Virus record (IMG/VR): IMGVR_UViG_2925891887_000001
Length of the DNA stretch: 64,000 nt
Direction: 5' to 3' (one strand)
Origin: a virus
Lineage: Duplodnaviria > Heunggongvirae > Uroviricota > Caudoviricetes
The stretch's first letter is position 1. Each line of letters opens with the position of its first letter. Shown piece after piece: positions 1 through 64,000 of this stretch. The notes beneath the pieces were generated by a model. The model had not been told where the DNA came from and made no database searches. It saw only the letters and a list, made by a program, of their open reading frames with translations. The translations under genes were made by a program, and so were the position numbers.

Positions 1-2
1 TA

Positions 3-101
3 ACTGGTGTTGCGGCTGGTACTGCCACAATCGAGGTTACTACCCAAGATGGTAGCCACAAAGCGACAGCGACCGTAGAGGTCACTGCCGCACAGGAATA
101 A
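3..101 (+). CDS. 3' end of an upstream gene; C-terminal Ig-like (Big_2-type) segment, likely head or decoration protein
   Basis: Open frame from the window edge to TAA at 99-101; the translation (GVAAGTATIEVTTQDGSHKATATVEVTAAQE) resembles the C-terminal Ig-like tail of the protein at 2761..3507. Confidence 0.4.
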   Translation, partial: TGVAAGTATIEVTTQDGSHKATATVEVTAAQE

Positions 102-145
102 CCGATATTGGGCGGCGAAAGCCGCCCAAGAGGAGAGAAAGCGTT

Positions 146-580
146 ATGAAACCAGCAAAAATTGTTTTATTAGAACCGCAATTTTCCGGTTATTCGGGAA
201 TGCTGTGTGGCGTTCAGTTCGAGAACGGGGTATCCGTAGCGGAGTTGCCTTTTATCGATCAGCAAAGGATTTGTGCCTCAATGCGAGCATCAACAGTCGA
301 GGGCAAAAATGTTTCTCCGTCTGCCGCATACAGTGATCGTGGCGAGTTGACCGCAGACCTGATTACCGAGCCAGCAGCACCTGGCATTGTGCCAATGAAA
401 CGTGGGACACCAGATGAACCGGCCAAACAGATCCAGACTTTCACACGAGAAGAGTTGGAGTCAATTGCAGACAATGAAGGCATTGCCGGTCTACGTGTGA
501 TTGGTAATCAGGTTGGTGTCAAAGCGAAAGGAATTGTCGAGATGATTGAAGGCATCCTGAAAGCACAAGGCGGTGAGTAA
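146..580 (+). CDS. hypothetical phage structural/morphogenesis protein
   Basis: 144-aa ORF, ATG preceded by AGGAGAG, position in head-tail joining region. Confidence 0.6.
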   Translation: MKPAKIVLLEPQFSGYSGMLCGVQFENGVSVAELPFIDQQRICASMRASTVEGKNVSPSAAYSDRGELTADLITEPAAPGIVPMKRGTPDEPAKQIQTFTREELESIADNEGIAGLRVIGNQVGVKAKGIVEMIEGILKAQGGE

Positions 581-1413
581 TGGCGCAGATCGACTCGTAT
601 CGTAGCGGTGAAGCTGTTTCCCTTTCATTTGCCTTCAACGTGCTGGATATCGAATCTGCTACCTACACAGTAAAGGACAGCACCGGGGCTATTCTCGTTG
701 ATGGCGAGCCGCTAGAAATTACCAGCGGTCAAATGTCGATTCCGGTTGTCGTGTCGGCTGAATATAACCAGCTCTCTGAGAAAGAGCGAGATCTGCGGTA
801 CGTCATTGTGAAGGCTGTTGCATCGGGTCTGACGCATGAAGAGCGGCAAATGTATGTTCTGCTGAATAGTTTTGAACTGTCGATACCAGAACAGTCGTTT
901 GCAACTGTCGCTGATGCTCAAATGCAGGCGATCGATATGCTGAATGGGGACACTTTGCTGTCGGATGGTGAAGGCTTAATGCGCAAGCGTCTCATTGAGG
1001 CTACCAGACGAATTAAAACTTTACCGTTCTCAATCCGCAAAATTCTACGTATCGACTTTGACCGATACGATCGCCCTCAAAATATGCTGAATGTGTATGA
1101 CATTCCGTGGGGAGCAGATGGAGCGTACCGGCATGATTTAGTCGATTGGGAAAAGATGACGCAGGAGAAGTTTGAAGAGTTCCCTGACTACTTCAAAGAA
1201 GCGTTGATGCTTGCCGTTGTCAACGAAGCGTGTGAGATCGCAAATGGCAATGATGTAGCCGCAGCACGAGAGGATGGCATTTTGTCAGAGTCCATCGGTG
1301 AAACAACCAACATGTACCGTACCGGTAAAGCTGCAAACGTGCATGTGGCTCGTAGTACCTGGCGCTTGCTGGTCAGTTACATCAACAACCGTATGATTGT
1401 TCGCCGTGCGTAA
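580..1413 (+). CDS. hypothetical phage structural/morphogenesis protein
   Basis: 277-aa ORF, start overlaps upstream stop (TAATG), same strand as the morphogenesis operon. Confidence 0.6.
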   Translation: MAQIDSYRSGEAVSLSFAFNVLDIESATYTVKDSTGAILVDGEPLEITSGQMSIPVVVSAEYNQLSEKERDLRYVIVKAVASGLTHEERQMYVLLNSFELSIPEQSFATVADAQMQAIDMLNGDTLLSDGEGLMRKRLIEATRRIKTLPFSIRKILRIDFDRYDRPQNMLNVYDIPWGADGAYRHDLVDWEKMTQEKFEEFPDYFKEALMLAVVNEACEIANGNDVAAAREDGILSESIGETTNMYRTGKAANVHVARSTWRLLVSYINNRMIVRRA

Positions 1414-1492
1414 CGCCAGTCGCATTATTTACTTTTGGTCGAAAGGGTTTTTGGCCAGTAATGAGAGCGACCGACAACAACAGGGAGAGAGC

Positions 1493-1837
1493 ATGAATAT
1501 TTCATGGCAAACAGAAATTGCGATCTACCGCTTTGGCGCAAAGAACGTTTACGGTGAGGCGCAATTACAATTCGTCAGGAAGACGAATGTCGGCGTGGTT
1601 AAGTTCGAACAGAGTAATGAGAAATCGTCAGTTCGTGCTGATAGCTCTGGTAGTCGTGGTAAGGCGAGTCTGGAGCTGTTTGATGCTGTGTTAGTAGTCC
1701 CTTTAGAAGCGGCTGTACAACTTGATGATGTACTGATCCTTGAAGGTCAAAAATTAAAGGTGTCCAGTGTTCATCGCCGCTGGGGGCTACGAGGAAGACC
1801 TGGGCATCTTGAAGTAGGGGCGAATATATGGGTCTGA
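1493..1837 (+). CDS. hypothetical protein (head-tail joining region)
   Basis: Internal ATG (MNISWQTE) preceded by AGGGAGAG; the longer 1397 start would overlap the upstream gene. Confidence 0.5.
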   Translation: MNISWQTEIAIYRFGAKNVYGEAQLQFVRKTNVGVVKFEQSNEKSSVRADSSGSRGKASLELFDAVLVVPLEAAVQLDDVLILEGQKLKVSSVHRRWGLRGRPGHLEVGANIWV

Positions 1838-2301
1838 AATACGATGCGCATCAGTTCAAACGTGCGGGGAATAGACTCAACAACAGCCAGAAAGCATTTA
1901 AGCGATATCTTATTCGGGACATGGAAAAGCTGGCGCGTTTGGTTGAGCGCCTCAGCCGTGCAATGGCCCCGCTGGAAACCGGATCTCTGGAGACAGCCAT
2001 CTTTGCCAGGGTGATTAAAGAAGGTTATTCAGGGCTGCGCATTGAGCTTTCTGTGTCTGGAGCAAAACCACGTCAGGGGCATCCGGGCGTAGAAGTCGGT
2101 GACTATGCTAAGTACATGGAGCTGGGTAAATACCGACTCGGTTATCTTTCTCGAATGAAGAACGTGACAAACCCACCAATTGCCGGTGTTAAACCCCGTG
2201 TTGGGCCACACTTTCTGGAAAGAGCGGTGGAAATTAGCGAGAAGCAGTTCTCAGAAGCGATTCTTGAGGCTGCCAGAAAAGCCGGATTTACGAGAGGTTA
2301 A
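1828..2301 (+). CDS. hypothetical head-tail connector/tail completion candidate
   Basis: 157-aa ORF tightly packed in the operon upstream of the major tail gene. Confidence 0.55.
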   Translation: MGLKYDAHQFKRAGNRLNNSQKAFKRYLIRDMEKLARLVERLSRAMAPLETGSLETAIFARVIKEGYSGLRIELSVSGAKPRQGHPGVEVGDYAKYMELGKYRLGYLSRMKNVTNPPIAGVKPRVGPHFLERAVEISEKQFSEAILEAARKAGFTRG

Positions 2302-2302
2302 T

Positions 2303-2686
2303 GTGTTTATTGAAGCGTTTGCAAGTTTGATGCAGAAGGCAAAGATTGGCACGGTCGGGACTGACATTTTCTGTCACTACTTGCCTGCCAATGTGAAATC
2401 TGGCGTCCTGCTTATTAACCCAAATACCGGTATCAGCATCGATCATGAGCTACAGGGCTTTTACCACGAATCATTCACAATAATTGTGCGTGGTTCGTCA
2501 ATTACTACGACGGTTGAGAAAGCCAATAAAATCATTGAGATGTTTCCAGTAGAGGAAACGGAATCTGGTGGTGTTTATTTTCGACTGGTACGACCGATGG
2601 CGATGCCAATCATTTATCCCAAAAATGATGGGGCATTAATAGAAGCAGGCATTCCTATTGAATTTGCTGGCTATTTATTGAATTAA
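2303..2686 (+). CDS. hypothetical tail completion/terminator candidate
   Basis: ORF immediately upstream of the major tail gene; start uncertain (GTG 2303 after GAGAGG, or ATG 2330). Confidence 0.45.
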   Translation: MFIEAFASLMQKAKIGTVGTDIFCHYLPANVKSGVLLINPNTGISIDHELQGFYHESFTIIVRGSSITTTVEKANKIIEMFPVEETESGGVYFRLVRPMAMPIIYPKNDGALIEAGIPIEFAGYLLN

Positions 2687-2760
2687 CTCAATTGGTAAGT
2701 ATATACTTACTATTAGCGCAATGAATGCGTAGAATTAACGGAAAAAGGAGTTTTCCATCA

Positions 2761-3507
2761 ATGTCTAATACCCATGTAAAAAACATCAAACTTGGTGCCT
2801 GTAAGGTGTCGTTTGGTGGTGTGGATTTGGGTTACACCAAAGGTGGTGTTCAGGTTGAAATCGCAACCGAAACGCTGAAAGTGACCGTAGACCAGCTGGG
2901 CCAGACCACGATCTCCGAGCTGATCCAGGGCCGCAACATCACCATTACTGCGCCGCTGGCTGAATCCGTGTTGAAAAACATGGTCGATCTGATGCCAGGT
3001 TCCACGCTGAGTTCTGGCGAAGATACCGTAACCATCACGTCTGCGCAGGGAGTGAACCTGATCGACGTTGCGAAAGAGTTGGTGCTGACCCCGCAGGATG
3101 CGACGGATTATGTTCTGACCATCCCTAAAGCAGCAACCGCGGGTAACTTCACCATGACCTACCAGTCTGACGACGTTCGCGTGTTCTCAGTTGAGTTTTC
3201 CGCTTACCCGGACGACGCTGGCGTGTTGGGGAAAATGAGCCTCCCAAAGCCGGTTGAGAGCGTCACGCTGACCCCGTCTTCACCGACCGTAAAAGTGGGC
3301 ACTAAAGTTCAATTGAGCGCAACCTTCACCCCGGCCGATGCAACCAATAAGACTGGCGTGTGGAGCTCTGATGCGACTGATAAAGCGACCGTAGATCAGA
3401 ACGGACTGGTAACTGGTAAAGCTGTCGGTTCAGCCAATATCACCTTCACAACTAATGACGGTGCCAAGAAGGCGACCAAAGCCGTCTCTGTAACTGCCGC
3501 AAGCTAA
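2761..3507 (+). CDS. major tail protein with C-terminal Ig-like (Big_2-type) domain
   Basis: ATG after AAAGGAG; lies directly upstream of the chaperone/tape-measure genes (lambda gpV position); Ig-like C-terminal segment. Confidence 0.7.
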   Translation: MSNTHVKNIKLGACKVSFGGVDLGYTKGGVQVEIATETLKVTVDQLGQTTISELIQGRNITITAPLAESVLKNMVDLMPGSTLSSGEDTVTITSAQGVNLIDVAKELVLTPQDATDYVLTIPKAATAGNFTMTYQSDDVRVFSVEFSAYPDDAGVLGKMSLPKPVESVTLTPSSPTVKVGTKVQLSATFTPADATNKTGVWSSDATDKATVDQNGLVTGKAVGSANITFTTNDGAKKATKAVSVTAAS

Positions 3508-3569
3508 ATTGTGATAACCCAAGAGGCCCATGGATGGGCCTCTGTATGAGTTTAAAAGGATTTTAACCA

Positions 3570-3887
3570 ATGACCAAATTACTCGATCTCGATTCCATTC
3601 TGCCTCCGAAGAAAAGCATCAAATTTGGCGGTCAGGAATATCCCATCGTTGAAATGACGGTAGGTCTGTTCGTTTCCATCAAGCAGATGGAAGGCAAAGA
3701 TCTCATGAACATGTCTCCTGTTGAGCAAGTGACAGCTTATGCAGATCTGGTTCGTAAGGTTATCCCTTCAGTACCTGACGAAGTTCTTGAAAAACTGACT
3801 GTTCCGCAACTCCAGCAGATCTTCACCTTCGCTATGGAAGTGATTGATGAAGAAAACGAAAAAGCGGCTGGCGAAGGGGCAAAGTAA
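3570..3887 (+). CDS. tail assembly chaperone (gpG-like)
   Basis: 105-aa acidic protein between major tail and tape measure genes; AAGGA RBS. Confidence 0.65.
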   Translation: MTKLLDLDSILPPKKSIKFGGQEYPIVEMTVGLFVSIKQMEGKDLMNMSPVEQVTAYADLVRKVIPSVPDEVLEKLTVPQLQQIFTFAMEVIDEENEKAAGEGAK

Positions 3888-4237
3888 TTTCCCGCGATGA
3901 ATCCGGGACAAGGACCGTCTCAATAGATCTCGGATTCTATTTCAGTCGTGTAGTTGCTCACTACGCCGTGTCGCCATTAGAGCTACTGAACGTTCCTCTC
4001 ACGATGTTCTGGATGCTCAGTCGCAATATAGACCGTCTGCGTGCGGAAGAGGATGTCCGCAACTTACAAGTCGCTCGTGCGTCCCAGGCGGATGGCGAGG
4101 CTGTGAAGGCGTTCATGGAGGGTTTGCAACTCAGGATTGGAAGACCAGTCGTAACAGATAAAGTCTACGATCCAAGCCAGGATAAGGCAGACCCTGACGC
4201 CAAAGAGCAACTGATGCAAATATTTGGCAGAGGATGA
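3570..4237 (+). CDS. tail assembly chaperone frameshift product (gpGT-like), candidate -1 programmed frameshift near 3858-3863
   Basis: The -1 frame is open from 3851 (after TGA 3848-3850) to 4237 and overlaps the last 34 nt of the gpG-like gene; the A-run GAAAAAG at 3858-3864 allows a -1 slip on AAA. Confidence 0.45.
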
Positions 4238-4244
4238 CAAGGGA

Positions 4245-7200
4245 ATGTCACAAAACGTAGAGTTTATCCTGTCGCTGGAAGACAAACAGTTTACAGCGTC
4301 AATCGATCGTGCGGGGAAACTGCTTACTCGATTTGGTGAGCAGGTAACAAAGCCTGCTCAAAAAATCCAAACCTTTGAACGCTCTTTGGGTTCGGTCGCC
4401 CGTATCATTGGCGTTCTGGAAAGCAAGCTCGATTCTACGGCAGATAAACTACAGGATGTAGCTGCCGGTTTTGAGCTTGCTTCAGATGCTACGCGTAAAA
4501 TGCGTGGCAACATCACCAGCCTCAATTCTGGTCTTAAAGCCCTGATTGAGCGCGTCGATACGACAACTTCTTCAGTAGATAAACTCACCGCGTCATTACG
4601 TAAAGTGCAATCAGAGCTAAATGATTTCTCTGATTGGGCGACCTATGCAAGCAAAAGCGCAAGCCGCTTTGGTACGGAGGTCAAAGAAGCCTCTGCGTCC
4701 GTGAGTGGCATGAATACGCGCCTTAATACCACGACGAAGCGACTCAGTAATTGGGGTGTCTCAACGAGTCAGGCTGCCGAGGGACTGAAAAAGGTTCGTG
4801 AGCAGATGGACGAAGTTATCGGACGTCAGCAACTGATTAGCAAGCCGGTACGCGTTCGTACATCTGGAGGTAGCGATGGTGGCAGCGGGCGGCGTAGCGG
4901 CTCTGGCCATAGCGGTAAAAGTAACGAAGGAGGTATGTTCTCTGGCCTTCGTGGCAACATTTTCCTGCTTGGCGAGATCGGAGATGCAGCCAGAACGGTT
5001 ACTGACATCATGTTTGGGTGGCAGAAGCCTATTGTTGAAGCTGCGGCCGAAATGGAACGTATGCGGGTGATGCTTCGAGGGTTGAATAAGGAGAAGTCCA
5101 ACCCGGGCCAGGCTGCCGCTGATGATATGAAGTACATCGTAGACATGGCTCAAAATGCGCCGTTCGCGATGCAGGCGTTAACAGACTCCTTCGTGAAGTT
5201 TCGTTCTGCTGGCTTAGATCCAACCGATGGTTCTCTGAAGGCGCTGGTGGACTCCGTTGCTCGTTTTGGTGGTGATAGTGAGCTGTTGAAACGTGCGGCT
5301 GTGGCCGTTCAGCAGATGTCCGGTAAGGGCGTTGTGTCAATGGAAGAGCTACGTCAGCAATTAGGTGAAGCCGTTCCTAACGCGATGCAGGCAATGGCAG
5401 ACGCCGCAGGCATCACTATGGGGGAACTGACTAAAGCCGTTGCCAGCGGTACGGTTGAGGCAAAACAGGCGTTGTCTCTGATGTTTGTTGGTCTGCGTGC
5501 GGAGAATGAGAACGCAGCGAAAGACATGATGCAAACCTACACAGGTGCGCTGGCGCAACTTCAGACGTCATTCACGTTATTTGCTGATCGGGTTGGTCAG
5601 GCCGGATATCTGGATTCTCTATCGAAGGGGATGAAAGAACTGGCTTCAATCATGAATAGCGCCGAAGGGATTTCGTTTGCCAATTCTTTAGGTTCGGGGT
5701 TAACAACGGCAATCGATGGGTTGCGTCAGCTTGCTCAATGGTTAGCAAAGAACCAAGAGCTGGTAATTAATCTCGGTAAGGTCGTGGCCGCGATGGTTGC
5801 GTTCAAACTGATGCGAGCAGGGATCATGGGGGTAGTTGGCGCTGGGAGCCAGATGGTTAGCACCTTTGCCACGATGGCGACCGCCATACAGACTCCATTT
5901 AACCTCGGCGCTACAGCAGTAACTCGATTCAATCGTGCGGCACGTATGGGGCTGGCTCCGATCCCCTCTCTTATTTTCGCCATCCGTGGGGCGATTACGG
6001 GGCTTAAAGGCGCTTTTGCTGGATTAACGGCGTTCATTGCAGCAAACCCTATAGGGGCAGCATTTACAGTTGCCACAGTAGCTGTTGCTGGCCTAATCAC
6101 GTACATGACCATGCTCCGCAGCGAAACTTCAAAGGTCGTTGACGAGATTAGGAAAATACCAGAGGCGATGACGGCGGCCAAACGTGCACAGATGGCGGAG
6201 TATAAAGCGCGTCTTGAGCAACAAATCACGCAAAAGGAACAAGAGTTAAAATCTGGCGAAAAGGTGGTTTATGGGCCGGGTATGGCCGGAACTACAGTAA
6301 AGATTAATCAGGATGAACGTAAGCGTATAGAAAATGAGCTAAATGACCTTCGTGAGAAACGCGATAAAACTACTGGGGCAATTGAACGCGGAGACACTGC
6401 TGTAGCCAAACGTCTTGCAAAAGATGCGGCAGAATCACAGATAGAGAAAATACGGGAAGAGAATAGAGACTTTGCGGCAACATTCGCTAAAGCTCGTCAA
6501 GAGGCTCTGGATAAGATCCAGAAAATCAATGATGACGGTTCACTTTCAGATGACGAAAAGAACAAGCTATTGGCACCGTTACGTGAAACGGTAAACAAAA
6601 GCTATCTGGAGCCTGCGCAAAAACTGGTTGATTCACTTTCTTCTCGTAAGAATGCGACCGAGAAGCAAATTGCGACTCTTAATGATCAGCTTGAAAAAGC
6701 CAAAAAGGATGGAAATACCGAGCAGATCCAGAAACTGCAAGGCAGTATTCGTGGTTATCAGGAGCATTTGGAAGCCGTTGCTCAGGAGCTGACTCAGGCA
6801 GAGTTCGAGAGAGATAACGCGGCCAAAACTGGTAAGGGCGTAATGTCAAACCAGGGGACTGTTCTTGGGTTAGGTACAACTGATAAAGCTGCTCAGAAGG
6901 CGCTGGCGCAATATATGCGAAACCAGATGGATTCTGCGACTTATCAGCGTACTTTGCCTGACGGCACTCCGATGATGGACTTCGAAGGTAAGCCGATTAT
7001 TGGGCCTAAACAACTCAAGACGCAGCTTAATTTGCAGAAAGCATCCAGCGCCAGCTCTCTGGAGAAAATGAGCGATGAAGAGCGTGCCGCAGCCATTGCT
7101 GCACTGACTAAAGCTCGTGAACAGGATGCCGCAGCCGCCGAGAAAGCAGCCCAACGATCAGCTAACGCCTCGCAGCGTGCGGCCAAGAAGGAACAGGCAG

Positions 7201-8819
7201 CGCAACAGAAACTGGCAGCCGGATACCAGAAGGCTCTGGACAAAGCCGATCAGCTTATGGGGCAAATGGGTGAAAGCTCTAAGGCTACGGTATCGTTTGA
7301 TCAGTCTCTTCGCGATACAACGAAATCGCTGACAGATTTGGCTAATGCGGTTCCTAACGAGTTCATCACTCAAGAGATGATCGACAAGGCGAAAAAACGT
7401 CTTGAAGACCTCAAAAATGCGACACCTGAATATCGCGAGATGTTTAATCGCCGCAATGTTGAGCAGATGATCTCCACCTGGGCACCGGAGGCGGATTCCA
7501 TTATTAGTGCTGGCTATACGCCGTCTCGCGAAGAGAAAGTTGCTGATTTCGAAGACACCTACAACCGCAATCTCAAAGCGTTGATAGAACTTCGTGATAA
7601 GGCGTCTGATCCTAAAGTTGTGGCGCTTTATACAAAGAAAATCAATCAACTGATTGCTGCTGGCAATACCGCGCTTATTAAAGAGACGGGGACTGCGACG
7701 CAGAAGTTGGCACTGGAATACGAAAACCTGGCAGAGCAGATCGAAAGCACCTGGACTGATTTGTTTAGTGGCTTAACTGATGTCCTGACTGATTTCGTTA
7801 TTAACGGGAAGATGAGCTTCTCCAGCCTATCTCAGTCCATTTTGAAAGATATCACCAATATGGTCGTGAAGTCGCAAATCACGCTGCCTCTAATGAACAT
7901 GTTGGGGATGGGAACCACCGCAGCTGGTAGTTCACAGAGTGGCAATTTGCTCACTGGAGTTGCTTCTGCCGTTGCCAATCAAGGTGTACGAATGGGCAAC
8001 ACTGTTAATGGCGACAAGTCGGTAGGAGAAGCCACGAAGGAGACGTCCAGTTCGGTAACTGGATTGGGGCAAACAACACAGCAGACCACCAGCGCAATTG
8101 GCACAGCAACAAATGCGATTGGTAGCTGGGTATCGGGGCTATTTGATAGCACCGAAGCCAAAGATGCTGAGACAAAAGCAGTGAAGGACTCCATCTTCTC
8201 GATGCAGAACCTCAGCTCTGTTACCGGCGCTCTGTCTGCCGCGTTTGCAATGCTTGGAGCTAATGCTTCCGGCTCTGGTAATAAGTGGTTGAATTTCGGC
8301 GCGACAGTTGCATCTGGTTTGGTTTCAGTATGGGCTGGTGGTGGATTCGATGGATTGATGTCCGGTTCTTCTGGCTCAACTTCCGGGTTCAACAATCTGA
8401 CCAGTTCTGCTGCCGATGGCACGAATGGTATTCCTGCAATTCCGAAGTTTGCAAATGGTGGCATATTCGGAAAAGACGGCGTGATCCCGCTCCGGGCATA
8501 CCAGAAAGGCGGTATCGCCAACTCACCTCAATTGGCGTTGTTTGGGGAAGGCGATATGAATGAGGCGTATGTTCCATTGCCTGATGGCCGAACAATCCCT
8601 GTAACGCTCAGTACCGATGGTATGAGTGGAGGCGGAAATGTTCTTTCTCCTGTATCAATTGAGATCAACGTCCATAGTGACGGTAGCACGACAGAATCCG
8701 GCGATACAGAAAGCATATGGAACAATGCCGCTCAACGGATGAAAGCAATCGCGCTTGAGACTATCGCTCAAGAGAAACGCCCTGGCGGATCACTCAACCC
8801 AAACACTCAACGTAACTAA
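4245..8819 (+). CDS. tail tape measure protein
   Basis: about 1.5k-aa ORF directly after the chaperone pair; long helical segments, Gly/hydrophobic central region; start uncertain (TTG 4224 or ATG 4245). Confidence 0.85.
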   Translation: MSQNVEFILSLEDKQFTASIDRAGKLLTRFGEQVTKPAQKIQTFERSLGSVARIIGVLESKLDSTADKLQDVAAGFELASDATRKMRGNITSLNSGLKALIERVDTTTSSVDKLTASLRKVQSELNDFSDWATYASKSASRFGTEVKEASASVSGMNTRLNTTTKRLSNWGVSTSQAAEGLKKVREQMDEVIGRQQLISKPVRVRTSGGSDGGSGRRSGSGHSGKSNEGGMFSGLRGNIFLLGEIGDAARTVTDIMFGWQKPIVEAAAEMERMRVMLRGLNKEKSNPGQAAADDMKYIVDMAQNAPFAMQALTDSFVKFRSAGLDPTDGSLKALVDSVARFGGDSELLKRAAVAVQQMSGKGVVSMEELRQQLGEAVPNAMQAMADAAGITMGELTKAVASGTVEAKQALSLMFVGLRAENENAAKDMMQTYTGALAQLQTSFTLFADRVGQAGYLDSLSKGMKELASIMNSAEGISFANSLGSGLTTAIDGLRQLAQWLAKNQELVINLGKVVAAMVAFKLMRAGIMGVVGAGSQMVSTFATMATAIQTPFNLGATAVTRFNRAARMGLAPIPSLIFAIRGAITGLKGAFAGLTAFIAANPIGAAFTVATVAVAGLITYMTMLRSETSKVVDEIRKIPEAMTAAKRAQMAEYKARLEQQITQKEQELKSGEKVVYGPGMAGTTVKINQDERKRIENELNDLREKRDKTTGAIERGDTAVAKRLAKDAAESQIEKIREENRDFAATFAKARQEALDKIQKINDDGSLSDDEKNKLLAPLRETVNKSYLEPAQKLVDSLSSRKNATEKQIATLNDQLEKAKKDGNTEQIQKLQGSIRGYQEHLEAVAQELTQAEFERDNAAKTGKGVMSNQGTVLGLGTTDKAAQKALAQYMRNQMDSATYQRTLPDGTPMMDFEGKPIIGPKQLKTQLNLQKASSASSLEKMSDEERAAAIAALTKAREQDAAAAEKAAQRSANASQRAAKKEQAAQQKLAAGYQKALDKADQLMGQMGESSKATVSFDQSLRDTTKSLTDLANAVPNEFITQEMIDKAKKRLEDLKNATPEYREMFNRRNVEQMISTWAPEADSIISAGYTPSREEKVADFEDTYNRNLKALIELRDKASDPKVVALYTKKINQLIAAGNTALIKETGTATQKLALEYENLAEQIESTWTDLFSGLTDVLTDFVINGKMSFSSLSQSILKDITNMVVKSQITLPLMNMLGMGTTAAGSSQSGNLLTGVASAVANQGVRMGNTVNGDKSVGEATKETSSSVTGLGQTTQQTTSAIGTATNAIGSWVSGLFDSTEAKDAETKAVKDSIFSMQNLSSVTGALSAAFAMLGANASGSGNKWLNFGATVASGLVSVWAGGGFDGLMSGSSGSTSGFNNLTSSAADGTNGIPAIPKFANGGIFGKDGVIPLRAYQKGGIANSPQLALFGEGDMNEAYVPLPDGRTIPVTLSTDGMSGGGNVLSPVSIEINVHSDGSTTESGDTESIWNNAAQRMKAIALETIAQEKRPGGSLNPNTQRN

Positions 8820-8993
8820 CTATCGACTGCCCCGACCGGGGCAGTCTCACAAGGATGTGAGATGGAAAGACAAACGTTTAATTGGTATCCAGATTACGAA
8901 TCTGAAAAGAGCGTAAAACCGAATGTAACGGTACTTAATTTTGGTGATGACTACGAGCAGCGACAGGCTCAAGGTCTTAATCGTATTAAAGAA

Positions 8994-9002
8994 GAATGGT
9001 CG
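8994..9002. repeat. IS1 target site duplication, left copy (GAATGGTCG)
   Basis: Identical 9-mer directly flanks both IS1 ends. Confidence 0.9.
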
Positions 9003-9017
9003 GGTAATGACTCCAAC

Positions 9018-9521
9018 TTATTGATAGTGTTTTATGTTCAGATAATGCCCGATGACTTTGTCATGCAGCTCCACCGATTTTGAGAACGACAGCGACTTCC
9101 GTCCCAGCCGTGCCAGGTGCTGCCTCAGATTCAGGTTATGCCGCTCAATTCGCTGCGTATATCGCTTGCTGATTACGTGCAGCTTTCCCTTCAGGCGGGA
9201 TTCATACAGCGGCCAGCCATCCGTCATCCATATCACCACGTCAAAGGGTGACAGCAGGCTCATAAGACGCCCCAGCGTCGCCATAGTGCGTTCACCGAAT
9301 ACGTGCGCAACAACCGTCTTCCGGAGCCTGTCATACGCGTAAAACAGCCAGCGCTGGCGCGATTTAGCCCCGACATAGCCCCACTGTTCGTCCATTTCCG
9401 CGCAGACGATGACGTCACTGCCCGGCTGTATGCGCGAGGTTACCGACTGCGGCCTGAGTTTTTTAAGTGACGTAAAATCGTGTTGAGGCCAACGCCCATA
9501 ATGCGGGCAGTTGCCCGGCAT
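9018..9521 (-). CDS. insB: IS1 InsB (transposase part, expressed as InsAB by frameshift)
   Basis: 167-aa ORF recognised as IS1 InsB, overlapping insA in another frame. Confidence 0.9.
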
Positions 9522-9715
9522 CCAACGCCATTCATGGCCATATCAATGATTTTCTGGTGCGTACCGGGTTGAGAAGCGGTGTAAGTGAACTGCAGTTGCC
9601 ATGTTTTACGGCAGTGAGAGCAGAGATAGCGCTGATGTCCGGCGGTGCTTTTGCCGTTACGCACCACCCCGTCAGTAGCTGAACAGGAGGGACAGCTGAT
9701 AGAAACAGAAGCCAC
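9440..9715 (-). CDS. insA: IS1 InsA
   Basis: 91-aa ORF ([40 protein letters not shown]...) recognised as IS1 InsA. Confidence 0.9.
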
Positions 9716-9770
9716 TGGAGCACCTCAAAAACACCATCATACACTAAATCAGTAAGTTGGCAGCATCACC

Positions 9771-9779
9771 GAATGGTCG
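9771..9779. repeat. IS1 target site duplication, right copy (GAATGGTCG)
   Basis: Identical 9-mer directly flanks both IS1 ends. Confidence 0.9.
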
Positions 9780-10056
9780 TTAACCTTTACCAGATCATAC
9801 AACGAAATTAATGCAATCGATGACTTCCTGACTGAGCGAGCAGGCGTTGAGTCGTTCTATTGGGTTAATCCAAGAGGAAAACGGATTGTAGTTGTATGTG
9901 ACAGTCATACGGTCAAGCGATATCAGGGGTACTGTGTCTTAACTGCTACATTCAGACAAGTATTTGAGGCTTAAGTATCTGGATAAGTAAGTACTAATTT
10001 ACTATCATTGTGGCGCTGACAGGATGTTAGCGCCTACTTATTTCAAGGATGAAACA

Positions 10057-10755
10057 ATGGGAATTAAAGCTGATATTCAGAGCTTATCTCCCTCTGCACT
10101 CATTGAGTTGTTCGTACTGGATATGTCGAACACAACTTCAGGGGGGAAGTTATTCTTCCACGCCGGAACAAACGAACTGATGCAACCTGTCGTCTGGCAA
10201 GGAGTGACATACGAGCCGTGGCCAATCAAAGCATCAGGCTTTGACAAAACTGGCCAGGGAACGTTGCCACGTCCAAAAATTCAGGTATCGAACTTTGCCG
10301 GAACCGTCTCTGCGGAAGTTCAGGCGAACGACGATCTTGTTGGCTGCCGCATTATTCGCAAGATGACGCTGGCTCGCTTCCTCGATGCCGTTAATTTTAA
10401 AGACGGCAACCCAACAGCAGATCCAAACCAACATTTCCCGGATGAAATGTGGTTTATCGAACAGAAAACGCTCGAAACTCATCAGGTTGTCGAGTTTGAG
10501 TTGTCCAGTGTGTTCGATTTGATGGGGGTGCAACTGCCGTATCGTCAGATCATTAAAAACACCTGCCCGTGGAAATACCGAGGGCCAGAATGCGGCTATA
10601 CCGGTCCATATTTCGACAAAAATAACCAGCAGACGTCTATGTCTGGTGCTGATTACTGCACAAAACGTTATGACGCCTGTAATGCGCGTCGGAATTATTT
10701 TGCCAACGGAGTGATCCATTTTGGCGGGTTTATTGGAGCTACGCGATATGGGTAA
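10057..10755 (+). CDS. minor tail protein L-like
   Basis: C-terminal cysteine cluster (CPWKYRGPECGY, CTKRYDAC) as in lambda gpL; gene order M-L-K-I-J. Confidence 0.75.
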   Translation: MGIKADIQSLSPSALIELFVLDMSNTTSGGKLFFHAGTNELMQPVVWQGVTYEPWPIKASGFDKTGQGTLPRPKIQVSNFAGTVSAEVQANDDLVGCRIIRKMTLARFLDAVNFKDGNPTADPNQHFPDEMWFIEQKTLETHQVVEFELSSVFDLMGVQLPYRQIIKNTCPWKYRGPECGYTGPYFDKNNQQTSMSGADYCTKRYDACNARRNYFANGVIHFGGFIGATRYG

Positions 10756-11545
10756 TAAAGCAATCCCTGAGCTTGGCTCTGATGTTATGCAGCAAATCTA
10801 TCTCTGCGCCATAAATCGCTACCCTAATGAAGCGTGTGGCTTTCTGGTGAGAACTAATGGCGACAAATATCGCTTTATGGAAGCGCGAAATGTTTCGGAG
10901 AACCCGCAGAACACTTTTGTAATGCACGTTGACGACATTATAGCGGCAGAGGATGCAGGTGACGTAATCGCAATCTGGCATTCACATACTGATGAATCAG
11001 CAGAAGCATCTGATGCCGATCGTGCAGGCTGTGAAGCGACGGAAGTTCCGTGGATGATTCTGGCTATTCGCAAGAATGTTGAGGGAGATGCCCCTTTCCA
11101 TTTTAGCGAGATGAATGTGATCACACCTGATGGTTTCGAAATGCCATACCTGGGTAGACCGTATGTATTTGGCGTATTCGATTGCTGGATGTTGTGTCGG
11201 GACTATTTGAAGCGTGAGTTTAACGTCGAGCTTAACCCGAACGCACACCTGCATATTCCATCGTGGTACACCGGCGATAACGACATTCTCGACCAGAACT
11301 ACCGAAACGAAGGGTTGGTACGGCTTGCGCCTGGAACAGAGCCTCAACGTGGGGACGTCTTCTTTATTCAATACGGGAAAATGCCAGATCACTGCGCGGT
11401 TTATATCGGCGATGGAATGATTCTTCATCACCAGATCGACCGTCTTAGTTGTCGTGCTTATTACGGCGGAATGTATCAGAAACATACGACGCATCACTTG
11501 CGTCACAGAGACTTGCTCAAGGGAGATGAGACGTGTCTGAGTTAG
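10748..11545 (+). CDS. tail assembly protein K-like (MPN/JAB plus NlpC/P60 domains)
   Basis: JAB-type HSHT motif region followed by Cys/His of an NlpC/P60-like domain (DCWMLC); gpK position. Confidence 0.75.
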   Translation: MGNKAIPELGSDVMQQIYLCAINRYPNEACGFLVRTNGDKYRFMEARNVSENPQNTFVMHVDDIIAAEDAGDVIAIWHSHTDESAEASDADRAGCEATEVPWMILAIRKNVEGDAPFHFSEMNVITPDGFEMPYLGRPYVFGVFDCWMLCRDYLKREFNVELNPNAHLHIPSWYTGDNDILDQNYRNEGLVRLAPGTEPQRGDVFFIQYGKMPDHCAVYIGDGMILHHQIDRLSCRAYYGGMYQKHTTHHLRHRDLLKGDETCLS

Positions 11546-12126
11546 TTCATGTGCAGCTTGGCGGACCTATGGCTAAACATTTTGGTCGCCACTGGCATCT
11601 AAAGGTGCGCAATACAAAACAGGCTCTGGATTTAATTGAAGCCAACAAGCCTGGGTTTAAAGCATGGATGAAGCGCAATATCAAAACCTATGACAGTTAC
11701 CACATCCAGATCACCAATAAACAGGGCCACAAGTGGTCTGTTGACGAAAGTGAATATCAGATGATGGGGCAGTCTGACAACATTGCCAAAATCCGCATTA
11801 CACCTGTTCCGCGAGGAAGCGGTGGATCTGCTTTTGGGTGGTTTCAGACGGTAGTAGGGGCCGCTTTGTTGGTTGTATCGGCGGTAGTGATGCCTGCTTT
11901 AGCACCTCTCGGTTTGTCACTGATGATGGGCGGCATATCACAAATCATATCGCCGCAAGCCACTAACGAAAGTGTGAGACAGGCAGATAACTCGAACTCT
12001 TATTATTTCGACGGCCCTCAAAATACAGAAAACCAGGGCAACCCAGTACAACTTATCTATGGCGAGGAAATTCTGGTTGGCTCACAGGTTGTGAGTTCTT
12101 CAATCACGATTGACCAGCTAATGTAA
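11533..12126 (+). CDS. tail assembly protein I-like
   Basis: GTG start after GGGAG; hydrophobic C-terminal segment; gpI position between K and J. Confidence 0.6.
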   Translation: MSELVHVQLGGPMAKHFGRHWHLKVRNTKQALDLIEANKPGFKAWMKRNIKTYDSYHIQITNKQGHKWSVDESEYQMMGQSDNIAKIRITPVPRGSGGSAFGWFQTVVGAALLVVSAVVMPALAPLGLSLMMGGISQIISPQATNESVRQADNSNSYYFDGPQNTENQGNPVQLIYGEEILVGSQVVSSSITIDQLM

Positions 12127-12143
12127 ACAAGGATTTTTTGAAC

Positions 12144-15100
12144 ATGGAACAGTTCAAGAAGAAAAAGCTACCGCTGTTTATTGCCGGTGCGGGTGGTAAA
12201 AAAAGCAGCAAAAGCTCTAGTCGTACACCGGTTGAAGCCGACGATACCGTAAATTCTCGTGCAATGGCCGCTATCCTCGATCTTCTTGGGGAAGGGGTAA
12301 TTGGCGGCTTAGTAAATGGCGCAAGATCTATTTTTATCGACGATCTGCCGATTGTAAATGAAGACGGTTCCTCCAACTTCAGCGGAATCACATGGGATTT
12401 TCGCGACGGTTCACAAGACCAGACTCCAATGTCTGGCTTTGATTTCGTTGAAACGCCTAAATCCGTCAATATCCAGTTAAAAAAAACACATTATGTAACG
12501 GTTTCAATCGATAACGATGAAGCTGATCGGGTTCGTGTCATCATGAAGTTTCCTTCTTTGCGAAGCATAGATAAAAAAACTGGTGACACGAACGGTACGA
12601 CTGTTGAGTACAAGTTCCAGATAGCAAATGGCGACTCAACATTTGTAGATGTGGTCGCGGAAGGTGAAAAAAGCGTTGGCATTAAGCTAACAGCAAAGAA
12701 GACCGGCGTTTATTACCGTAGCTACGAGCTGAAGCTGCCTAAGCCTGGACGCGCATACAAGGTTCGTGTAGTCCGTATTACCGATGATAACAGTAGCCAG
12801 TATCTCTATAACGATACATGGGTGGATTCAATCGGGGAAATTGTCGATACACCGATGAACTATCCAAACTCTGTTTTGGTTGGATTGAAGGTAAACTCTG
12901 AGCAATTCGGCAGCACCATGCCATCTCGCTCTTATCTGGTGCGTGGCCTAAAAATTCGAGTACCTTCAAACTATAACGAGTCCAGTAACACTTACGCTGG
13001 GGTATGGGATGGCACTTTTAAGCTGTTGTCTTCTTCGAACCCCGCGTGGATTCTCTTTGATTTGCTGACCAATGCTCGATATGGCCTTGGTCAGTATGTG
13101 TCGGAATCTATGATTGACCTTGGCCAGTTGTACCAGATTGGTCGATATTGTGACGAAGAGGTCGATGATGGCTTTGGTGGCAAAGAGAAACGCTTTGCAA
13201 TCAATACGCAGATCACCAGTCGACAGGACGCATACCGGCTAATTCAGGATATTGCCGGAGCATTCCGCGGCATGGTGTTTTGGGCTGGTGGGATGGTTAA
13301 CATCATGCAGGATAGCCCATCAGATCCGGTAATGATGTTTACCAACTCTAACGTCAAAGATGGATTGTTTACCTATAAAGGTTCTGCGCGTAAAGATCGC
13401 CCATCCGTTGCGCTCGTAACCTACAACAACAAGGAGGACGGTTATAAGCAAAACATCGAGTACGTCGAAGATCAGGACGCAATGCGCCGTTATGGTGAGC
13501 GTAAAACAGAAGTCGTAGCATTTGGCTGTACAAGCCGAGGGCAGGCTCACCGAGTTGGTTTGTGGCTTTTATATACCGCCAGAATGGAGTCGGATGTAAT
13601 TACATTTACTGCCGGCTTAGACGCGTCATTTCTGATGCCTGGTGAAACCGTTCTGATTCAGAACAAATATCGCGCAGGCAAACGTAACTCAGGTCGAATT
13701 GTGGCGTTTACCAAAAACAGCGTCACACTCGATGCGCCTGTGTCGTTAGCCAAAGGCGGCTGCTTTATTCGAATACTGAATCAGGAAGGCAAAATCGTTG
13801 AACGCGATGTTCTTGAAACTGGCGAAAATATAACAAAAGTTACGTTTTCAAAAGCCCTGTCTTCGGCTGAAACGCCTGTTTTGAACGGCGTCTGGACTAT
13901 TACAGAACCAGACCTCGAACCTATGCGCGTTCGCATCGTTAACATCGCGCAGGGGGAAACGCCGGGTAGCTTTGACATCACCGCTGTTGAGAACAATCCG
14001 TCTAAATATGAGGCAATCGACAATGGTGCAACGCTGATCCCACAGAATACGACGGTATTGGACCCAACTTACTCCAAGCCATCTAATCTGCAAATCACTG
14101 AAGGGACTTATCTCTCAAGCCCGGGCAACCTGTCAGTAAAACTGACTGCAACATGGGAAGGGAAATCTCCAGAGTATTGGATCAGTTGGCGACGTTCTGA
14201 TGAAAACAATGTATCGAACTGGCAATCGGCGCGTGTAACCGAAGAGCAATACGAAATCGTTAATGTCGCGGAGAATGGACGCTACGACTTCCAGCTGTAT
14301 GCGGTTTCATTCAACGGTAAAAAAACAGAGATTATCAGTACCGTTTATCAGGTGTTGGGCACAATGACACCGCCGGATGCCCCAACGTCATTAACGGCCG
14401 TTGGAGACTATCGTAATGTGATACTGAATTGGGTTAATCCAGATTCGGTAGACCTTGATCACATTAATGTTTACGCATCCCAGACCAACAATCTGGATAC
14501 GGCGAAACTGATCGCAGAGTCTGCAAGCACCACCTTTACACATGCTGGTCTTGGGGATAGCGAAACGTGGTATTACTGGGTTCGAGCATCGAACAAGCGA
14601 GGTATGTTAAGTCCTCCGAACTCAAACTTGGGTACAGAGGCGACAACTCGCGATGTACTGTCGTTCCTGACTGGCAAAATTACATCTTCCGAGCTTGGTC
14701 AGGCTCTGCTTGAGGACATCAACAGCAAAGCCTCTCAAGAAGCAGTTGACGAGTTAAATGAGCATATCAACCAGAGCGTCGAATCTTTGGAGGGGGCGGT
14801 AAACGACGTTAAGGAAGATATAGCTGAATTAGATAAGCAGTTCAGCGATAACCTCGCGGATTTTGAAATAAAATTCAACGAGCGTAGCGATGCTTTGGAG
14901 AACGCACAAACCGAGCTTAAAGGTGAGGTTTCGGCAACGATCGACAAGGTCAATGAAGCGTTTGAAAAAATTGATGCTACTGATGCTGCAATTGTTGAAA
15001 TCGAAAACACCGTATCTGAACACGATAAAGCTCTCGCTAATACAGTCGAGGCAATAAAGGCTGCAAGAGATGAAGCGGCGGCTCTTATTGCTAAGGAAAG

Positions 15101-16871
15101 CGAGGCTCGTGTTGAAGGCGATGCTGCAAACGCTAAACAACTGGAAGTGTTGCAGTCAACGGTAGAGGAAAGCTCCGCTGCCGTTGAAGAAATGAAAAAG
15201 ACGGTTGCAGAGGTCGATCGTGCCAGTGCAGAACTGACTACGAACATTGAAGCGTTAGCTAAAACAAATATTGACCTGGCTCTTCGTCAAGATGAAGACC
15301 AGCACAAGCAGATGGTCAATAACGCGAAGATCGCAACAACACAGAAAACCTTTGCTGATGATATGTCCGCAATGGCCACGAAGGTTGAGGAAATTCGCGT
15401 AGAAATTGGCGAAGACATTAAGGCCAGTATTCTGGAAGAGTCCACCGCTCGTGCCGATGGCGATGAAGCGTTGGCAAAGCGTGTCACTCAGCTGCAATCT
15501 AAGTTTGAAGGAGATATCAGCGCGGCGATTAGTACAGAGCAGGAGGCTCGTACATCTGCCGATGAAGCTCTGACGACACAAATCACTCAGCTTGAGTCGA
15601 AAGTAAGCAACGATATCGTCGCAGCTATTAAGGAAGAGCAAGAAGCCCGAGCAACGGAAGATTCGGCTCTGGCAAGCCAGATCACCCAACTTCAGGCAAA
15701 AGTTGATGATGATATTTCTGCTGCAATACGCAGTGAGCAGGAGGCCCGAGCAAGCGGGGACTCTGCGTTAGCCAAACAAATAAACCAGCTTCAGTCAAAG
15801 GTTGACGGTGATATATCCGCTGCCATCACTCAGGAGCAGGAGGCCAGAGCAAGTGCTGACCAGGCGCTCTCACGAGAAATTAACAGCCTGCGAGCACAAA
15901 CCGGAACTGATATTGCCGCAGCGGTTGCTGTAGAGACAAAAGCAAGGACTGATGCCGATAGTGCATTGTCTACCCAGATTACGTCTCTTACAGCAAAAGC
16001 TAATGATCTCAAGGCGTCTCTTGCCAGAGAAACAACGGCTCGTGCAGATGGTGATACCGCTTTAACAAAAGAGGTTTCAAGTTTAAAAGCACAGACAGCG
16101 AAAGATATTAGTGCGGCCGTTGCAGTTGAAACGCAGGCTCGAACTGATGCTGACTCGGCGTTGTCGTCTCAGATCACCAAGCTGACCTCTCAATACAAAG
16201 AGGATATTAAAGCGGCTGTAGCAACCGAAACGAAAACGCGTACAGAGCAAGATGCTGCATTGGCGACTCAAATCACAAACTTAGAGTCTCAAACGGCAGC
16301 CAACATTTCCGCGGCGGTCACAACTGAAACGAAAGCGAGAACGCAGGCAGATAATGCTCTGAGTGGGCGAATCGATACTCTGAAAGCAGAGGTGAATGGA
16401 AATACCGCGACAATTCAACAGCAGGCAACAGCTATTGCTGATACCAACAAAAAAGTGTCAACCGCGTGGACGTTGAAAATGGAGACTTCAACGAGCGGAG
16501 GGCAGAAGTATGTTGCCGGTATTGCGCTTGGTATTGACACCACTGGGCTATCTCAGTTTTTGGTTCAGGCGGACAGGTTTGGTTTGGTCAACTCTGTTAA
16601 CGGGAAGATCACAACGCCATTTGTTATCGAAAACAGTATCGCCTATATGAATGGAGCGTATATCAAGGATGGCACAATCACCAATGCAAAAGTAGGCGAT
16701 CTGCAATCTACCAATTTTGTTAGCGGTAGATCTGGATGGCGGTTCGGCAAAAATGGAACGCTTGAGATCAACGGTAATAGCGGCGGCAATGGGCGATTGG
16801 TTATAAATGGTCAGCGGATTGACGTTTATGACGATAACAACGTCCTACGAGTAAGAATTGGCCGTCTGTGA
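12144..16871 (+). CDS. tail tip/host specificity protein J-like with long coiled-coil repeat shaft
   Basis: about 1575 aa; N-terminal region with gpJ-like features, then about 12 in-frame 31-32 aa repeats, C-terminal distal domain. Confidence 0.8.
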   Translation: MEQFKKKKLPLFIAGAGGKKSSKSSSRTPVEADDTVNSRAMAAILDLLGEGVIGGLVNGARSIFIDDLPIVNEDGSSNFSGITWDFRDGSQDQTPMSGFDFVETPKSVNIQLKKTHYVTVSIDNDEADRVRVIMKFPSLRSIDKKTGDTNGTTVEYKFQIANGDSTFVDVVAEGEKSVGIKLTAKKTGVYYRSYELKLPKPGRAYKVRVVRITDDNSSQYLYNDTWVDSIGEIVDTPMNYPNSVLVGLKVNSEQFGSTMPSRSYLVRGLKIRVPSNYNESSNTYAGVWDGTFKLLSSSNPAWILFDLLTNARYGLGQYVSESMIDLGQLYQIGRYCDEEVDDGFGGKEKRFAINTQITSRQDAYRLIQDIAGAFRGMVFWAGGMVNIMQDSPSDPVMMFTNSNVKDGLFTYKGSARKDRPSVALVTYNNKEDGYKQNIEYVEDQDAMRRYGERKTEVVAFGCTSRGQAHRVGLWLLYTARMESDVITFTAGLDASFLMPGETVLIQNKYRAGKRNSGRIVAFTKNSVTLDAPVSLAKGGCFIRILNQEGKIVERDVLETGENITKVTFSKALSSAETPVLNGVWTITEPDLEPMRVRIVNIAQGETPGSFDITAVENNPSKYEAIDNGATLIPQNTTVLDPTYSKPSNLQITEGTYLSSPGNLSVKLTATWEGKSPEYWISWRRSDENNVSNWQSARVTEEQYEIVNVAENGRYDFQLYAVSFNGKKTEIISTVYQVLGTMTPPDAPTSLTAVGDYRNVILNWVNPDSVDLDHINVYASQTNNLDTAKLIAESASTTFTHAGLGDSETWYYWVRASNKRGMLSPPNSNLGTEATTRDVLSFLTGKITSSELGQALLEDINSKASQEAVDELNEHINQSVESLEGAVNDVKEDIAELDKQFSDNLADFEIKFNERSDALENAQTELKGEVSATIDKVNEAFEKIDATDAAIVEIENTVSEHDKALANTVEAIKAARDEAAALIAKESEARVEGDAANAKQLEVLQSTVEESSAAVEEMKKTVAEVDRASAELTTNIEALAKTNIDLALRQDEDQHKQMVNNAKIATTQKTFADDMSAMATKVEEIRVEIGEDIKASILEESTARADGDEALAKRVTQLQSKFEGDISAAISTEQEARTSADEALTTQITQLESKVSNDIVAAIKEEQEARATEDSALASQITQLQAKVDDDISAAIRSEQEARASGDSALAKQINQLQSKVDGDISAAITQEQEARASADQALSREINSLRAQTGTDIAAAVAVETKARTDADSALSTQITSLTAKANDLKASLARETTARADGDTALTKEVSSLKAQTAKDISAAVAVETQARTDADSALSSQITKLTSQYKEDIKAAVATETKTRTEQDAALATQITNLESQTAANISAAVTTETKARTQADNALSGRIDTLKAEVNGNTATIQQQATAIADTNKKVSTAWTLKMETSTSGGQKYVAGIALGIDTTGLSQFLVQADRFGLVNSVNGKITTPFVIENSIAYMNGAYIKDGTITNAKVGDLQSTNFVSGRSGWRFGKNGTLEINGNSGGNGRLVINGQRIDVYDDNNVLRVRIGRL
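15440..16390 (+). repeat. in-frame tandem repeat region (about 12 x 31-32 aa units, EQEAR..D.AL..QI.QL.SKV..DISAAI) within the J-like gene
   Basis: Periodic repeat visible in the translation; nucleotide copies are diverged. Confidence 0.6.
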
Positions 16872-16964
16872 TGGTGGAAAAAAAATTTTATATCGGTAAA
16901 AATAGGTAGGTATATACTTAATGGCGGGCAAGGATAGCCCGCCAAATCAAGGAGCATATTCAAC

Positions 16965-19900
16965 ATGTGGTACAGGGAAGGTACTATCACATTTACACAG
17001 GGCAGCAATACTCTGGTTGGGGCAGGGACAGCCTGGAACGTAACAGCTAATGGTGTGTTGCCGGGGATGATCGTCATTGGCCCCGACAATAAGCTGTATG
17101 AGATCAAGCGCGTAACCAGTGATACGAACATTGTTCTCTCAGAACCTTATACCGGCGAAACTCAGTCTGAAGTTCCGTGCCGAATCATTACGACCTATGA
17201 AGGCGACTTAACACAGTTTAGCGCGCGCTTTACTGCGCTAATGTCGCGTATGTCGGCTGATTCCAAGTCCATACGCAGTTGGTTGACTGCGCTGGATGAG
17301 GTGACAATCGAGCGTGAAGACGGTACAGAAGTGACCGTTAAGCCGCTAATGCAGATCGTCAACGAGCACAACGAAAACGTTGAGTGGTATAAAAATAACA
17401 CTGACGCGATTGATGCTGCTGGCGACAAAGCTCGTGAGGCGGCGGCCAGTGCTGCCGCAGCAGCAAAAAGCGCCAATGCCGCTGGAGAAAAAGCCTCTCA
17501 AGCGTCTCAAAGTGCATCCGCTGCGGCATCCTCACAAAGTGCCGCAAGTGCGAGTGCAACTGCTGCGAAAAAATCTGAAACGAATGCTGCAGCGTCACAA
17601 AAATCTGCAGCCACTTCTGCATCCACCGCGACCACGAAGGCGTCAGAAGCTGCCACCTCAGCCCGGGATGCGGCGGCCTCAAAAGAGGCAGCGAAATCAT
17701 CAGAAACGAGCGCAGCCTCGAGCGCCAGTAATGCCGCTTCCTCGGCAACGGCGGCAGGAAATTCCGCGAAGGCGGCAAAAACGTCCGAGACGAACGCCAG
17801 GTCTTCTGAAACGGCAGCGGGACAGAGCGCCTCGGCTGCGGCAGGCTCAAAAACAGCGGCTGCGTCGTCTGCCAGTGCCGCGTCAACAAGTGCCGGGCAG
17901 GCCTCAGCCAGTGCCACCGCCGCCGGAAAATCGGCAGAAAGTGCCGCATCGTCTGCTTCAACTGCCACAACGAAGGCTGGCCAAGCCACTGAACAGGCCA
18001 GCGCAGCAGCGAGGTCTGCTTCCGCAGCGAAGACATCCGAAACGAACGCGAAAGCGTCGGAAACCCGTGCAGAATCCTCAAAAACGGCAGCCGCATCGTC
18101 CGCCAGTTCGGCGGCGTCATCGGCATCATCGGCGTCTGCTTCAAAAGATGAGGCGACCAGACAGGCGTCAGCAGCGAAGGGCAGCGCCACGACGGCATCC
18201 ACGAAAGCAACAGAGGCGGCAGGCAGTGCGACGGCAGCATCTCAGAGCAAAACTGCTGCTGAATCCGCTGCGACCCGTGCGGAAGCTGCTGCTGATCGTG
18301 CTGAAGAGATTGCCGGTGCAGTTGCGATGGAAGACGCAAGCCTTACAACTAAAGGTGTTGTGAAACTTAGCAGTGCTGTCGACAGCACCAGTGAATCGCT
18401 GGCCGCAACGCCAAAAGCAGTTAAAGCAGCCAATGACAATGCGAATAGCAGGGTGCCATCTAACCGAAAAGTTAACGGTAAAGCACTGACTGCGGATATC
18501 AAATTAACGCCGAAAGATATTGGTACTTTAAATTCAGTAACGATGTCTTTCTCTGGCGGGGCAGGGTGGTTCAAACTGGCTACGGTTACCATGCCACAAG
18601 CGAGTTCCATCGTTTACATCGCATTGATTGGTGGCGCTGGTTACAACGTCGGCTCCCCACATCAGGCAGGCATTTCAGAACTGGTTCTACGAGCAGGCAA
18701 TGGAAACCCCAAAGGGATTACAGGTGCTTTGTGGAAGCGTACAGCTGTCGGATTAACGAATTTCGCCTGGATCAACACATCCGGCGATACATATGATATT
18801 TACGTTGAGATTGGCAATTATGCGACTCGTGTAAATATCCATTGGGATTGTACTGCAAATGCGACAGTTTCTATTTATACCTCGCCAACATATTCAGCGA
18901 GTAAGCCTTCCAGCGTTACCGATGGTGTTGTTTATACGATGTATAGCACACATCAGAAACCGACGCCGTTAGATATTGGAGCACTGCCAACAACCGGAGG
19001 AACAGTTTCAGGTCCGTTGTCTGTTACAGGTGGATTAACTGGTTCATTGAATGGTAATGCAAGTACAGCCACGAAATTGCAGACGGCAAGATCTATCGGT
19101 GGAGTTGTTTTCGACGGTTCTGCAAATATTAACCTTCCAGGTGTAAACACTACGGGTAATCAGAACACCACTGGTAATGCTGCAACTGCTACAAAACTTC
19201 AGACTGCAAGAAAAATATCCGGTGTTCCATTTGATGGTTCTACTGATATCACTTTAACCGCTGCGCATGTTGCCGCTTTCGCAAGAAGGGCAACAGGGTC
19301 ATATGCGGATGCTGATGGTGGCGTGCCGTGGAATGCTGAATCTGGTGCTTACAATGTAACTAGAACAGGCGACACCTATATTCTTGCCAACTTTTATACC
19401 GGTGTAGGTAGTTGCCGGACCCTGCAGATGAAGGCGCATTACAGAAATGGAGGTCTGTTCTACCGTTCCTCAAGAGATGGCTATGGTTTTGAAAGTGGTT
19501 GGGAGCAGGTTTACACGACTGGATTTATGCCTCAGCCGGCTGATATAAACGCGCCAACCGCTGCCGCTGGATGGTTAAATAGTGGTAACGGAACGGCATT
19601 TACGACTGCTCAATTTATAACTTGGCTAAATAATCAGGGGGCATTTACAAACAAACATTGGATCGCACGGTGCTCATGGACTTACGCCAACAATAATTAT
19701 ATAGACGACACTGGTTGCGGTAGGATCGATCTATCTGGTTCCGTGATTGAGGTGTTTAGTAATAAGGCAACAAGCCACTACACTATTCGTGTTACAACGA
19801 CAACAACATCGGGTCATGGTGGTGTTAACAATGCGGAATTTATTTATGTGTACAATGGAAGTGATTATGCACCAGGCTGGCGTCGTTCTTATAACACTAG

Positions 19901-21263
19901 AAACAAACCAACAGCTTCTGATGTAGGAGCATTACCGCTTTCAGGTGGCACATTATCTGGAGGGTTAACATCTTCTGGTGAGATCATTTCAAAATATGCA
20001 AATGGTTTCCGCATTGCTTACGGTAAGTTTGGGTTCTTTATCCGTAATGATGGGGTGAACACATATTTCCTGCTAACAGCATCAGGAGACACATTAGGTT
20101 CATGGAACGGTTTGCGACCTATTACAATTAATAATACCAGCGGTGCTGTATCAATTGGTAATGGACTAAATGTGACTGGTGGCGTAAATGGTAGTTTGAA
20201 CGGTAATGCTTCAACAGCTACGAAGTTGCAAACAGCGAGAAACATCAATGGTGTTAAGTTTGATGGTTCAGGCGATATCAATATTAATACATTGGTATCT
20301 CGTGGCCGAGTTACGGCGTTAAGCGGCTCTACTCAAGGCACTGCTGGCATTCAAATGTATGAGGCGTACAACAATAGCTACCCGACCACGTATGGCAACG
20401 TATTGCACATGAAAGGTGCGAGTGCTGCTGGTGAGGGCGAGTTGCTTATTGGCTGGAGTGGTACGAGCGGTGCACATGCGCCAGTTTTCATTCGCTCACG
20501 AAGAGATAACACAGGTGCAGCATGGTCAGCGTGGGCGCAGGTATATACCGCTAAGGATTCAATCCCTGGTGTGAATACAACTGGTAATCAGAACACTACT
20601 GGTAATGCCGCAACCGCCACAAAATTGCAGACAGCAAGGAAAATTGCTGGTGTGGCGTTTGATGGCTCTGCCGATATAACTTTGACTGCGGCTAACCTTA
20701 ATGCTTACACGAAAACAGAGGTAGCAAACCTTCTAAGTTCCTATGCAAGCAGATCATCACTGACAGGCTATAGTGGCAACCTGGATATTGTTGCTGAAAC
20801 ACTGGTTGTCAAATCAGGCGGTAGTGGAGGGTTTGCTATATGGGATATTGGCACAACTACTAGCGGTGCCAATATGTACATTGATCCAAACCCAGGTATC
20901 AATACAGTTTGGCGTTCAACGTCTTCAAGGCGCTATAAAAAGGATATTGAAACATTACAAGATCGATATGCTGATGAACTTTTGTCATTAAGACCTGTTT
21001 GGTATCGTTCAATTTGTCGAGGTGACCGAAAGGATTGGGGGTATTACGGCCTTATTGCTGAAGAGGTTGGTGAGATTGCCCCGCAATATGTCCATTGGCG
21101 TGAACCAACAAATAATGATTCTCCAGAAGATATTTCCTCAAATGGTATGGTCGCTGAAGGAGTGATGTATGAGCGTTTGGTTGTACCACTCATTTATCAT
21201 ATTCAGCAATTGACCAAAAGGGTTGAGGAGCTTGAAACGAAGTTAAATTCACCTAAAGAATAA
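16965..21263 (+). CDS. tail fibre protein with Ala/Ser-rich low-complexity region, four phage-fibre repeat modules and C-terminal S74-type intramolecular chaperone domain
   Basis: AAGGAG RBS; repeated ATKLQTAR.I.GV.FDGS.DI.L modules; C-terminal segment containing SRRYKKDIE typical of the auto-cleaving chaperone domain. Confidence 0.85.
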   Translation: MWYREGTITFTQGSNTLVGAGTAWNVTANGVLPGMIVIGPDNKLYEIKRVTSDTNIVLSEPYTGETQSEVPCRIITTYEGDLTQFSARFTALMSRMSADSKSIRSWLTALDEVTIEREDGTEVTVKPLMQIVNEHNENVEWYKNNTDAIDAAGDKAREAAASAAAAAKSANAAGEKASQASQSASAAASSQSAASASATAAKKSETNAAASQKSAATSASTATTKASEAATSARDAAASKEAAKSSETSAASSASNAASSATAAGNSAKAAKTSETNARSSETAAGQSASAAAGSKTAAASSASAASTSAGQASASATAAGKSAESAASSASTATTKAGQATEQASAAARSASAAKTSETNAKASETRAESSKTAAASSASSAASSASSASASKDEATRQASAAKGSATTASTKATEAAGSATAASQSKTAAESAATRAEAAADRAEEIAGAVAMEDASLTTKGVVKLSSAVDSTSESLAATPKAVKAANDNANSRVPSNRKVNGKALTADIKLTPKDIGTLNSVTMSFSGGAGWFKLATVTMPQASSIVYIALIGGAGYNVGSPHQAGISELVLRAGNGNPKGITGALWKRTAVGLTNFAWINTSGDTYDIYVEIGNYATRVNIHWDCTANATVSIYTSPTYSASKPSSVTDGVVYTMYSTHQKPTPLDIGALPTTGGTVSGPLSVTGGLTGSLNGNASTATKLQTARSIGGVVFDGSANINLPGVNTTGNQNTTGNAATATKLQTARKISGVPFDGSTDITLTAAHVAAFARRATGSYADADGGVPWNAESGAYNVTRTGDTYILANFYTGVGSCRTLQMKAHYRNGGLFYRSSRDGYGFESGWEQVYTTGFMPQPADINAPTAAAGWLNSGNGTAFTTAQFITWLNNQGAFTNKHWIARCSWTYANNNYIDDTGCGRIDLSGSVIEVFSNKATSHYTIRVTTTTTSGHGGVNNAEFIYVYNGSDYAPGWRRSYNTRNKPTASDVGALPLSGGTLSGGLTSSGEIISKYANGFRIAYGKFGFFIRNDGVNTYFLLTASGDTLGSWNGLRPITINNTSGAVSIGNGLNVTGGVNGSLNGNASTATKLQTARNINGVKFDGSGDININTLVSRGRVTALSGSTQGTAGIQMYEAYNNSYPTTYGNVLHMKGASAAGEGELLIGWSGTSGAHAPVFIRSRRDNTGAAWSAWAQVYTAKDSIPGVNTTGNQNTTGNAATATKLQTARKIAGVAFDGSADITLTAANLNAYTKTEVANLLSSYASRSSLTGYSGNLDIVAETLVVKSGGSGGFAIWDIGTTTSGANMYIDPNPGINTVWRSTSSRRYKKDIETLQDRYADELLSLRPVWYRSICRGDRKDWGYYGLIAEEVGEIAPQYVHWREPTNNDSPEDISSNGMVAEGVMYERLVVPLIYHIQQLTKRVEELETKLNSPKE

Positions 21264-21323
21264 ACAACTTCAATCGGGGCTGGAGCTAAACCAGCCCCTG
21301 CTTAAAAGTATAAGGATATATTT

Positions 21324-21578
21324 ATGAGCTATGGTGCACAGGTTTGGTCGCCATCAAGACAGGAGATGGTCAATGCGTTGGCCCCTGTTTATTACCTCGA
21401 TTATTTTACTCCCTCTGGTTCAGGAAGTAGAACATATGAGGTTGAGGCGGGATTGGGAATCGACTATTACATAATGGACGTAACCAATGGAAAGTACACA
21501 AGTCTTACGGTTTCTGGAAATACCATTTCGTGGTCTGGAGCTAGTGGTAATTTAAACATATTGGTTTTTCAAAAATAA
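21324..21578 (+). CDS. hypothetical protein (tail fibre-associated)
   Basis: 84-aa ORF after the tail fibre gene; lower GC than flanking genes. Confidence 0.5.
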   Translation: MSYGAQVWSPSRQEMVNALAPVYYLDYFTPSGSGSRTYEVEAGLGIDYYIMDVTNGKYTSLTVSGNTISWSGASGNLNILVFQK

Positions 21579-22186
21579 TGTACGGAAGCAAGATATATCG
21601 ATCTGACGGGAAGGTCTGGATGTCTCCTTCTTTGTCTCCTATCGTTTTTCAGAGAAAGCAGGTTGTTTCTTTGTCCGGCGGGACAGAGTTTAACACCAAA
21701 ATATCTCCAGATCGTTCACCGATTATTTTTGTTGCCTATTCGAAAGCTGTTTCATTAATAGCCAACAGAATAGTGCGTAACAACCAGGTGATTTACAGTT
21801 TCGGAGGTCAGGGTAGCGACTCTAGTGCCACGATATACGTATTTTCGAAAGGTATAGCCAAAAAAGAAACTTGGGGCATGAGTTTTTTCAATGCACAAGG
21901 GGAGGAAATCTATAATACGGCAAATATCCCACTTTCATTTACCTTTCTTAATAATACGGAGTGGAACAGCTCTGGAGGGCATGTTTTTGATTACCCTCCA
22001 GCGATAATCCCAACATATGCGAATGTGTTCGCTGTTCCAGTACCGGGCGGAGCCATGACAATGGTTTATGGATATGCGGCATATGGAAATACTGTTAGCT
22101 CGATATTCGTAAACCAACTTAATGGCGGCCATAGTTTTAGCGTAAATGGCAGAGTACCGGTAATAAATAGAAATCTGTATAACTGA
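21578..22186 (+). CDS. hypothetical protein (tail fibre-associated)
   Basis: 202-aa ORF with start/stop overlap to the upstream gene. Confidence 0.5.
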   Translation: MYGSKIYRSDGKVWMSPSLSPIVFQRKQVVSLSGGTEFNTKISPDRSPIIFVAYSKAVSLIANRIVRNNQVIYSFGGQGSDSSATIYVFSKGIAKKETWGMSFFNAQGEEIYNTANIPLSFTFLNNTEWNSSGGHVFDYPPAIIPTYANVFAVPVPGGAMTMVYGYAAYGNTVSSIFVNQLNGGHSFSVNGRVPVINRNLYN

Positions 22187-22193
22187 TGAGTAG

Positions 22194-22427
22194 ATGATGA
22201 AAAGATTATTTCTAACAATAGCTGTTGTTCTCTCTCTTACTGGCTGCCAGAAATTGCCGACACCTATATGTTACGGTGAGGCTATCATTGGTGGACAGGA
22301 GACAGTCATACCCATATATGCTGTTAAAAAAGTGAACGACTATACCTTATACAAAGCGGGTAGCATCTATAACTGGCGATGGGTAGGAGTAGGTGCTTTC
22401 TCATCAGTCCGTTGCAATGCTGAATGA
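22194..22427 (+). CDS. small lipoprotein, candidate Cor-like superinfection exclusion protein
   Basis: Signal peptide with lipobox LTGC; 77 aa; located between tail fibre genes and the lysis cassette. Confidence 0.45.
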   Translation: MMKRLFLTIAVVLSLTGCQKLPTPICYGEAIIGGQETVIPIYAVKKVNDYTLYKAGSIYNWRWVGVGAFSSVRCNAE

Positions 22428-22508
22428 TAGGTAAGTACACACCTACAACAAAAGGGTGAAATGTGATATAAATCCGCCATCCCGATTTGACTTTTCATGG
22501 AGGAAAAC

Positions 22509-22832
22509 ATGTCGAACGAGATGGCGGGCGTTACAACAGAGCAAGTTGAGCGTATTGCCGCGATCGTTGCTCGGGAGGTTGTTGGCAAATTAGGTAAAGA
22601 GCTACGTGAAGAAATTGGCCAGGAGGTCAACGATCAGCTGAAAACCTACTTTGGTGATATGACCCCGGCGCAACATAGTATTCAACACTCCAACCTGGAC
22701 AAACTCCTTAACCGGTTAGATTCCATCTCAAGTGGGTTCTTTGGCGGCATTGTTTCTAAAATAACGTCGTTCATTATTACCGCACTGCTTTTGGGGTTAG
22801 CCGCGTATGGCGTAAAAAATGGACTGCAATAA
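22509..22832 (+). CDS. membrane protein, holin candidate
   Basis: GGAGG RBS; single C-terminal hydrophobic helix; first gene of the putative lysis cassette. Confidence 0.4.
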   Translation: MSNEMAGVTTEQVERIAAIVAREVVGKLGKELREEIGQEVNDQLKTYFGDMTPAQHSIQHSNLDKLLNRLDSISSGFFGGIVSKITSFIITALLLGLAAYGVKNGLQ

Positions 22833-22845
22833 CAGGAGATCAAGG

Positions 22846-23538
22846 ATGAAGACTCCGAGAGGTATTCGTAATAATAACCCCGGTAATCTTGATAAAGGAT
22901 CACCGTGGCAAGGTCTGGTTGCGAATCCAGACGAACCGCGCTTTTGCACGTTTAAAGACCCTGTTTGGGGGATTCGTGCACTGGCGGTGACTCTAATTAC
23001 CTACCACGACAAGCGTCGCGCAAAAGACGGCTCAAGTATCGATACCATTCGTGAAGTTATTGAACGTTGGGCACCGCCGAATGAAAACAACACTGACGCC
23101 TACATTAATGAGGTGTCTAAAGCCGTTGGTGTAACCGCAGACATGATTATCGATCTGCATGATTACGACATTCTTCGACCTTTGGTTGAGGCAATCATTC
23201 GCCATGAGAATGGGCGAGGTCCGCTAAAAACGCTGAACACCTGGTATGCGGCAGAAGTTATTGAGGAAGGTCTGCGTCGAGCTGGCGTCGTTAAGCCGGT
23301 GAAAACCGTGAAGGCTGTTCCTGTAACTAAAGAAACAGCAGGCGCAACTGTTACAGCAGGTATTGGTCTGGCGCAGCTGGCCGATGTTATGCCGCAGGTT
23401 TCCGCTGCTATGGATAAAGCACAAGGTCATATCTCTAGCGGGGATACAGTACGCATCATCTTCGGTATTGCCACTATTGTTGTGGCTGGATTTATCGCCT
23501 GGTCGCAGGTAAGAAGACACCAGAAAGGGATGGTCTAA
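22846..23538 (+). CDS. lysis cassette protein, candidate endolysin with C-terminal membrane anchor
   Basis: CAGGAG RBS; conserved-looking RGIRNNNPGN N-terminal motif; sits between holin candidate and spanins; C-terminal hydrophobic helix. Confidence 0.35.
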   Translation: MKTPRGIRNNNPGNLDKGSPWQGLVANPDEPRFCTFKDPVWGIRALAVTLITYHDKRRAKDGSSIDTIREVIERWAPPNENNTDAYINEVSKAVGVTADMIIDLHDYDILRPLVEAIIRHENGRGPLKTLNTWYAAEVIEEGLRRAGVVKPVKTVKAVPVTKETAGATVTAGIGLAQLADVMPQVSAAMDKAQGHISSGDTVRIIFGIATIVVAGFIAWSQVRRHQKGMV

Positions 23539-23539
23539 T

Positions 23540-23791
23540 ATGCTAGGCAGCCTGATGACAAAGCTAAAAGTTGCTTTGATTACGCTGGCTGCCGTTCTTT
23601 TCGTTCTGGTCGGCGCTTACACGATGGGCGGAAATGCGGCGCGACGAGCAATGGAAGAGAAGGCAAAACAGGAAGACAGAAAACGACTTCAAAGCACAGT
23701 GGATGTCAAAAATGAAACGGTTAATGAAGTGCGGCAAAAAGATGCCTCTGGTGTTCATCGCGAGCTGTTTGATAAATGGGTGCGTGATTAA
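23540..23791 (+). CDS. i-spanin (Rz-like)
   Basis: N-terminal transmembrane anchor followed by a charged helical periplasmic region; an o-spanin candidate is embedded in the +1 frame. Confidence 0.6.
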   Translation: MLGSLMTKLKVALITLAAVLFVLVGAYTMGGNAARRAMEEKAKQEDRKRLQSTVDVKNETVNEVRQKDASGVHRELFDKWVRD

Positions 23792-23939
23792 GACGCAGGC
23801 TCCAGGCGTGCTATTCTGCGATGCTGCAAATCCTATCTATGTGAGTAGAGAGGATTTTATGACTGAGGAAACGGAGCGACAGTTGCTTATCCACAATACG
23901 ATAGGTGAAAGGCTGTGTGAGTGGGGGCACCTGAACTGA
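23703..23939 (+). CDS. o-spanin (Rz1-like lipoprotein), partly nested in the i-spanin gene
   Basis: Short signal peptide with lipobox (FIASC) in an ORF that begins inside the i-spanin gene in another frame; start uncertain (ATG 23703 or 23712). Confidence 0.5.
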   Translation: MSKMKRLMKCGKKMPLVFIASCLINGCVIKTQAPGVLFCDAANPIYVSREDFMTEETERQLLIHNTIGERLCEWGHLN

Positions 23940-24163
23940 GTCGATGATTGATGAGTGGTCTCAGTTTACCTTTTATCCTAAAGATGGCATCTTCACTCAT
24001 ATACACGCCTGTTCACTCAAGCTCATGTTGAATCATTTAGTAATTTGATGTAGATTTATTAGGCATCCACGTAAGTGGGCACATACAGGCTACGCATCCT
24101 CGTAGCCTTCAACCCCGAGAGGGGTGCCGCAATGACACTTGTGTTAACGGCTAAGGTGGATAT

Positions 24164-24583
24164 ATGCTAAATTATCATGACAATACGCGTTCTATGCAGA
24201 CGATCCGCACCAATACTGCGGTCATCGACAGCTTTCCTATGCGTATTCACAACAGTGAAGACGCAGTAGAAGTGCGACGTATGTTGTGCCGTGAATCAGC
24301 TAACCGCCAGCACTTCATCGTCACTTTTAAGAGCGATGTGGCGCGTGCCGAAAAGATCTCTAATTCTACGTCACTGGTTAAACCGTTGGCCGAGGTTGTC
24401 GCTAACGGTAAACGAACCTCTTTTGTTTTAGATGTTGCTGAACAATATCCTGACTTGAAGTGTTTAGATCGTGATATTTCTTCACGAATCAAACAAGTTG
24501 TAGAGTCTTTTATGAAGAAATTCTGTAAAATCGATGATATGGAACCATCAACGGCACAGAATACTTCATGGCACCATCTCTAA
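24164..24583 (+). CDS. hypothetical protein
   Basis: 139-aa ORF, first gene after a 220-bp non-coding gap following the lysis genes. Confidence 0.5.
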   Translation: MLNYHDNTRSMQTIRTNTAVIDSFPMRIHNSEDAVEVRRMLCRESANRQHFIVTFKSDVARAEKISNSTSLVKPLAEVVANGKRTSFVLDVAEQYPDLKCLDRDISSRIKQVVESFMKKFCKIDDMEPSTAQNTSWHHL

Positions 24584-25341
24584 TTGGTCAGGCGAACAGA
24601 TTAATCCCTGAAATAGAAGACTACAGCAAGGTCTTGTCTGAAATGCCGAGAGCGACGAGAATTATCGCTCTCGGTGAGTTCTATTTTATCTCCCGAGGTT
24701 TCGATCTAATTCGATTTACCGAATACGAGCTTGTTGATTCGGCCTATGAACGCTGTATTGTTGGCGAGTGTCTTGAGTCATGTGATCCTGATTACCAAGA
24801 GCAGGAAGTTAAGCGACTCAAACGTGCTGGTTACACACCTCTTGAGATAGGAGCAGAAATTGAATCCTACAAGTTGCATGTGGGGCAGCCAGTCCAAACA
24901 GTCTTCCGCGTGGCCTACTGCGAGTTTCCAATCAAGGATAAATCTGGAGTAAAAGTCAGCGCCAAGCAGATTAGAGGGGTTTTTACTCATGCTGATTATA
25001 TGGGATTAGGCATCGCAAGTTTTGCTTACCTTTATCTCGTAGATAAGTATCAGTACTTGGTTTGCGATACGTTACAGACGGTAAAAGGCGCAACTCTTTG
25101 GGCTGTGAGTATGCGCAAACATGGACTGGTCGAAATTTACGATACGAAGAACGAAAATTTTATAGAGGAATTGGGTGAGGATGCCTGTGGCGTAAGTGGT
25201 TTTATTCCGTGGGATATCGGTAAGTCTGACGGAGGCCAGATGCGAAGACGTGAAGAGTGGGGGACTAATAAAATCAATCTCACCCCAGGTGCTTGTACTC
25301 ATATAGTGAACATTCTGACTAAACGATCTATGAATCAATAA
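24568..25341 (+). CDS. hypothetical protein
   Basis: 257-aa ORF followed by a hairpin plus T-run terminator. Confidence 0.55.
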   Translation: MAPSLIGQANRLIPEIEDYSKVLSEMPRATRIIALGEFYFISRGFDLIRFTEYELVDSAYERCIVGECLESCDPDYQEQEVKRLKRAGYTPLEIGAEIESYKLHVGQPVQTVFRVAYCEFPIKDKSGVKVSAKQIRGVFTHADYMGLGIASFAYLYLVDKYQYLVCDTLQTVKGATLWAVSMRKHGLVEIYDTKNENFIEELGEDACGVSGFIPWDIGKSDGGQMRRREEWGTNKINLTPGACTHIVNILTKRSMNQ

Positions 25342-25342
25342 A

Positions 25343-25366
25343 CCCGCTACGGCGGGTTTTTTGTTA
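25343..25366 (+). terminator. Rho-independent terminator
   Basis: CCCGCTACGGCGGG hairpin followed by TTTTTTGTT. Confidence 0.7.
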
Positions 25367-25490
25367 TTAAGCCCCCCCTATGTACCTATCATTAAACCTT
25401 TACACCGCAGCCGTAGGCATTTAGGCTATATCACATATAAGAAAACAAGTTGTTTCAGACGATAATTATATACGCAAAGGGAACTCTCCA

Positions 25491-26159
25491 ATGACCAAGA
25501 TCTTTGTGGTTGGCGGCACAAAGGGCGGGCCTGGCAAATCCACCGTTGCCCAGCAAATTGCCGTTTGCCTGAAAGTCAAAAAGAAGAAGAAGGTTTATAT
25601 TACCGATATAGATATTCAGCGCACGACAACGAGCTGGTGTGAAGACCGTCGACAGAACGAAGACCTTGAGCTGATTCCTTTCGCATACGTTCAGGATGAC
25701 ATCATTAAGCACCTAAAATCGCTTCAGGGTAGAGCTGAGTTTGTAGTGGTAGATGCTGGTGGCTTCGACTCCGAAATTCAGCGACAAGCGATGCTGATGG
25801 CTGACGTTATCATTATCCCGCTGCGTCCTAAGCGTCGTGATTTGAAATCTTTACGTGACATCGATCCTATTATCGACAATGTTCGCAATGTAAACGATAA
25901 AGTGAAGGTCCGCGCGGTCATGAACCAGTGCCCGGCTTTGCCATCACAAGTGTCTCGCATTCTGGCGGCTAAAGAGATTGTTGAGACGTTTGGCATCGAG
26001 TCTGCGCCAGTCAATCTATATAACCGCAACGTCTATGATGATGCGGAAGAGTCTGGTCGTTCTATCTTTGAAATGACCGGTAGCGAGCGCGACAAAAAGG
26101 CGGAAGCCGAGTTTGAAGAATTTGTAGATTATCTGTTGAGTCTGGAGGAAGAAGAATAA
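25491..26159 (+). CDS. parA: ParA-family partition ATPase
   Basis: N-terminal deviant Walker A (GGTKGGPGKST), about 220 aa, followed by a small overlapping gene. Confidence 0.75.
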   Translation: MTKIFVVGGTKGGPGKSTVAQQIAVCLKVKKKKKVYITDIDIQRTTTSWCEDRRQNEDLELIPFAYVQDDIIKHLKSLQGRAEFVVVDAGGFDSEIQRQAMLMADVIIIPLRPKRRDLKSLRDIDPIIDNVRNVNDKVKVRAVMNQCPALPSQVSRILAAKEIVETFGIESAPVNLYNRNVYDDAEESGRSIFEMTGSERDKKAEAEFEEFVDYLLSLEEEE

Positions 26160-26518
26160 TGTCCATGAAAATGGGTGACCTAGCAAAGCGCAAAGAGCCT
26201 GATGCACCGGCTAAGAACACAACTCCTTTGCGCCAACCAGTCAGACCACAGGGACGCCCGACTCGTGGCAAAGAGAAAATTAAAAGCCGCACAATGTCAC
26301 TGGAGGACGAATACTTCGAACTGCTGGAGATGATGAAGTTCATCCCTCGCTTCGAGAAGTTCACTCGTTCTGACGTGATTCGTGCTGCTATTTTCCATCT
26401 TGCGGAGAAGACACCGCAGGAAATCGAGGACATCGTGAAACTTAACGAGGCGATCACAGCTGCCGATGTCACGATGCGTACCGATGAAATTAAACGCGAG
26501 TTGATGAAGAAAGGGTGA
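26159..26518 (+). CDS. small partition/centromere-binding protein candidate (ParG-like ribbon-helix-helix)
   Basis: 119 aa, basic N-terminus, RHH-like segment (RTMSLEDEYFELLEMM...SDVIRAAIFHL); start overlaps parA stop. Confidence 0.5.
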   Translation: MSMKMGDLAKRKEPDAPAKNTTPLRQPVRPQGRPTRGKEKIKSRTMSLEDEYFELLEMMKFIPRFEKFTRSDVIRAAIFHLAEKTPQEIEDIVKLNEAITAADVTMRTDEIKRELMKKG

Positions 26519-26569
26519 TTATATTGGGCGTTTGTTACGCCCAATATATGAGTTGAAGGATAGACACCA

Positions 26570-28276
26570 ATGGAATCGATAGAAGTATTTTTAAAAAATT
26601 TTTTGGACTCAGATCATCGGGTTGCTGTCATAAAAGGAAATTGGGGAGTAGGTAAAACGCATTATTGGAATAGCTTTTATACTAAACATTCTAAAAAATT
26701 AGATTTTAATGCATATTCATATGTTTCTTTGTTTGGAATAAATTCTATTGGAGACATTAAAAAAGCTCTTTATCATTGTGCCACACCAATTAATGAAAAG
26801 AAATATAAAGAACTGATTTTATCTGAAACGGATCGAACTATGATTCGTTATAGAAATGGGTTTTGGGGATGGTTGAAATACAACTCCTTGTCAAAATTTA
26901 TAATACATTTTGGAAAGAACGATTTTTTTGGGTTCAAAACTGATAATCTGCTGTCATCTCTTGAGTATAAATTTGTTAATAATTATTTGGTTTGCATTGA
27001 TGATATTGAACGAAAAGGTAGTGCGCTAGAAATTAAAGAGATTATGGGGGTAATTGATGAGTTGGCAAGAAGAAAAAATTGCAAGGTTGTTCTAATATTA
27101 AATGAAGATAACTTACATGAAGAAACTGCACAACAACAGTTTTTAGAGTATAGAGAAAAAATAATTGATGTGGAAATAAAATACGATCCCACGCCTGAGA
27201 AAAACTTAAGAAAAGTTTTTTATGAGACTGACCCTGATTTTCTTTTGTTAAAAAACCTAGCAAATGATTTAAACATCAAAAACATTAGAATATTAAATAA
27301 AATAAAATCATCTCTAGTTATATTTAGAGATGTGCTAAAGTTAGCAGAGGATAAGGTTAGAGAAAGTTTTATTAATAGATTGGTCTTATTTTCAGTGGTT
27401 TACTATTTTGGTGTTCCTAGCGTTGATTATGCTTCATTTAAGGAGTCAATCAAAAATATACATGCATTCGACTATATGTTAGATGATAAAGATGAAAAGG
27501 AAGAAGTTAACTCTGTATATTCATTTGTTAATAGCCTTGATGTTATTTATGAACGAGCAGAAAGTGCTTTCGATGATGATATAGATTTTTACCTTAAGAA
27601 CGGTTATGTTTCTTCTGAAAGCAATATTCTAAATATAATAAAAGAAAAAAATGAACAATATAGAGATAATAGGGTTTTATGTGAGGTTTATAAAATTTGG
27701 GATGTTTTTAGAAACTCTTTTAAAGATAATGAATCAGAGTTTATTTTTCAAATTGAGCGCGTAATTAACGATAGTCTGTTGCGTATACCAATTGGACAGT
27801 TCGTAGGTTTAATAAATGTCCTAATTAAATTGGATAGAGATTGTAATAATATTATAGAGGCATATGCAGATGCTTTTGTTAATAAAGACAATGCGTATGC
27901 TACATTTAATTCTTTGCGAGTAGAGATCTTCGGAAATGAAGAATTAGGTTTCAGAATTGAAAAAAAATTGAAAGATAGAAATCCAGATGACTATAACTTA
28001 GATAAAATTATAAAAAAAATAGCTGGTGGAAGATTTAACCATAGTGATGTGAATATTCTTAACAGTTTTTCTAAAGATGATTACGTAAACTGGATATTAT
28101 CCTGTGATCAGGATGCTTTGAATTTAGTAGAAGAGACTATGCTCAAGTTCAAGGGTATGCAACACCCGACAGACGAACAGAAGAGCATCACTGATAAAGC
28201 AATAGAAGCTTTGGAGGAAGTTGCTTCAAAATCAACACTTAATAAGCTGCGTGTTAATAAAATACTCAATCATTAA
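26570..28276 (+). CDS. KAP-family-like P-loop NTPase, strongly AT-rich cargo gene
   Basis: Walker A in KAP style (GNWGVGKTHYW), Walker B (LVCIDDIER); codon usage and base composition differ sharply from neighbours. Confidence 0.6.
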   Translation: MESIEVFLKNFLDSDHRVAVIKGNWGVGKTHYWNSFYTKHSKKLDFNAYSYVSLFGINSIGDIKKALYHCATPINEKKYKELILSETDRTMIRYRNGFWGWLKYNSLSKFIIHFGKNDFFGFKTDNLLSSLEYKFVNNYLVCIDDIERKGSALEIKEIMGVIDELARRKNCKVVLILNEDNLHEETAQQQFLEYREKIIDVEIKYDPTPEKNLRKVFYETDPDFLLLKNLANDLNIKNIRILNKIKSSLVIFRDVLKLAEDKVRESFINRLVLFSVVYYFGVPSVDYASFKESIKNIHAFDYMLDDKDEKEEVNSVYSFVNSLDVIYERAESAFDDDIDFYLKNGYVSSESNILNIIKEKNEQYRDNRVLCEVYKIWDVFRNSFKDNESEFIFQIERVINDSLLRIPIGQFVGLINVLIKLDRDCNNIIEAYADAFVNKDNAYATFNSLRVEIFGNEELGFRIEKKLKDRNPDDYNLDKIIKKIAGGRFNHSDVNILNSFSKDDYVNWILSCDQDALNLVEETMLKFKGMQHPTDEQKSITDKAIEALEEVASKSTLNKLRVNKILNH

Positions 28277-28448
28277 TAGATTATGACCTGCTTCCGTATG
28301 TATTTAATAAGTTACTTATTATTTGTATATACAGAAGCAGGTCTTTTAAAGACGCCCACCAGAACAAGTCCCTTCCGTTTCCACTTCCAAAAACTGCCAC
28401 CAGTCGCTATCATCCGCTCATTGTGATAAGTAAGTAACTACCTACCAG

Positions 28449-29198
28449 GTGAGCCACATGAGCCAAATCTTTTTCGATACCATCGACAACGACCAGTACG
28501 ACTTCATGACAGAGTGGAATACCGCTGTTATGGACAAGTGGGTTGCTGAAAACATTGGTTTGTCGCGCTGCAAAGACGAGGCTGAACTGTTTGAGACGAA
28601 GTGGTTTGATTACCGCGATATGCATCCTCTCATGGCCACCTGTCTGTTTACGGAGGCATACAAACGTCAGTACTCAAATATCATGCTGACGCACGGTCGT
28701 GAACACTTTGAAACAGCTCCGTTCACCACCGGGTTAAAACGCTTGCCTTATCAGGAGTTGTCGACTGCTAATAAAACGTCGCTATGGAAAGCACGCCAGT
28801 TTGCGGATCGCTATTGCTGCTCATACGACTACTTTATCTCCACTGTTCTTTCCGCAGCTGCACGACGTCTGTGGGACAAGCTGCCTCGCCCACAGCATTT
28901 GTGGCAGCCAGAACTGATTGAGATATTTGAAGAGAAATTAGCCAGACGCGCAACAACCCGTCTGGATGACTCTCTGGTTAGCTTTAAGCATATGGGAGAC
29001 ATGCAGTTCAACCCGATTCAGGAAAGCTATTTTGAGTGGATTCTGGAGCGTTTGCGCACCATCCCTCGCAGTAAGCGCATACGCGCAATTTTCTCCGCTA
29101 TCTGGCTAATGGAAATCGTTCCAGAGCGCCTTATTTCCGCCCACTTTCCAGAAGAACTGGAAGAAGCACGGCGGTTTATTGATCCCCTATCTAATTAA
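28449..29198 (+). CDS. hypothetical protein (upstream of replicative helicase)
   Basis: 249-aa ORF; GATAAGTAAGTA motif upstream. Confidence 0.5.
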   Translation: MSHMSQIFFDTIDNDQYDFMTEWNTAVMDKWVAENIGLSRCKDEAELFETKWFDYRDMHPLMATCLFTEAYKRQYSNIMLTHGREHFETAPFTTGLKRLPYQELSTANKTSLWKARQFADRYCCSYDYFISTVLSAAARRLWDKLPRPQHLWQPELIEIFEEKLARRATTRLDDSLVSFKHMGDMQFNPIQESYFEWILERLRTIPRSKRIRAIFSAIWLMEIVPERLISAHFPEELEEARRFIDPLSN

Positions 29199-29219
29199 CT
29201 AATACTAGAAAACAATTTG

Positions 29220-29232
29220 TTTAAAAAACAAA
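29220..29232. promoter_or_regulatory. AAACAATTTGTTT palindrome upstream of the helicase gene
   Basis: 13-bp perfect palindrome; near-identical copies at 48876-48888, 57309-57321, 42839-42852 and 25442-25455, each 20-45 bp upstream of a start codon. Confidence 0.5.
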
Positions 29233-29241
29233 GGAAAGCAC

Positions 29242-30582
29242 ATGACCGAACTTTGCCATACAGGACGCGGGCTGTCCGAAGAGTTTGATGAAGATTTCCA
29301 GAACAGACTGACGGCATATTTTTGTCGTGATCACGAGTTTCTTACTCGTGCGGGAGATCTGGTTGTGCCTAGCCAATTTGCCAATGCGGCCAATGCCATA
29401 TTGGTTAATATGGTTTCGGGCTATTACCGTATGTACAAGAGCGCGCCCTCTTCATCTGCAATTCTGGATATGCTTAAGCGTGCGAAACGCGATAAGACTA
29501 TCCGTGAGGAACTATTCGCCGATGTTGTTGTTGCGTTTAAGCGCATCCTTGCAGAAAAATTGTCCGATACCTCGTACATGGTTGACCAGGTATCAACCTT
29601 CGCAAAAAGCGTAGCGTTTGATGATGCTCTGATTAAGGCTGCTGAACTGAAAGAGAAGGGCGACTTTCAGGGGGCGATGGCAATCATGGCCAAGGTTCAG
29701 CAGATTGGATCGAACGAAGCGACCGGAATCTATGACTACTACACCTCCGCAAGTGAGCGATTGAAAGCGCGTGAATATGAGGCTTCAGAGGAGTATGTAC
29801 CAAACAGTATTACAACTGGACTCCCTCTTCTCGATAGGTTGCTGTACCAAAAAGGCTGGGCAAAGCGCGAAATGGTGCTCTTCATGGGGTTCGCTAAATC
29901 CGGTAAATCGACCGCAATGGGTGAGTTTTCCATAAACGCAACGCTTGCTGGCTACAATGTTCTGTATCTCTCGCTGGAGGTTCACACCAACATTTTGTCC
30001 GACCGTTTTGATGCAAGATTGTCGGAGACGGAAATGTCCAAGTTGGTGGAACGGCGCGATGAAGTTCATCGTAAGTTGGCAGAGTTGGGAGCCTCTAAGG
30101 GGATTGGTAGTTTGTGGGTTGTTGAGCGTCCGTCAGGAAGTATGTCACCGGCAGATCTGGACCGTATGCTTAACAGCATGAAAGCCAACGGCATGGTGCC
30201 TGACATGGTTGTTGTCGACTACGCAGATTTGATGCGTGCCAGTTATGACCTTCGTGATGATCGCGCCAACATTCGTAGTATCTACACCGATTTACGTGCT
30301 CTTTATGACAAGCATAACGTTGCTGGGATCACGGCATCGCAGACAAACCGTGAAGGTGGCGCGTCAGAAGTTGCCACAATGATGCACGCTGCCGACAACA
30401 TCGAAAAAGTACGTATTGCTGACCTGGTAATAACGATCAACAAAACCGAAGAAGAAGAAGCGAAAGGAGAGGCTCGTCTCTACTTTGCCGGTTCACGTAA
30501 CCAGCAGGGAGGGATCAGCATTCGCGTTAAACAAAACCTCGAACAAATGCGCTTCATTGAGCGAATCTTAGACGTTACCTAA
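29242..30582 (+). CDS. DnaB-like replicative helicase
   Basis: Walker A (GFAKSGKST), DnaB-type Walker B (VVVDYADLM), about 446 aa. Confidence 0.75.
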   Translation: MTELCHTGRGLSEEFDEDFQNRLTAYFCRDHEFLTRAGDLVVPSQFANAANAILVNMVSGYYRMYKSAPSSSAILDMLKRAKRDKTIREELFADVVVAFKRILAEKLSDTSYMVDQVSTFAKSVAFDDALIKAAELKEKGDFQGAMAIMAKVQQIGSNEATGIYDYYTSASERLKAREYEASEEYVPNSITTGLPLLDRLLYQKGWAKREMVLFMGFAKSGKSTAMGEFSINATLAGYNVLYLSLEVHTNILSDRFDARLSETEMSKLVERRDEVHRKLAELGASKGIGSLWVVERPSGSMSPADLDRMLNSMKANGMVPDMVVVDYADLMRASYDLRDDRANIRSIYTDLRALYDKHNVAGITASQTNREGGASEVATMMHAADNIEKVRIADLVITINKTEEEEAKGEARLYFAGSRNQQGGISIRVKQNLEQMRFIERILDVT

Positions 30583-30591
30583 AAAATAAGC

Positions 30592-31845
30592 GTGGAGAAC
30601 ACCTCCACGCTTGATTCATTGGTGAAACAACTTTTCTTTTGCCAAACCACAAAAGAAAAACACATGAGCCTTTATGTTATATCAACATTTAGGTTGGTCA
30701 CAATATTGCCTGTTAAAAGTGGAATTATCGTGAGCGAGCTGAAAGAGCTAATTGCCGAATTAGATTTTGAACAATGGTTGGATACTGAAGGTATCGTTTA
30801 TCGACGTGGAGGCGTGAGTGCTCGCGGTCGTGAAGTGAATATCAAAGAGTGTCCGGTATGCGGCAGCTCCAACTGGAAGGTATATTTCAATCTGACCAGT
30901 GGCGTCGGCAAATGCTTCGCTGGTGATCATCCCGAAGAGATTCAGTTCAATAAGCTGGTCTTCCTCAAGCACTACAGCGGTAAATCACGACGACAGTTCG
31001 AGGAATATGTGCAGAACGCTCTTCTTTCCCAGGGGTGGACACCAAAGAAAGAAGAGCTAGTGCTTGCAAGCACAGTCGAGTTAGAGGGGCCAGTTGCACT
31101 CCCTCGTCATTACGAGCTTCCTATAGATGGCCGTCTTCCAGACTATCTGGTTGAACGAAACATATCACCTGAAATGGCAAAGTATTTTGACCTACGATAC
31201 TGCGTCGAAGGCAAGCACGCTTATGTAGATCCGTATACAGATCAGGTAAAAGGGCAGATATTCGATATGCGAATACTGATACCGGTTTACGATCTGGATG
31301 GGGTAATGAAGACATTTCAGGGACGAGACATTACCGGTACAGCAGAACGCCGCTACCTCTTTCCTATGCAGCTTCCAGCTTCAGGTAAATTTCTCTACAA
31401 CGGCCATAATGCAGTCGGCAAACAGACTGTAGTTGTCTGTGAGGGTTCGTTCGATGTTATGGGGGTCAAACGAGCTATTTTCGACGAAGAAACATTACGT
31501 GATTACGTGGAGCCAATAGGAACGTTCGGGATGCATCTATCTGGCAACACCACTCAGGATGCAGAAGATCAGTTGGGCGCGTTCCTGACGCTCAAGGCGC
31601 GTGGATTACGTAATGTGATCATGATGTGGGATAGTGAAAAGCAAGCTATACGAAACACGATGGCCGCAGCCAGGCGACTGACCAGTATTGGTCTTAATGT
31701 CAAAGTTGCGTGTTTGGGCGAGGAAGGACTCGACCCCGGCGATGCGACACCGGGGCAGATTATCAAAGCCTACTATTGCGCAAAACCTTATTCACGACAG
31801 CTTGAACTTTTAAGCAAGGTAAAAGGTATAGCAGCATTAGTTTGA
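30592..31845 (+). CDS. DNA primase (zinc ribbon plus TOPRIM)
   Basis: CPVCGSSNW...CFAGDH zinc-binding motif and TOPRIM-like acidic motifs (VVVCEGSFD); start uncertain. Confidence 0.65.
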   Translation: MENTSTLDSLVKQLFFCQTTKEKHMSLYVISTFRLVTILPVKSGIIVSELKELIAELDFEQWLDTEGIVYRRGGVSARGREVNIKECPVCGSSNWKVYFNLTSGVGKCFAGDHPEEIQFNKLVFLKHYSGKSRRQFEEYVQNALLSQGWTPKKEELVLASTVELEGPVALPRHYELPIDGRLPDYLVERNISPEMAKYFDLRYCVEGKHAYVDPYTDQVKGQIFDMRILIPVYDLDGVMKTFQGRDITGTAERRYLFPMQLPASGKFLYNGHNAVGKQTVVVCEGSFDVMGVKRAIFDEETLRDYVEPIGTFGMHLSGNTTQDAEDQLGAFLTLKARGLRNVIMMWDSEKQAIRNTMAAARRLTSIGLNVKVACLGEEGLDPGDATPGQIIKAYYCAKPYSRQLELLSKVKGIAALV

Positions 31846-33090
31846 ACCAGTATTAGTCACGTAAACATTGACCGAAAATGATTTAACTTCTGTGTTGAAG
31901 TTGTCAGTCATTACCGCGAGGTAGGCATTCTTGGTATCTCTGAATTGCTTCAGGATGATTTGAACGTTATCGGTGCAAACAAACGAGGTAGCCAGATTGC
32001 CTCCTTTCTCTGAAAAATCCTTCAAGAAGGTGCAGTCAACTTTGCCATCATTAGCGGTGAAGACGGCATCATCACCCTGCCAGGTAAATGTTGCGTTAAC
32101 GCCTTTATCAATGGATTTAGCAATAAGTCGCTGAGTGTCAGATTTGGCATTTTGCTGTTTTGAAGGCGAACGGAACGTACCTTTTGCTTTCATTGCAGCA
32201 ACGTTTTCGCAGCCCGTTTCGTCATCTTTATCGCAAGCAGCTTGGTAAAGCTCTGATGCTTTCCGATAATCCTGTTTGACGCCCAATCCCTTAAGATACA
32301 TGTAACCAAGGTGGTTCATGGCATAATCATTTCCTAAGCTGATTGCTTGTTCTAAAAGACTTCTGGCCTTCGAATAGTCTTTTTTTATACCTTCTCCATG
32401 CATCAACTTGTATCCAAGCGCGCTCATGGCGTTATTATTTCCTAATTCAGCTGCTTTCAAGTACCACTTAATTGCCTCTTTATTGTTGCGCTTAACAGCA
32501 ACACCATCGTCGTACATAGAGCCTAGCCCATACATTCCTGCGGCATTTCCACTATCCGCAGCCTTTTTATAAGATTTAAATGCTTTCTTGTAATCTTTCG
32601 GAACTCCCTTACCGTATTGATATAAATATCCCATATAGGCAAGCGAAGGTATATCACCAGCTTCTACTGCTAGTTTGTGATATTTTAAAGCAGCTTCTGG
32701 GTCCTCCTTTCCAGTCCAACCTCGTTCGTATATAACGGCAAGATTATGGTAAGCACTGCCGTTGCGAGCATTTCCTGCTAGTTTGTAGTACTCAACGGCC
32801 TTATTTAGATCTTTATCTACTCCCTTCCCAATTGTGTACATAACCCCAAGCGCATAATATGCTACTTTATCTCCCTTTTCTGCGGCGAGATCGATCCACT
32901 TCTTGGCCTCTACTAAATCCTCATCAAAGCCATTAGCCCCATCCAAATAATTTGTCCCTAACGCACTTTGTGCTGTGGTATCTCCTGCGGTGGCGGCGTC
33001 GATCAGCGTTTGTTTATTATCTGCGTTAACGTATCCAGGGCCGAAAAGCAAAGCTAATGCCAGCAACGATGAAGGTTTTATGAGTTTCAT
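31837..33090 (-). CDS. secreted Sel1-like repeat (TPR-like) protein
   Basis: Signal peptide then multiple about 36-aa repeats of Sel1 type (A..YYKLAA..G...A...LG.MY..G.GV..D); only large minus-strand gene in the replication block. Confidence 0.7.
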   Translation of the reverse strand: MKLIKPSSLLALALLFGPGYVNADNKQTLIDAATAGDTTAQSALGTNYLDGANGFDEDLVEAKKWIDLAAEKGDKVAYYALGVMYTIGKGVDKDLNKAVEYYKLAGNARNGSAYHNLAVIYERGWTGKEDPEAALKYHKLAVEAGDIPSLAYMGYLYQYGKGVPKDYKKAFKSYKKAADSGNAAGMYGLGSMYDDGVAVKRNNKEAIKWYLKAAELGNNNAMSALGYKLMHGEGIKKDYSKARSLLEQAISLGNDYAMNHLGYMYLKGLGVKQDYRKASELYQAACDKDDETGCENVAAMKAKGTFRSPSKQQNAKSDTQRLIAKSIDKGVNATFTWQGDDAVFTANDGKVDCTFLKDFSEKGGNLATSFVCTDNVQIILKQFRDTKNAYLAVMTDNFNTEVKSFSVNVYVTNTGSN

Positions 33091-33317
33091 ATTTTATGTT
33101 CTGTTGATATAGGATGAACAGTTTAGACGCGGCAAGCGTCAAGTGTGCGAAAAGGGTACTTAAATTTAGTTAATCTGTCAGCTTTGATAATTTATGAACT
33201 GTAAAGTTGATGTGATATTAATCACTGATGGAAATAATGAGCTATGGAATTATTGTGACACGGCTCGTGTTTTGGTTAACTAATACCTACGATAAATATA
33301 AATAAAGGGAAGTCAAA

Positions 33318-33731
33318 ATGAGCAAAAAGAAGTTGATTTTAACAGGTGCTTTATTGTCGTTGTTTGCATTAGTTGGGTGTAAGCCTACAGACGAGAAGGC
33401 TATTACTCTGGGCCAACAGGCAATTGCGGATGATATGAAAGATCCCACGTCGGTGATGTTTAGGAAAGATAAGTTTGTCAGGACTGATCATGATGATGGG
33501 AGTGTGACAGGCTTTGTGTGTGGTGAATTAAACGCCAAAAATGGCTTTGGTGCATACGTGGGCTATCACTCATATGTTGTTGAACTCGAAATGAAGCCAA
33601 AGGGCATGTTTTCAAAAGGGGTGGTATACAAAATCCTATCGAAGTCGTTGGCACCTAATGATCCTCATGATTTACAGCGTTATAAGCAGGTCTACAGAAA
33701 GATGTGCAACAGTGAGGCTGTAGCTCATTAA
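33318..33731 (+). CDS. lipoprotein, function unknown
   Basis: Signal peptide with lipobox LVGC; AGGGA RBS. Confidence 0.55.
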   Translation: MSKKKLILTGALLSLFALVGCKPTDEKAITLGQQAIADDMKDPTSVMFRKDKFVRTDHDDGSVTGFVCGELNAKNGFGAYVGYHSYVVELEMKPKGMFSKGVVYKILSKSLAPNDPHDLQRYKQVYRKMCNSEAVAH

Positions 33732-33856
33732 AGGTGAATGCTGGGCTGAGGATATGCCCGGCATCTTAGTATAAAGAACTATTGCACCTAAAATGATAAG
33801 TAGATACATACTTAAGTTTTTGTAAGAATACTTTCATCCGTTAGCTAGGAGTTGGT

Positions 33857-34639
33857 ATGAAAGAAGAAATTAAGAGATTAGCCTGCAACATCATTGATAA
33901 AACTGGTTTAGAAATCAGCGAGAGCAATCGGCTAGACATCATTGAAAAAGCCGTCAATACGGCAATGGATCATATCGCCACTCGTTTGGTCGAGATCCCT
34001 CTACCGGGGCTACCTTATCTGAAGGTTAAGTTGTGCGTATGGGACGAACCTGCACATGCACGACGTTCTGCATTAGTTGTTTTTGTACGCAAAGAAAACT
34101 TACGAACTCTAAAAGTGCAGGTTGGGGCGTGGTTTGATGGCAGAGTCATCTATACAGATACCATTATCTGTCCTCCAGGTGACGAACATATTGAAGCCGT
34201 TATTCGAGAATCAATTCGAGCTATGCGTAGTTTAGCTTTGCTGGAAGACAAGCAAAACTTTGAAGATTACTTGCTGTCGGTAAAAGCTGAACCAACATTG
34301 TCTCTGAAAGCCGATTTCGTCACCCCGACAAATCTGTTGGAGGTTTTGATTAATAAAGGGGCTAATGATGCTGTAAACCTAATCAGGGAGAGCGAATATT
34401 CGACTCTTTGGGACATGTGCAAAAGCCAGTTGGATCTTGTGCATATCATTGTTGATGCGGGTAAGGCGTGTGATGGCGTAATGGCGGAATTTGCTGGGAA
34501 GATGGTCAGGATTGCTAACGAATTACCGATGATAGAGCAAGAGGCCAAATCATACGCCACCAATCATGTCACAGAGCTTCTTGCCCCCTATCGCTTAGAA
34601 AGCGATCAGCGCAAGATGATTAGCTGGGGAAGTTGGTAA
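33857..34639 (+). CDS. hypothetical protein
   Basis: 260-aa ORF with AGGAG RBS. Confidence 0.55.
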   Translation: MKEEIKRLACNIIDKTGLEISESNRLDIIEKAVNTAMDHIATRLVEIPLPGLPYLKVKLCVWDEPAHARRSALVVFVRKENLRTLKVQVGAWFDGRVIYTDTIICPPGDEHIEAVIRESIRAMRSLALLEDKQNFEDYLLSVKAEPTLSLKADFVTPTNLLEVLINKGANDAVNLIRESEYSTLWDMCKSQLDLVHIIVDAGKACDGVMAEFAGKMVRIANELPMIEQEAKSYATNHVTELLAPYRLESDQRKMISWGSW

Positions 34640-34706
34640 GCTCTCTGTGTGTCGTTTTTTACGCAAATAATGATAAGTAAGCACAAGATTATTTCTGGCG
34701 GTAATT

Positions 34707-35177
34707 GTGAAAGCTGATTTGTCAAAAGTCCCTTCTATTTCAGGAAATAACGGTTATTCACTTCGTTGTGAGGAAGTAAAGATAAACGGTGAGTCGGCAT
34801 ATTGCAGCTACTCCGTTTGCCAGCACACCATTCTTGCCTTCAAAGAAAACCGTCTTCCTCGAACGTCTTTCCAGTCGTGCGCAACCGCTATTAAAGCAGG
34901 CAAATGCAAGGCGTTAAAAATGATGGTTGAAGAGATTCGTAAAGGAGAATCTCTGTATTTCGAAGATATGACCGCACTCATTAAGGAGGTTGAAGAACGG
35001 AATAAACAAGCCAGAACTATAAAACGAAAACGTGACAGTGTAACGATTAATAGCATGGTTAAGAAGAGCGCCACATCACAAACAGCGATCACTGACGTGT
35101 ATGCGGCGTTGATTGAAGAAACAACAAAAGAAACACATGAGCAAATCGATCAACATATGGAGGCAAAACAACAATGA
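34707..35177 (+). CDS. hypothetical protein
   Basis: 156-aa ORF; start uncertain; stop overlaps ligase start. Confidence 0.45.
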   Translation: MKADLSKVPSISGNNGYSLRCEEVKINGESAYCSYSVCQHTILAFKENRLPRTSFQSCATAIKAGKCKALKMMVEEIRKGESLYFEDMTALIKEVEERNKQARTIKRKRDSVTINSMVKKSATSQTAITDVYAALIEETTKETHEQIDQHMEAKQQ

Positions 35178-36496
35178 AAAAGTTGATCGCACTTAAGCAT
35201 AAGCTGGACGAAATGAAAGCTATAGGAACCAATGCAAAAAAAGAGGCATTGGCCAACATGGATGACTTTGAACAAAGCATGGTTTCATTGATGCTCAACC
35301 CTTTCATCCGTTTTGGGGTAAAGAAATACAAAGTGGCAGAGCCGCTTAGTGAGTCCATCCCAAGTGACGTAAAAGCCATTGATGTACTGAATAAGCTGGC
35401 CTCTCGCGAGCTAACGGGGAACGCAGCAATAGCAGCTGTTGAGTCTATCGTGGCGTCAATGTGCGCCGATGGGCAGGACGTGTTCCGTCGTTTCCTCTTA
35501 AAAGACCCGAAAGCAGGTGTTGGGATTAGCCTATGCAACAAGGTTTTTGAAAATCCCATTCCGAAATTCGAGGTGCAGCTGGCGTCACCGTATAAAGAAA
35601 AAGGCGACAAATACCCCTTCAAGCCAAATCCTAAAGCAAAATGGCCGATGATTGGCAGTCTTAAGCTCGATGGTTTGCGAGTAATTTGCGAGGTTATTGT
35701 TGACGAGGAAGAGGTTAACTTCCTTTCTCGTACTGGTAATCCAATCACGTCTCTCGATCACCTAAAGCCAGCAATGCTCGAATTAGGCAAACTTTCAGGC
35801 CACAAACACATCTTCTTCGATGGTGAAGGAACAGCCGGTTCATTTAACCAGTCCGTATCTGCATTGCGCAAAAAGAACGTGCAGGCAATTGGCGCTATTT
35901 ATCATGTTTTCGACTTCTTCCTACCGGAATGGCGAGCACAGGCTAAATCCAAAGAGTATGCAAAGACAGGTATGAAGCTGAAAGAGCGCCTGGCTATTCT
36001 CGTGGCGTTGTTCAAAAACGATCGCAGTGAAGGCTACACACAAGACATTCACCTGCATCCGTTCTATATCATCCATAGCCACGAAGACTTCATCGAACGC
36101 TTCATGAAACGCCTGGACGATAATGAAGAAGGGGAGATGGGCAAAGATCCGAACTCTGTTTACGAGTTTAAACGTACCCGCAGCTGGTGGAAGTTAAAAG
36201 ACGAAGATTCAGAAGATGGTGAAATTATCGATTTTGAGCCGGGCGATCCGGACTCTGGTTTTGCCAACACGCTTGGAAAAATTGTTATTCGTCTTGAAAA
36301 CGGCGTCATCGTTCGTGCGAGCGGTATTAAGCATAAATATCTGGACGAGATCTGGAACAACAAAGAGAAGTACCGTGGTCGTATTGTTGAGGTTCATTGT
36401 CACGAGAAAACACCGGATGGCAGCTTACGCCACCCCCGACTGAAATGGCCGCGTTGCTTACGCGATACAGAAGATCGAATCGGAGATAAAGAATGA
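35174..36496 (+). CDS. ATP-dependent DNA ligase
   Basis: Adenylation motif I KxDG (SLKLDGLRV) and ligase-size ORF. Confidence 0.8.
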   Translation: MKKLIALKHKLDEMKAIGTNAKKEALANMDDFEQSMVSLMLNPFIRFGVKKYKVAEPLSESIPSDVKAIDVLNKLASRELTGNAAIAAVESIVASMCADGQDVFRRFLLKDPKAGVGISLCNKVFENPIPKFEVQLASPYKEKGDKYPFKPNPKAKWPMIGSLKLDGLRVICEVIVDEEEVNFLSRTGNPITSLDHLKPAMLELGKLSGHKHIFFDGEGTAGSFNQSVSALRKKNVQAIGAIYHVFDFFLPEWRAQAKSKEYAKTGMKLKERLAILVALFKNDRSEGYTQDIHLHPFYIIHSHEDFIERFMKRLDDNEEGEMGKDPNSVYEFKRTRSWWKLKDEDSEDGEIIDFEPGDPDSGFANTLGKIVIRLENGVIVRASGIKHKYLDEIWNNKEKYRGRIVEVHCHEKTPDGSLRHPRLKWPRCLRDTEDRIGDKE

Positions 36497-36672
36497 TGCT
36501 CGGCTGGATGATTGCATTTTTAGCAGTTGGTTTTTTCATAGGTATTGTGGTGATGTCCAGTTGCATCAATGACTACATTAAAAGCGGTGTTATAGAAAGA
36601 CGCGGTCGTATTTATCGCATTGTAGAAATAACCAACACCCTGAAGGAGATTAAGGATGATCGTATTAAGTAA
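36493..36672 (+). CDS. small membrane protein (59 aa)
   Basis: Not in the ORF track (below 60 aa); ATG overlaps ligase stop; one TM helix; paralogous to 36868..37020. Confidence 0.4.
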   Translation: MMLGWMIAFLAVGFFIGIVVMSSCINDYIKSGVIERRGRIYRIVEITNTLKEIKDDRIK

Positions 36673-36871
36673 ACGGGAGAAGGAAACGCTTCATGAAATC
36701 AGTAAGTGGCCGGAGTTCCCTGAGTACTGGAAGCCTAAAACGCGAGCTAAGTTAGAGCGTTTAGGGTTGGTTGCAAACGTTTCTGAAACGTGGTGTTCGG
36801 CCAACTACCAGTTAACTGATAAAGGGAAAGTATTGCTACAGCAATTAGTAGAATCAGGAGTGTTAAAATGA
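36656..36871 (+). CDS. hypothetical small protein
   Basis: 71-aa ORF with AAGGAG RBS. Confidence 0.5.
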   Translation: MIVLSKREKETLHEISKWPEFPEYWKPKTRAKLERLGLVANVSETWCSANYQLTDKGKVLLQQLVESGVLK

Positions 36872-37020
36872 TTCCATACATCTCATTAGCTTTTATGGGT
36901 GGCTTCCTTATCGGCTTCGGCATCTGTCGTGATTTAGTTAAGCAGGAACTTAAAACCAAAACACTGTGCATCGGAAAGCGTGTGTATCGGGTAGTTCATG
37001 AAACAAAGGTGAAAAAATGA
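36868..37020 (+). CDS. small membrane protein (50 aa), paralogue of 36493..36672
   Basis: ATG overlapping upstream stop; TM helix followed by a shared basic motif (RVYRVVHETK versus RIYRIVEITN). Confidence 0.4.
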   Translation: MIPYISLAFMGGFLIGFGICRDLVKQELKTKTLCIGKRVYRVVHETKVKK

Positions 37021-37307
37021 GCAATTTAACTTCTTGGGAATGGTGGTTGGCCACCTATTTCTTAGCGGCCGGAGTCGCATTCGCCTTTTACGTAGGTCAG
37101 TTAGTCGTAAAACTGTTGCTGATTAAATTTGCTAGTCATAAACGTATCGATGATGGTCTGTGGCGTCTTGGCGCCCTGGTGGAAACTCGCTACGGGCAAC
37201 TTAAGGAGAACGAAACCATTACTATCCAAGCGAAACGATTCACTGCCACCATTACAAGAACACCTAGTCGTAGAGTGGCCTTGATCAAAAAAGTCACAAC
37301 CGAATAA
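37017..37307 (+). CDS. small membrane protein
   Basis: 96-aa ORF, N-terminal TM helix, ATGA start/stop overlap. Confidence 0.5.
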   Translation: MSNLTSWEWWLATYFLAAGVAFAFYVGQLVVKLLLIKFASHKRIDDGLWRLGALVETRYGQLKENETITIQAKRFTATITRTPSRRVALIKKVTTE

Positions 37308-37316
37308 AAACATATT

Positions 37317-37338
37317 GATAAGTATTTACTTACTTATC
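37317..37338. promoter_or_regulatory. perfect inverted repeat GATAAGTA-N6-TACTTATC, member of the recurrent GTAAGTA motif family
   Basis: Read directly from the sequence; related palindromes recur in many intergenic regions. Confidence 0.5.
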
Positions 37339-38085
37339 TTTTGTGTATAAGATGACTTTGTTTTCGTTGAGACGCGACTGTTTGAACTTAAATACAAGTG
37401 CAAACGAAGAAGTCTATCTGGCAGTAGCCTAATAAGCCAAACACCAGCGAGGTCAGTTTCCAGCCTCGTTACCGAAATGGGACACACTGAGCGAGTGTGA
37501 TTGCAGAACGCAGGAGGGAACATTCATGTTCCCTCCGATGAAGTAACAGAATGGGCGGTTGGTATATTTTCAACTCCATATGACTCCCGGATTCTTAGCC
37601 ACTGACCGCCCATCCTGTTACGTCATTTTGTTCAATTATGTCGTTTATACTGGGTTAAAAAGCGGCGACGTAGCCCGGCTGGTATGGTTAGCCAGCACAC
37701 AACGTTGAGGCCATTACATTTTTATCAATTCTAAGGTTCTATTCACAGAGATACCGGCGAGCGTTGATATGTAACATGTTGGGCAAACATTCAATCGGAG
37801 TAGTGGCCTCAACGTTGTGAAGACGGGATTGTTGTGTAGGTTTAACCACTGTTGCCATTGGTGCCTGTTTTCACAACAAATGATTCCATACATCACATTG
37901 TATAAATTACAAAGTAGGTGCTGTCCTCAGAAACATCATCTACTTAAAGATTTTGCCTTCTACTATTGAGCGAAGTCGAAAGCGTCTGGCACTAACGAAA
38001 AGTGCAAGTAGCGGTGCGTTTCCTGGCAGAAACTAAACCGTCGCGATTGGCACTGTTGAGTAATAAATACTGGCAGTGCTGAATT

Positions 38086-38160
38086 GATGGTGTAGCTCAG
38101 CGGTAGAGCAGTTGGCTGTTAACCAACTGGTCGGTGGTTCGAATCCACCCACCATCGCCA
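38086..38160 (+). tRNA. tRNA-Asn (anticodon GTT)
   Basis: Cloverleaf read by eye: acceptor GATGGTG/CACCATC, anticodon loop CTGTTAA, T-loop GGTTCGAATCC, encoded CCA. Confidence 0.8.
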
Positions 38161-38165
38161 ATTTA

Positions 38166-38252
38166 GGGGAGTTAGTCCGTAGAGGTAGCGGTGTAGACTG
38201 TAAATCTACTGTCATGGCGACTCGGGTGGTTCGACTCCATCACTCCCCACCA
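38166..38252 (+). tRNA. tRNA-Tyr (anticodon GTA), long variable arm
   Basis: Acceptor GGGGAGT/ACTCCCC, anticodon loop CTGTAAA, T-loop GGTTCGACTCC, encoded CCA. Confidence 0.75.
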
Positions 38253-38256
38253 AATT

Positions 38257-38332
38257 GCCGGTTTAGCTCAGTTGGTAGAGCAGTCGCTTTGTAAGCGAAT
38301 GGCCAGCGGTTCAAGTCCGTTAACCGGCACCA
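38257..38332 (+). tRNA. tRNA-Thr (anticodon TGT)
   Basis: Acceptor GCCGGTT/AACCGGC, D-arm AGCTCAGTTGGTAGAGC, anticodon loop TTTGTAA, T-loop GGTTCAAGTCC, encoded CCA. Confidence 0.75.
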
Positions 38333-38652
38333 ACACAACAGGTAAGAGCATTGGGCGAATCGGCGATACTGACCCACAAGGCCGTAAATCGATAGAGTCA
38401 GACCAGTGCTCTTACCGTTGTGAGGAAGTGCAGCTCTTTGAAGCAACCAGAAGATAAGCATCTGGCTTCACAACACAACGATAATATCATTACGGTTAAT
38501 CGTCGTTCATGTGCACAATGACTGGTCGAAAGGTAGTGATCTTACCGTTGTGATGAATGCACAGGCTGATGTGCCGCAACTACAGTAGTGCGCGCTTTGC
38601 GGGGCTTGCTACAACCCTGTGTCGGAGTTCAGCACCGACCATCACAATAGCT

Positions 38653-38739
38653 GGAGAGTAGGGAGCATGGTGCTCAAGCGGTCTTGAAAACCGTCCCATT
38701 GTGCAAACGATGATGGTTCGATTCCATTACTCTCCGCCA
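38653..38739 (+). tRNA. tRNA-Ser (anticodon TGA), long variable arm
   Basis: Acceptor GGAGAGT/ACTCTCC, anticodon loop CTTGAAA, T-loop GGTTCGATTCC, encoded CCA. Confidence 0.7.
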
Positions 38740-38894
38740 GACACAGCGTTGAGCGGTTTGGCCTTTTAATCAACTCGATTAAGACTCCGCTAACATAAAC
38801 CAGACCGCTCAACGCTGTGATAGATAATTACGGCAGACGTTCTTAACCATAGCTTGCTAACATCCTAGCAACACTTTTTTCAGCGCAAAATTCA

Positions 38895-38918
38895 AAGGGG
38901 CTTCGGCCCCTTTTTTGT
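38895..38918 (+). terminator. Rho-independent terminator closing the tRNA cluster
   Basis: AAAGGGGC-TTCG-GCCCC hairpin followed by TTTTTTGTT. Confidence 0.75.
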
Positions 38919-38931
38919 TGAACAGTGCAAT

Positions 38932-40194
38932 TTACTTTGCATAGTCGCCCAATTTTAATATTTCGCGCTTATATTCATTAACCATGCTACTGGATTCAGT
39001 ATAAATTCGATTTAAAAGATTATCGTTATCTTTATTTTCATTTATCTTAATTAGTGCTAATTTATATTCATAGTCATCAAATGCCACAATTAAATGGTGG
39101 CCTGGGATTATATCTTCGTCACTCTTAAAGTATATATCTTCAAGTATGTAATCTAGTTGATTAGATTTTCTTTTCTCGATGTAATCTTCAGCCATAGCTA
39201 TTACATCATTCCTGTCATTTAACCTGTTTTTTTCGGAAGGCACATCTTCGTAATGTTGCACGATTGAACAACCAATAAGGCGTGGGATGTAAACGTCAAA
39301 ATGAGTAACTCTATCATTCGCGGTTTTAAGTAGTTCCTCAAAGTAGTTTCTTACATGTAAAGGCAACTTCTCAAAGTAATCATTAATTATAGGAGAACAA
39401 GGAGTTTTATAATTCATAAGAACCGACGGTACGAGCTTTGGGTGTCGAAACATCCAGTCCCTTTTAACGTCCGATGGAACATAATAACTTTTAATGATAT
39501 TATCAAAATAATTTATCATTCGAGATTTGAATATTTTGTTGAATCTAAGGTTTATGAATGTATCCAGATAAGGCATATTTGAATAAGCATCATCAAAAAA
39601 TATTTCATCATTGAAAAAATCATATTTATTCAATAAACAACACAGTTTTTCCGAATTAATATGTTCACAATAATCGATTTTTAATCCAAAGATAGCAATG
39701 ATCAACTTCATCTGAGGTGGGATTTTAAAAATTAATTGTGACACATACGCTCTTTTTTCCTTGAGACATTCCCCATCAATATAAAATGAACCATCCACAT
39801 ACTCAAATATATTAATAATATGCTTCACATACTGTATTACCTCATGCTGTCTTACCAATGGATAATATAGTCTATGTAACTCATCGCTGTTTAAATTAAT
39901 TTTGTGTTTATCGATAATTTGTTTTGCAAGAAGACATAACTCATCATGTTGATTTAATAAGGAATCAAACCATTGTTTAAATGCACTCTTTCGCATTTCG
40001 AACAATGATTCAGTTGTTAATTGAAGGGCTGAAAAAGCTGCTTTTGCACTTTTTCTCGCTTCGTAGGCATTCCATGCTGTTGCTATAAAAGCAAATGCTG
40101 TAGCCAATGTTCCAACAGTTTGACCATTTAAAACAACCCAATCCCAAAAAATGACGGTGAGCAGTAGTATAATAATGAAAATTAAAAAAGGCAT
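38932..40194 (-). CDS. AT-rich membrane-anchored protein of unknown function (cargo gene)
   Basis: 420-aa ORF, two N-terminal hydrophobic helices, strongly AT-rich, adjacent to tRNAs and an integrase. Confidence 0.55.
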   Translation of the reverse strand: MPFLIFIIILLLTVIFWDWVVLNGQTVGTLATAFAFIATAWNAYEARKSAKAAFSALQLTTESLFEMRKSAFKQWFDSLLNQHDELCLLAKQIIDKHKINLNSDELHRLYYPLVRQHEVIQYVKHIINIFEYVDGSFYIDGECLKEKRAYVSQLIFKIPPQMKLIIAIFGLKIDYCEHINSEKLCCLLNKYDFFNDEIFFDDAYSNMPYLDTFINLRFNKIFKSRMINYFDNIIKSYYVPSDVKRDWMFRHPKLVPSVLMNYKTPCSPIINDYFEKLPLHVRNYFEELLKTANDRVTHFDVYIPRLIGCSIVQHYEDVPSEKNRLNDRNDVIAMAEDYIEKRKSNQLDYILEDIYFKSDEDIIPGHHLIVAFDDYEYKLALIKINENKDNDNLLNRIYTESSSMVNEYKREILKLGDYAK

Positions 40195-40368
40195 GTATGT
40201 ATTTCACTCTACTAACTATAAAATATTAGGCTAATGTTAACCAAACAATGCCTTAATTAATAGATTGATCGAGGCTTTAATAGCTTTATAATGCAGACTT
40301 TAAAGATAAGTATGCACATACCTATCTTCTTTGTAAGTAAAGTTGCATATCAATTCTATGAGGTAACA

Positions 40369-40614
40369 ATGACGATCACTATCTACGGACGAGATAACTG
40401 CTCATACTGCAAACGTGCGGTCGAGCTGGCGAAGCAACTAAAGGGACATGGCTACGGTGATTATGAGTACATCGACATCACCACTGCCGGTATCGACAAG
40501 GAAAAACTAAGTGAAATTGTTGGTAAACCGGTAGAGACTATCCCCCAAGTGCTGATCGATGGCCAACCGATTGGCGGATACACAGAACTGGCTGCATACG
40601 TCAGCACCCTCTGA
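40369..40614 (+). CDS. glutaredoxin-like protein (NrdH/NrdC-like, CxxC)
   Basis: MTITIYGRDNCSYCKRA... with GAGGT RBS; about 81 aa; followed by a terminator. Confidence 0.7.
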   Translation: MTITIYGRDNCSYCKRAVELAKQLKGHGYGDYEYIDITTAGIDKEKLSEIVGKPVETIPQVLIDGQPIGGYTELAAYVSTL

Positions 40615-40632
40615 TTTTAACGGCTCACAGGA
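40611..40632 (+). terminator. Rho-independent terminator
   Basis: CGGCTC-ACAG-GAGCCG hairpin followed by TTTTTA. Confidence 0.65.
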
Positions 40633-40824
40633 GCCGTTTTTATTCCCACCAAACTCACTCCCGTTTCCCTTAAAATTCAAAAAACAACGTCAAAATGATT
40701 CCATACCTACTATGTATGGAATCATTACTGAAAATGAGTTACTTTTACTCTTGATCCTATAAGAATCTATGCCTAATATACTGTTTACTTATACAGTAAA
40801 TCGGCGTAACTCGGTGATTGTCAT

Positions 40825-41928
40825 ATGAAAAATAGCTTTGACAGAGCACGCGCTGCGGAGAACACCTCAAAAGAGGCGATTGAGTATCTCGAAAGAGCAT
40901 CTCAAATGCAGGCCGTTATGATCTCGCAGGTCAGCAATGACATGAGATTCTCGGACGCATTCATGTTATTCACTCGCTTATCTCTGCTGATAACAAGACG
41001 TCGGCCAGAGATCGCTGTTCATTGTATTTTGATACATGTTTTGCCGCACATTGCCGATGTAAAAGTAAGTGACATTAATAGGTTCATGGTGAACCAACTG
41101 GTCAACCCACTAATACTGGATGGCAAAATTGTTATGGGCCGCCGCGTTTTCTCTCTGATGAAGCAGTTCCTTAGCTGGTGCGCCTTCCAGGGGATGATAG
41201 ACGTGTCACCGTTAAACGATATGTCACTAAACAAAGTTGCCGGTGGCGCAAAGCCCACACCTCGCGAGCGGAAGCTGACCGACGCAGAGGTATGGGTGTT
41301 CTGGAATATATGGGACTACTTCAATGTGTGCGCTGGTACAAAATGGGCGGCCAGGCTGTGTCTTGTATCCGCAAGACGACCTGACGAAGTACTGCGGGCT
41401 AAAAAAAGTGAGTTCAATCTTAAGCGTGGGGTTTGGAATCAAGGCAAGAGGAACAAATCTGCCCGTGAGCATTCGCTGCCTTTAAGCACATTAATGCGCA
41501 CATGTATTGAAGAGTTGTTCGAATACGGTAAAGGCAGCCAGTGGCTCGTGCCTTCGAATAAAAAAATCGGGAAAGACCTTCCTATGTCTAAAGTGGCAAT
41601 AGCCCAGGCATTACGTCGTATCCTGGAACGACCAGAACTGATGGAGCTTGAGCCATTTACACCCCGAGACTTGCGCCGTACTGCGCGTAGTTACTTCCCA
41701 GCATTAGGCATAAGCCAGGAGGTCTCACGCAAAATCATGAACCACAGTCTTGAGGGGATAGATCGAGTCTACGACCGGCACGATTATATGGACGAGATGC
41801 GAGACGCCTTAGAAAGTTTCTCGACGTACATCGCATCAATCGTAGAGCAACCGGATTTAGACGAAATTGACCACAAATTCAAGGGAGATCGTCTATCAAC
41901 AGAGCTTATTCGTGTAAATTTTTCATAG
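40825..41928 (+). CDS. tyrosine recombinase/integrase
   Basis: C-terminal catalytic signature (RDLRRTARSY ... HS..G.DRVYDRHDY); 367 aa. Confidence 0.75.
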   Translation: MKNSFDRARAAENTSKEAIEYLERASQMQAVMISQVSNDMRFSDAFMLFTRLSLLITRRRPEIAVHCILIHVLPHIADVKVSDINRFMVNQLVNPLILDGKIVMGRRVFSLMKQFLSWCAFQGMIDVSPLNDMSLNKVAGGAKPTPRERKLTDAEVWVFWNIWDYFNVCAGTKWAARLCLVSARRPDEVLRAKKSEFNLKRGVWNQGKRNKSAREHSLPLSTLMRTCIEELFEYGKGSQWLVPSNKKIGKDLPMSKVAIAQALRRILERPELMELEPFTPRDLRRTARSYFPALGISQEVSRKIMNHSLEGIDRVYDRHDYMDEMRDALESFSTYIASIVEQPDLDEIDHKFKGDRLSTELIRVNFS

Positions 41929-42309
41929 AGACTTTATGGCCTCAACAACCTTTTGTGATGCGCCTTTCTCTTTACCGAATCGCTCGTTATATGCAGCAAG
42001 AACCTGTTTTTCGTCCTCGTTAAGAGGAGCGGTGCCTTCTTTGTATAAAAATGCTGCGAGTTCAGGTTGGCGTTCTTCCAGCACCATCATCATAAGACGA
42101 CTTGGCTCAATACCCAGCGCCAGCGCCAACGGACGAACCTTATCGATAGGCAAAGGAATTTTGCCACTTTTAATTAAAGAAAGGTTGTTGGCATTTTTAT
42201 AACCAATAAGTCTGGCTATTTGGGCCTGACTCATAGGTGAGGATTCAATCAGCCCTGCGATAAAAGCGGCATAGCGACTTTCTATAAATTCAATCTTGTT
42301 GTCAGACAT
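41923..42309 (-). CDS. HTH (XRE-family) transcriptional regulator
   Basis: Helix-turn-helix segment QAQIARLIGYKNANNLSLIKSGK; divergent from 42560..42772 across an AT-rich intergenic region. Confidence 0.65.
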   Translation of the reverse strand: MSDNKIEFIESRYAAFIAGLIESSPMSQAQIARLIGYKNANNLSLIKSGKIPLPIDKVRPLALALGIEPSRLMMMVLEERQPELAAFLYKEGTAPLNEDEKQVLAAYNERFGKEKGASQKVVEAIKSL

Positions 42310-42559
42310 TGTTACAACCTTTGCGCGTTCAATTCTCTCTGGTAAGTGCTTACCGATATTACATCAAAGGTTAGGGTTGTAAAGCTATTATCATTTTTTC
42401 GATAGGCACTTAAAAGACCGGTTAAAGGCCATTGCACGGAGAAAAATTAGCCCAAAACAGGTAAGAAAATTAACTTGCATATGATATGAATGTATTCAGT
42501 ATTGATATAAATTTTAGTAGTATTCCTTACCATAGTATAAGTTAGAATGGATTGATTGA

Positions 42560-42772
42560 ATGAACACCACTATTTCCAGCCTAATCGCTCTTGAGATCGG
42601 ACACGTACAGAAATTAGCTGATGAGTGTGTAGCTGACATCCTCACCGATCTACCGAATGAGCAGATTCAGGTTGGTGTGAATGACACAACTGGCTTTATA
42701 TTCGAACTTAACAACAAACGCTTCACGCTTCTCAATATCGGCTCCGGGTCTTTAGCCGTCAGAATCTGTTAA
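42560..42772 (+). CDS. hypothetical small protein
   Basis: 70-aa ORF divergent from the HTH regulator gene. Confidence 0.4.
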   Translation: MNTTISSLIALEIGHVQKLADECVADILTDLPNEQIQVGVNDTTGFIFELNNKRFTLLNIGSGSLAVRIC

Positions 42773-42870
42773 CCCCTCTTCTCCCTGCGCGAATGGCTTA
42801 GTTCCCTGTTCGCGCAGTGCTACATTAAACACACTAGTAAATAATTTGTTTTCATAACAAAGGATTAGCC

Positions 42871-44979
42871 ATGTCTAAAAAACGTTCCATCAAAGAGGTT
42901 CAGGACTTCCGTGACAGTGTAAAACGAGTAGTCGCTCTCCTTTCAGGTAAAAACATCCCTGTTGCAGAACGAGGGGACGACGCTTATGTACGCTATAACG
43001 ATGATGGAGAGCCAATTCTCGTAAACATCCCATCAATCCCGGATAACGCAACACCGGCATTGATGAATGCTGTGCGCGGATTTCTCGATCATGAGGTTGC
43101 TCACATTTTGTTTACCGATATTCGTGTGTCCAACAAAATGAGAGAAAAAGGACGCGTTCCTTCCTGGTCGCTATGGAATGCCTTAGAAGACGTGTTCATC
43201 GAGCGAAAAATGGGTCAGGTCTTTAACGGAACAAGACGTAATCTGATGGCAACTCAGCGCCTTATAATCGAAAAAGTCTTTAAACCAAAGGCTTCAGAGG
43301 CTATTGCTTATTGTGGCAAAGATCAGCGCGCGCTTTTTCTAAACTTCTTTCTCTGTCCGGTTGTAAGAGCCTGGGATGGCCAAGCACCGTTCGTAGATTT
43401 CATGGATGAACATTGGCCTGTCATTGAGAAACCAATTTCATTATTAAAAGAACATGGTATCGATGTGGCCGTGCGTAACATGTCTTGCACCGAGGATTGT
43501 GTAAAGGTGGCTGCGACCATAGCTAAGATCCTCAAAGACACTGAAAGTGAAAGCAAAGGTAAGGAGTCAGCTCCGGGAAAAACTTCCGATCCTTCAGACG
43601 CTGACCAGACGGATGCCTCTGGAGAAAACAATGAAGACAACGAAGATCATGAGACTCCCTCAGTGTTAGATAATCACAAATCTATCAAATCAGAATCACA
43701 TAGTAAGTACAAACATGATAATAACAACAGTGATGATTCAGATAATTCTGAATCATCAGAAACAATATTCGATGATACAGAAAATGATAAAGAGGTATCA
43801 GATTCTGATGCTTCTGATAACGCGGCGTCAGAATCATTAACCGCTGACCACGAAAAAAGAAAAACGACAGAAGACGGCTCTTCAGATATCCCAACTCCGT
43901 CAAAAATGAGTCTGGAAGAGGCTTTAGAGGAGCTGGATAGCATAGAAGATGAAGTCGGAGGCATGACAGAAGATGCTCTATCCGAAACGATTAAAAGCGA
44001 GTTAACAGAAAGCTCGAAAAGCGAATACAGGCCATACAATCGCTCATACGACTTCATCGGCTCGATTGATCAGGCAGAAGCCCATATCAAACGGCTTATT
44101 AAAACATTCTCCGATATTGATTTGGGAGGATATCCAATCAGCCGCTATCGCATCGTTCCTGAAGGCAACCAGCTCTTCGACAAATATATTGAAAAGCATC
44201 TTTCGTCAGGTGTTTCGTCGACGCTGGCAAAAGACCTGGAGCGAGCAATAGCAAGCAGAAACAGAGTTCAGTTTATACCGGGCCAGCGTCGGGGGCGCAT
44301 TCATGGTTCTAGTATCTACAGATTAGCAATGAATGATGCTCGCGTGTTTCGTAAAAAAGAAGAATCTAAAGCCGTTAACGCCTGTGTTCAACAAGTGATT
44401 GATTTATCAGGTTCAATGAGTGGTATAACGATTAAACTGGCTCTTGCAAGTGCATATACCATCGCCGATGCCCTTGATCGAATAAATGTTCCCAACATTA
44501 TCACTGGCTTCACTACATTTGGTAGTCATATGGCGGCAGGAGAACTTAAGGCTGTCAAGTATGAGTTCTCTCGCTTTGAATCTTTAATGCTACCTATCAT
44601 CAAAAATTGGAATGAAAAGGTAAATTCTCGCGAAGTTCGCTCACGTATGGGGTGCGTAGGCTACACATTCCCACTTCTTAATAACGTGGATGGTGAAAGC
44701 ATAGCCAGCCTTGCATCGTTATTTTCCGGTCGCATGGAGGACAGGAAGATCATGCTTGTTCTGAGTGATGGCGCGCCGTGGGCTGTTGGGAGAGGTTTTG
44801 ACGCTCATTTGCGTTCAGTTGCGAAGCAAATTGAAACGCAGACTGATATTGATTTGATGGCAATTGGCATCATGACTGACGCACCGGAGAGATTTTACTC
44901 AAATCATGCCCTGGTAACGAGCGTTGATAGTCTTGGTTCATCTGTAGTTACTGAACTATCTCGTATCATTTTAAAGTGA
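42871..44979 (+). CDS. von Willebrand factor A (vWA) domain protein with acidic Asp/Glu/Ser-rich linker (CobT-like)
   Basis: MIDAS motif DLSGSMSG in the C-terminal part; long acidic low-complexity segment; paired with the downstream AAA+ gene. Confidence 0.65.
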   Translation: MSKKRSIKEVQDFRDSVKRVVALLSGKNIPVAERGDDAYVRYNDDGEPILVNIPSIPDNATPALMNAVRGFLDHEVAHILFTDIRVSNKMREKGRVPSWSLWNALEDVFIERKMGQVFNGTRRNLMATQRLIIEKVFKPKASEAIAYCGKDQRALFLNFFLCPVVRAWDGQAPFVDFMDEHWPVIEKPISLLKEHGIDVAVRNMSCTEDCVKVAATIAKILKDTESESKGKESAPGKTSDPSDADQTDASGENNEDNEDHETPSVLDNHKSIKSESHSKYKHDNNNSDDSDNSESSETIFDDTENDKEVSDSDASDNAASESLTADHEKRKTTEDGSSDIPTPSKMSLEEALEELDSIEDEVGGMTEDALSETIKSELTESSKSEYRPYNRSYDFIGSIDQAEAHIKRLIKTFSDIDLGGYPISRYRIVPEGNQLFDKYIEKHLSSGVSSTLAKDLERAIASRNRVQFIPGQRRGRIHGSSIYRLAMNDARVFRKKEESKAVNACVQQVIDLSGSMSGITIKLALASAYTIADALDRINVPNIITGFTTFGSHMAAGELKAVKYEFSRFESLMLPIIKNWNEKVNSREVRSRMGCVGYTFPLLNNVDGESIASLASLFSGRMEDRKIMLVLSDGAPWAVGRGFDAHLRSVAKQIETQTDIDLMAIGIMTDAPERFYSNHALVTSVDSLGSSVVTELSRIILK

Positions 44980-45074
44980 ACAAAACAGCCTTAACGATAA
45001 GTAACCACTTACGATATATAATGATATATTTATATAAGAAGTTGAACGCTCATTAGAGAACAAAGGAAAAACGC

Positions 45075-46310
45075 ATGACGACTACTGCACTGCAAAATGA
45101 AAAAAATCCTTCTGATTACCTTGTTTGCAAGTGGTGCGGCAAATCATTTCACTATTTTAAGTCCCATGTAGCCAATGGTAATTGCGAGGGCATTCCTGAG
45201 TCAGTAAAAGATGCCGATCCTGACACCGTACTGAAAATGTACACAACGCAGTTTCCAGATGAACCAACGCTATCGAAAAAGGCACTTGATGCAATTCAAG
45301 CTAAACGTGCCGAGCAAAAAAGCGAAATGGCCAAATCTTCTGGCTTGACCAGTAGCCCTGGCTACACAGGCACAGTTGAGTACAAGACAGATCTGGTCGC
45401 AGCTCACGAACTGCTAAACGTAACAGTGGAAGAACTCGGAACAAAACGTGGGACGCCGCTCATGGTTAGCGTCAACGTCAATACGCCGTATCCAGAGTTC
45501 GTTCCCGAAGTGAAGAAAGGCTACGTATATGGCGACTTCGAACTGATCAAAGATATTTTCATGATGCTTGAACTTGGCATACCTGGCTATTTGTGGGGTC
45601 ATGCAGGAACAGGCAAATCGTCATTGCCTACACAGCTATGTGCTTTGCTCAATCGTCCGTTGATCCGTGCCCAACATACAGCATCAATGGAAGAGGCACA
45701 TGTTACGGGGCAAATTCTGGCGCGTGATGGCTCTACGTATTTCGAACCTGGCTTGCTTGCGCTCGCAATGAAGCATGGCTGGGTTTACCTCGCGGATGAA
45801 TACGACTTTGCGTTTCCACAAATTCTTGGCGTGTATCAGCCAGTGCTGGAAGGTGAAGCGTTGGTCATCAAAGAGGCAACTCCAGAATGGCGTCGCATTA
45901 CTCCGCATGAACGGTTTGCTTTCATTGGCACTGGCAACACGAACGGATCTGGTGATGAAACCGGCTTGTACCAGGGTACAAACATCCAGAACGCCGCGAA
46001 CTTTTCGCGTTTTGGCATCGTTTCGAATGTGAAATACATGAGCAAAGACGCAGAGATCAACATGTTGACAAATGCAGGCATCGTGGATGAATACGCTGAA
46101 AAGATGGTTAAGTTTGCCGGTATCGTTCGCGATGGATACGAAGAACACCTCATTAGTCAGCCAATTGGCCCTCGTGAACTTTTGTTGTCGGCCAAGATTG
46201 GAATGATGCGAGGCGACTTTGTGACAGGTATTGAGCGTTCTTTCATTAACAAACTCCCTTCAGCTTCTGCACAAGCGGCTCGTGAAGTTGTTCAAAAAAT
46301 ATTTGGTTAA
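45075..46310 (+). CDS. MoxR/CobS-like AAA+ ATPase
   Basis: Walker A GHAGTGKSSL, Walker B-like VYLADEYD; 411 aa. Confidence 0.65.
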   Translation: MTTTALQNEKNPSDYLVCKWCGKSFHYFKSHVANGNCEGIPESVKDADPDTVLKMYTTQFPDEPTLSKKALDAIQAKRAEQKSEMAKSSGLTSSPGYTGTVEYKTDLVAAHELLNVTVEELGTKRGTPLMVSVNVNTPYPEFVPEVKKGYVYGDFELIKDIFMMLELGIPGYLWGHAGTGKSSLPTQLCALLNRPLIRAQHTASMEEAHVTGQILARDGSTYFEPGLLALAMKHGWVYLADEYDFAFPQILGVYQPVLEGEALVIKEATPEWRRITPHERFAFIGTGNTNGSGDETGLYQGTNIQNAANFSRFGIVSNVKYMSKDAEINMLTNAGIVDEYAEKMVKFAGIVRDGYEEHLISQPIGPRELLLSAKIGMMRGDFVTGIERSFINKLPSASAQAAREVVQKIFG

Positions 46311-46490
46311 TCGTGCGTAAAGGATGTTTCGGCTCTCTTATCGCTGCTTCTGAAACTGGTAAGGCTTGTCTGGTGTGTCCAGACAAGCCCGATTGTCACC
46401 AATCAGCAAAAGAAGTTGCGATTTCGATGCATGGGAAGTTCGTAGGCTTCCCCAATGACAAAATCAAAAAAACCAGAAAGGTAAAAACAC

Positions 46491-48854
46491 ATGAAGGCAC
46501 TGATGGTTCGAACTGACTTCTCACTTGGGGAGTCGGCTCTAAAAGCAGAAAACGCGGTGAAGATTGCCAGAGAAGCTGGCTACACCGCTGTAATTTCAGC
46601 AGATAGCATGAATATTGCGAGCGTTATTCCACTACAACGTGCCGCTGGTGACGACATGGCGGTTATTTGTGGTGTGAAACTAAACATTGTTGATGATCCC
46701 ACATACGAGCACCGGGCTAAACTTGCTAAAGAATCTATGAGATGTATGGAATCATTAGAGCGAGGACGTAACTACTCGTTTACCGCTCTAATTAAAAATG
46801 AGAAAGGATATCGCGACATCTGCGAACTAATGACGGCGGCCAACACACGAGAACAGTTCTACTTTGTACCGCGTCTCTCGCTCGAACAGTTGGTTTCTAC
46901 ATATGCCAAAGGCAACATCATCCTGCTTACTTCCGACATCGGTAGCGTGTTCCAACGCAACGATTTTGCAAAAATCATAAGCACACTGATTACAGCGGGT
47001 GGAAAAGACAACTTCTATAGTGTGGTTTATCCGCACCCTACCCCATTCTACGACCAGATTAACGTCCGGGCGATGAAAGTCGCCAGCGCATTGAAAATAG
47101 AGCCAGTGGCGTTCTATCCCGCTTATTACGAATCGATCGACGATGCAGACATTAAAGACATTGCGCACATGGTTACGAACAACATCAAAATCGACCAGCC
47201 GCATCGTCTGCGTATCCCCCACCAGCGAGATAACGCCGTCAATGGTCGCCGCCATCTCCTTGAGGCGCTTAAAGCCTTCTCCGTTCGCATGGATGTGCCG
47301 GTAACAGCTGCAATGGCCTCAACAACGCAGGATACCATTATCGATGCCTGCACATGGCGCTGGCATGAATTGCCGCCAGCACTGCCAAAGATGGCAGACG
47401 ACGAGCCTGCAACGCTGATGAAACTGGCTGTTGCAGGGCTGCGTAAACGTCTTACCACAAAAGAGTTTGGCTACACACCACCTGCTTCTGAGAACAGGGT
47501 TTATGTTGAGCGGCTAAAGTACGAAATGGACACGCTGACTCGCCTGGGATTCTGTGGTTACTTCCTGATGGTGCGCGATCTGATGAATCATAGTCGTGAA
47601 ACTGGCATTCCCGTTGGGCCTGGTCGTGGTTCCTCTGCCGGTTCTCTGGTGGCGTGGTGCATAGGCATAACCAACGTCGACCCAATCCGTCACGGTCTTC
47701 TGTTTGAGCGTTTCATCAACCCTGAGCGTCTCGACTTGCCGGATGCGGACTTGGACTTCAGCCAGGCACGTCGCCATGAGGTGATCGAGTATCTGAATGA
47801 ACGCTACGGCGAAGATTACGTTGCAGGCATTCCGAACTTCACCTACCTGGGCGCAGCCTCTGCACTACGTGATACCGCTCGTATTTATGGTGTGGAGTCC
47901 GCAGATATGGCGGTATCAAAAGAGCTGAAGAACGTCGAGGATGATAGCCTTCCATTGGAGGAGCTGCGCGAACAACTGGCAAGTCTCGACAAATACGCAA
48001 CAAAATATCCTGATGCATTCAATGCAGCCTGCAAGTTACAAAGCCTTATGCGTGGCTTTGGTAGACATGCGGCAGGGATGATCGTAGCAGGTGTTCCTCT
48101 GACAGAACGTACACCGGTTGAACGCCGTGGTGACGCGCGTTGTATCGCATTTGACAAGCGTTACTGCGAGGCTATGGGCCTAATTAAGCTGGACGTGCTT
48201 GGCCTGGCAACTCTCGATTTGCTCGATAGTGCAAAACGCTACATAAAAGAGAACACAGGTGAAGATATCAATCTTGATGCCATTTCTCTTGAAGATCGCA
48301 AGGTGCTGGATGGTTTTGCTGCAGGGTATACACAGGGCGTATTCCAGCTTGAATCAGGCCCAATGCGCAAGCTGCTTAAAGATTTAGGTGGTGGAATTGA
48401 GCCAATGAGCTTTAAAACGGTCGTCGCTACAACTGCGCTCTTCCGACCTGGCCCGATTCAATCCGGCATGTTGGACGATTATGTGTCCGTGGCCAAAGGC
48501 TTCATGGCCCCACATTCCTTACACCCAATGCTGGACGACATCTCTCGCGACACAAACGGAGTTCTGATTTATCAGGAACAGATCATGGCTGCTACGCGAA
48601 TCTTGGCGGGGTTCTCAATGGCGGAAGCAGACTCGGTCAGGAAAGCGATCGGGAAAAAAGATATGGAGAAAATGAAATCCATTGGCGGCGACTTCATTAA
48701 GCGAGCGGAGGAAGGCTGGGTGACAGTGTCACTGGATGATGGTTCTACGAGAAAAATCCATAAAGCAGCACGCCTACTTTGTGCTGATGGTGAGCGTCGC
48801 ACTTATGCCGAAGCAATGGCAATAAATGCCGACATAACGAGCTTCGATATTTGA
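46491..48854 (+). CDS. DNA polymerase III alpha-type (DnaE-like) replicative polymerase, N-terminal part
   Basis: Polymerase core block GRGSSAGSLVAWCIGITNVDPIRHGLLFERFINPER; ORF ends in non-conserved sequence just before the finger-domain motif. Confidence 0.75.
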   Translation: MKALMVRTDFSLGESALKAENAVKIAREAGYTAVISADSMNIASVIPLQRAAGDDMAVICGVKLNIVDDPTYEHRAKLAKESMRCMESLERGRNYSFTALIKNEKGYRDICELMTAANTREQFYFVPRLSLEQLVSTYAKGNIILLTSDIGSVFQRNDFAKIISTLITAGGKDNFYSVVYPHPTPFYDQINVRAMKVASALKIEPVAFYPAYYESIDDADIKDIAHMVTNNIKIDQPHRLRIPHQRDNAVNGRRHLLEALKAFSVRMDVPVTAAMASTTQDTIIDACTWRWHELPPALPKMADDEPATLMKLAVAGLRKRLTTKEFGYTPPASENRVYVERLKYEMDTLTRLGFCGYFLMVRDLMNHSRETGIPVGPGRGSSAGSLVAWCIGITNVDPIRHGLLFERFINPERLDLPDADLDFSQARRHEVIEYLNERYGEDYVAGIPNFTYLGAASALRDTARIYGVESADMAVSKELKNVEDDSLPLEELREQLASLDKYATKYPDAFNAACKLQSLMRGFGRHAAGMIVAGVPLTERTPVERRGDARCIAFDKRYCEAMGLIKLDVLGLATLDLLDSAKRYIKENTGEDINLDAISLEDRKVLDGFAAGYTQGVFQLESGPMRKLLKDLGGGIEPMSFKTVVATTALFRPGPIQSGMLDDYVSVAKGFMAPHSLHPMLDDISRDTNGVLIYQEQIMAATRILAGFSMAEADSVRKAIGKKDMEKMKSIGGDFIKRAEEGWVTVSLDDGSTRKIHKAARLLCADGERRTYAEAMAINADITSFDI

Positions 48855-48902
48855 GAATTAATTTATAAGATAAGAAAACAATTTGTTTAGTGAGTCTTAG
48901 AA

Positions 48903-49637
48903 ATGCCGAGTACGAAGTACAAAATCACAGAAGAATGGTTACGTCAGCGTTACATGGTTGACCTGATGAGAAAAGAAGACATTGCCGCCGAAGCTGGTTG
49001 CAGCAAGGCAAATATTGACCGCTTATTAGCCAAATGGGGGATCAGGCGCGGAAGCGCGCGGATCTCCGCTACCCCAGCCTGGAATCGTGGCAAAAACAAA
49101 AATAATGACGAACGTATGAAGCGTCTCTCCGAAGCCCGGACTGGCACTGGCAACCCTATGTATGGGAAAACCTCGTGGAATGCCGGTCTGCGTGCTGATA
49201 TCGATGAGCGAGTGGCCACCGTTTCGAAAAAGCTAACCGGCAGAACAATCCGCGCGGAGACGAAGGAAAAGCTGGCGGCTGCCAAACGCGGAAAGATCGG
49301 AGAAGAAGCGAACAACTACAAAGGTGGCATCATCGTAAAAACCAACGGCTACATGATGCAGCTGGTTGGTAACAATGGCGTTTCGCAATACGAATACGTT
49401 CATCGATTGATAGCGAAAGAACGTCTCGGTCGGGAGCTACGTGACGATGAACATGTCCACCATATTAACCGCGATACGATAGATAACGCCCCTGGGAATC
49501 TTGTAGCACTTCCAGAAGACGCCCACATTCGCCTGCATAGTGAAATGCGTGAAGAGATATGGAGCTGGGAGCGCCAACGGAACTGGCTGGCCTCCAATGG
49601 GTATGAGTTCGTGAAGATTGATGAGGTGACTGCATGA
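48903..49637 (+). CDS. HNH homing endonuclease inserted within the split DnaE gene
   Basis: HNH motif (HHINRDTIDNAPGNLVALPEDAHIRLH) and repeated basic NUMOD-like motifs (WNRGKNK, MYGKTSWNAGL). Confidence 0.75.
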   Translation: MPSTKYKITEEWLRQRYMVDLMRKEDIAAEAGCSKANIDRLLAKWGIRRGSARISATPAWNRGKNKNNDERMKRLSEARTGTGNPMYGKTSWNAGLRADIDERVATVSKKLTGRTIRAETKEKLAAAKRGKIGEEANNYKGGIIVKTNGYMMQLVGNNGVSQYEYVHRLIAKERLGRELRDDEHVHHINRDTIDNAPGNLVALPEDAHIRLHSEMREEIWSWERQRNWLASNGYEFVKIDEVTA

Positions 49638-50803
49638 AAATTACCGGTGTTGTCGAAGAGAGCAATGGCCTGACGCACGAACGAGCCGAAGAAATCTGGA
49701 ATATGTTTGAGAAATCCGGCGCGTATGCCTTCAACAAATCACACTCTGTTGCTTACTCCTTAATCAGTTATCAATCTATGTGGTTGAAAACTCATTATCC
49801 CGCAGAGTTTTTCGCTGCTGCTCTCACTATTCTTGGCGAAGATAAACACCAGGGGCTGGTTAAAGATGCGCTGACCTATGGCATTCGCGTATTGCCACCA
49901 GACGTTAACGTGTCATCTAACCGAATCGAGATCCGCACGCTTGAAGATGGCAGCCAGGTGCTGTATGCGCCCTTCTCTGCTGTGAAGGGGTGTTCTGAGA
50001 ATGGCTGCCAAGCCATCATGAGAGCGCGAGAAAAAGTTGGCGGCAAATTCGAGTCACTGGCGCAATTCGAAGAAGCTGTCGAGAAACGTGCCTGTAATAG
50101 TCGAGTGCGCGAATCGCTGCAAAAAGTAGGGGCGTTTGCATCCATCGAGCCAGGCAGTCTGCCAGCAACTGATCCAGAGCGCCTACGCGACCAGGCTGAA
50201 TTGATGGGAAACCTTGTCATAGACGCAGTTAAAGCCTCACGTCCGTTTGAGATGAACCCCAAACGTTCGGCTGAAATTAACGTACTCATGACGCGGATGG
50301 CGGCTGAAATGGGCTTAGGTGATGAACTAATCCGCCCCAGCATTGGTATTAAGCCGAAAATCATGATCATTCTGGACAATGCGAACGGCAATGATGCTCG
50401 AACCGGTTACTTTATGGAGAACGGATACGACGACTTTAAGGCCAAGCTATTGACGGCTGGAGATTTACGCATGGGCGATCTCTATGTCACAGGTGTTTGC
50501 AAGAAGGTTAAAGACAAAGAAAAAGACTACACCAAAGACGAGATCGGCCAGTTCACCGACTTTATGCGTGAAGAGATCAATCTGGTGCGTCCGACCTATG
50601 TGCTGACGTGTGGCAGCCGGGCAACTTCATTGTTTAACAACAAAAACAAGCCATCCGATTTGGTCGGCAGGAAGGAGTATCTTCCAGACCTTGACGTTAC
50701 TGTCTTTTACGGGTTTAACCCCAACATTCTTTACTTCAGACCTGAAGAGGGAGAACGACTAGAAGCGATATTAGCCGACGTAGCAGAAACTATTAAGACG
50801 TGA
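49634..50803 (+). CDS. DnaE-like polymerase, C-terminal part
   Basis: Begins with the conserved finger motif region (GAYAFNKSHSVAYSLISYQSMWLKTHYPAEF); own ATG overlapping the HNH stop. Confidence 0.75.
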   Translation: MKITGVVEESNGLTHERAEEIWNMFEKSGAYAFNKSHSVAYSLISYQSMWLKTHYPAEFFAAALTILGEDKHQGLVKDALTYGIRVLPPDVNVSSNRIEIRTLEDGSQVLYAPFSAVKGCSENGCQAIMRAREKVGGKFESLAQFEEAVEKRACNSRVRESLQKVGAFASIEPGSLPATDPERLRDQAELMGNLVIDAVKASRPFEMNPKRSAEINVLMTRMAAEMGLGDELIRPSIGIKPKIMIILDNANGNDARTGYFMENGYDDFKAKLLTAGDLRMGDLYVTGVCKKVKDKEKDYTKDEIGQFTDFMREEINLVRPTYVLTCGSRATSLFNNKNKPSDLVGRKEYLPDLDVTVFYGFNPNILYFRPEEGERLEAILADVAETIKT

Positions 50804-50810
50804 TCCAATA

Positions 50811-50836
50811 AACATGGCCATAAAGGCCATGTTTTC
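50811..50836 (+). terminator. Rho-independent terminator
   Basis: ACATGGCC-ATAAA-GGCCATGT hairpin followed by TTTT. Confidence 0.65.
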
Positions 50837-50905
50837 CCTTATCCCCTCACCCCCCCTATCTTCAAGCTCATTGCCTCATCATTACAATGATATAATCAAT
50901 ACAAA

Positions 50906-51361
50906 ATGATAAGTGATAAGGAAATGTGCATGATCGCCGATATTTACGAGAAAATAATGTCTGATCTCGAGTTTGACCGAGACAATCTGGAGGAAGTCTG
51001 GCGTAGACAACCCCGCCTTTTAATGGAGTATGGCTCAAAACTCGCTCATGCAGAAAGAAGTGTCGCAGAGGCAAAACTTAACCTTGAAGCTGTTGAAGCA
51101 AAGCTATACGACACAGAGCGTAAGAACTTGAGTATGAACGGCATTAAGTTCAACGAATCTGTACTGGACGCTAAGGTTAAAACAAACCCACAGTATCTGT
51201 CTAAAAGGCAGAAGTTGGATGAAGCACGGCACATCGCAGACATATACAAACATGCTGTCGCCGCCTTTTCGCATCGCCGAGACATGATCGTTCAGGCGTC
51301 AAAGATGGCCATCGTTGAATTAGAGCGATTAGGCTCTGAACGCTTTATTACTCCCCGTTGA
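50906..51361 (+). CDS. hypothetical protein (possible recombination mediator)
   Basis: 151-aa helical ORF immediately upstream of the SSB gene; function not supported by motif. Confidence 0.45.
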   Translation: MISDKEMCMIADIYEKIMSDLEFDRDNLEEVWRRQPRLLMEYGSKLAHAERSVAEAKLNLEAVEAKLYDTERKNLSMNGIKFNESVLDAKVKTNPQYLSKRQKLDEARHIADIYKHAVAAFSHRRDMIVQASKMAIVELERLGSERFITPR

Positions 51362-51478
51362 TTTTTGATAGATAATAAGTAAGTACTGATCTATCATTTA
51401 ACAGCTCGAAAGAGCCACGAATGAACGAAAGCCCAACGCGCATAGCGCCATCGGCCAAATCACAACAAGGAGAAACAC

Positions 51479-52507
51479 ATGTCTAAGACATTACTTGATT
51501 TGCTTAACAAAACTCGTGAAGACATTGCCGCCAAACGTGGTAACAACGTTGATCTGACTCGCTTAAAAGACGGCGTCAACTATATCCGCATCTTCCCGAA
51601 TAAAGACGACCCAAACGGTAAGTTCTTCCAGACTTTCGGTATGCACTACGTTAAGTATCAGAACGAGGAAGGTAAAGAAGCAACCAACGCTTATATTTGT
51701 GAGCAACATACTCACGGTCGCGCTTGTCAGCTATGCGAAATGGTGATGGAAGGTCGCGCTCGTCACAAGGGTAACAAAGCAATGGAAGAACGCATCGGTC
51801 AAATGCGTGCCACTCCTCGCTACCTGGTCAACGGCATTCTTTCTGCTCGTGAGGATTTCGCAGATGCTGAGAAATGCCAGTTAATCGAGCTGCCGTCTAC
51901 TGTATTCGATGATATCTGCAAAGCAATCACCGAAGACATCGCTGATGATATCGGCAATCCACTGAGCAAAGAGGAAGGCTACGCATTCCTGATTAAACGT
52001 ACTGGCTCTGGTCGCGATACCAAATATGACGTCTCGCCTAAGCGTAAAGTCTACAAAGGCGATATCGAAGATAAATTCTGGAATACCCAGCATGATCTGA
52101 TCGCATACGCAAATCAGGCTGATGAAACTCGTCTTCTGTCGACAGTTCGCACTATGGGTCGTCTGATTGGCATCGCTGCACCAACTGCCGCAGCATCTGC
52201 ACCAGCAATTTCCTCAACCGCGAAAACATCGGCTGCGGCACTACCTGGATTTGGCTCTGTCACTGGTCATACGGAGGGTGCGACTGCTGTAGCTACCGCT
52301 CATACCCCAGCTTCTGAACCAACCAGTCTGGTTGATGAAGAAATCCTCCGTGCCGTTGAAACTGAATTTAAACCAGAAGCAAGTCCCGCTGCCGTTGCAG
52401 TATCAGTCAAAGAGTCTGAAGCAGTCGCAACGACATCTGTAGCAGCCGCATCTGCGACGGAAGATGAAGGTCTGGATGACCTACTGAGAGAGCTGGACTC
52501 TCTGTAA
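51479..52507 (+). CDS. single-stranded DNA-binding protein (T4 gp32-like)
   Basis: Zn-binding His/Cys cluster (HTHGRACQLCE), Ala/Ser-rich linker and acidic C-terminal tail (EDEGLDDLLRELDSL). Confidence 0.6.
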   Translation: MSKTLLDLLNKTREDIAAKRGNNVDLTRLKDGVNYIRIFPNKDDPNGKFFQTFGMHYVKYQNEEGKEATNAYICEQHTHGRACQLCEMVMEGRARHKGNKAMEERIGQMRATPRYLVNGILSAREDFADAEKCQLIELPSTVFDDICKAITEDIADDIGNPLSKEEGYAFLIKRTGSGRDTKYDVSPKRKVYKGDIEDKFWNTQHDLIAYANQADETRLLSTVRTMGRLIGIAAPTAAASAPAISSTAKTSAAALPGFGSVTGHTEGATAVATAHTPASEPTSLVDEEILRAVETEFKPEASPAAVAVSVKESEAVATTSVAAASATEDEGLDDLLRELDSL

Positions 52508-52523
52508 TCCCATTACGTGACCA

Positions 52524-52552
52524 GTAAGGCGTCTACGGACGCCTTACTTTTT
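52524..52552 (+). terminator. Rho-independent terminator
   Basis: GTAAGGCGTC-TACG-GACGCCTTAC hairpin followed by TTTTT. Confidence 0.7.
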
Positions 52553-52567
52553 GGAAGGAATGTACCG

Positions 52568-53512
52568 GTGAATTATCTCTTCGTAGATGGCAATAGCCTG
52601 GGTTATTACCACCAACAATCTGACAAATTGCACAACGGCGAAATGGAAGTACAGGCTGCTTTCGGCTTTGTTAAGAACGTCCGTCGTTATGCCTCCATCC
52701 TCCATGCCCGACCTATGATTCTTTGGGATGGATTTAGTGACAAGCGTCGCGACTTTTACCCGGACTACAAAGCAAATCGCGACGACGATCCTGATATGAA
52801 AAAGATGAAGGAAGGCTTTGCTATCCAGAAGCCATACATCCTCAAAATGATGACCGCGCTTGGAGTTACCCAACTCATTGCAAAAGATGCAGAAGCGGAT
52901 GATCTGGCCGGGCTGCTGGTATCCCGCATGGCACCGCAGCCAACCGTTGAACACATCTATCTGTTAACAGGCGATAGCGACTGGCTTCAGTTAGTTCGTG
53001 AAAACGTAAGCTGGGTAAGCCTGCGTGAAGACGCCAAAAACAAGCAGGTTAATTTTGAGCAATTTGCGGAGCTGACAGGATTCGCTACTCCTCGCGCATT
53101 TTTGGAAGCAAAAGCATTACAAGGCGATAAATCGGACAACATTAGCGGTGTTGGTGGCATTGGTGCTGGCGGTGCGAAAGAGCTGCTGCATGAATGGGGA
53201 AGTGTCGCAACGATGGTACGCGGCATCAACGACGGCTCAATCGTGGTTGACAAAGGACGCCATAAGACCGCCTTCAACAAACTAGCGAAGAATGCCTTCA
53301 ACGAGAAAACAGGCTGTCGAATGCTCGAAGCGTTCAAGAGAAACATCACGCTAATGAACCTGATTGAGACGAAGTTTCCGCCTACCGAAATCGAAACAAT
53401 CAAAGGCAATCGTGACGTGAAAGCATTCGAGCAACTGTGCTACGAGCTGAATTTCCGTTCGTTCCTTGAAGACCTTGAAGTGTATGTTCTTCCATTCGAA
53501 AGGTATTGCTAA
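52568..53512 (+). CDS. 5'-3' exonuclease/flap endonuclease (RNase H-like)
   Basis: N-terminal LFVDGNSLGYY and H3TH-type glycine-rich segment (GDKSDNISGVGGIGAGGAKELL); GTG start after GGAAGGA placed downstream of the terminator. Confidence 0.75.
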   Translation: MNYLFVDGNSLGYYHQQSDKLHNGEMEVQAAFGFVKNVRRYASILHARPMILWDGFSDKRRDFYPDYKANRDDDPDMKKMKEGFAIQKPYILKMMTALGVTQLIAKDAEADDLAGLLVSRMAPQPTVEHIYLLTGDSDWLQLVRENVSWVSLREDAKNKQVNFEQFAELTGFATPRAFLEAKALQGDKSDNISGVGGIGAGGAKELLHEWGSVATMVRGINDGSIVVDKGRHKTAFNKLAKNAFNEKTGCRMLEAFKRNITLMNLIETKFPPTEIETIKGNRDVKAFEQLCYELNFRSFLEDLEVYVLPFERYC

Positions 53513-53778
53513 TGCTTAAATCAATTATTAATGGCGCTACAACCACCCCTGCCCAACTGGCAAAAGAGATTGTCTTTTATCACGGTGAGTACGCTGTCAT
53601 CGCACTGCCGTCAATTCTAGGCGCTGCCGGAATGAAAGCGACAGATCGCGAGTTTGGATTAGTCAGCGAGCAGGTCGTAAAAATCCTCGCTCGTGTATCC
53701 AGACTCCTTAACCACGATGCGATTGTATTCGATGAATCCGCCGCTTTAAAACGAATCAACGAAACAAAAGGAGCCTGA
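53506..53778 (+). CDS. hypothetical protein
   Basis: 90-aa ORF between the exonuclease and recA. Confidence 0.45.
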   Translation: MLMLKSIINGATTTPAQLAKEIVFYHGEYAVIALPSILGAAGMKATDREFGLVSEQVVKILARVSRLLNHDAIVFDESAALKRINETKGA

Positions 53779-53780
53779 TC

Positions 53781-56120
53781 ATGGCAAAAGGAAAATCCGC
53801 ACTGGCACTTGCTCTGAAAAAGAAAATCGGTAGCAACGACGAAATTCAGAAAGTAACTCATTGGATTGATACAGGCTTTCCACCGTTAAACAAAGCTATT
53901 TCTGGTCGTTACGATGGCGGCTTCCCATGTGGTCGTATCGTCGAAGTATTCGGTCCTCCAAGTGCAGGGAAATGTGTTACCGCAGACACCATGCTGCTGA
54001 CGGAGCGTGGAATGGTAACAGTGAAAGAGTTGTTTGAGATTGAAGGGTACAAAGCGACATGCACTACTCGCGATGTAGAGCATAACGTTGGACTCATCAA
54101 TGAAAATGGCGTGATAGAGAAGACCTCACACCTGACATGGAACAACCGTCGCAAATTCAAGCGTATTAAGCTGGCATCAGGCGGTTATATCGAGGCTACG
54201 TTCCGTCACCCAATCCGTGTGGTTGACGACTTAGGTAATGTCGTCTGGCGACATGCTGAAAAAATCAGTGTAGGCGACACGATTCCTTCAATGGTTGGCA
54301 CACATCAATTCGGCGATCAGCACCTGGATGCCAATATCGCAAAACTGATGGGCTATTTAATTGCTGACGGATACGTCGCCTCTGAAAATTCAGTGAATTT
54401 TTCTAACACAGATCCTTTCATCAAGGATGAGTACTACCGCCTCATTTCGCTGGTATCAGACAAGATGCCAGTTACGAGAAAACATAACGGCTCGGAAGAC
54501 CATGTGCTGTTTAGCAAAGAGGTGCGTTCGCTGCTTTTTAAAGAATATGGTCTGGAGTATGAGAAAGCTGCTGGCAAGCAGGTTCCGTTGAGTGTGCGTC
54601 GCGCCAATAGCGAGGCTCAAATTGCATTCCTTCGCGGCTACTTTGAGCTGGAATGCCACGTCAATGATGGTCGCTGCATTGAGGTTGTGAGCGCGAGTGG
54701 GCTGCTGCTACAGCAAATTCGCCTCATGCTCCTGAATCTGGGGATTACGTCAACTATCTCTGAAAAACACGTCGCGGGTTATGAAAATACATATTACCGG
54801 CTGTCATTCAGTGGCTCTAATTACGACCTTTTTCTGTCAACGATTGGTTTCGAATCTCCGGCACGTTTATCAGTGGCAACCAAACGGGACATTGGTTTTG
54901 ACCGCACTTACTCAGGCTATGTTCCGCACATCAGCGGCTTAGTGAAATCACTCTACGAGTCGCTCACCAAGACCACCCGTGAAGACTACGCTCTGGTAGA
55001 CCACGTTATTGGCCGCGGCGATCGTGTCGGAATAGACAAACTGCGAGAAATCTATGTCTCCTTCATTGGCAGAAAGAATCGTTTTAACGAGCATCTGTTT
55101 GCACAACTGGCAGCGGTAATTGGCTCTAACTTGTTCTACGACGAAGTCGTGGCTATTGAGGAAGGTGAAGCACCAACGTTCGACGTAGCGATGCCGGAAA
55201 CACACTCTTTCTGGTCTAACGGGATTATCAGCCACAACACATTCCTTGCAACAGCAGCGATGATCTCCGCTCAAAAACAAGATGGTCTGGCGGTATTCCT
55301 CGATCATGAAAACAGTTTTGACGTTGGCCTGGCTGTAGCCAATGGCCTGAACGCAGATGAGGATGACGGTCAGTGGGTCTACAAACAGCCGGATACCTTC
55401 GAAGACTCCGTAGAGCTGATCGGCACAATCCTCAAGCTGGTGCGCGACGAAGAGCTTATTCCGGAAACAGCCCCTATCTGCATCGTAGCCGACTCTCTGG
55501 CGTCGATGGTTCCGAACTCGAAGGCTGAGAAGTTCGACAAGATGGCAGAAGGCACTGCGAAAGACAAAGATCAGCTGAACATGAACGACAACACGGCGCT
55601 GGCGCGCGCGACAAGTGCGAACTTCCCTACTCTGGCGCTTTGGGCGCGTAAGTACAACGCGTGCATCATCTTCTTGAACCAGGTGCGTACCAAAATTGGT
55701 GTGATGTTTGGCGATCCGACTACGTCTCCGGGTGGCGACTCTCCGAAGTTCTACGCTTCTGTACGTATCCGTCTTGGTGCATCGGTGATGAAGGATGGTA
55801 AAGAGAAGATCGGCCAGGACGTAGGCGCAGAATGCATCAAAAACAAAGTTGCACCACCGTATGGCAAATGCACCTGGAAATTCTACTTCGATCCTACTCG
55901 TGGCCTCGACGTTATCGAATCGCTCGTCGAGTACATGCTGGAAGAAGGATACCTGCCAAAGAACGCCAGCGGGCGAGTTGAAATTGGTGACAAGAAATAC
56001 ACCAAATCGCAGATCGTCGAGATGTATCGGGAGAAGCCACTGGCTGAAATCATTGCGGCTTTGCAGGCAATCGACGACCGAAGAGCAAAAGACAACCCCA
56101 CCGAGTCAGTAGAAGAGTAA
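53781..56120 (+). CDS. recA: RecA recombinase precursor containing an intein
   Basis: Exteins (64 + 293 aa) align to bacterial RecA (GRIVEVFGPPSAGK | TFLATAA..., IIFLNQVRTKIGVMFGDPTTSPGG, KFYASVRIRLG); intein residues begin with Cys and end HN before Thr. Confidence 0.85.
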   Translation: MAKGKSALALALKKKIGSNDEIQKVTHWIDTGFPPLNKAISGRYDGGFPCGRIVEVFGPPSAGKCVTADTMLLTERGMVTVKELFEIEGYKATCTTRDVEHNVGLINENGVIEKTSHLTWNNRRKFKRIKLASGGYIEATFRHPIRVVDDLGNVVWRHAEKISVGDTIPSMVGTHQFGDQHLDANIAKLMGYLIADGYVASENSVNFSNTDPFIKDEYYRLISLVSDKMPVTRKHNGSEDHVLFSKEVRSLLFKEYGLEYEKAAGKQVPLSVRRANSEAQIAFLRGYFELECHVNDGRCIEVVSASGLLLQQIRLMLLNLGITSTISEKHVAGYENTYYRLSFSGSNYDLFLSTIGFESPARLSVATKRDIGFDRTYSGYVPHISGLVKSLYESLTKTTREDYALVDHVIGRGDRVGIDKLREIYVSFIGRKNRFNEHLFAQLAAVIGSNLFYDEVVAIEEGEAPTFDVAMPETHSFWSNGIISHNTFLATAAMISAQKQDGLAVFLDHENSFDVGLAVANGLNADEDDGQWVYKQPDTFEDSVELIGTILKLVRDEELIPETAPICIVADSLASMVPNSKAEKFDKMAEGTAKDKDQLNMNDNTALARATSANFPTLALWARKYNACIIFLNQVRTKIGVMFGDPTTSPGGDSPKFYASVRIRLGASVMKDGKEKIGQDVGAECIKNKVAPPYGKCTWKFYFDPTRGLDVIESLVEYMLEEGYLPKNASGRVEIGDKKYTKSQIVEMYREKPLAEIIAALQAIDDRRAKDNPTESVEE
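53973..55238 (+). mobile_element. intein (422 aa) with LAGLIDADG homing endonuclease domain, inserted in the RecA Walker A motif between K and T
   Basis: In-frame element CVTADTMLL...IISHN followed by +1 Thr; LAGLIDADG-like motifs LMGYLIADGYV and FLRGYFELECHV. Confidence 0.8.
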
Positions 56121-56124
56121 ACAC

Positions 56125-56148
56125 AAGGCGTCCACAGGACGCCTTTTT
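56125..56148 (+). terminator. Rho-independent terminator
   Basis: AAGGCGTCC-ACA-GGACGCCTT hairpin with TTTTT. Confidence 0.7.
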
Positions 56149-56211
56149 ATCTCTTGAAAATATATAAGTACTTACTTATTATTTTCGCATAACAACCACA
56201 TAGGAAAACAC

Positions 56212-56412
56212 ATGATCAAAATCTATCTATTGGCAGTAGCCACAGGCGTTTCAGTGGCTCTCATCTACGGTTTACTGGTTCCGTCGCTGATTTCTACCAA
56301 GAGTGATTTAGCCGTCATGTTTGGAGTTATCGTTGGTTTTGGTGCTCCTGTAATCGGTCTTATTGCTGGTCGTAAGTTTATCAACTCATTAATCAAAGCA
56401 AAGGGGAAATAA
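56212..56412 (+). CDS. small two-helix membrane protein (partner of the SPFH protein)
   Basis: 66 aa, two hydrophobic helices, 4 nt upstream of the SPFH gene. Confidence 0.5.
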   Translation: MIKIYLLAVATGVSVALIYGLLVPSLISTKSDLAVMFGVIVGFGAPVIGLIAGRKFINSLIKAKGK

Positions 56413-56415
56413 GTA

Positions 56416-57246
56416 ATGAAGAAAGGTTTACTTGCAGTTGCTCTGGCGGCTATTTGCACAATGGGTCTTACTGGCTGTGATCGCGTGGAGCCTGGATACG
56501 TTGGCATCAAAGTAAACAAATTAGGTGAAGACAAAGGGATCGGTGAAGTGGTTGGCGTTGGTCGCCAATGGACAGGTCTTAACACCGAACTTTACGTATT
56601 CCCGACCTTCAAACAAATGAAGACCTACGACGAACCGTTCACATTCCAGATGAGTGACGGTACTGCTATTGGTCACAAAATTGGCGTTGCGTATCTGGTT
56701 AATCGTGACAAGGTAACGACGGTGTTCCAGACCTATCGCAAAGGCGTAGACGATATCACCGAATCAGATCTGCGTCAGAAAATTGCCGACTCTCTAAACC
56801 GTTTGGCCAGCCGTATGACCACTGACTCATTTATCGACGGTGGTAAGGCGCAATTGCTGGACAACGCACTGAAAGATATTCAGAAAGAGATGTCTCCGGT
56901 TGGTATTGAGGTACTGAGCCTGTCATGGGTTGGAAAGCCTGATTACCCAAAAACCGTCATTGAATCTATCAACGCCAAAGTAACGGCTAACCAGCGTACT
57001 CTGCAACGTCAGCAGGAAGTTGAACAACGTAAAGCTGAGGCGAATATGCTACGTGAACAGGCTAATGGTGAAGCTGATGCTATCCGTGCTCGTGCGCAAG
57101 CAGAAGCAGACGCCATTCGTCTGCGCGGTGAAGCTCTGCGTCAAAACCCGAACGTTATGGAACTGGAAGCCATCAATAAATGGAATGGCCAGTTACCGCA
57201 GTACATGACTCAAGGGGCTAACACTCCTTTCATTACAGTGAAATAA
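56416..57246 (+). CDS. SPFH/Band-7 (stomatin/HflC-like) domain lipoprotein
   Basis: Lipobox LTGC; SPFH-like core followed by Ala/Glu/Arg-rich helical segment (EADAIRARAQAEADAIRLRGEA). Confidence 0.6.
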   Translation: MKKGLLAVALAAICTMGLTGCDRVEPGYVGIKVNKLGEDKGIGEVVGVGRQWTGLNTELYVFPTFKQMKTYDEPFTFQMSDGTAIGHKIGVAYLVNRDKVTTVFQTYRKGVDDITESDLRQKIADSLNRLASRMTTDSFIDGGKAQLLDNALKDIQKEMSPVGIEVLSLSWVGKPDYPKTVIESINAKVTANQRTLQRQQEVEQRKAEANMLREQANGEADAIRARAQAEADAIRLRGEALRQNPNVMELEAINKWNGQLPQYMTQGANTPFITVK

Positions 57247-57262
57247 CTCCCCTAAAAAGTTC

Positions 57263-57288
57263 AGGCGTCCAGTTGGACGCCTTTTTTA
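57263..57288 (+). terminator. Rho-independent terminator
   Basis: AGGCGTCC-AGTT-GGACGCCT hairpin followed by TTTTTTAT. Confidence 0.7.
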
Positions 57289-57337
57289 TCGCAATTATCT
57301 TATTAAGAAAATAATTTGTTTAAAAGGATAAGAAAAC

Positions 57338-57763
57338 ATGACAGCTATTAAGAAACTCTACGATGCCGCAAACGTGGCTCTGGATGTTATTGATGATGAA
57401 GCAGCAAAAGGCTTTCCTGAACCTGATTGGGCGCATCAGCTACGAAACGCTATCGCAGAAATGACCCCACCAGATCCAACCCCCGAGGAGACAGACTGGC
57501 AGCGATTCATCCGTATGTACGCTCAGGAAATAGGTCCAACGCCAACGGCAGAGCAGGCAATGCTGCTGAAATACTTCAAAGAGGCGGGAGAGGATTTACC
57601 AATTGATGACTCAGCATATTGGTTCCACTGCGCATGGCGTAAGTATGACGTGATATTCACACAAGGCATGGGAAGCAAAGATATGGTTGTGTGGCATCTA
57701 CTCCATATAGACACAGCCGTTGACAGAGTTATTGAACAGTTTTTCCCTAAACAAGAAGATTGA
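57338..57763 (+). CDS. hypothetical protein
   Basis: 141-aa ORF preceded by the AATAATTTGTTT palindrome. Confidence 0.5.
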   Translation: MTAIKKLYDAANVALDVIDDEAAKGFPEPDWAHQLRNAIAEMTPPDPTPEETDWQRFIRMYAQEIGPTPTAEQAMLLKYFKEAGEDLPIDDSAYWFHCAWRKYDVIFTQGMGSKDMVVWHLLHIDTAVDRVIEQFFPKQED

Positions 57764-57818
57764 TCGCCTATTCATAACTAACAAAATAAGTAAACACTAA
57801 CCACAAAAGGAAAAACAC

Positions 57819-58094
57819 ATGAGAGTTTTAGTTCGAATCGTTACCAGCACTGTCTATGACGTGTTTCCGCTTTTTATGGTCAAAGTCGATGGCCTTAACG
57901 ATGAAGAAACTGACGCGCTGATCCAGCGTACTCTTGTTGAATATACAGGTCATGACGCTGATTCAGTGATGGTTGATGACGATGGTGTTTGTTGGCATAA
58001 CGGCAACTGTTGGTACGTAGAAGAGACTCAACAAATCAGTAATGAAGATGCTGAACATCTTGAGCGTATTTTAAGCATCAGCACTTTTGAGTGA
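57819..58094 (+). CDS. hypothetical protein
   Basis: 91-aa acidic ORF with the conserved AAAGGAAAAACAC leader. Confidence 0.5.
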   Translation: MRVLVRIVTSTVYDVFPLFMVKVDGLNDEETDALIQRTLVEYTGHDADSVMVDDDGVCWHNGNCWYVEETQQISNEDAEHLERILSISTFE

Positions 58095-58309
58095 GTTTAC
58101 AGTAAAGTTTATATAAGTTAGTATCTACCTATCATGAAGATTTTTATTGAATACTTGTTACTCATCGTTTCAATAGCTTTTGTCATCGACTGCATTTTCA
58201 CTGGTGTCATTCGTAAAGTCTTTTCCCCGGTGCACGACGTAGTCATAAACGCTTTGGCTATCGTGCTCGTATTTAATTCAGCATTTGATGTAATCAAAGA
58301 GGTGGCAGC

Positions 58310-58645
58310 ATGAAGACCATCCCATTCGCGCTGTTGTTTCTTTCTTCGATCGTTGTGGCCGACACCACTGTTTATCAGTGTGAAATGTCTGTAGCCGACG
58401 TTAAGAATGGCGCTCTTACCGACGTCATAAAAGCACCATATGGAGCGATGGTCGTAGACAGCGGCGACCAGTTCTATGTTGTGCGTGACGATCGAGTGTT
58501 GTCATCCCCATATCTCACAAATCGTAATGGCAAATTAACCGGCGTCGGAGAAGACCACTTCGTATACAACAAATACAAGGGCTTCTATGGCGTTCACGCT
58601 TCTCAGCAAAGCTACCTTTTCGATGACTGCAAGGAGGTTGGGTAA
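58310..58645 (+). CDS. secreted protein with signal peptide, function unknown
   Basis: 111 aa, N-terminal signal peptide (MKTIPFALLFLSSIVVA). Confidence 0.5.
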   Translation: MKTIPFALLFLSSIVVADTTVYQCEMSVADVKNGALTDVIKAPYGAMVVDSGDQFYVVRDDRVLSSPYLTNRNGKLTGVGEDHFVYNKYKGFYGVHASQQSYLFDDCKEVG

Positions 58646-58857
58646 TGGCATTAACACTGGCAGGTCTGGAAATCGAGAAAACAAGCGGCTACTGGCGTGC
58701 TAAGGGTTTCAAGCAGCCTGGCATTCTTGAGCGTCTGGAACGTGAAGATGGGTATATCGTCCACCAGCGGCGTGAATGGCGTATGTACGATCCAGAAACA
58801 GGAAAACTGACTACAAAAGCCGGAACACTTTGGGGTCTGTTAAAGAAAATACACTAA
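58645..58857 (+). CDS. hypothetical small protein
   Basis: 70-aa ORF with ATGA overlap; followed by hairpin 58867..58888. Confidence 0.45.
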   Translation: MALTLAGLEIEKTSGYWRAKGFKQPGILERLEREDGYIVHQRREWRMYDPETGKLTTKAGTLWGLLKKIH

Positions 58858-58904
58858 ATGCAAACTGACTGCGGCACGTTCCGCAGTCATATTTCATAGT
58901 CGTC

Positions 58905-59437
58905 ACCGCTGACAGCATACACAATCAACTACCGCTGATAGCATATCGAGAGTCTATCTCACCGCTCACAGCATACTTTACTCGATTCTTTACCGCTGAC
59001 AGCATACTTAAGAAATTGCATGAATAATGTGTCCCGGTATGGGTATAACCAGAACAAAATTACCGCTGGCAGCATACGAATGTCTGACATATACCATTAA
59101 TTACCGCTGATAGCATATCCAAACAAAAATTCCTCAATAACACACCGCTGACAGCATACGTTCTATCAGGGAGTAGCAGGCAATAAATGCCTTTCACTAC
59201 AAGCAACCAGCGCAATAGCAATAGAATGTTAGTGAGCGCAAACCTATATGGAATGCACTCTTCGAGGTTAGTAACCACTGGGGAGGTATGACAGAGCATT
59301 GAGTGGTGATAGATGATTTACCGCTCACAGCATACGTTCATCTCACTATACCGCTGGTAGCATATCTTTAACCGTTCACAGCAAACTTTTCAGAAAAATA
59401 GCCGCTGATAGCATACATTTCACCGCTGACAGCATAT
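58905..59437 (+). repeat. iteron array downstream of rep: about 12 direct copies of a 16-bp unit (consensus ACCGCTGACAGCATAC), incA-like
   Basis: Copies read at 58905, 58931, 58961, 58992, 59062, 59103, 59144, 59320, 59350, 59371 (degenerate), 59401, 59422, all in the same orientation. Confidence 0.85.
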
Positions 59438-60531
59438 CAAAGCAGTTTGAGACTATTGGAAAGGATCTCAATCATCTTGATATTTTCAGGCGTCAAATTC
59501 TGCGAAAGTTCGGTTATCTTGTTGATAATGTTCTGTTTGGCATCAATTTCCCCAGCTTTCTCATCTGGTTTTTTGGGTTCGATGTCTTCAGGTTTTGGCG
59601 GTGCGACTTTGAGTTTTGGATTGCGGCTGTGAATCTGGATATAGATCGACCGCCCACGCTTAATCTCGCTGTATTCGAGATAGCCCAAATCTTGGAGAGC
59701 TTTTAAGCCGTTACGTATAGTCTGATTCTGCGAGCTGACATTCCTGCTACTCAAATTGAGTCGCGCACGCAATCGAGCAAGCGATACCGGCGCAGGCTTG
59801 GTTGGAAGACTTTCGATGAAGGTGTACAGAGCCTGTGCTGTTTCTTTGCGTGGTAGCTTATTGATAACCTTTAACTGCAAAAGAACCTTATGGTCAAAGC
59901 GATATAGTTCGGCCAGCTTCGGTTCTGCATAGAACACCACCGTATCTTTCTGCTCGTTGTAGTCCACGCTATTGATGAGGTGCACCATCAGAAGCGAGAT
60001 CTTGTTAGAGCCGTCGACGTTCTTTTCTTCATACGTTCTCTGGAAAGACAGAGTTGTACGCATGATCTTCAAAAGACTGTTTGTAAGCCGGTCGCGGAGT
60101 GTTTTGCGGATCTGTGACGATGGATAGCCACAAAACTTAGCAAATTTCGTGATGCTTAACTCGACACGACCGTTAGGTTCGCCGTATTCTGCCAGCGAAC
60201 GCACAACGCCCACCCACGTTTTGAAATCATGATCCATGTCGAGACGAGGACCGGTTATCTTGATATCGGAATAGCCTTCAGAACGGGCTACTTCGAGCTG
60301 GACAAGCTCCTTTGAAGCATCGATCTCATTTGGCTTGTTACGTTTACTGTATTTTGTTCCCTTAAGCGTGGGGACGAACAACCCCAGTCGCATCAACGCA
60401 ATTGGTTGGACTGTATTGTTGCTATTAGGGACAAGTTCCCCTGTGTACAATTCAAGGGAACCTTCTTCAAAGTTGTCGATGTTATCTTCTACTTCTTTGT
60501 TATTTTTACCTTTTTTATTTTTTGTGGACAT
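59437..60531 (-). CDS. replication initiator (iteron-binding Rep protein) candidate
   Basis: 364-aa ORF flanked on both sides by the same 16-bp iterons; basic N-terminus; start MSTKNKKG at the DnaA-box-like TGTGGACA pair; assignment from replicon architecture, not from a protein motif. Confidence 0.6.
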   Translation of the reverse strand: MSTKNKKGKNNKEVEDNIDNFEEGSLELYTGELVPNSNNTVQPIALMRLGLFVPTLKGTKYSKRNKPNEIDASKELVQLEVARSEGYSDIKITGPRLDMDHDFKTWVGVVRSLAEYGEPNGRVELSITKFAKFCGYPSSQIRKTLRDRLTNSLLKIMRTTLSFQRTYEEKNVDGSNKISLLMVHLINSVDYNEQKDTVVFYAEPKLAELYRFDHKVLLQLKVINKLPRKETAQALYTFIESLPTKPAPVSLARLRARLNLSSRNVSSQNQTIRNGLKALQDLGYLEYSEIKRGRSIYIQIHSRNPKLKVAPPKPEDIEPKKPDEKAGEIDAKQNIINKITELSQNLTPENIKMIEILSNSLKLL

Positions 60532-60551
60532 GTGGACACCTTTGTCATTCA

Positions 60552-60653
60552 ACCGCTGACAGCATACTTGATTTGCCGCTGACAGAATACCAAAAACAGT
60601 TGGCAGCATACGGTGAACCGCTGACAGACTATCAATTACCGCTGACAGCATAC
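60552..60653 (+). repeat. iteron array upstream of rep (origin-proximal, about 5 copies at roughly 21-bp spacing)
   Basis: Copies at 60552, 60575, 60596 (degenerate), 60617, 60638 of the same 16-bp unit. Confidence 0.8.
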
Positions 60654-60693
60654 ATGAACATGACTTCAGACCAGTCGTGGCGCGGCTTACAGC

Positions 60694-60766
60694 GATCGGG
60701 GATCTTATTTGATCTATATAAGGATCTATCTATGGATCTCTTTATTAGGATCTATCCTGTGGATAT
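60694..60766. promoter_or_regulatory. origin-associated AT-rich region with six GATC sites and a DnaA-box-like 9-mer (TGTGGATAT)
   Basis: GATC at 60694, 60701, 60711, 60723, 60735, 60749 within GGATCT-type repeats; TGTGGATAT at 60758-60766. Confidence 0.6.
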
Positions 60767-60852
60767 GTGAATAATTAAAACAGGCATTTACTACCTTCGG
60801 CGCACCTGGTGGGTTATCGTTGCCTCGGCTAACAATCACAGAAAAATGACAT

Positions 60853-61497
60853 ATGGATCTAAAACGCACGCGCTGGGTTCGTCGTCTTGAAGACGGCTCC
60901 TACACTATCGAATCAAATTCCAACCTGAATAAGCAGAAGTTGCTTTGTGACATCTGCGGTATAGCGGCGAAGTGCCCGATCTACGAAACCAGAATTAAAC
61001 TTGATAAGGCTGGTGTGAATTTTCATTTAAACAGTTGCATCAGGTACGTTCCATTACTCGCATTTCGTAAACCGATCATCGGATTGGATGCTCCCTACTT
61101 CAACACACTCCGTTCAGGTGTGACGTGGCGAGATCGTTTATCACCAGACAAGCTGATTTGCCTCGTATCCGCAGACACAGGGAAAATCATCCGTTTTGGG
61201 AAAGTAGACAAGGTTTACTCAGGCCCAGTAGACGAAATGTTGCGGAAACACAGCCGGTTTAATCATCTCTGTATGGGTGGTGAGAAAATCGAGAAGGTAG
61301 AAGAAGTGATCCGCAAATCCTACGGACACTTTCTGACCAAAGATAGCCTGCTCACCGCAATCTACATCAGACATGTAAAACGTGAGTTCGACCTCGAATA
61401 CCACAGCGAAGAAGAGCTTAACCTTGTTGACCCACGTCCAAAAGCTGGCGTCATAAGCATAAACGCAGCGCGTAAAAAGCCCACTGACGCGCTGTAA
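60853..61497 (+). CDS. hypothetical protein
   Basis: 214-aa ORF downstream of the origin region. Confidence 0.5.
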   Translation: MDLKRTRWVRRLEDGSYTIESNSNLNKQKLLCDICGIAAKCPIYETRIKLDKAGVNFHLNSCIRYVPLLAFRKPIIGLDAPYFNTLRSGVTWRDRLSPDKLICLVSADTGKIIRFGKVDKVYSGPVDEMLRKHSRFNHLCMGGEKIEKVEEVIRKSYGHFLTKDSLLTAIYIRHVKREFDLEYHSEEELNLVDPRPKAGVISINAARKKPTDAL

Positions 61498-61751
61498 CCC
61501 TCCAGATCGTATATTGGCGTAGATAGAATCTACGCCCCCTCAAAATAGCTCTCATAGCGTTCTACAGTGATCCTGTCTTATTTTTAGTCATACAGACAAG
61601 CAAAGTTGCGCCACAACAAATAGGTATATACTTACTTATAAATTTTGTATATTAAGGCGCTCGTTTCATTCCTAACATACCGTTATGCATAGTTGTTTAC
61701 CTTCTCATTGCTCTTAGAATTTGTATCAAAATAATCACAAAGGAAAAACAC

Positions 61752-62837
61752 ATGACTTTGCCATACGGCGTCATTTCTGACTGCCACTACCACAAATGGG
61801 ATGCGTTCTCCACGACGAACGCAGAGGGGCTTAACTCCAGACTTGAAATACAGTTGGAAGCAACGAAAGAAGCAGCCATCGCCATGAAGAAGGCCGGTTG
61901 TAAGTACATGTTGGTTGCCGGTGATACATTTCACGTCCGAGGAACTGTGTCCCCTTCTGTTTTGCATTACGTAACTGAAACGTACAAGTGGATTATCAAC
62001 GAGCTTGATCTGACAGTAGTAATGCTGGCCGGTAATCACGATCTTGAAACCAACGATTCAGTATATAGCGCCAACGCAGCAGCATCGCTGAGTTCTATCG
62101 GCGTGGTAATCGTATGTGGCAAACGCCCACACTCAATAAAAATTGGTGATGTGACTGTCCACCTGATTAGCTGGCGTAACAATCATGCGGAGCTTATCAG
62201 CGATCTGAAAGCATTACGTAAGAGCGTAGAAGGTGACAATCATGACGTTGTTATCCATACATCCATTAACAAAGCCATTCCAACAATGCCTGACGTCGGT
62301 ATCGATGCGCAGGAGTTAAAGGATATCGGCTTTCGTCTCGTGCTTAGTGGGCATTACCACAACCACAAAGAGGTCATTCCTGGAGTTATCAGTGTCGGTG
62401 CACTGACTCATCAAAATTGGGGAGATGTTGGATCTCTGGCTGGCTACATGATCGTAAACCCGGACGGCAGTTTCAGTCACTACGAAACCAGTGCGCCTAA
62501 ATTCATTAACCTGGAAGATGATGTTGCTGATGACCAAATTCGCGGCAACTACGTGCGTTTCCGCGCCGTAATTGAGAACGATGAAGAAGGCATTAAGTAC
62601 CAGAACATCCTCAAAACAATGGGTGCAAAAGGTGTCGTGTGCAACTTCATCCGTAAGTCATCAATGATGGAAGGGACAGCCAGCACAACTGAAACCAGCA
62701 AAATCGATAGCCTGGGAGAGTCGGTATCTGCTTATTGCAAGATTGTCCACGATACTGACGGCGGATTTGATCTGAGCAAATTGGATATTTTGTGTCAGGA
62801 AATCCTCACCGAAGCGGAGAGTTCGGAGGCTGTGTGA
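61752..62837 (+). CDS. sbcD: SbcD/Mre11-like metallophosphoesterase nuclease
   Basis: Phosphoesterase motifs (SDCHYH, AGDTFH, LAGNHD, SGHYHNH); conserved AAAGGAAAAACAC leader. Confidence 0.75.
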   Translation: MTLPYGVISDCHYHKWDAFSTTNAEGLNSRLEIQLEATKEAAIAMKKAGCKYMLVAGDTFHVRGTVSPSVLHYVTETYKWIINELDLTVVMLAGNHDLETNDSVYSANAAASLSSIGVVIVCGKRPHSIKIGDVTVHLISWRNNHAELISDLKALRKSVEGDNHDVVIHTSINKAIPTMPDVGIDAQELKDIGFRLVLSGHYHNHKEVIPGVISVGALTHQNWGDVGSLAGYMIVNPDGSFSHYETSAPKFINLEDDVADDQIRGNYVRFRAVIENDEEGIKYQNILKTMGAKGVVCNFIRKSSMMEGTASTTETSKIDSLGESVSAYCKIVHDTDGGFDLSKLDILCQEILTEAESSEAV

Positions 62838-63070
62838 AGCAAAGTCGTTATGGGAGCTTTCGAGACTTTGCCATCACGATGAAAAGACTTGAACGAGGCC
62901 AGACGGTGATGTTTCACAAGCCCTACCCGCCACAAGGAAATCCCGTAGCGTTTTATCTTGGAAGGTTAACAAGAAAAGGCGTATTGAGGCGCAGATCCTT
63001 CCCGGCGCATACGGAGTTCAGATTGAAAGAAGGTCAAAAGCTAACACACGGTATCAAAGGTGTTATATGA
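62792..63070 (+). CDS. hypothetical small protein (uncertain)
   Basis: 92-aa ORF overlapping the end of the sbcD-like gene; may not be expressed. Confidence 0.3.
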   Translation: MSGNPHRSGEFGGCVKQSRYGSFRDFAITMKRLERGQTVMFHKPYPPQGNPVAFYLGRLTRKGVLRRRSFPAHTEFRLKEGQKLTHGIKGVI

Positions 63071-64000
63071 AGTTTTTAAAGCTCCAGGTTGAGAATTTTA
63101 TGGCTATCGCCAGCGCGGAGGTCGAGTTAGATCAGCGTGGTTTAGTGCTCATTCAGGGTGTTAATAGTGATGATAGTTCCGCATCAAGTAATGGCTCTGG
63201 AAAGTCAACGCTAATGAATAGCCTGATGTGGTGTCTTTATGGCGAAACAGCTCATGGTGTGAAGGGTGACGATGTGTTGTCTACCGACCATGAAAAGAAC
63301 TGTCGTGTTGCAGTAACCATCGAGGATGAAGGCAAAAGATATGCGATCATTCGTCACCGTAAACACAAAGAGTTCAAAAATCGGCTTATCGTTCGTGGTG
63401 AAGACGGCGATATGACGAAAGGCAAAGATGCGCTGACGCAAGAGTTCGTCGAGCGTCTGATCGGTGCATCTAAAGAGGTTTTCATGGCTTCCATCTATGC
63501 AAGCCAAGAAGCTATGCCAGATTTACCTGGAATGTCCGACAAAAACCTCAAAACCATCGTAGAAGAAGCCGCTGGCGTTGACAGACTGACACGCGCCTAC
63601 GCTATTGCTCGTGAGCGAGCTAATGCAGCTGCCGCACGTATGGATGTGGTTAAAACCAAATTGGAGTCGACAATCTCGACCATTGAGGCAACACAGTCAG
63701 AAATTGAGTCAGCGAAAGCCTCCTCTGAATCATGGGAGCAAGAGCGTTCTAAACGTTATGACGATGCCCTGGCTGGGCTGGCCAGTGCCGAAGTTGAGTT
63801 AACGGAAGTTGAACTTGAGATCCGCACTCTTCCCGAACAGATCCGTGATACCGAGAAGGCAATCGAAAGTGAGCGCAAAAAGTTAGCCTCAAAAGAAGAA
63901 CATGACGCCAAGTTGCTCAAAGTTCGTGGTGCGATAACTGATATTCGGGCAAGCATCAAAGCTACAGAAAATAGTCAGGCTGATGCAATGAACCGCGCGC
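63067..64000 (+). CDS. sbcC: SbcC/Rad50-like ATPase, 5' part (truncated by the window end)
   Basis: N-terminal Rad50-type Walker A (LIQGVNSDDSSASSNGSGKSTLMNSL) followed by coiled-coil sequence; ORF runs to the window edge. Confidence 0.7.
   Translation, partial: MKFLKLQVENFMAIASAEVELDQRGLVLIQGVNSDDSSASSNGSGKSTLMNSLMWCLYGETAHGVKGDDVLSTDHEKNCRVAVTIEDEGKRYAIIRHRKHKEFKNRLIVRGEDGDMTKGKDALTQEFVERLIGASKEVFMASIYASQEAMPDLPGMSDKNLKTIVEEAAGVDRLTRAYAIARERANAAAARMDVVKTKLESTISTIEATQSEIESAKASSESWEQERSKRYDDALAGLASAEVELTEVELEIRTLPEQIRDTEKAIESERKKLASKEEHDAKLLKVRGAITDIRASIKATENSQADAMNRA

Follow-up and report, generated by a model that had tools for sequence, protein, structure and literature searches.

The region at positions 58866-60774 of the window (the whole stretch of DNA that was analysed, 64,000 nucleotides) is very probably the replicon that maintains an SSU5-like E. 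coli phage-plasmid (pECOH89/p09EL50 type) in its plasmid state, and belongs by descent to the P1 RepA/RepFIB family. In its full extent, the replicon comprises 17 iterons, an origin core, and a 364-aa Rep. PlasmidFinder types the locus as IncFIB(H89-PhagePlasmid)—the name used in typing practice, with the SSU5/pHCM2/pLF82 type kept separate—and it is thus already catalogued, real but ordinary. The type follows from the initiator: Rep is identical to the p09EL50 Rep at 364 of 364 residues, matching its C-terminal 364 aa, and the RepA of pECOH89 (HG530657) is, according to a published report, 100% identical to that of p09EL50. The first-pass annotation, made from the sequence alone, had held that neither the iteron nor Rep was recognisable from any known replicon; given this identity and the approximately 50% identity of Rep to IncFIB RepA, that claim was wrong. 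The MOB-suite cluster for the pECOH89/p09EL50 replicon is rep_cluster_488. SSU5-group phage-plasmids are reported to be mostly IncFIB, and for IncFIB(H89-PhagePlasmid) itself the searchable papers were typing reports and genome announcements, none of which mapped its iterons or its origin core.

Anatomy of the replicon

The features of the replicon, in order of position, are as follows.

58866..58889, no strand assigned: bidirectional terminator-like hairpin, an inverted repeat with a 9-bp stem and 6 G-C pairs, called on both strands
58905..59159, minus strand: distal downstream (incA-like) block of 7 iterons, spacing 26-70 bp
59160..59319, no strand assigned: spacer of 160 bp splitting the downstream array, with no iteron and no Rfam match
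59320..59437, minus strand: proximal downstream (incA-like) block of 5 iterons, with a 1-nt overlap between the final copy and the rep stop codon
59437..60531, minus strand: rep, encoding a 364-aa initiator of the P1 RepA/RepFIB family, predicted to bind iterons (Pfam, PHROG, homology)
60523..60538, minus strand: tandem TGTCCACA TGTCCACA (rep strand) across the rep start codon, read from the sequence
60552..60653, minus strand: five origin (incC-like) iterons, starting at 60552, 60575, 60596, 60617, and 60638 (spacing 23, 21, 21, 21)
60671..60686, minus strand: G+C-rich block flanked by the GATC repeats and the first iteron, with the rep-strand sequence GCCGCGCCACGACTGG
60694..60755, minus strand: A+T-rich block with six GATC, five in (A/T/G)AGATC(C/A) heptamer-like repeats and one in CGATCG
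60758..60774, minus strand: tandem DnaA-box-like 9-mers at the outer origin edge, ATATCCACA at 60758-60766 and TTATTCACA at 60766-60774

The iteron, ACCGCTGACAGCATAC, matches the window 18 times when up to 3 mismatches are allowed, against 0.46 matches expected, and none of 100 shuffles reaches 18. All but one of these matches (17/18) fall within the locus, every one of them on the plus strand. The approximate counts in the first-pass annotation, 12 copies downstream of rep and 5 upstream, proved exact, and the two-helical-turn phasing proposed for the upstream copies is likewise seen, at 21-23 bp. Iterons of the distal block start at 58905, 58931, 58961, 58992, 59062, 59103, and 59144, and those of the proximal block at 59320, 59350, 59371, 59401, and 59422. 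Beyond the distal block, the hairpin separates the replicon from a convergent upstream gene (58645-58857). One further iteron-like site, inverted and lying inside rep (60183-60198, 12/16 matches), was considered as an additional Rep site and set aside because chance alone would give approximately 0.2 such matches over the locus.

The iterons are selectively conserved. Four E. coli relatives with 98-99% identity retain all 17 iterons and every spacing, and in these relatives substitutions affect 5 of 1088 iteron positions vs 49 of 1596 other intergenic positions (Fisher p = 4e-7), a rate approximately 7-fold below that of the neighbouring intergenic DNA. The upstream set is constant at five, including in PhiR41_1 and Klebsiella pJN2-26, whereas the downstream number varies between 12 here, 11 in Cronobacter, 9 in PhiR41_1, and 8 in Klebsiella. 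PhiR41_1 lacks the three outermost downstream iterons owing to an 87-bp iteron-to-iteron deletion, and these three distal copies are therefore dispensable. The internal spacer differs too: the 160-bp spacer is 56% identical to its counterpart in the Cronobacter plasmid, with two conserved islands, and pJN2-26 carries an unrelated 71-bp spacer in its place. No Rfam family matched 58000-61500 at E <= 1, and hence neither spacer nor origin contains a known RNA.

At the outer edge of the origin, a DnaA-box-like 9-mer had been noted beyond the upstream iterons. It is present, as TGTGGATAT at 60758-60766, which reads ATATCCACA on the rep strand and differs from TTATCCACA at one position; a second box, TTATTCACA at 60766-60774, also with one mismatch to TTATCCACA, abuts the first in tandem. 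These two boxes align column-for-column with the tandem P1 oriR boxes, for which the GenBank record gives a DnaA binding site. The window contains 12 DnaA boxes at one mismatch, no excess over the 15.4 expected, and the assignment thus depends only on positional homology to P1.

The adjoining stretch is A+T-rich, as had been described (67% A+T at 60690-60780 vs 54% for the window), and its six GATC sites do lie within 59 bp, starting at 60694, 60701, 60711, 60723, 60735, and 60749. The window averages 4.0 GATC per kb, and this is its sole spot with more than two in 56 bp. A repeat family of 12-14 bp spans the block. The sites stand in register with P1 Dam sites 1-5; P1 has five GATC to the six here, with AGGTCC where the locus keeps a GATC. 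By analogy with P1, the block would form the Dam-methylated opening region.

Comparison with P1, for which the features were those annotated in NC_005856, gives 95 identical positions of 141 (67%) between P1 oriR and the 146-bp origin core, with the tandem DnaA boxes, GATC heptamers, GCCGCGCCACG block, and first iteron all in register. When the origins are aligned, GCCGCGCCACG is conserved between the locus, P1, and the plasmids pJN2-26 (Klebsiella) and pCsaC757b (Cronobacter). Identity of the core is 79% to both Klebsiella and Cronobacter, 69% to SSU5, and 60% and 51% to two IncFIB plasmids.

Two TGTGGACA copies had been placed over the rep start codon, and they are found at 60523-60530 and 60531-60538, spanning the ATG at 60529-60531. 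Read on the rep strand as tandem TGTCCACA, they are possibly inner DnaA boxes; the corresponding sequence in pJN2-26 is GTATCCACATG, and in P1 CTATCCACA lies 19 bp ahead of the repA start. A scan for consensus sigma-70 promoters returned none on the rep strand, and promoter-like sites overall (4) did not exceed the number in shuffles (4.2 expected). The best candidate for the rep promoter, TTGGTA-18-AAGTAT at 60593..60564, has the same offset as P1 PrepA; it is weak, below the scan threshold, and poorly conserved in the Klebsiella relative. The rep promoter would be expected within or next to the two iterons nearest rep.

The initiator and its relatives

The open reading frame at 59437..60531 on the minus strand encodes 364 aa, as claimed. 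A longer reading of 404 aa, from 60651, is also open; the 404-aa Rep model of PGAP runs through the iterons and is an annotation error. A profile HMM search had been suggested as a check on the proposed replication role, and Pfam PF01051 (Rep3_N) matches residues 118-239 with 37.5 bits against a cut-off of 22.4, so that a WH1 domain is present. Rep also matches PHROG 775 (E 5e-133). In tblastn comparisons, it shares 43.5% identity with P1/P7 RepA over residues 32-309 (E 2e-64) and 47.9% with SSU5 RepA; identity to IncFIB RepA, represented by at least 5000 plasmid records, extends over residues 24-309, and the Klebsiella SSU5-like and Cronobacter relatives reach 85-89% (85-88% for the Klebsiella elements by tblastn). 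An alignment of seven Rep proteins, P1 RepA included, contains 91 invariant columns. Relative to P1 RepA (286 aa), Rep carries additional N- and C-terminal segments, namely a basic N-terminus of approximately 30 aa and a C-terminal tail of 55 aa. The alignment with P1 RepA is continuous up to residue 309, which would place a WH2 region in Rep, giving the tandem WH1-WH2 fold of solved iteron initiators such as RepE, pi, and pPS10 RepA. Searches of PDB with the Rep sequence and with the 7-sequence profile gave no match, nor did a search of NCBIfam with Rep and its neighbours, and a single-sequence AlphaFold2 model of Rep had a mean pLDDT of 40, too low for a fold search.

The P1-style incC-repA-incA layout proposed for this DNA is thus borne out, with a homologous RepA and an alignable origin core, and on these alignments the resemblance to P1 is one of homology, beyond a shared layout. 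The order of elements is shared throughout: tandem DnaA boxes, GATC heptamers, G+C-rich block, five iterons, DnaA-like box, rep, and downstream array. The five incC iterons of P1 are spaced 21, 21, 21, 22, against 21, 21, 21, 23 at the same place here, and copy 9 of P1 incA reaches to 61771, where the repA CDS range begins, a junction like that of the locus. P1 differs in other respects, however. Its iteron is 19 bp (GATGTGTGCTGGAGGGAAA), unrelated in detail to the 16-bp core here, and its incA comprises nine iterons, six of them inverted, in an unsplit array, whereas the 12 here are unidirectional and lie in two blocks around the 160-bp spacer. Because the array is unidirectional and split, control details may differ from those of P1. 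The P1 par operon follows incA, whereas the par operon here is not adjacent, and P1 is a myovirus, whereas the host element here is an SSU5-like siphovirus.

Among plasmid replicons, RepFIB RepA also possesses a C-terminal tail past the end of P1 RepA, and its GATC-heptamer origin core can be aligned with that of the locus; the iterons differ, and RepFIB carriers are conjugative or mobilizable plasmids rather than phages. Much closer are the IncpKPHS1 replicons of Klebsiella (pKPHS1, pJN2-26) and the replicon of Cronobacter pCsaC757b, which have the same 16-bp iteron. A published account of the Klebsiella relatives gave only four downstream iterons. In the pJN2-26 record, repeats are labelled attL/attR; their reading as att sites was rejected, as they belong to a 13-copy iteron family there. 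SSU5, pHCM2, and pLF82 (phage Cyrano) share the backbone family and the gene neighbourhood of the element, but not the initiator-iteron specificity of their replicon type: the SSU5 iteron, CTATCCACTGTAGTGA, occurs in mixed orientations and differs from the one here. Upstream of its repA, SSU5 also contains another origin-like module, now decayed. The same 16-mer is thus found where Rep identity is 85-89%, and different iterons in SSU5 (48%) and P1 (44%), a pattern across relatives that suggests covariation of the initiator and its binding site.

The phage-plasmid and its distribution

Identity of the locus is 99.7% to p09EL50 and reaches 99.9% with other plasmids in PLSDB. The SSU5-like p09EL50 backbone (approximately 110 kb) runs collinear with the window at 72-99% identity; compared with pECOH89/p09EL50, the replicon shows no difference of substance, and the backbone is a mosaic variant. 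Backbone genes include those for terminase, portal, capsid, tail, DnaE, and NrdAB. The element's replication genes encode DnaE, a DnaB-like helicase, a primase-like/toprim protein, a ligase, and RNase H, and ParB-family and ParA-like genes sit elsewhere on the element, with no par genes beside the replicon.

The locus occurs at 95% identity or above in approximately 116-118 of 5,426 complete E. coli genomes, where its placements number 183 on plasmids and 0 on chromosomes. This plasmid-only location, in an SSU5-like phage-plasmid, agrees with the earlier suggestion that the phage exists as a plasmid. PLSDB holds 205 plasmids with the locus, 198 of them non-mobilizable, and in p09EL50 it is the single typed replicon. 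PhiR41_1, deposited as a phage of E. coli MG1655, is 99% identical across the locus. Strain F6326-C1 contains this replicon together with a classical IncFIB plasmid, and published strains likewise hold IncFIB(AP001918) plus IncFIB(H89-PhagePlasmid) plasmids; such coexistence in one strain implies that IncFIB(H89-PhagePlasmid) is compatible with classical IncFIB.

Proposed mode of replication and alternatives

By analogy with P1, Rep monomers would bind the five iterons at 60552-60653, phased at 21 bp, with host DnaA occupying the flanking boxes. Firing would require a fully Dam-methylated GATC region, and the hemimethylation that follows would delay re-initiation. Rep bound to the promoter-proximal iterons would repress its own gene, possibly by promoter occlusion. 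The twelve downstream iterons (58905-59437) would be unnecessary for initiation and, under the handcuffing model, would limit copy number through Rep titration and pairing with the origin iterons. Low copy number, handcuffing, autoregulation, and dependence on DnaA and Dam are all carried over from P1 in this scheme. As a member of the P1 RepA/RepFIB family, the replicon would also be expected to require DnaK/DnaJ/GrpE. Since DnaE, a DnaB-like helicase, and primase-like proteins are all encoded by the element itself, it may not depend on the host replisome.

A new replicon type that came to resemble P1 in layout only, through convergence, is a reading already refuted and retains practically no credence. 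The iterons do differ from those of P1 and SSU5, NCBIfam offered no matching model and PDB no sequence relative, and one paper on the Klebsiella relatives had assigned RepA no known domain. Such a reading is nevertheless overturned by the RepA homology (E 2e-64 to P1 RepA), the origin alignment with P1, and the identity of Rep to that of p09EL50, to which the pECOH89 RepA is in turn reported to be identical; moreover, the type has a name, and its group is reported mostly as IncFIB. The set of replication genes on the element could instead suggest that the replicon is a non-functional relic, the element being maintained and copied by a phage replisome of its own that starts at a different origin. 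This is highly improbable: the rep reading frame is undamaged, with identical or almost identical copies in more than 100 plasmids, the iterons accumulate far fewer substitutions than their surroundings, conservation of the origin core extends from P1 to IncFIB, and no other replicon is typed on p09EL50.

It is also very unlikely that the 12-copy downstream array has a role other than copy control, for example as a centromere for partition, as a second origin, or in blocking or regulating transcription of the convergent genes. Its departures from P1 incA (unidirectional, longer at 12 vs 9 copies, and split by a partly conserved spacer) and the absence of the adjacent par genes found after P1 incA would fit such a role. 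The repeats are, however, the same 16-mer as the origin iterons, and the array abuts the rep stop codon just as P1 incA does. The ParB-family and ParA-like genes lie elsewhere, and copy number varies between 8 and 12 among relatives, with three copies missing from PhiR41_1; an array whose copy number is freely variable suits a dose-type regulator over a structured centromere. As for the plasmid-state replicon itself, adaptation of this branch to phage-plasmid life beyond what P1 displays is unlikely, and could involve the Rep tail, the element's own methyltransferase, or a site in the array. The tail (residues approximately 310-364, absent from P1 RepA) is conserved and helical, and may link initiation with the DnaB-like helicase and DnaE that the element encodes rather than with host DnaB/DnaC. 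An N6-adenine methyltransferase encoded by the element outside the window may methylate the six origin GATCs, rendering plasmid replication independent of host Dam, and the split array of 12 unidirectional iterons, whose spacer is partly conserved, may contain an extra regulatory site.

The value of these results is practical rather than conceptual, and the understanding of iteron replicons is unchanged. The true extent of the replicon is now fixed for a type of phage-plasmid through which blaCTX-M-15 spreads in E. coli, and errors are exposed in existing annotation: the 404-aa Rep of PGAP, the attL/attR labels on iterons, and the four-iteron count in Klebsiella. Across P1, SSU5-like elements, and IncFIB plasmids, the half of the origin that serves host factors—DnaA boxes, GATC heptamers, and G+C-rich block—is conserved, while the initiator-iteron pair diversifies, and such replicons can therefore coexist in one strain.

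Iterons and origin core

The locus at 58905-60770 is, on the strength of sequence comparison, a homologue of the P1 replicon. The first-pass annotation had taken it for the P1-style iteron replicon that maintains a phage as a plasmid, and this reading is supported: Rep, the 364-aa product of the minus-strand gene rep, and the origin core are both homologous to those of P1. Its further remark that the iterons and Rep were not recognised from any known replicon does not hold, since this replicon has been deposited hundreds of times, is annotated as a plasmid initiator, and is named in typing schemes. The searchable literature yielded no map of the iterons and origin core for this replicon, the nearest account—of Klebsiella relatives—giving four downstream iterons only and describing RepA as lacking a known domain. 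This is an annotation gap and not a new kind of system.

The iterons are copies of the 16-mer ACCGCTGACAGCATAC, for which the 64-kb window contains 18 matches at up to three mismatches, against 0.46 expected from dinucleotide-preserving shuffles; 17 of the 18 fall within 58905-60653, every one on the + strand. On the rep strand, their conserved core reads (G/A)TATGCTGTCAGCGGT, with a weakly A-rich 3′ flank. The first-pass estimate of about 12 copies downstream and about five upstream of rep agrees with the count.

Features of the replicon (window coordinates)
58310-58857 and 60853-61497 (+): replicon-flanking genes
58905, 58931, 58961, 58992, 59062, 59103, 59144, 59320, 59350, 59371, 59401, 59422 (starts, +): 12 downstream iterons
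59160-59319: 160-bp spacer without iterons, splitting the downstream array
59437-60531 (-): rep
60523-60538: two TGTGGACA copies, straddling the rep ATG at 60529-60531 as first noted
60552, 60575, 60596, 60617, 60638 (starts, +): five upstream iterons, spaced by 23, 21, 21, and 21 bp
60694-60749 (starts): six GATC sites in the origin core

Two islands of the 160-bp spacer, CCCCAGTGGTYACTAACC and GGTTTGCRCTCACTAAC, are conserved with Cronobacter plasmid pCsaC757b; Klebsiella pJN2-26 has an unrelated 71-bp spacer in its place, and both islands are absent. The spacer has no match in Rfam and contains a small hairpin, AGGCAATAAATGCCT, at 59178-59192. Within the rep coding region (codons RSLAEYGE), an inverted iteron-like sequence with 12/16 matches at 60183-60198 is probably fortuitous, because chance alone would give the locus about 0.2 matches of this type. 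The attR and attL labels of the pJN2-26 record (MZ779062, 1378-1397 and 2648-2667), placed on two 20-bp repeats flanking rep, were rejected: these repeats belong to the iteron family, and the labelling is a misannotation.

All 17 iterons and every spacing are kept in four E. coli relatives (98-99% identity), in which substitutions affect 5 of 1,088 iteron positions and 49 of 1,596 other intergenic positions (Fisher p = 4e-7), a contrast that counts as a trend and not as a formal test, the four being non-independent lineages. Upstream iterons number five in every relative examined, the third in Cronobacter being too degenerate for the 3-mismatch scan. Downstream, the window has 12, PhiR41_1 has 9, Cronobacter 11, and Klebsiella 8; in PhiR41_1 (PV340561, whose deposited record describes an E. 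coli MG1655 phage), an 87-bp deletion lies between two perfect iterons (equivalent to window 58905-58991), and the three outermost iterons are gone. In P1, incC is the origin set and incA a dispensable, dose-dependent control locus. By analogy, constant upstream and variable downstream numbers are the pattern expected of such a pair.

The six GATC sites that had been noted in an AT-rich stretch are present at a density unique in the window: elsewhere, there are never more than two per 56 bp, and the cluster region is 67% A+T against 54% overall. The DnaA-box-like TGTGGATAT was likewise found, reading ATATCCACA on the rep strand, and another box with one mismatch, TTATTCACA, comes immediately after it. 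At this stringency, the window shows no excess of DnaA boxes (12, with 15.4 expected), and such matches thus mean little by themselves.

Rep and its start codon

The profile search suggested in the first pass places the rep product in the Pfam family Rep3_N, above the gathering score. Rep3_N is the WH1 domain of iteron initiators. Rep also matches PHROG 775 (E 5e-133) and is identical to the p09EL50 Rep.

Relatives of Rep (translated searches), with origin-core identity and iteron
Phage records CMS-2020a and PhiR41_1: Rep 99.7-100%
Cronobacter plasmid pCsaC757b: Rep 89%; core 79%
Klebsiella SSU5-like phage-plasmids: Rep 85-88%; core 79% (pJN2-26)
SSU5 RepA: Rep 47.9% (E 4e-78); core 69%; iteron CTATCCACTGTAGTGA
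P1 and P7 RepA: Rep 43.5% over residues 32-309 (E 2e-64); core 67% and iteron GATGTGTGCTGGAGGGAAA (P1)
Classical IncFIB RepA: Rep about 50%, in at least 5000 plasmid records; core 60% (E. coli IncFIB) and 51% (Klebsiella IncFIB)
Iteron shared by the window and its Klebsiella and Cronobacter relatives (85-89% Rep identity): GTATGCTGTCAGCGGT

An alignment of seven proteins, P1 RepA among them, has 91 invariant columns. The conserved ...HSRNPKL motif forms the C-terminus of P1 RepA, whereas Rep extends about 55 residues past it, as do the RepFIB and SSU5 RepA proteins. This C-terminal tail (residues about 310-364; window 59437-59602, minus strand), which P1 RepA lacks, carries a motif, IDAKQN..NKI.ELSQNLTPENIK.IEIL.NSLKLL, that is conserved throughout the E. 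coli-Klebsiella-Cronobacter clade; conservation is faint in SSU5 and IncFIB RepA. Two helices are predicted for the tail by a single-sequence model that is poor overall and exceeds a pLDDT of 60 only there.

RefSeq/PGAP models (WP_001348683.1 and relatives) give Rep 404 aa, starting at 60651 and translated across the five upstream iterons. The 364-aa start at 60531 is favoured on sequence grounds, since homology to every outgroup (P1, SSU5, and IncFIB RepA) begins near residue 30 of the shorter form, a Shine-Dalgarno sequence, AAAGGTG, lies 6 nt before this ATG, and SSU5 has no such upstream extension. The first-pass annotation and the PhiR41_1 record both give the 364-aa form.

An SSU5-like phage-plasmid

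Identity of the locus to plasmid p09EL50 (E. coli O104:H4) is 99.7%, and to other PLSDB plasmids it reaches 99.9%. Across PLSDB, 205 plasmids match the locus, 198 of them non-mobilizable; for 120 of the 205, one match alone spans at least 80% of the query. Of 5,426 complete E. coli genomes, 118 carry the locus, and all 183 of its occurrences are on plasmids, none being chromosomal. According to the pECOH89 genome announcement, the RepA of pECOH89 is identical to the p09EL50 protein and shares 48% identity with the pLF82 one; the announcement groups these plasmids with pHCM2 and SSU5. Current typing practice designates plasmids of the pECOH89/p09EL50 kind IncFIB(H89-PhagePlasmid), and SSU5-group phage-plasmids are predominantly IncFIB in the literature.

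The window and p09EL50 align collinearly, with identities of 72-99%, and the p09EL50-type backbone codes for terminase, portal, capsid, tail, DnaE, a DnaB-like helicase, ligase, and NrdAB. Compared with p09EL50, the window is mosaic, with aligned blocks broken by segments lacking a megablast match (approximately 17452-22578, 31791-33796, and 38354-40692); identity is just 72% across the tail-fibre region, at about 15.2-17.5 kb. The replicon-flanking genes encode products of 214 aa (PHROG 2105), 111 aa (PHROG 2077), and 70 aa (PHROG 804), all functionally uncharacterised PHROGs, and their synteny is kept in SSU5, Klebsiella, and Cronobacter relatives. No support was found for the labels 'ASCH RNA-binding' (214 aa) and 'Cre-associated' (70 aa) of some records.

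Comparison with P1 and proposed mechanism

The GenBank annotation of P1 runs from a DnaA site through five Dam sites, oriR, five incC iterons (carrying PrepA), and repA to nine incA iterons, which end at the repA stop. The window reproduces this set and order of parts, at almost equal spacing. Its 146-bp origin core matches P1 oriR at 95 of 141 aligned positions, and the tandem DnaA boxes, each heptamer, the CGATCG/TGATCG site, the GCCGCGCCACG block, and the first iteron occupy the same columns. The part of the origin that host factors presumably read is thus conserved family-wide. Beside this conserved core, the iterons are lineage-specific, initiator and iteron having co-diverged between Rep lineages. 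Coexistence with classical IncFIB plasmids, seen in strain F6326-C1 and published for EC48956 and EC47258, fits this co-divergence.

Several features differ. Six of the nine P1 incA iterons are inverted, whereas all 12 downstream iterons here are co-oriented with the origin set, in an array split by the spacer. P1 has AGGTCC where the window keeps its sixth GATC, its RepA lacks the additional termini of Rep, and no par operon adjoins the replicon here, unlike in P1; relatives of this element have adenine methyltransferase and replisome genes of their own, lying outside the window or elsewhere within it. These differences leave a slim chance of lineage-specific variations. SSU5 (JQ965645, about 760-1440) carries two tandem origin-like modules upstream of repA that have no equivalent in the window: the outer has six GATC sites and iteron-like repeats, and the inner is a decayed copy whose heptamer GATCs are now GAACC/GACCC, which looks like an ancient origin duplication.

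Anatomy, homology of Rep and the origin core, iteron conservation, and plasmid-only location are directly established; the mechanism is modelled on P1 and on iteron plasmids generally (general review). Rep monomers would bind the five phased iterons, and DnaA the outer tandem boxes and possibly also the TGTCCACA pair at the start codon; jointly, they would open the A+T-rich GATC-heptamer block. The 12 downstream iterons would titrate Rep and pair with the origin iterons (handcuffing), giving low copy number. Rep may also repress its own promoter: this step is the weakest, because the promoter scan gave no consensus promoter on the rep strand, and the candidate at the P1-equivalent offset (TTGGTA-18-AAGTAT, 60593..60564) is a poor match and not well conserved.

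The origin would require Dam methylation, and the hemimethylated origin would be transiently sequestered. p09EL50 (NC_018651) encodes a 197-aa phage N6-adenine methyltransferase at 31739-32332 (record 44738-45331), called dam in the pECOH89 paper; tblastn finds no copy of it within the 64-kb window. Should GATC be the target of this enzyme, the six GATC sites of the origin could be serviced by it without reliance on host Dam.

What the first reader, a model, noticed from the sequence alone, without database searches (positions are those of the whole stretch)
60694..60766. Cluster of six GATC sites on about a one-helical-turn register next to the iterons
GATC sits within repeated GGATCT-type units spaced 10-14 bp apart in an AT-rich tract, the pattern expected for SeqA/Dam-controlled origins (as in oriC and P1 oriR). 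This density is much higher than anywhere else I scanned in the window.
Basis: partly seen in the sequence, partly recalled or inferred. Interest (0 to 1): 0.55.

Follow-up and report, generated by a model that had tools for sequence, protein, structure and literature searches.

The report
P1-type plasmid origin GATC core
The six clustered GATC sites are real and form the strand-opening, methylation-sensitive core of a phage-P1-type plasmid replication origin in an SSU5-like E. coli phage-plasmid, a well-understood kind of element rather than something new.

Summary
Six GATC sites lie within 59 bp (60694-60752). Nowhere else in the 64-kb window has more than 2 per 60 bp, and only 1 of 2000 dinucleotide shuffles reaches 6.

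The window is an SSU5-like E. coli phage-plasmid, 99.8% identical to p09EL50. The cluster sits in a complete P1-oriR-type replicon:
- two abutting DnaA boxes;
- five AGATCC-type heptamers in the least stable duplex of the locus;
- CGATCG;
- a GC-rich spacer;
- five iterons;
- a rep gene 43.5% identical to P1 RepA;
- twelve more iterons.

The non-coding core aligns to annotated P1 oriR at 75% over 145 bp (E 3e-21). The P1 record marks the equivalent GATCs as Dam sites next to the DnaA site.

All 76 Rep-homologue loci with enough upstream sequence, drawn from 80 loci in Enterobacterales genomes, carry the same cluster of 4-7 GATC, with a modal spacing of 11 bp. Their iterons and neighbouring genes differ.

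I rate it a new member of a known kind, of low interest.

Side observations:
- Relative to SSU5, the Rep/iteron cassette was swapped exactly at the cluster boundary.
- Other lineages carry a second, decayed core.
- A close relative encodes a Dam-family methyltransferase.

The parts
58906..59437 (+). Twelve copies of the 15-bp iteron CCGCTGACAGCATAC (0-3 mismatches) in three groups downstream of rep. This is the incA-like copy-control array; the last copy abuts the rep stop codon, as in P1.
   Evidence: P1 layout for comparison (incA iteron 9 starts at the repA stop).
59437..60531 (-). rep gene, 364 aa from the ATG at 60531. An iteron-binding initiator homologous to P1/P7 RepA.
   Evidence: ORF. 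(Pfam Rep3_N, 3.9e-9). (43.5% identity to P1/P7 RepA, E 2e-64; 48% to SSU5 RepA; 85% to Klebsiella phage-plasmids). (alignment).
60523..60538 (-). Two tandem TGTCCACA 8-mers (rep orientation) overlapping the rep start codon. They are weak DnaA-box-like sites (2 mismatches each to TTATCCACA), placed like P1's second DnaA-box array.
   Evidence: tandem repeat TGTGGACA x2. Direct reading. P1's two DnaA-box arrays are described in PMC4980987. Function inferred.
60553..60653 (+). Five origin iterons at 21-23 bp spacing (incC-like), between the origin core and rep.
   Evidence: P1 counterpart.
60654..60698 (.). GC-rich spacer (43% AT) ending in CGATCG (60693-60698, the sixth GATC). It aligns with the P1 spacer (GCCGCGCCACG.CTGG shared).
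60699..60753 (-). Five heptamer units in a 70% AT tract. In rep orientation they read AGATCCC, AGATCAA, AGATCCT, AGATCCA, AGATCCT (GGATCT-type on the + strand). GATC at 60701, 60711, 60723, 60735 and 60749. Proposed DNA-unwinding element and Dam/SeqA target.
   Evidence: Least stable 60-bp duplex within 58.5-62 kb starts at 60706. Aligned to P1 Dam sites. Conserved in the family.
60758..60774 (-). Two abutting DnaA boxes, ATATCCACA (60758-60766) and TTATTCACA (60766-60774), each with 1 mismatch to TTATCCACA, 4 bp from the first heptamer.
   Evidence: Same position as the annotated P1 DnaA site. At least one DnaA-box-like 9-mer lies within 40 bp in 66 of 73 relatives.

Best explanation
The GATC cluster is the core of the plasmid-prophage replication origin of an SSU5-like phage-plasmid, and it is homologous to the core of P1 oriR.

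Proposed mechanism:
- Host DnaA binds the two strong boxes at 60758-60774.
- The plasmid's RepA-like initiator binds the five iterons at 60553-60653.
- Together they open the intervening AT-rich tract of five AGATCC-type heptamers (60699-60753), where the helicase is loaded.
- The GATCs are methylated by Dam. The fully methylated state is the initiation-competent one.
- After the fork passes, the closely spaced hemimethylated GATCs, about one turn apart, are bound cooperatively by SeqA. This sequesters the origin and blocks immediate re-initiation.
- Copy number is set separately, by RepA autoregulation and by pairing with the twelve downstream iterons (58906-59437).

Shown here: the anatomy, the homology to P1 oriR and RepA, the low duplex stability, and family-wide conservation of the GATCs. 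Inferred from P1, RepFIB and oriC work: opening at the heptamers, the methylation requirement and SeqA sequestration.
For: 1. The window is a phage-plasmid: 99.8% identical to p09EL50 and 99.3% to phage PhiR41_1.
2. Rep is homologous to P1/P7 RepA (43.5% identity, E 2e-64; Rep3_N).
3. The order of parts matches the curated P1 record: DnaA site, Dam sites 5 to 1, five incC iterons, repA, incA iterons.
4. The non-coding core aligns to P1 oriR at 75% over 145 bp, E 3e-21 (alignment). This includes 'ggatAGATCC' next to the boxes and 'AGATCCC-GATCG...GCCGCGCCACG.CTGG' at the spacer.
5. Among 80 Rep-homologue loci from Enterobacterales genomes, all 76 with at least 800 bp of upstream sequence have 4-7 GATC within 70 bp upstream of rep, and 75 of 76 have at least 5. 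Elsewhere in the same loci the maximum is mostly 2-3.
6. 66 of 73 distinct cores keep five consecutive GATC heptamers. The unit consensus is A-GATC-C with variable flanks, and the modal spacing is 11 bp.
7. The heptamer tract is the least stable 60-bp duplex of the locus and lies at the 98th percentile of the window.
8. The neighbouring 214-aa ORF is present in only 6 of 82 loci, so the cluster travels with rep.
9. SeqA prefers hemimethylated GATC pairs on roughly the same helical face (PMC2691817).
10. In P1, DnaA can start opening and RepA greatly helps (PMC5043065).
11. Papers on P1 and REPI (RepFIB) methylation dependence appear in the reference list seen.
Against: - No function was tested here. 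Dam dependence and SeqA binding rest on homology.
- Spacing in this window (10, 12, 12, 14 bp) is looser than a strict 10.5-bp register.
- The two DnaA boxes each carry one mismatch.
- No sigma-70 consensus promoter for rep was found by the strict scan.
- The shuffle statistic overstates independence, because the sites lie in a short tandem repeat.
- Some relatives, including P1 itself, function with one heptamer lacking GATC, so not every GATC is indispensable.
Confidence: 0.85

Rival explanations
1. The heptamers act mainly as an unwinding element and as single-strand ATP-DnaA-box-like sites (AGATCC against the E. coli DUE 6-mer AGATCT). GATC is conserved for DnaA or Rep contacts or for melting, and Dam/SeqA control is secondary or absent in this replicon.
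For: - The unit consensus A-GATC-C extends beyond GATC: A at -1 in 78% and C at +4 in 84% of units.
- The 6-mer ssATP-DnaA box AGATCT lies in the E. coli DUE (PMC4285127).
- The heptamers begin 4 bp from strong DnaA boxes.
- The tract is the least stable duplex locally.
Against: - This reading is compatible with, rather than opposed to, Dam/SeqA control.
- In P1 the same sites are annotated Dam sites, and methylation dependence was reported for P1 and REPI (titles listed).
- The extra CGATCG, which lies outside the heptamer pattern, is present in 43 of 73 cores. That points to selection on GATC as such.
Confidence: 0.1
2. The cluster is a Dam-sensitive regulatory region for the divergent 214-aa ORF (60853-61497, +), about 100 bp away.
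For: - It lies upstream of that ORF.
- A further GATC overlaps the ORF's start (60856).
Against: - The ORF has a homologue in only 6 of 82 related loci, while the cluster is present in all 76 testable loci.
- In P1 the upstream neighbour is a different gene in the other orientation.
- No promoter-like site was found in 60350-60950.
Confidence: 0.03
3. It is a methylation-gated packaging (pac-like) site or a restriction-related target of the phage, or merely a neutral tandem duplication.
For: - From my own knowledge, the P1 pac site also contains clustered GATC hexamers.
- The units form a 12-bp-period tandem repeat.
Against: - It is homologous to oriR, not to pac.
- It is always found between DnaA boxes and iterons upstream of rep, including in plasmids and contigs without the phage neighbour gene.
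- GATC is retained while the flanking bases vary. In the second, rep-proximal cores of other lineages GATC decays to GAACC, GACCC or GTTCC.
Confidence: 0.02

Closest known systems
Bacteriophage P1 plasmid origin oriR (with repA, incC and incA), and P7
   Same: - Same order of parts: two tandem DnaA boxes, GATC heptamers, GC-rich spacer, five iterons, rep, downstream iteron array abutting the rep stop.
- Rep is 43.5% identical.
- The origin core is 75% identical over 145 bp.
- The innermost GATC spacings (10 and 7 bp) are identical to P1's.

   Different: - The iteron sequence is unrelated (CCGCTGACAGCATAC against P1's GATGTGTGCTGGAGGGAAA).
- There are 12 downstream iterons rather than 9.
- All five heptamers carry GATC, whereas P1 has one degenerate unit (AGGTCCA), giving 6 rather than 5 GATCs.
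- Rep has N- and C-terminal extensions.
- The carrier is an SSU5-like siphovirus-type phage-plasmid, not a P1-like one.
RepFIB / REPI replicons of IncF plasmids (P307, pColV-K30) and the SSU5 / pHCM2 / pMT1 replicons
   Same: Same RepA family, and the same conserved GATC-heptamer core upstream of rep in every relative examined. Methylation control of REPI is reported in the paper listed.
   Different: - SSU5, pMT1, Pantoea and Rahnella lineages carry two tandem cores, the rep-proximal one with decayed GATCs. This window has a single core.
- Rep is only about 48-55% identical, and the iterons differ.
E. coli oriC (GATC-rich 13-mer DUE, SeqA sequestration)
   Same: A GATC-rich, AT-rich unwinding region adjacent to DnaA boxes, with GATCs embedded in AGATC-type motifs. 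Sequestration logic is presumed.
   Different: The initiator is a plasmid Rep acting with DnaA at iterons. There are no 13-mers and no array of low-affinity DnaA sites, and there is no sequence homology.
Vibrio cholerae chromosome 2 origin (RctB)
   Same: An iteron origin whose function depends on Dam and which is sequestered by SeqA (PMC6090056).
   Different: There the GATCs lie inside the iterons and methylation governs initiator binding. Here the iterons contain no GATC, and the sites lie in the unwinding tract.

Membership tests
P1 oriR-type (P1 RepA / RepFIB family) iteron origin | Initiator homologous to P1 RepA | tested here: met
   tblastn gives 43.5% identity over 76% of the protein, E 2e-64, to P1 and P7 RepA. 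Pfam Rep3_N 3.9e-9. Alignment.
P1 oriR-type (P1 RepA / RepFIB family) iteron origin | Five direct iterons between the origin core and rep (incC), at about two-turn spacing | tested here: met
   Five copies at 60553, 60576, 60597, 60618 and 60639. P1 layout.
P1 oriR-type (P1 RepA / RepFIB family) iteron origin | Second iteron array downstream of rep (incA control locus) | tested here: met
   Twelve copies at 58906-59437, the last abutting the rep stop.
P1 oriR-type (P1 RepA / RepFIB family) iteron origin | Tandem DnaA boxes at the outer edge of the core | tested here: met
   ATATCCACA and TTATTCACA at 60758-60774, one mismatch each. They align with the annotated P1 DnaA site. Binding was not tested.
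P1 oriR-type (P1 RepA / RepFIB family) iteron origin | Array of GATC-containing heptamers in an AT-rich tract between the DnaA boxes and a GC-rich spacer | tested here: met
   Five AGATC(C/A)N units plus CGATCG. 75% identity to the P1 oriR core over 145 bp, E 3e-21.
P1 oriR-type (P1 RepA / RepFIB family) iteron origin | Autonomous replication from this fragment, dependent on Rep and DnaA | not testable with these tools
   Needs a mini-replicon experiment.
Dam/SeqA-controlled origins (functional class) | GATCs methylated by Dam, with methylation required for or modulating initiation | not testable with these tools
   Inferred from P1 and REPI (references listed). Needs dam hosts or methylation calling.
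Dam/SeqA-controlled origins (functional class) | Several GATCs close enough and in phase for cooperative SeqA binding | tested here: met
   Six sites spaced 7-14 bp apart. Family mode is 11 bp. SeqA prefers sites on about the same helical face (PMC2691817). Actual binding was not tested.
oriC-type chromosomal origin | DnaA as sole initiator, with an array of high- and low-affinity boxes and 13-mer DUE repeats | tested here: not met
   A Rep gene and iterons are present, and there are only two strong DnaA boxes. It works like oriC only in its GATC-rich DUE.

The most novel reading that the evidence does not exclude
The host-factor core (DnaA boxes plus GATC heptamers) may be a constant docking module that also serves as the recombination joint for swapping Rep/iteron specificity cassettes between phage-plasmids. 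Homology with SSU5 stops exactly at 60693. The Dam-family methyltransferase carried by near-identical relatives (PF05869 in p09EL50) may methylate these heptamers, so that the element licenses or de-sequesters its own origin independently of host Dam, for example during lytic growth or in Dam-poor hosts.
Probability: 0.2. Interest if true: 0.45.

Novelty: new member of a known kind. Interest (0 to 1): 0.2.

Why it matters
It fixes the position and likely control logic of the plasmid-state origin in a widespread group of E. coli, Shigella and Klebsiella phage-plasmids. PLSDB holds 478 records with a partial match and 66 with a full match. The one searchable paper I found on the Klebsiella sister group (IncpKPHS1) lists only downstream iterons and says its RepA has no known domain superfamily.

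The family-wide survey shows that the GATC-heptamer/DnaA-box core is the most conserved part of P1-RepA/RepFIB-type replicons, while Rep and the iterons diverge. That is useful for replicon annotation and for predicting that these elements depend on Dam+/SeqA+ hosts. It does not change what is already understood about this kind of origin.

Tried and rejected
- Promoter and terminator consensus scan of 60350-60950: nothing found, so the rep promoter is not located.
- Rfam at E up to 1 over 58700-61700: no RNA family.
- Tried to read the primary P1 methylation papers (PMC206955, PMC553761, PMC208038) and a 2026 preprint on SSU5-like phage-plasmid copy number. None is held. The experimental P1 facts therefore rest on titles in reference lists, the curated GenBank record, reviews and my own knowledge.
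- A MAFFT column-wise conservation profile of 71 cores was blurred by gap placement. I replaced it with a slot analysis anchored on the invariant innermost heptamer.
- Looked in the window for the relative's Dam-family methyltransferase: absent, so self-methylation cannot be assessed from this window.
- Considered and rejected: a window-wide GATC bias (255 against 256 expected); a promoter role for the neighbouring ORF; a pac-site reading (homology is to oriR).

Full report
**Observation**

The window has GATC at 60694, 60701, 60711, 60723, 60735 and 60749.
- That is six sites in 59 bp, with start-to-start spacings of 7, 10, 12, 12 and 14 bp.
- Four sites are GGATCT, one is TGATCT and one is CGATCG.
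- The last five lie in a 70% AT tract (60701-60757). The first lies at the end of a GC-rich spacer (43% AT).
- GATC is neither enriched nor depleted overall: 255 observed against 256 expected.
- Outside this locus no 60-bp stretch has more than 2 GATC, and no 75-bp stretch more than 3.
- Only 1 of 2000 dinucleotide-preserving shuffles reached 6 in 60 bp.

The sites belong to a short 12-bp-period repeat, so they are not independent. The real case for selection on GATC comes from the comparative data below.

**What the window is**

The 2.3 kb around the cluster is 99.8% identical to plasmid p09EL50 of E. coli O104:H4 and many other roughly 110-kb non-mobilizable plasmids. It is 99.3% identical to Escherichia phage PhiR41_1. 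The relatives encode capsid, portal, terminase and tail fibre genes together with dnaE, nrdAB and partition genes. This is an SSU5-like phage-plasmid.

**Anatomy**

Read in the orientation of the rep gene (minus strand), the locus runs as follows:
- Two abutting DnaA boxes, TTATTCACA and ATATCCACA, at 60774-60758, one mismatch each.
- Four bases later, five heptamers: AGATCCT, AGATCCA, AGATCCT, AGATCAA, AGATCCC (60753-60699).
- CGATCG, then a GC-rich spacer running down to 60654.
- Five iterons of CCGCTGACAGCATAC type at 21-23 bp spacing (60653-60553).
- Two TGTCCACA repeats overlapping the start codon (60538-60523).
- The rep gene (60531-59437, 364 aa).
- Twelve more iterons (59437-58906), the first of which abuts the rep stop codon.

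Rep has the Rep3_N winged-helix domain. The heptamer tract is the least stable 60-bp duplex anywhere between 58.5 and 62 kb, and ranks at the 98th percentile of the whole window.

**Homology to P1 oriR**

Rep is 43.5% identical to RepA of P1 and P7 (E 2e-64), 48% to SSU5 RepA, and 85% to the Rep of Klebsiella phage-plasmids.

The curated P1 record (AF234172) annotates oriR in this order:
- a DnaA binding site;
- Dam methylation sites 5 to 1;
- five incC iterons containing the repA promoter;
- repA;
- nine incA iterons starting at the repA stop.

The two sequences can be read side by side:
- P1: TTATCCACA TTATCCACT ggat AGATCCA .. AGGTCCA .. AGATCCC .. AGATCCA .. AGATCCC TGATCG ttgcagGCCGCGCCACGtCTGG.
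- Window: TTATTCACA TATCCACA ggat AGATCCT .. AGATCCA .. AGATCCT .. AGATCAA .. AGATCCC CGATCG ctgtaaGCCGCGCCACGaCTGG.

blastn aligns the window core to P1 oriR at 75% identity over 145 bp, E 3e-21 (multiple alignment). The non-coding core is thus better conserved than the initiator protein, and the iterons are unrelated in sequence. This is what one expects if the core is read by host factors (DnaA, Dam, SeqA) while Rep and the iterons co-evolve.

**Family-wide conservation**

A scan of one genome per species with a Rep alignment returned 80 loci. Most come from Enterobacterales genera such as Klebsiella, Citrobacter, Enterobacter, Kluyvera, Pantoea, Rahnella, Xenorhabdus and Yersinia pestis, with Rep about 50% identical.
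- In all 76 loci with at least 800 bp of upstream sequence, the region upstream of rep contains 4-7 GATC within 70 bp. 75 of the 76 have at least 5. The rest of each locus mostly reaches only 2-3.
- Of 73 distinct cores (including the window, P1 and SSU5), 66 keep five consecutive GATC heptamers at 10-15 bp spacing.
- Six cores have four GATC heptamers and a 21-23 bp gap in place of the fifth; the unit in that gap is degenerate (P1, Klebsiella sp., four Xenorhabdus). One has an extra GATC.
- The unit consensus is A-GATC-C (A in 78%, C in 84%), with variable flanks.
- 43 of 73 cores have the additional GATC 7-8 bp inside the innermost heptamer.
- 66 of 73 have at least one DnaA-box-like 9-mer within 40 bp.
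- The modal GATC spacing is 11 bp, in 145 of 330 intervals.
- The 214-aa ORF that diverges from the cluster in this window has a homologue in only 6 of 82 loci. The cluster therefore belongs to the replicon, not to the neighbouring gene.

**Mechanism**

What is shown is the anatomy, the homology, the low duplex stability and the conservation. What follows from established work on the homologues:
- In P1, DnaA can start opening and RepA greatly stimulates it (review PMC5043065).
- P1 has DnaA-box arrays on both sides of the origin (PMC4980987).
[quoted passage not shown] The RepFIB-type REPI replicon is also methylation-controlled (titles in the reference list of PMC2865523; details from my own knowledge).
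- From my own knowledge (Brendler, Abeles and Austin 1995), the protein that binds the hemimethylated P1 origin core is SeqA.
- SeqA dimers prefer hemimethylated GATC pairs on about the same face of the helix (PMC2691817).
- The heptamers also resemble the single-strand ATP-DnaA 6-mer AGATCT of the E. coli unwinding element (PMC4285127).

My best account: DnaA at the two boxes and Rep at the five iterons open the methylated heptamer tract. After replication, the hemimethylated heptamers are sequestered by SeqA. The downstream iterons set copy number by titration and pairing. Confidence is about 0.85 for 'origin core of a P1-type replicon' and somewhat lower for each inferred regulatory step.

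**Rivals**

- A role purely as an unwinding or DnaA single-strand element, without Dam/SeqA control, is possible but is not really exclusive of the main account.
- A Dam-regulated promoter for the neighbouring ORF is disfavoured.
- A pac-like site or a neutral repeat is disfavoured by the homology and the conservation.

**Comparison and novelty**

This is a member of the P1 oriR / RepFIB kind of origin. Every sequence-level defining feature that could be tested was met; the functional ones cannot be tested here.
- It differs from P1 in iteron sequence, in number of downstream iterons (12 against 9), in having all five heptamers intact, and in its carrier phage.
- It resembles oriC only in having a GATC-rich unwinding region next to DnaA boxes.
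- It differs from Vibrio chromosome 2, where the GATCs lie inside the iterons.
- The only searchable paper touching the sister replicon (IncpKPHS1, Klebsiella) notes four downstream iterons and no domain assignment, and does not mention GATC or DnaA boxes.

The description of this particular origin therefore appears to be new, but the kind is textbook. Interest is low (0.2).

**Side observations**

- Against SSU5, backbone homology covers 57350-58855 and 60693-61487 only. The 1.8-kb cassette of iterons, rep, iterons and spacer has been replaced, with its right-hand joint exactly at the GATC cluster.
- SSU5, pMT1 of Yersinia pestis, Pantoea and Rahnella replicons carry two tandem cores. The rep-proximal one has heptamers decayed to AGAACC, AGACCC or AGTTCC.
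- p09EL50 encodes a PF05869 Dam-family methyltransferase outside the region covered by this window.
- RefSeq annotates Rep as 404 aa starting inside the iteron array. The 364-aa start at 60531 fits the homologues better.

Noticed in passing
window 58856-60692, against SSU5 locus L004: Backbone homology with SSU5 (73-77% DNA identity) covers 57350-58855 and 60693-61487. It is interrupted over the whole iterons-rep-iterons-spacer cassette, where only weak patches inside rep align. The right-hand joint falls exactly at the first GATC. This looks like a swap of the replication-specificity cassette between phage-plasmid backbones.
   Followed up: partly
L004 2150-2400 (SSU5); L083 2160-2400 (Y. pestis pMT1); L024 2190-2400 (Pantoea); L063 2190-2400 (Rahnella): These lineages have two tandem origin modules upstream of rep. 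The distal one has 5-6 intact GATC heptamers plus iterons. The rep-proximal one has several heptamers that have lost GATC (AGAACCA, AGACCCA, AGTTCC) but keeps its own iteron array. The window's replicon has only one module.
   Followed up: partly
p09EL50 record 44738-45331 (L085), outside the window: The 99.8%-identical relative encodes a 197-aa Dam-family N6-adenine methyltransferase (Pfam PF05869, 5.4e-38). The window has no homologue of it. The methyltransferase could methylate the origin GATCs independently of host Dam; its specificity is unknown.
   Followed up: partly
window 60532-60651: RefSeq/PGAP annotates the Rep of near-identical plasmids as 404 aa, starting at the position equivalent to 60651, inside the iteron array. 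The ATG at 60531 (364 aa, as annotated in phage PhiR41_1) fits the N-termini of the SSU5 and P1 RepA homologues and leaves the iterons non-coding.
   Followed up: partly
window 60523-60538: A perfect tandem TGTGGACA x2 overlaps the rep start codon. In rep orientation these are two 2-mismatch DnaA-box-like sites, at the position of P1's second DnaA-box array. This suggests DnaA may also affect rep expression.
   Followed up: no
L006, L026, L031, L079: Contigs labelled Chryseobacterium sp., Paenochrobactrum MAG, Rikenellaceae MAG and Geobacteraceae MAG carry this Enterobacterales-type replicon, nearly identical to the Lelliottia, Kluyvera and Citrobacter versions. This is probably contamination or mis-binning in the public assemblies.
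   Followed up: no
window 59160-59320: The twelve downstream iterons fall into three groups (4, 3 and 5 copies). A roughly 160-bp iteron-free stretch lies between the second and third groups; its role was not examined.
   Followed up: no
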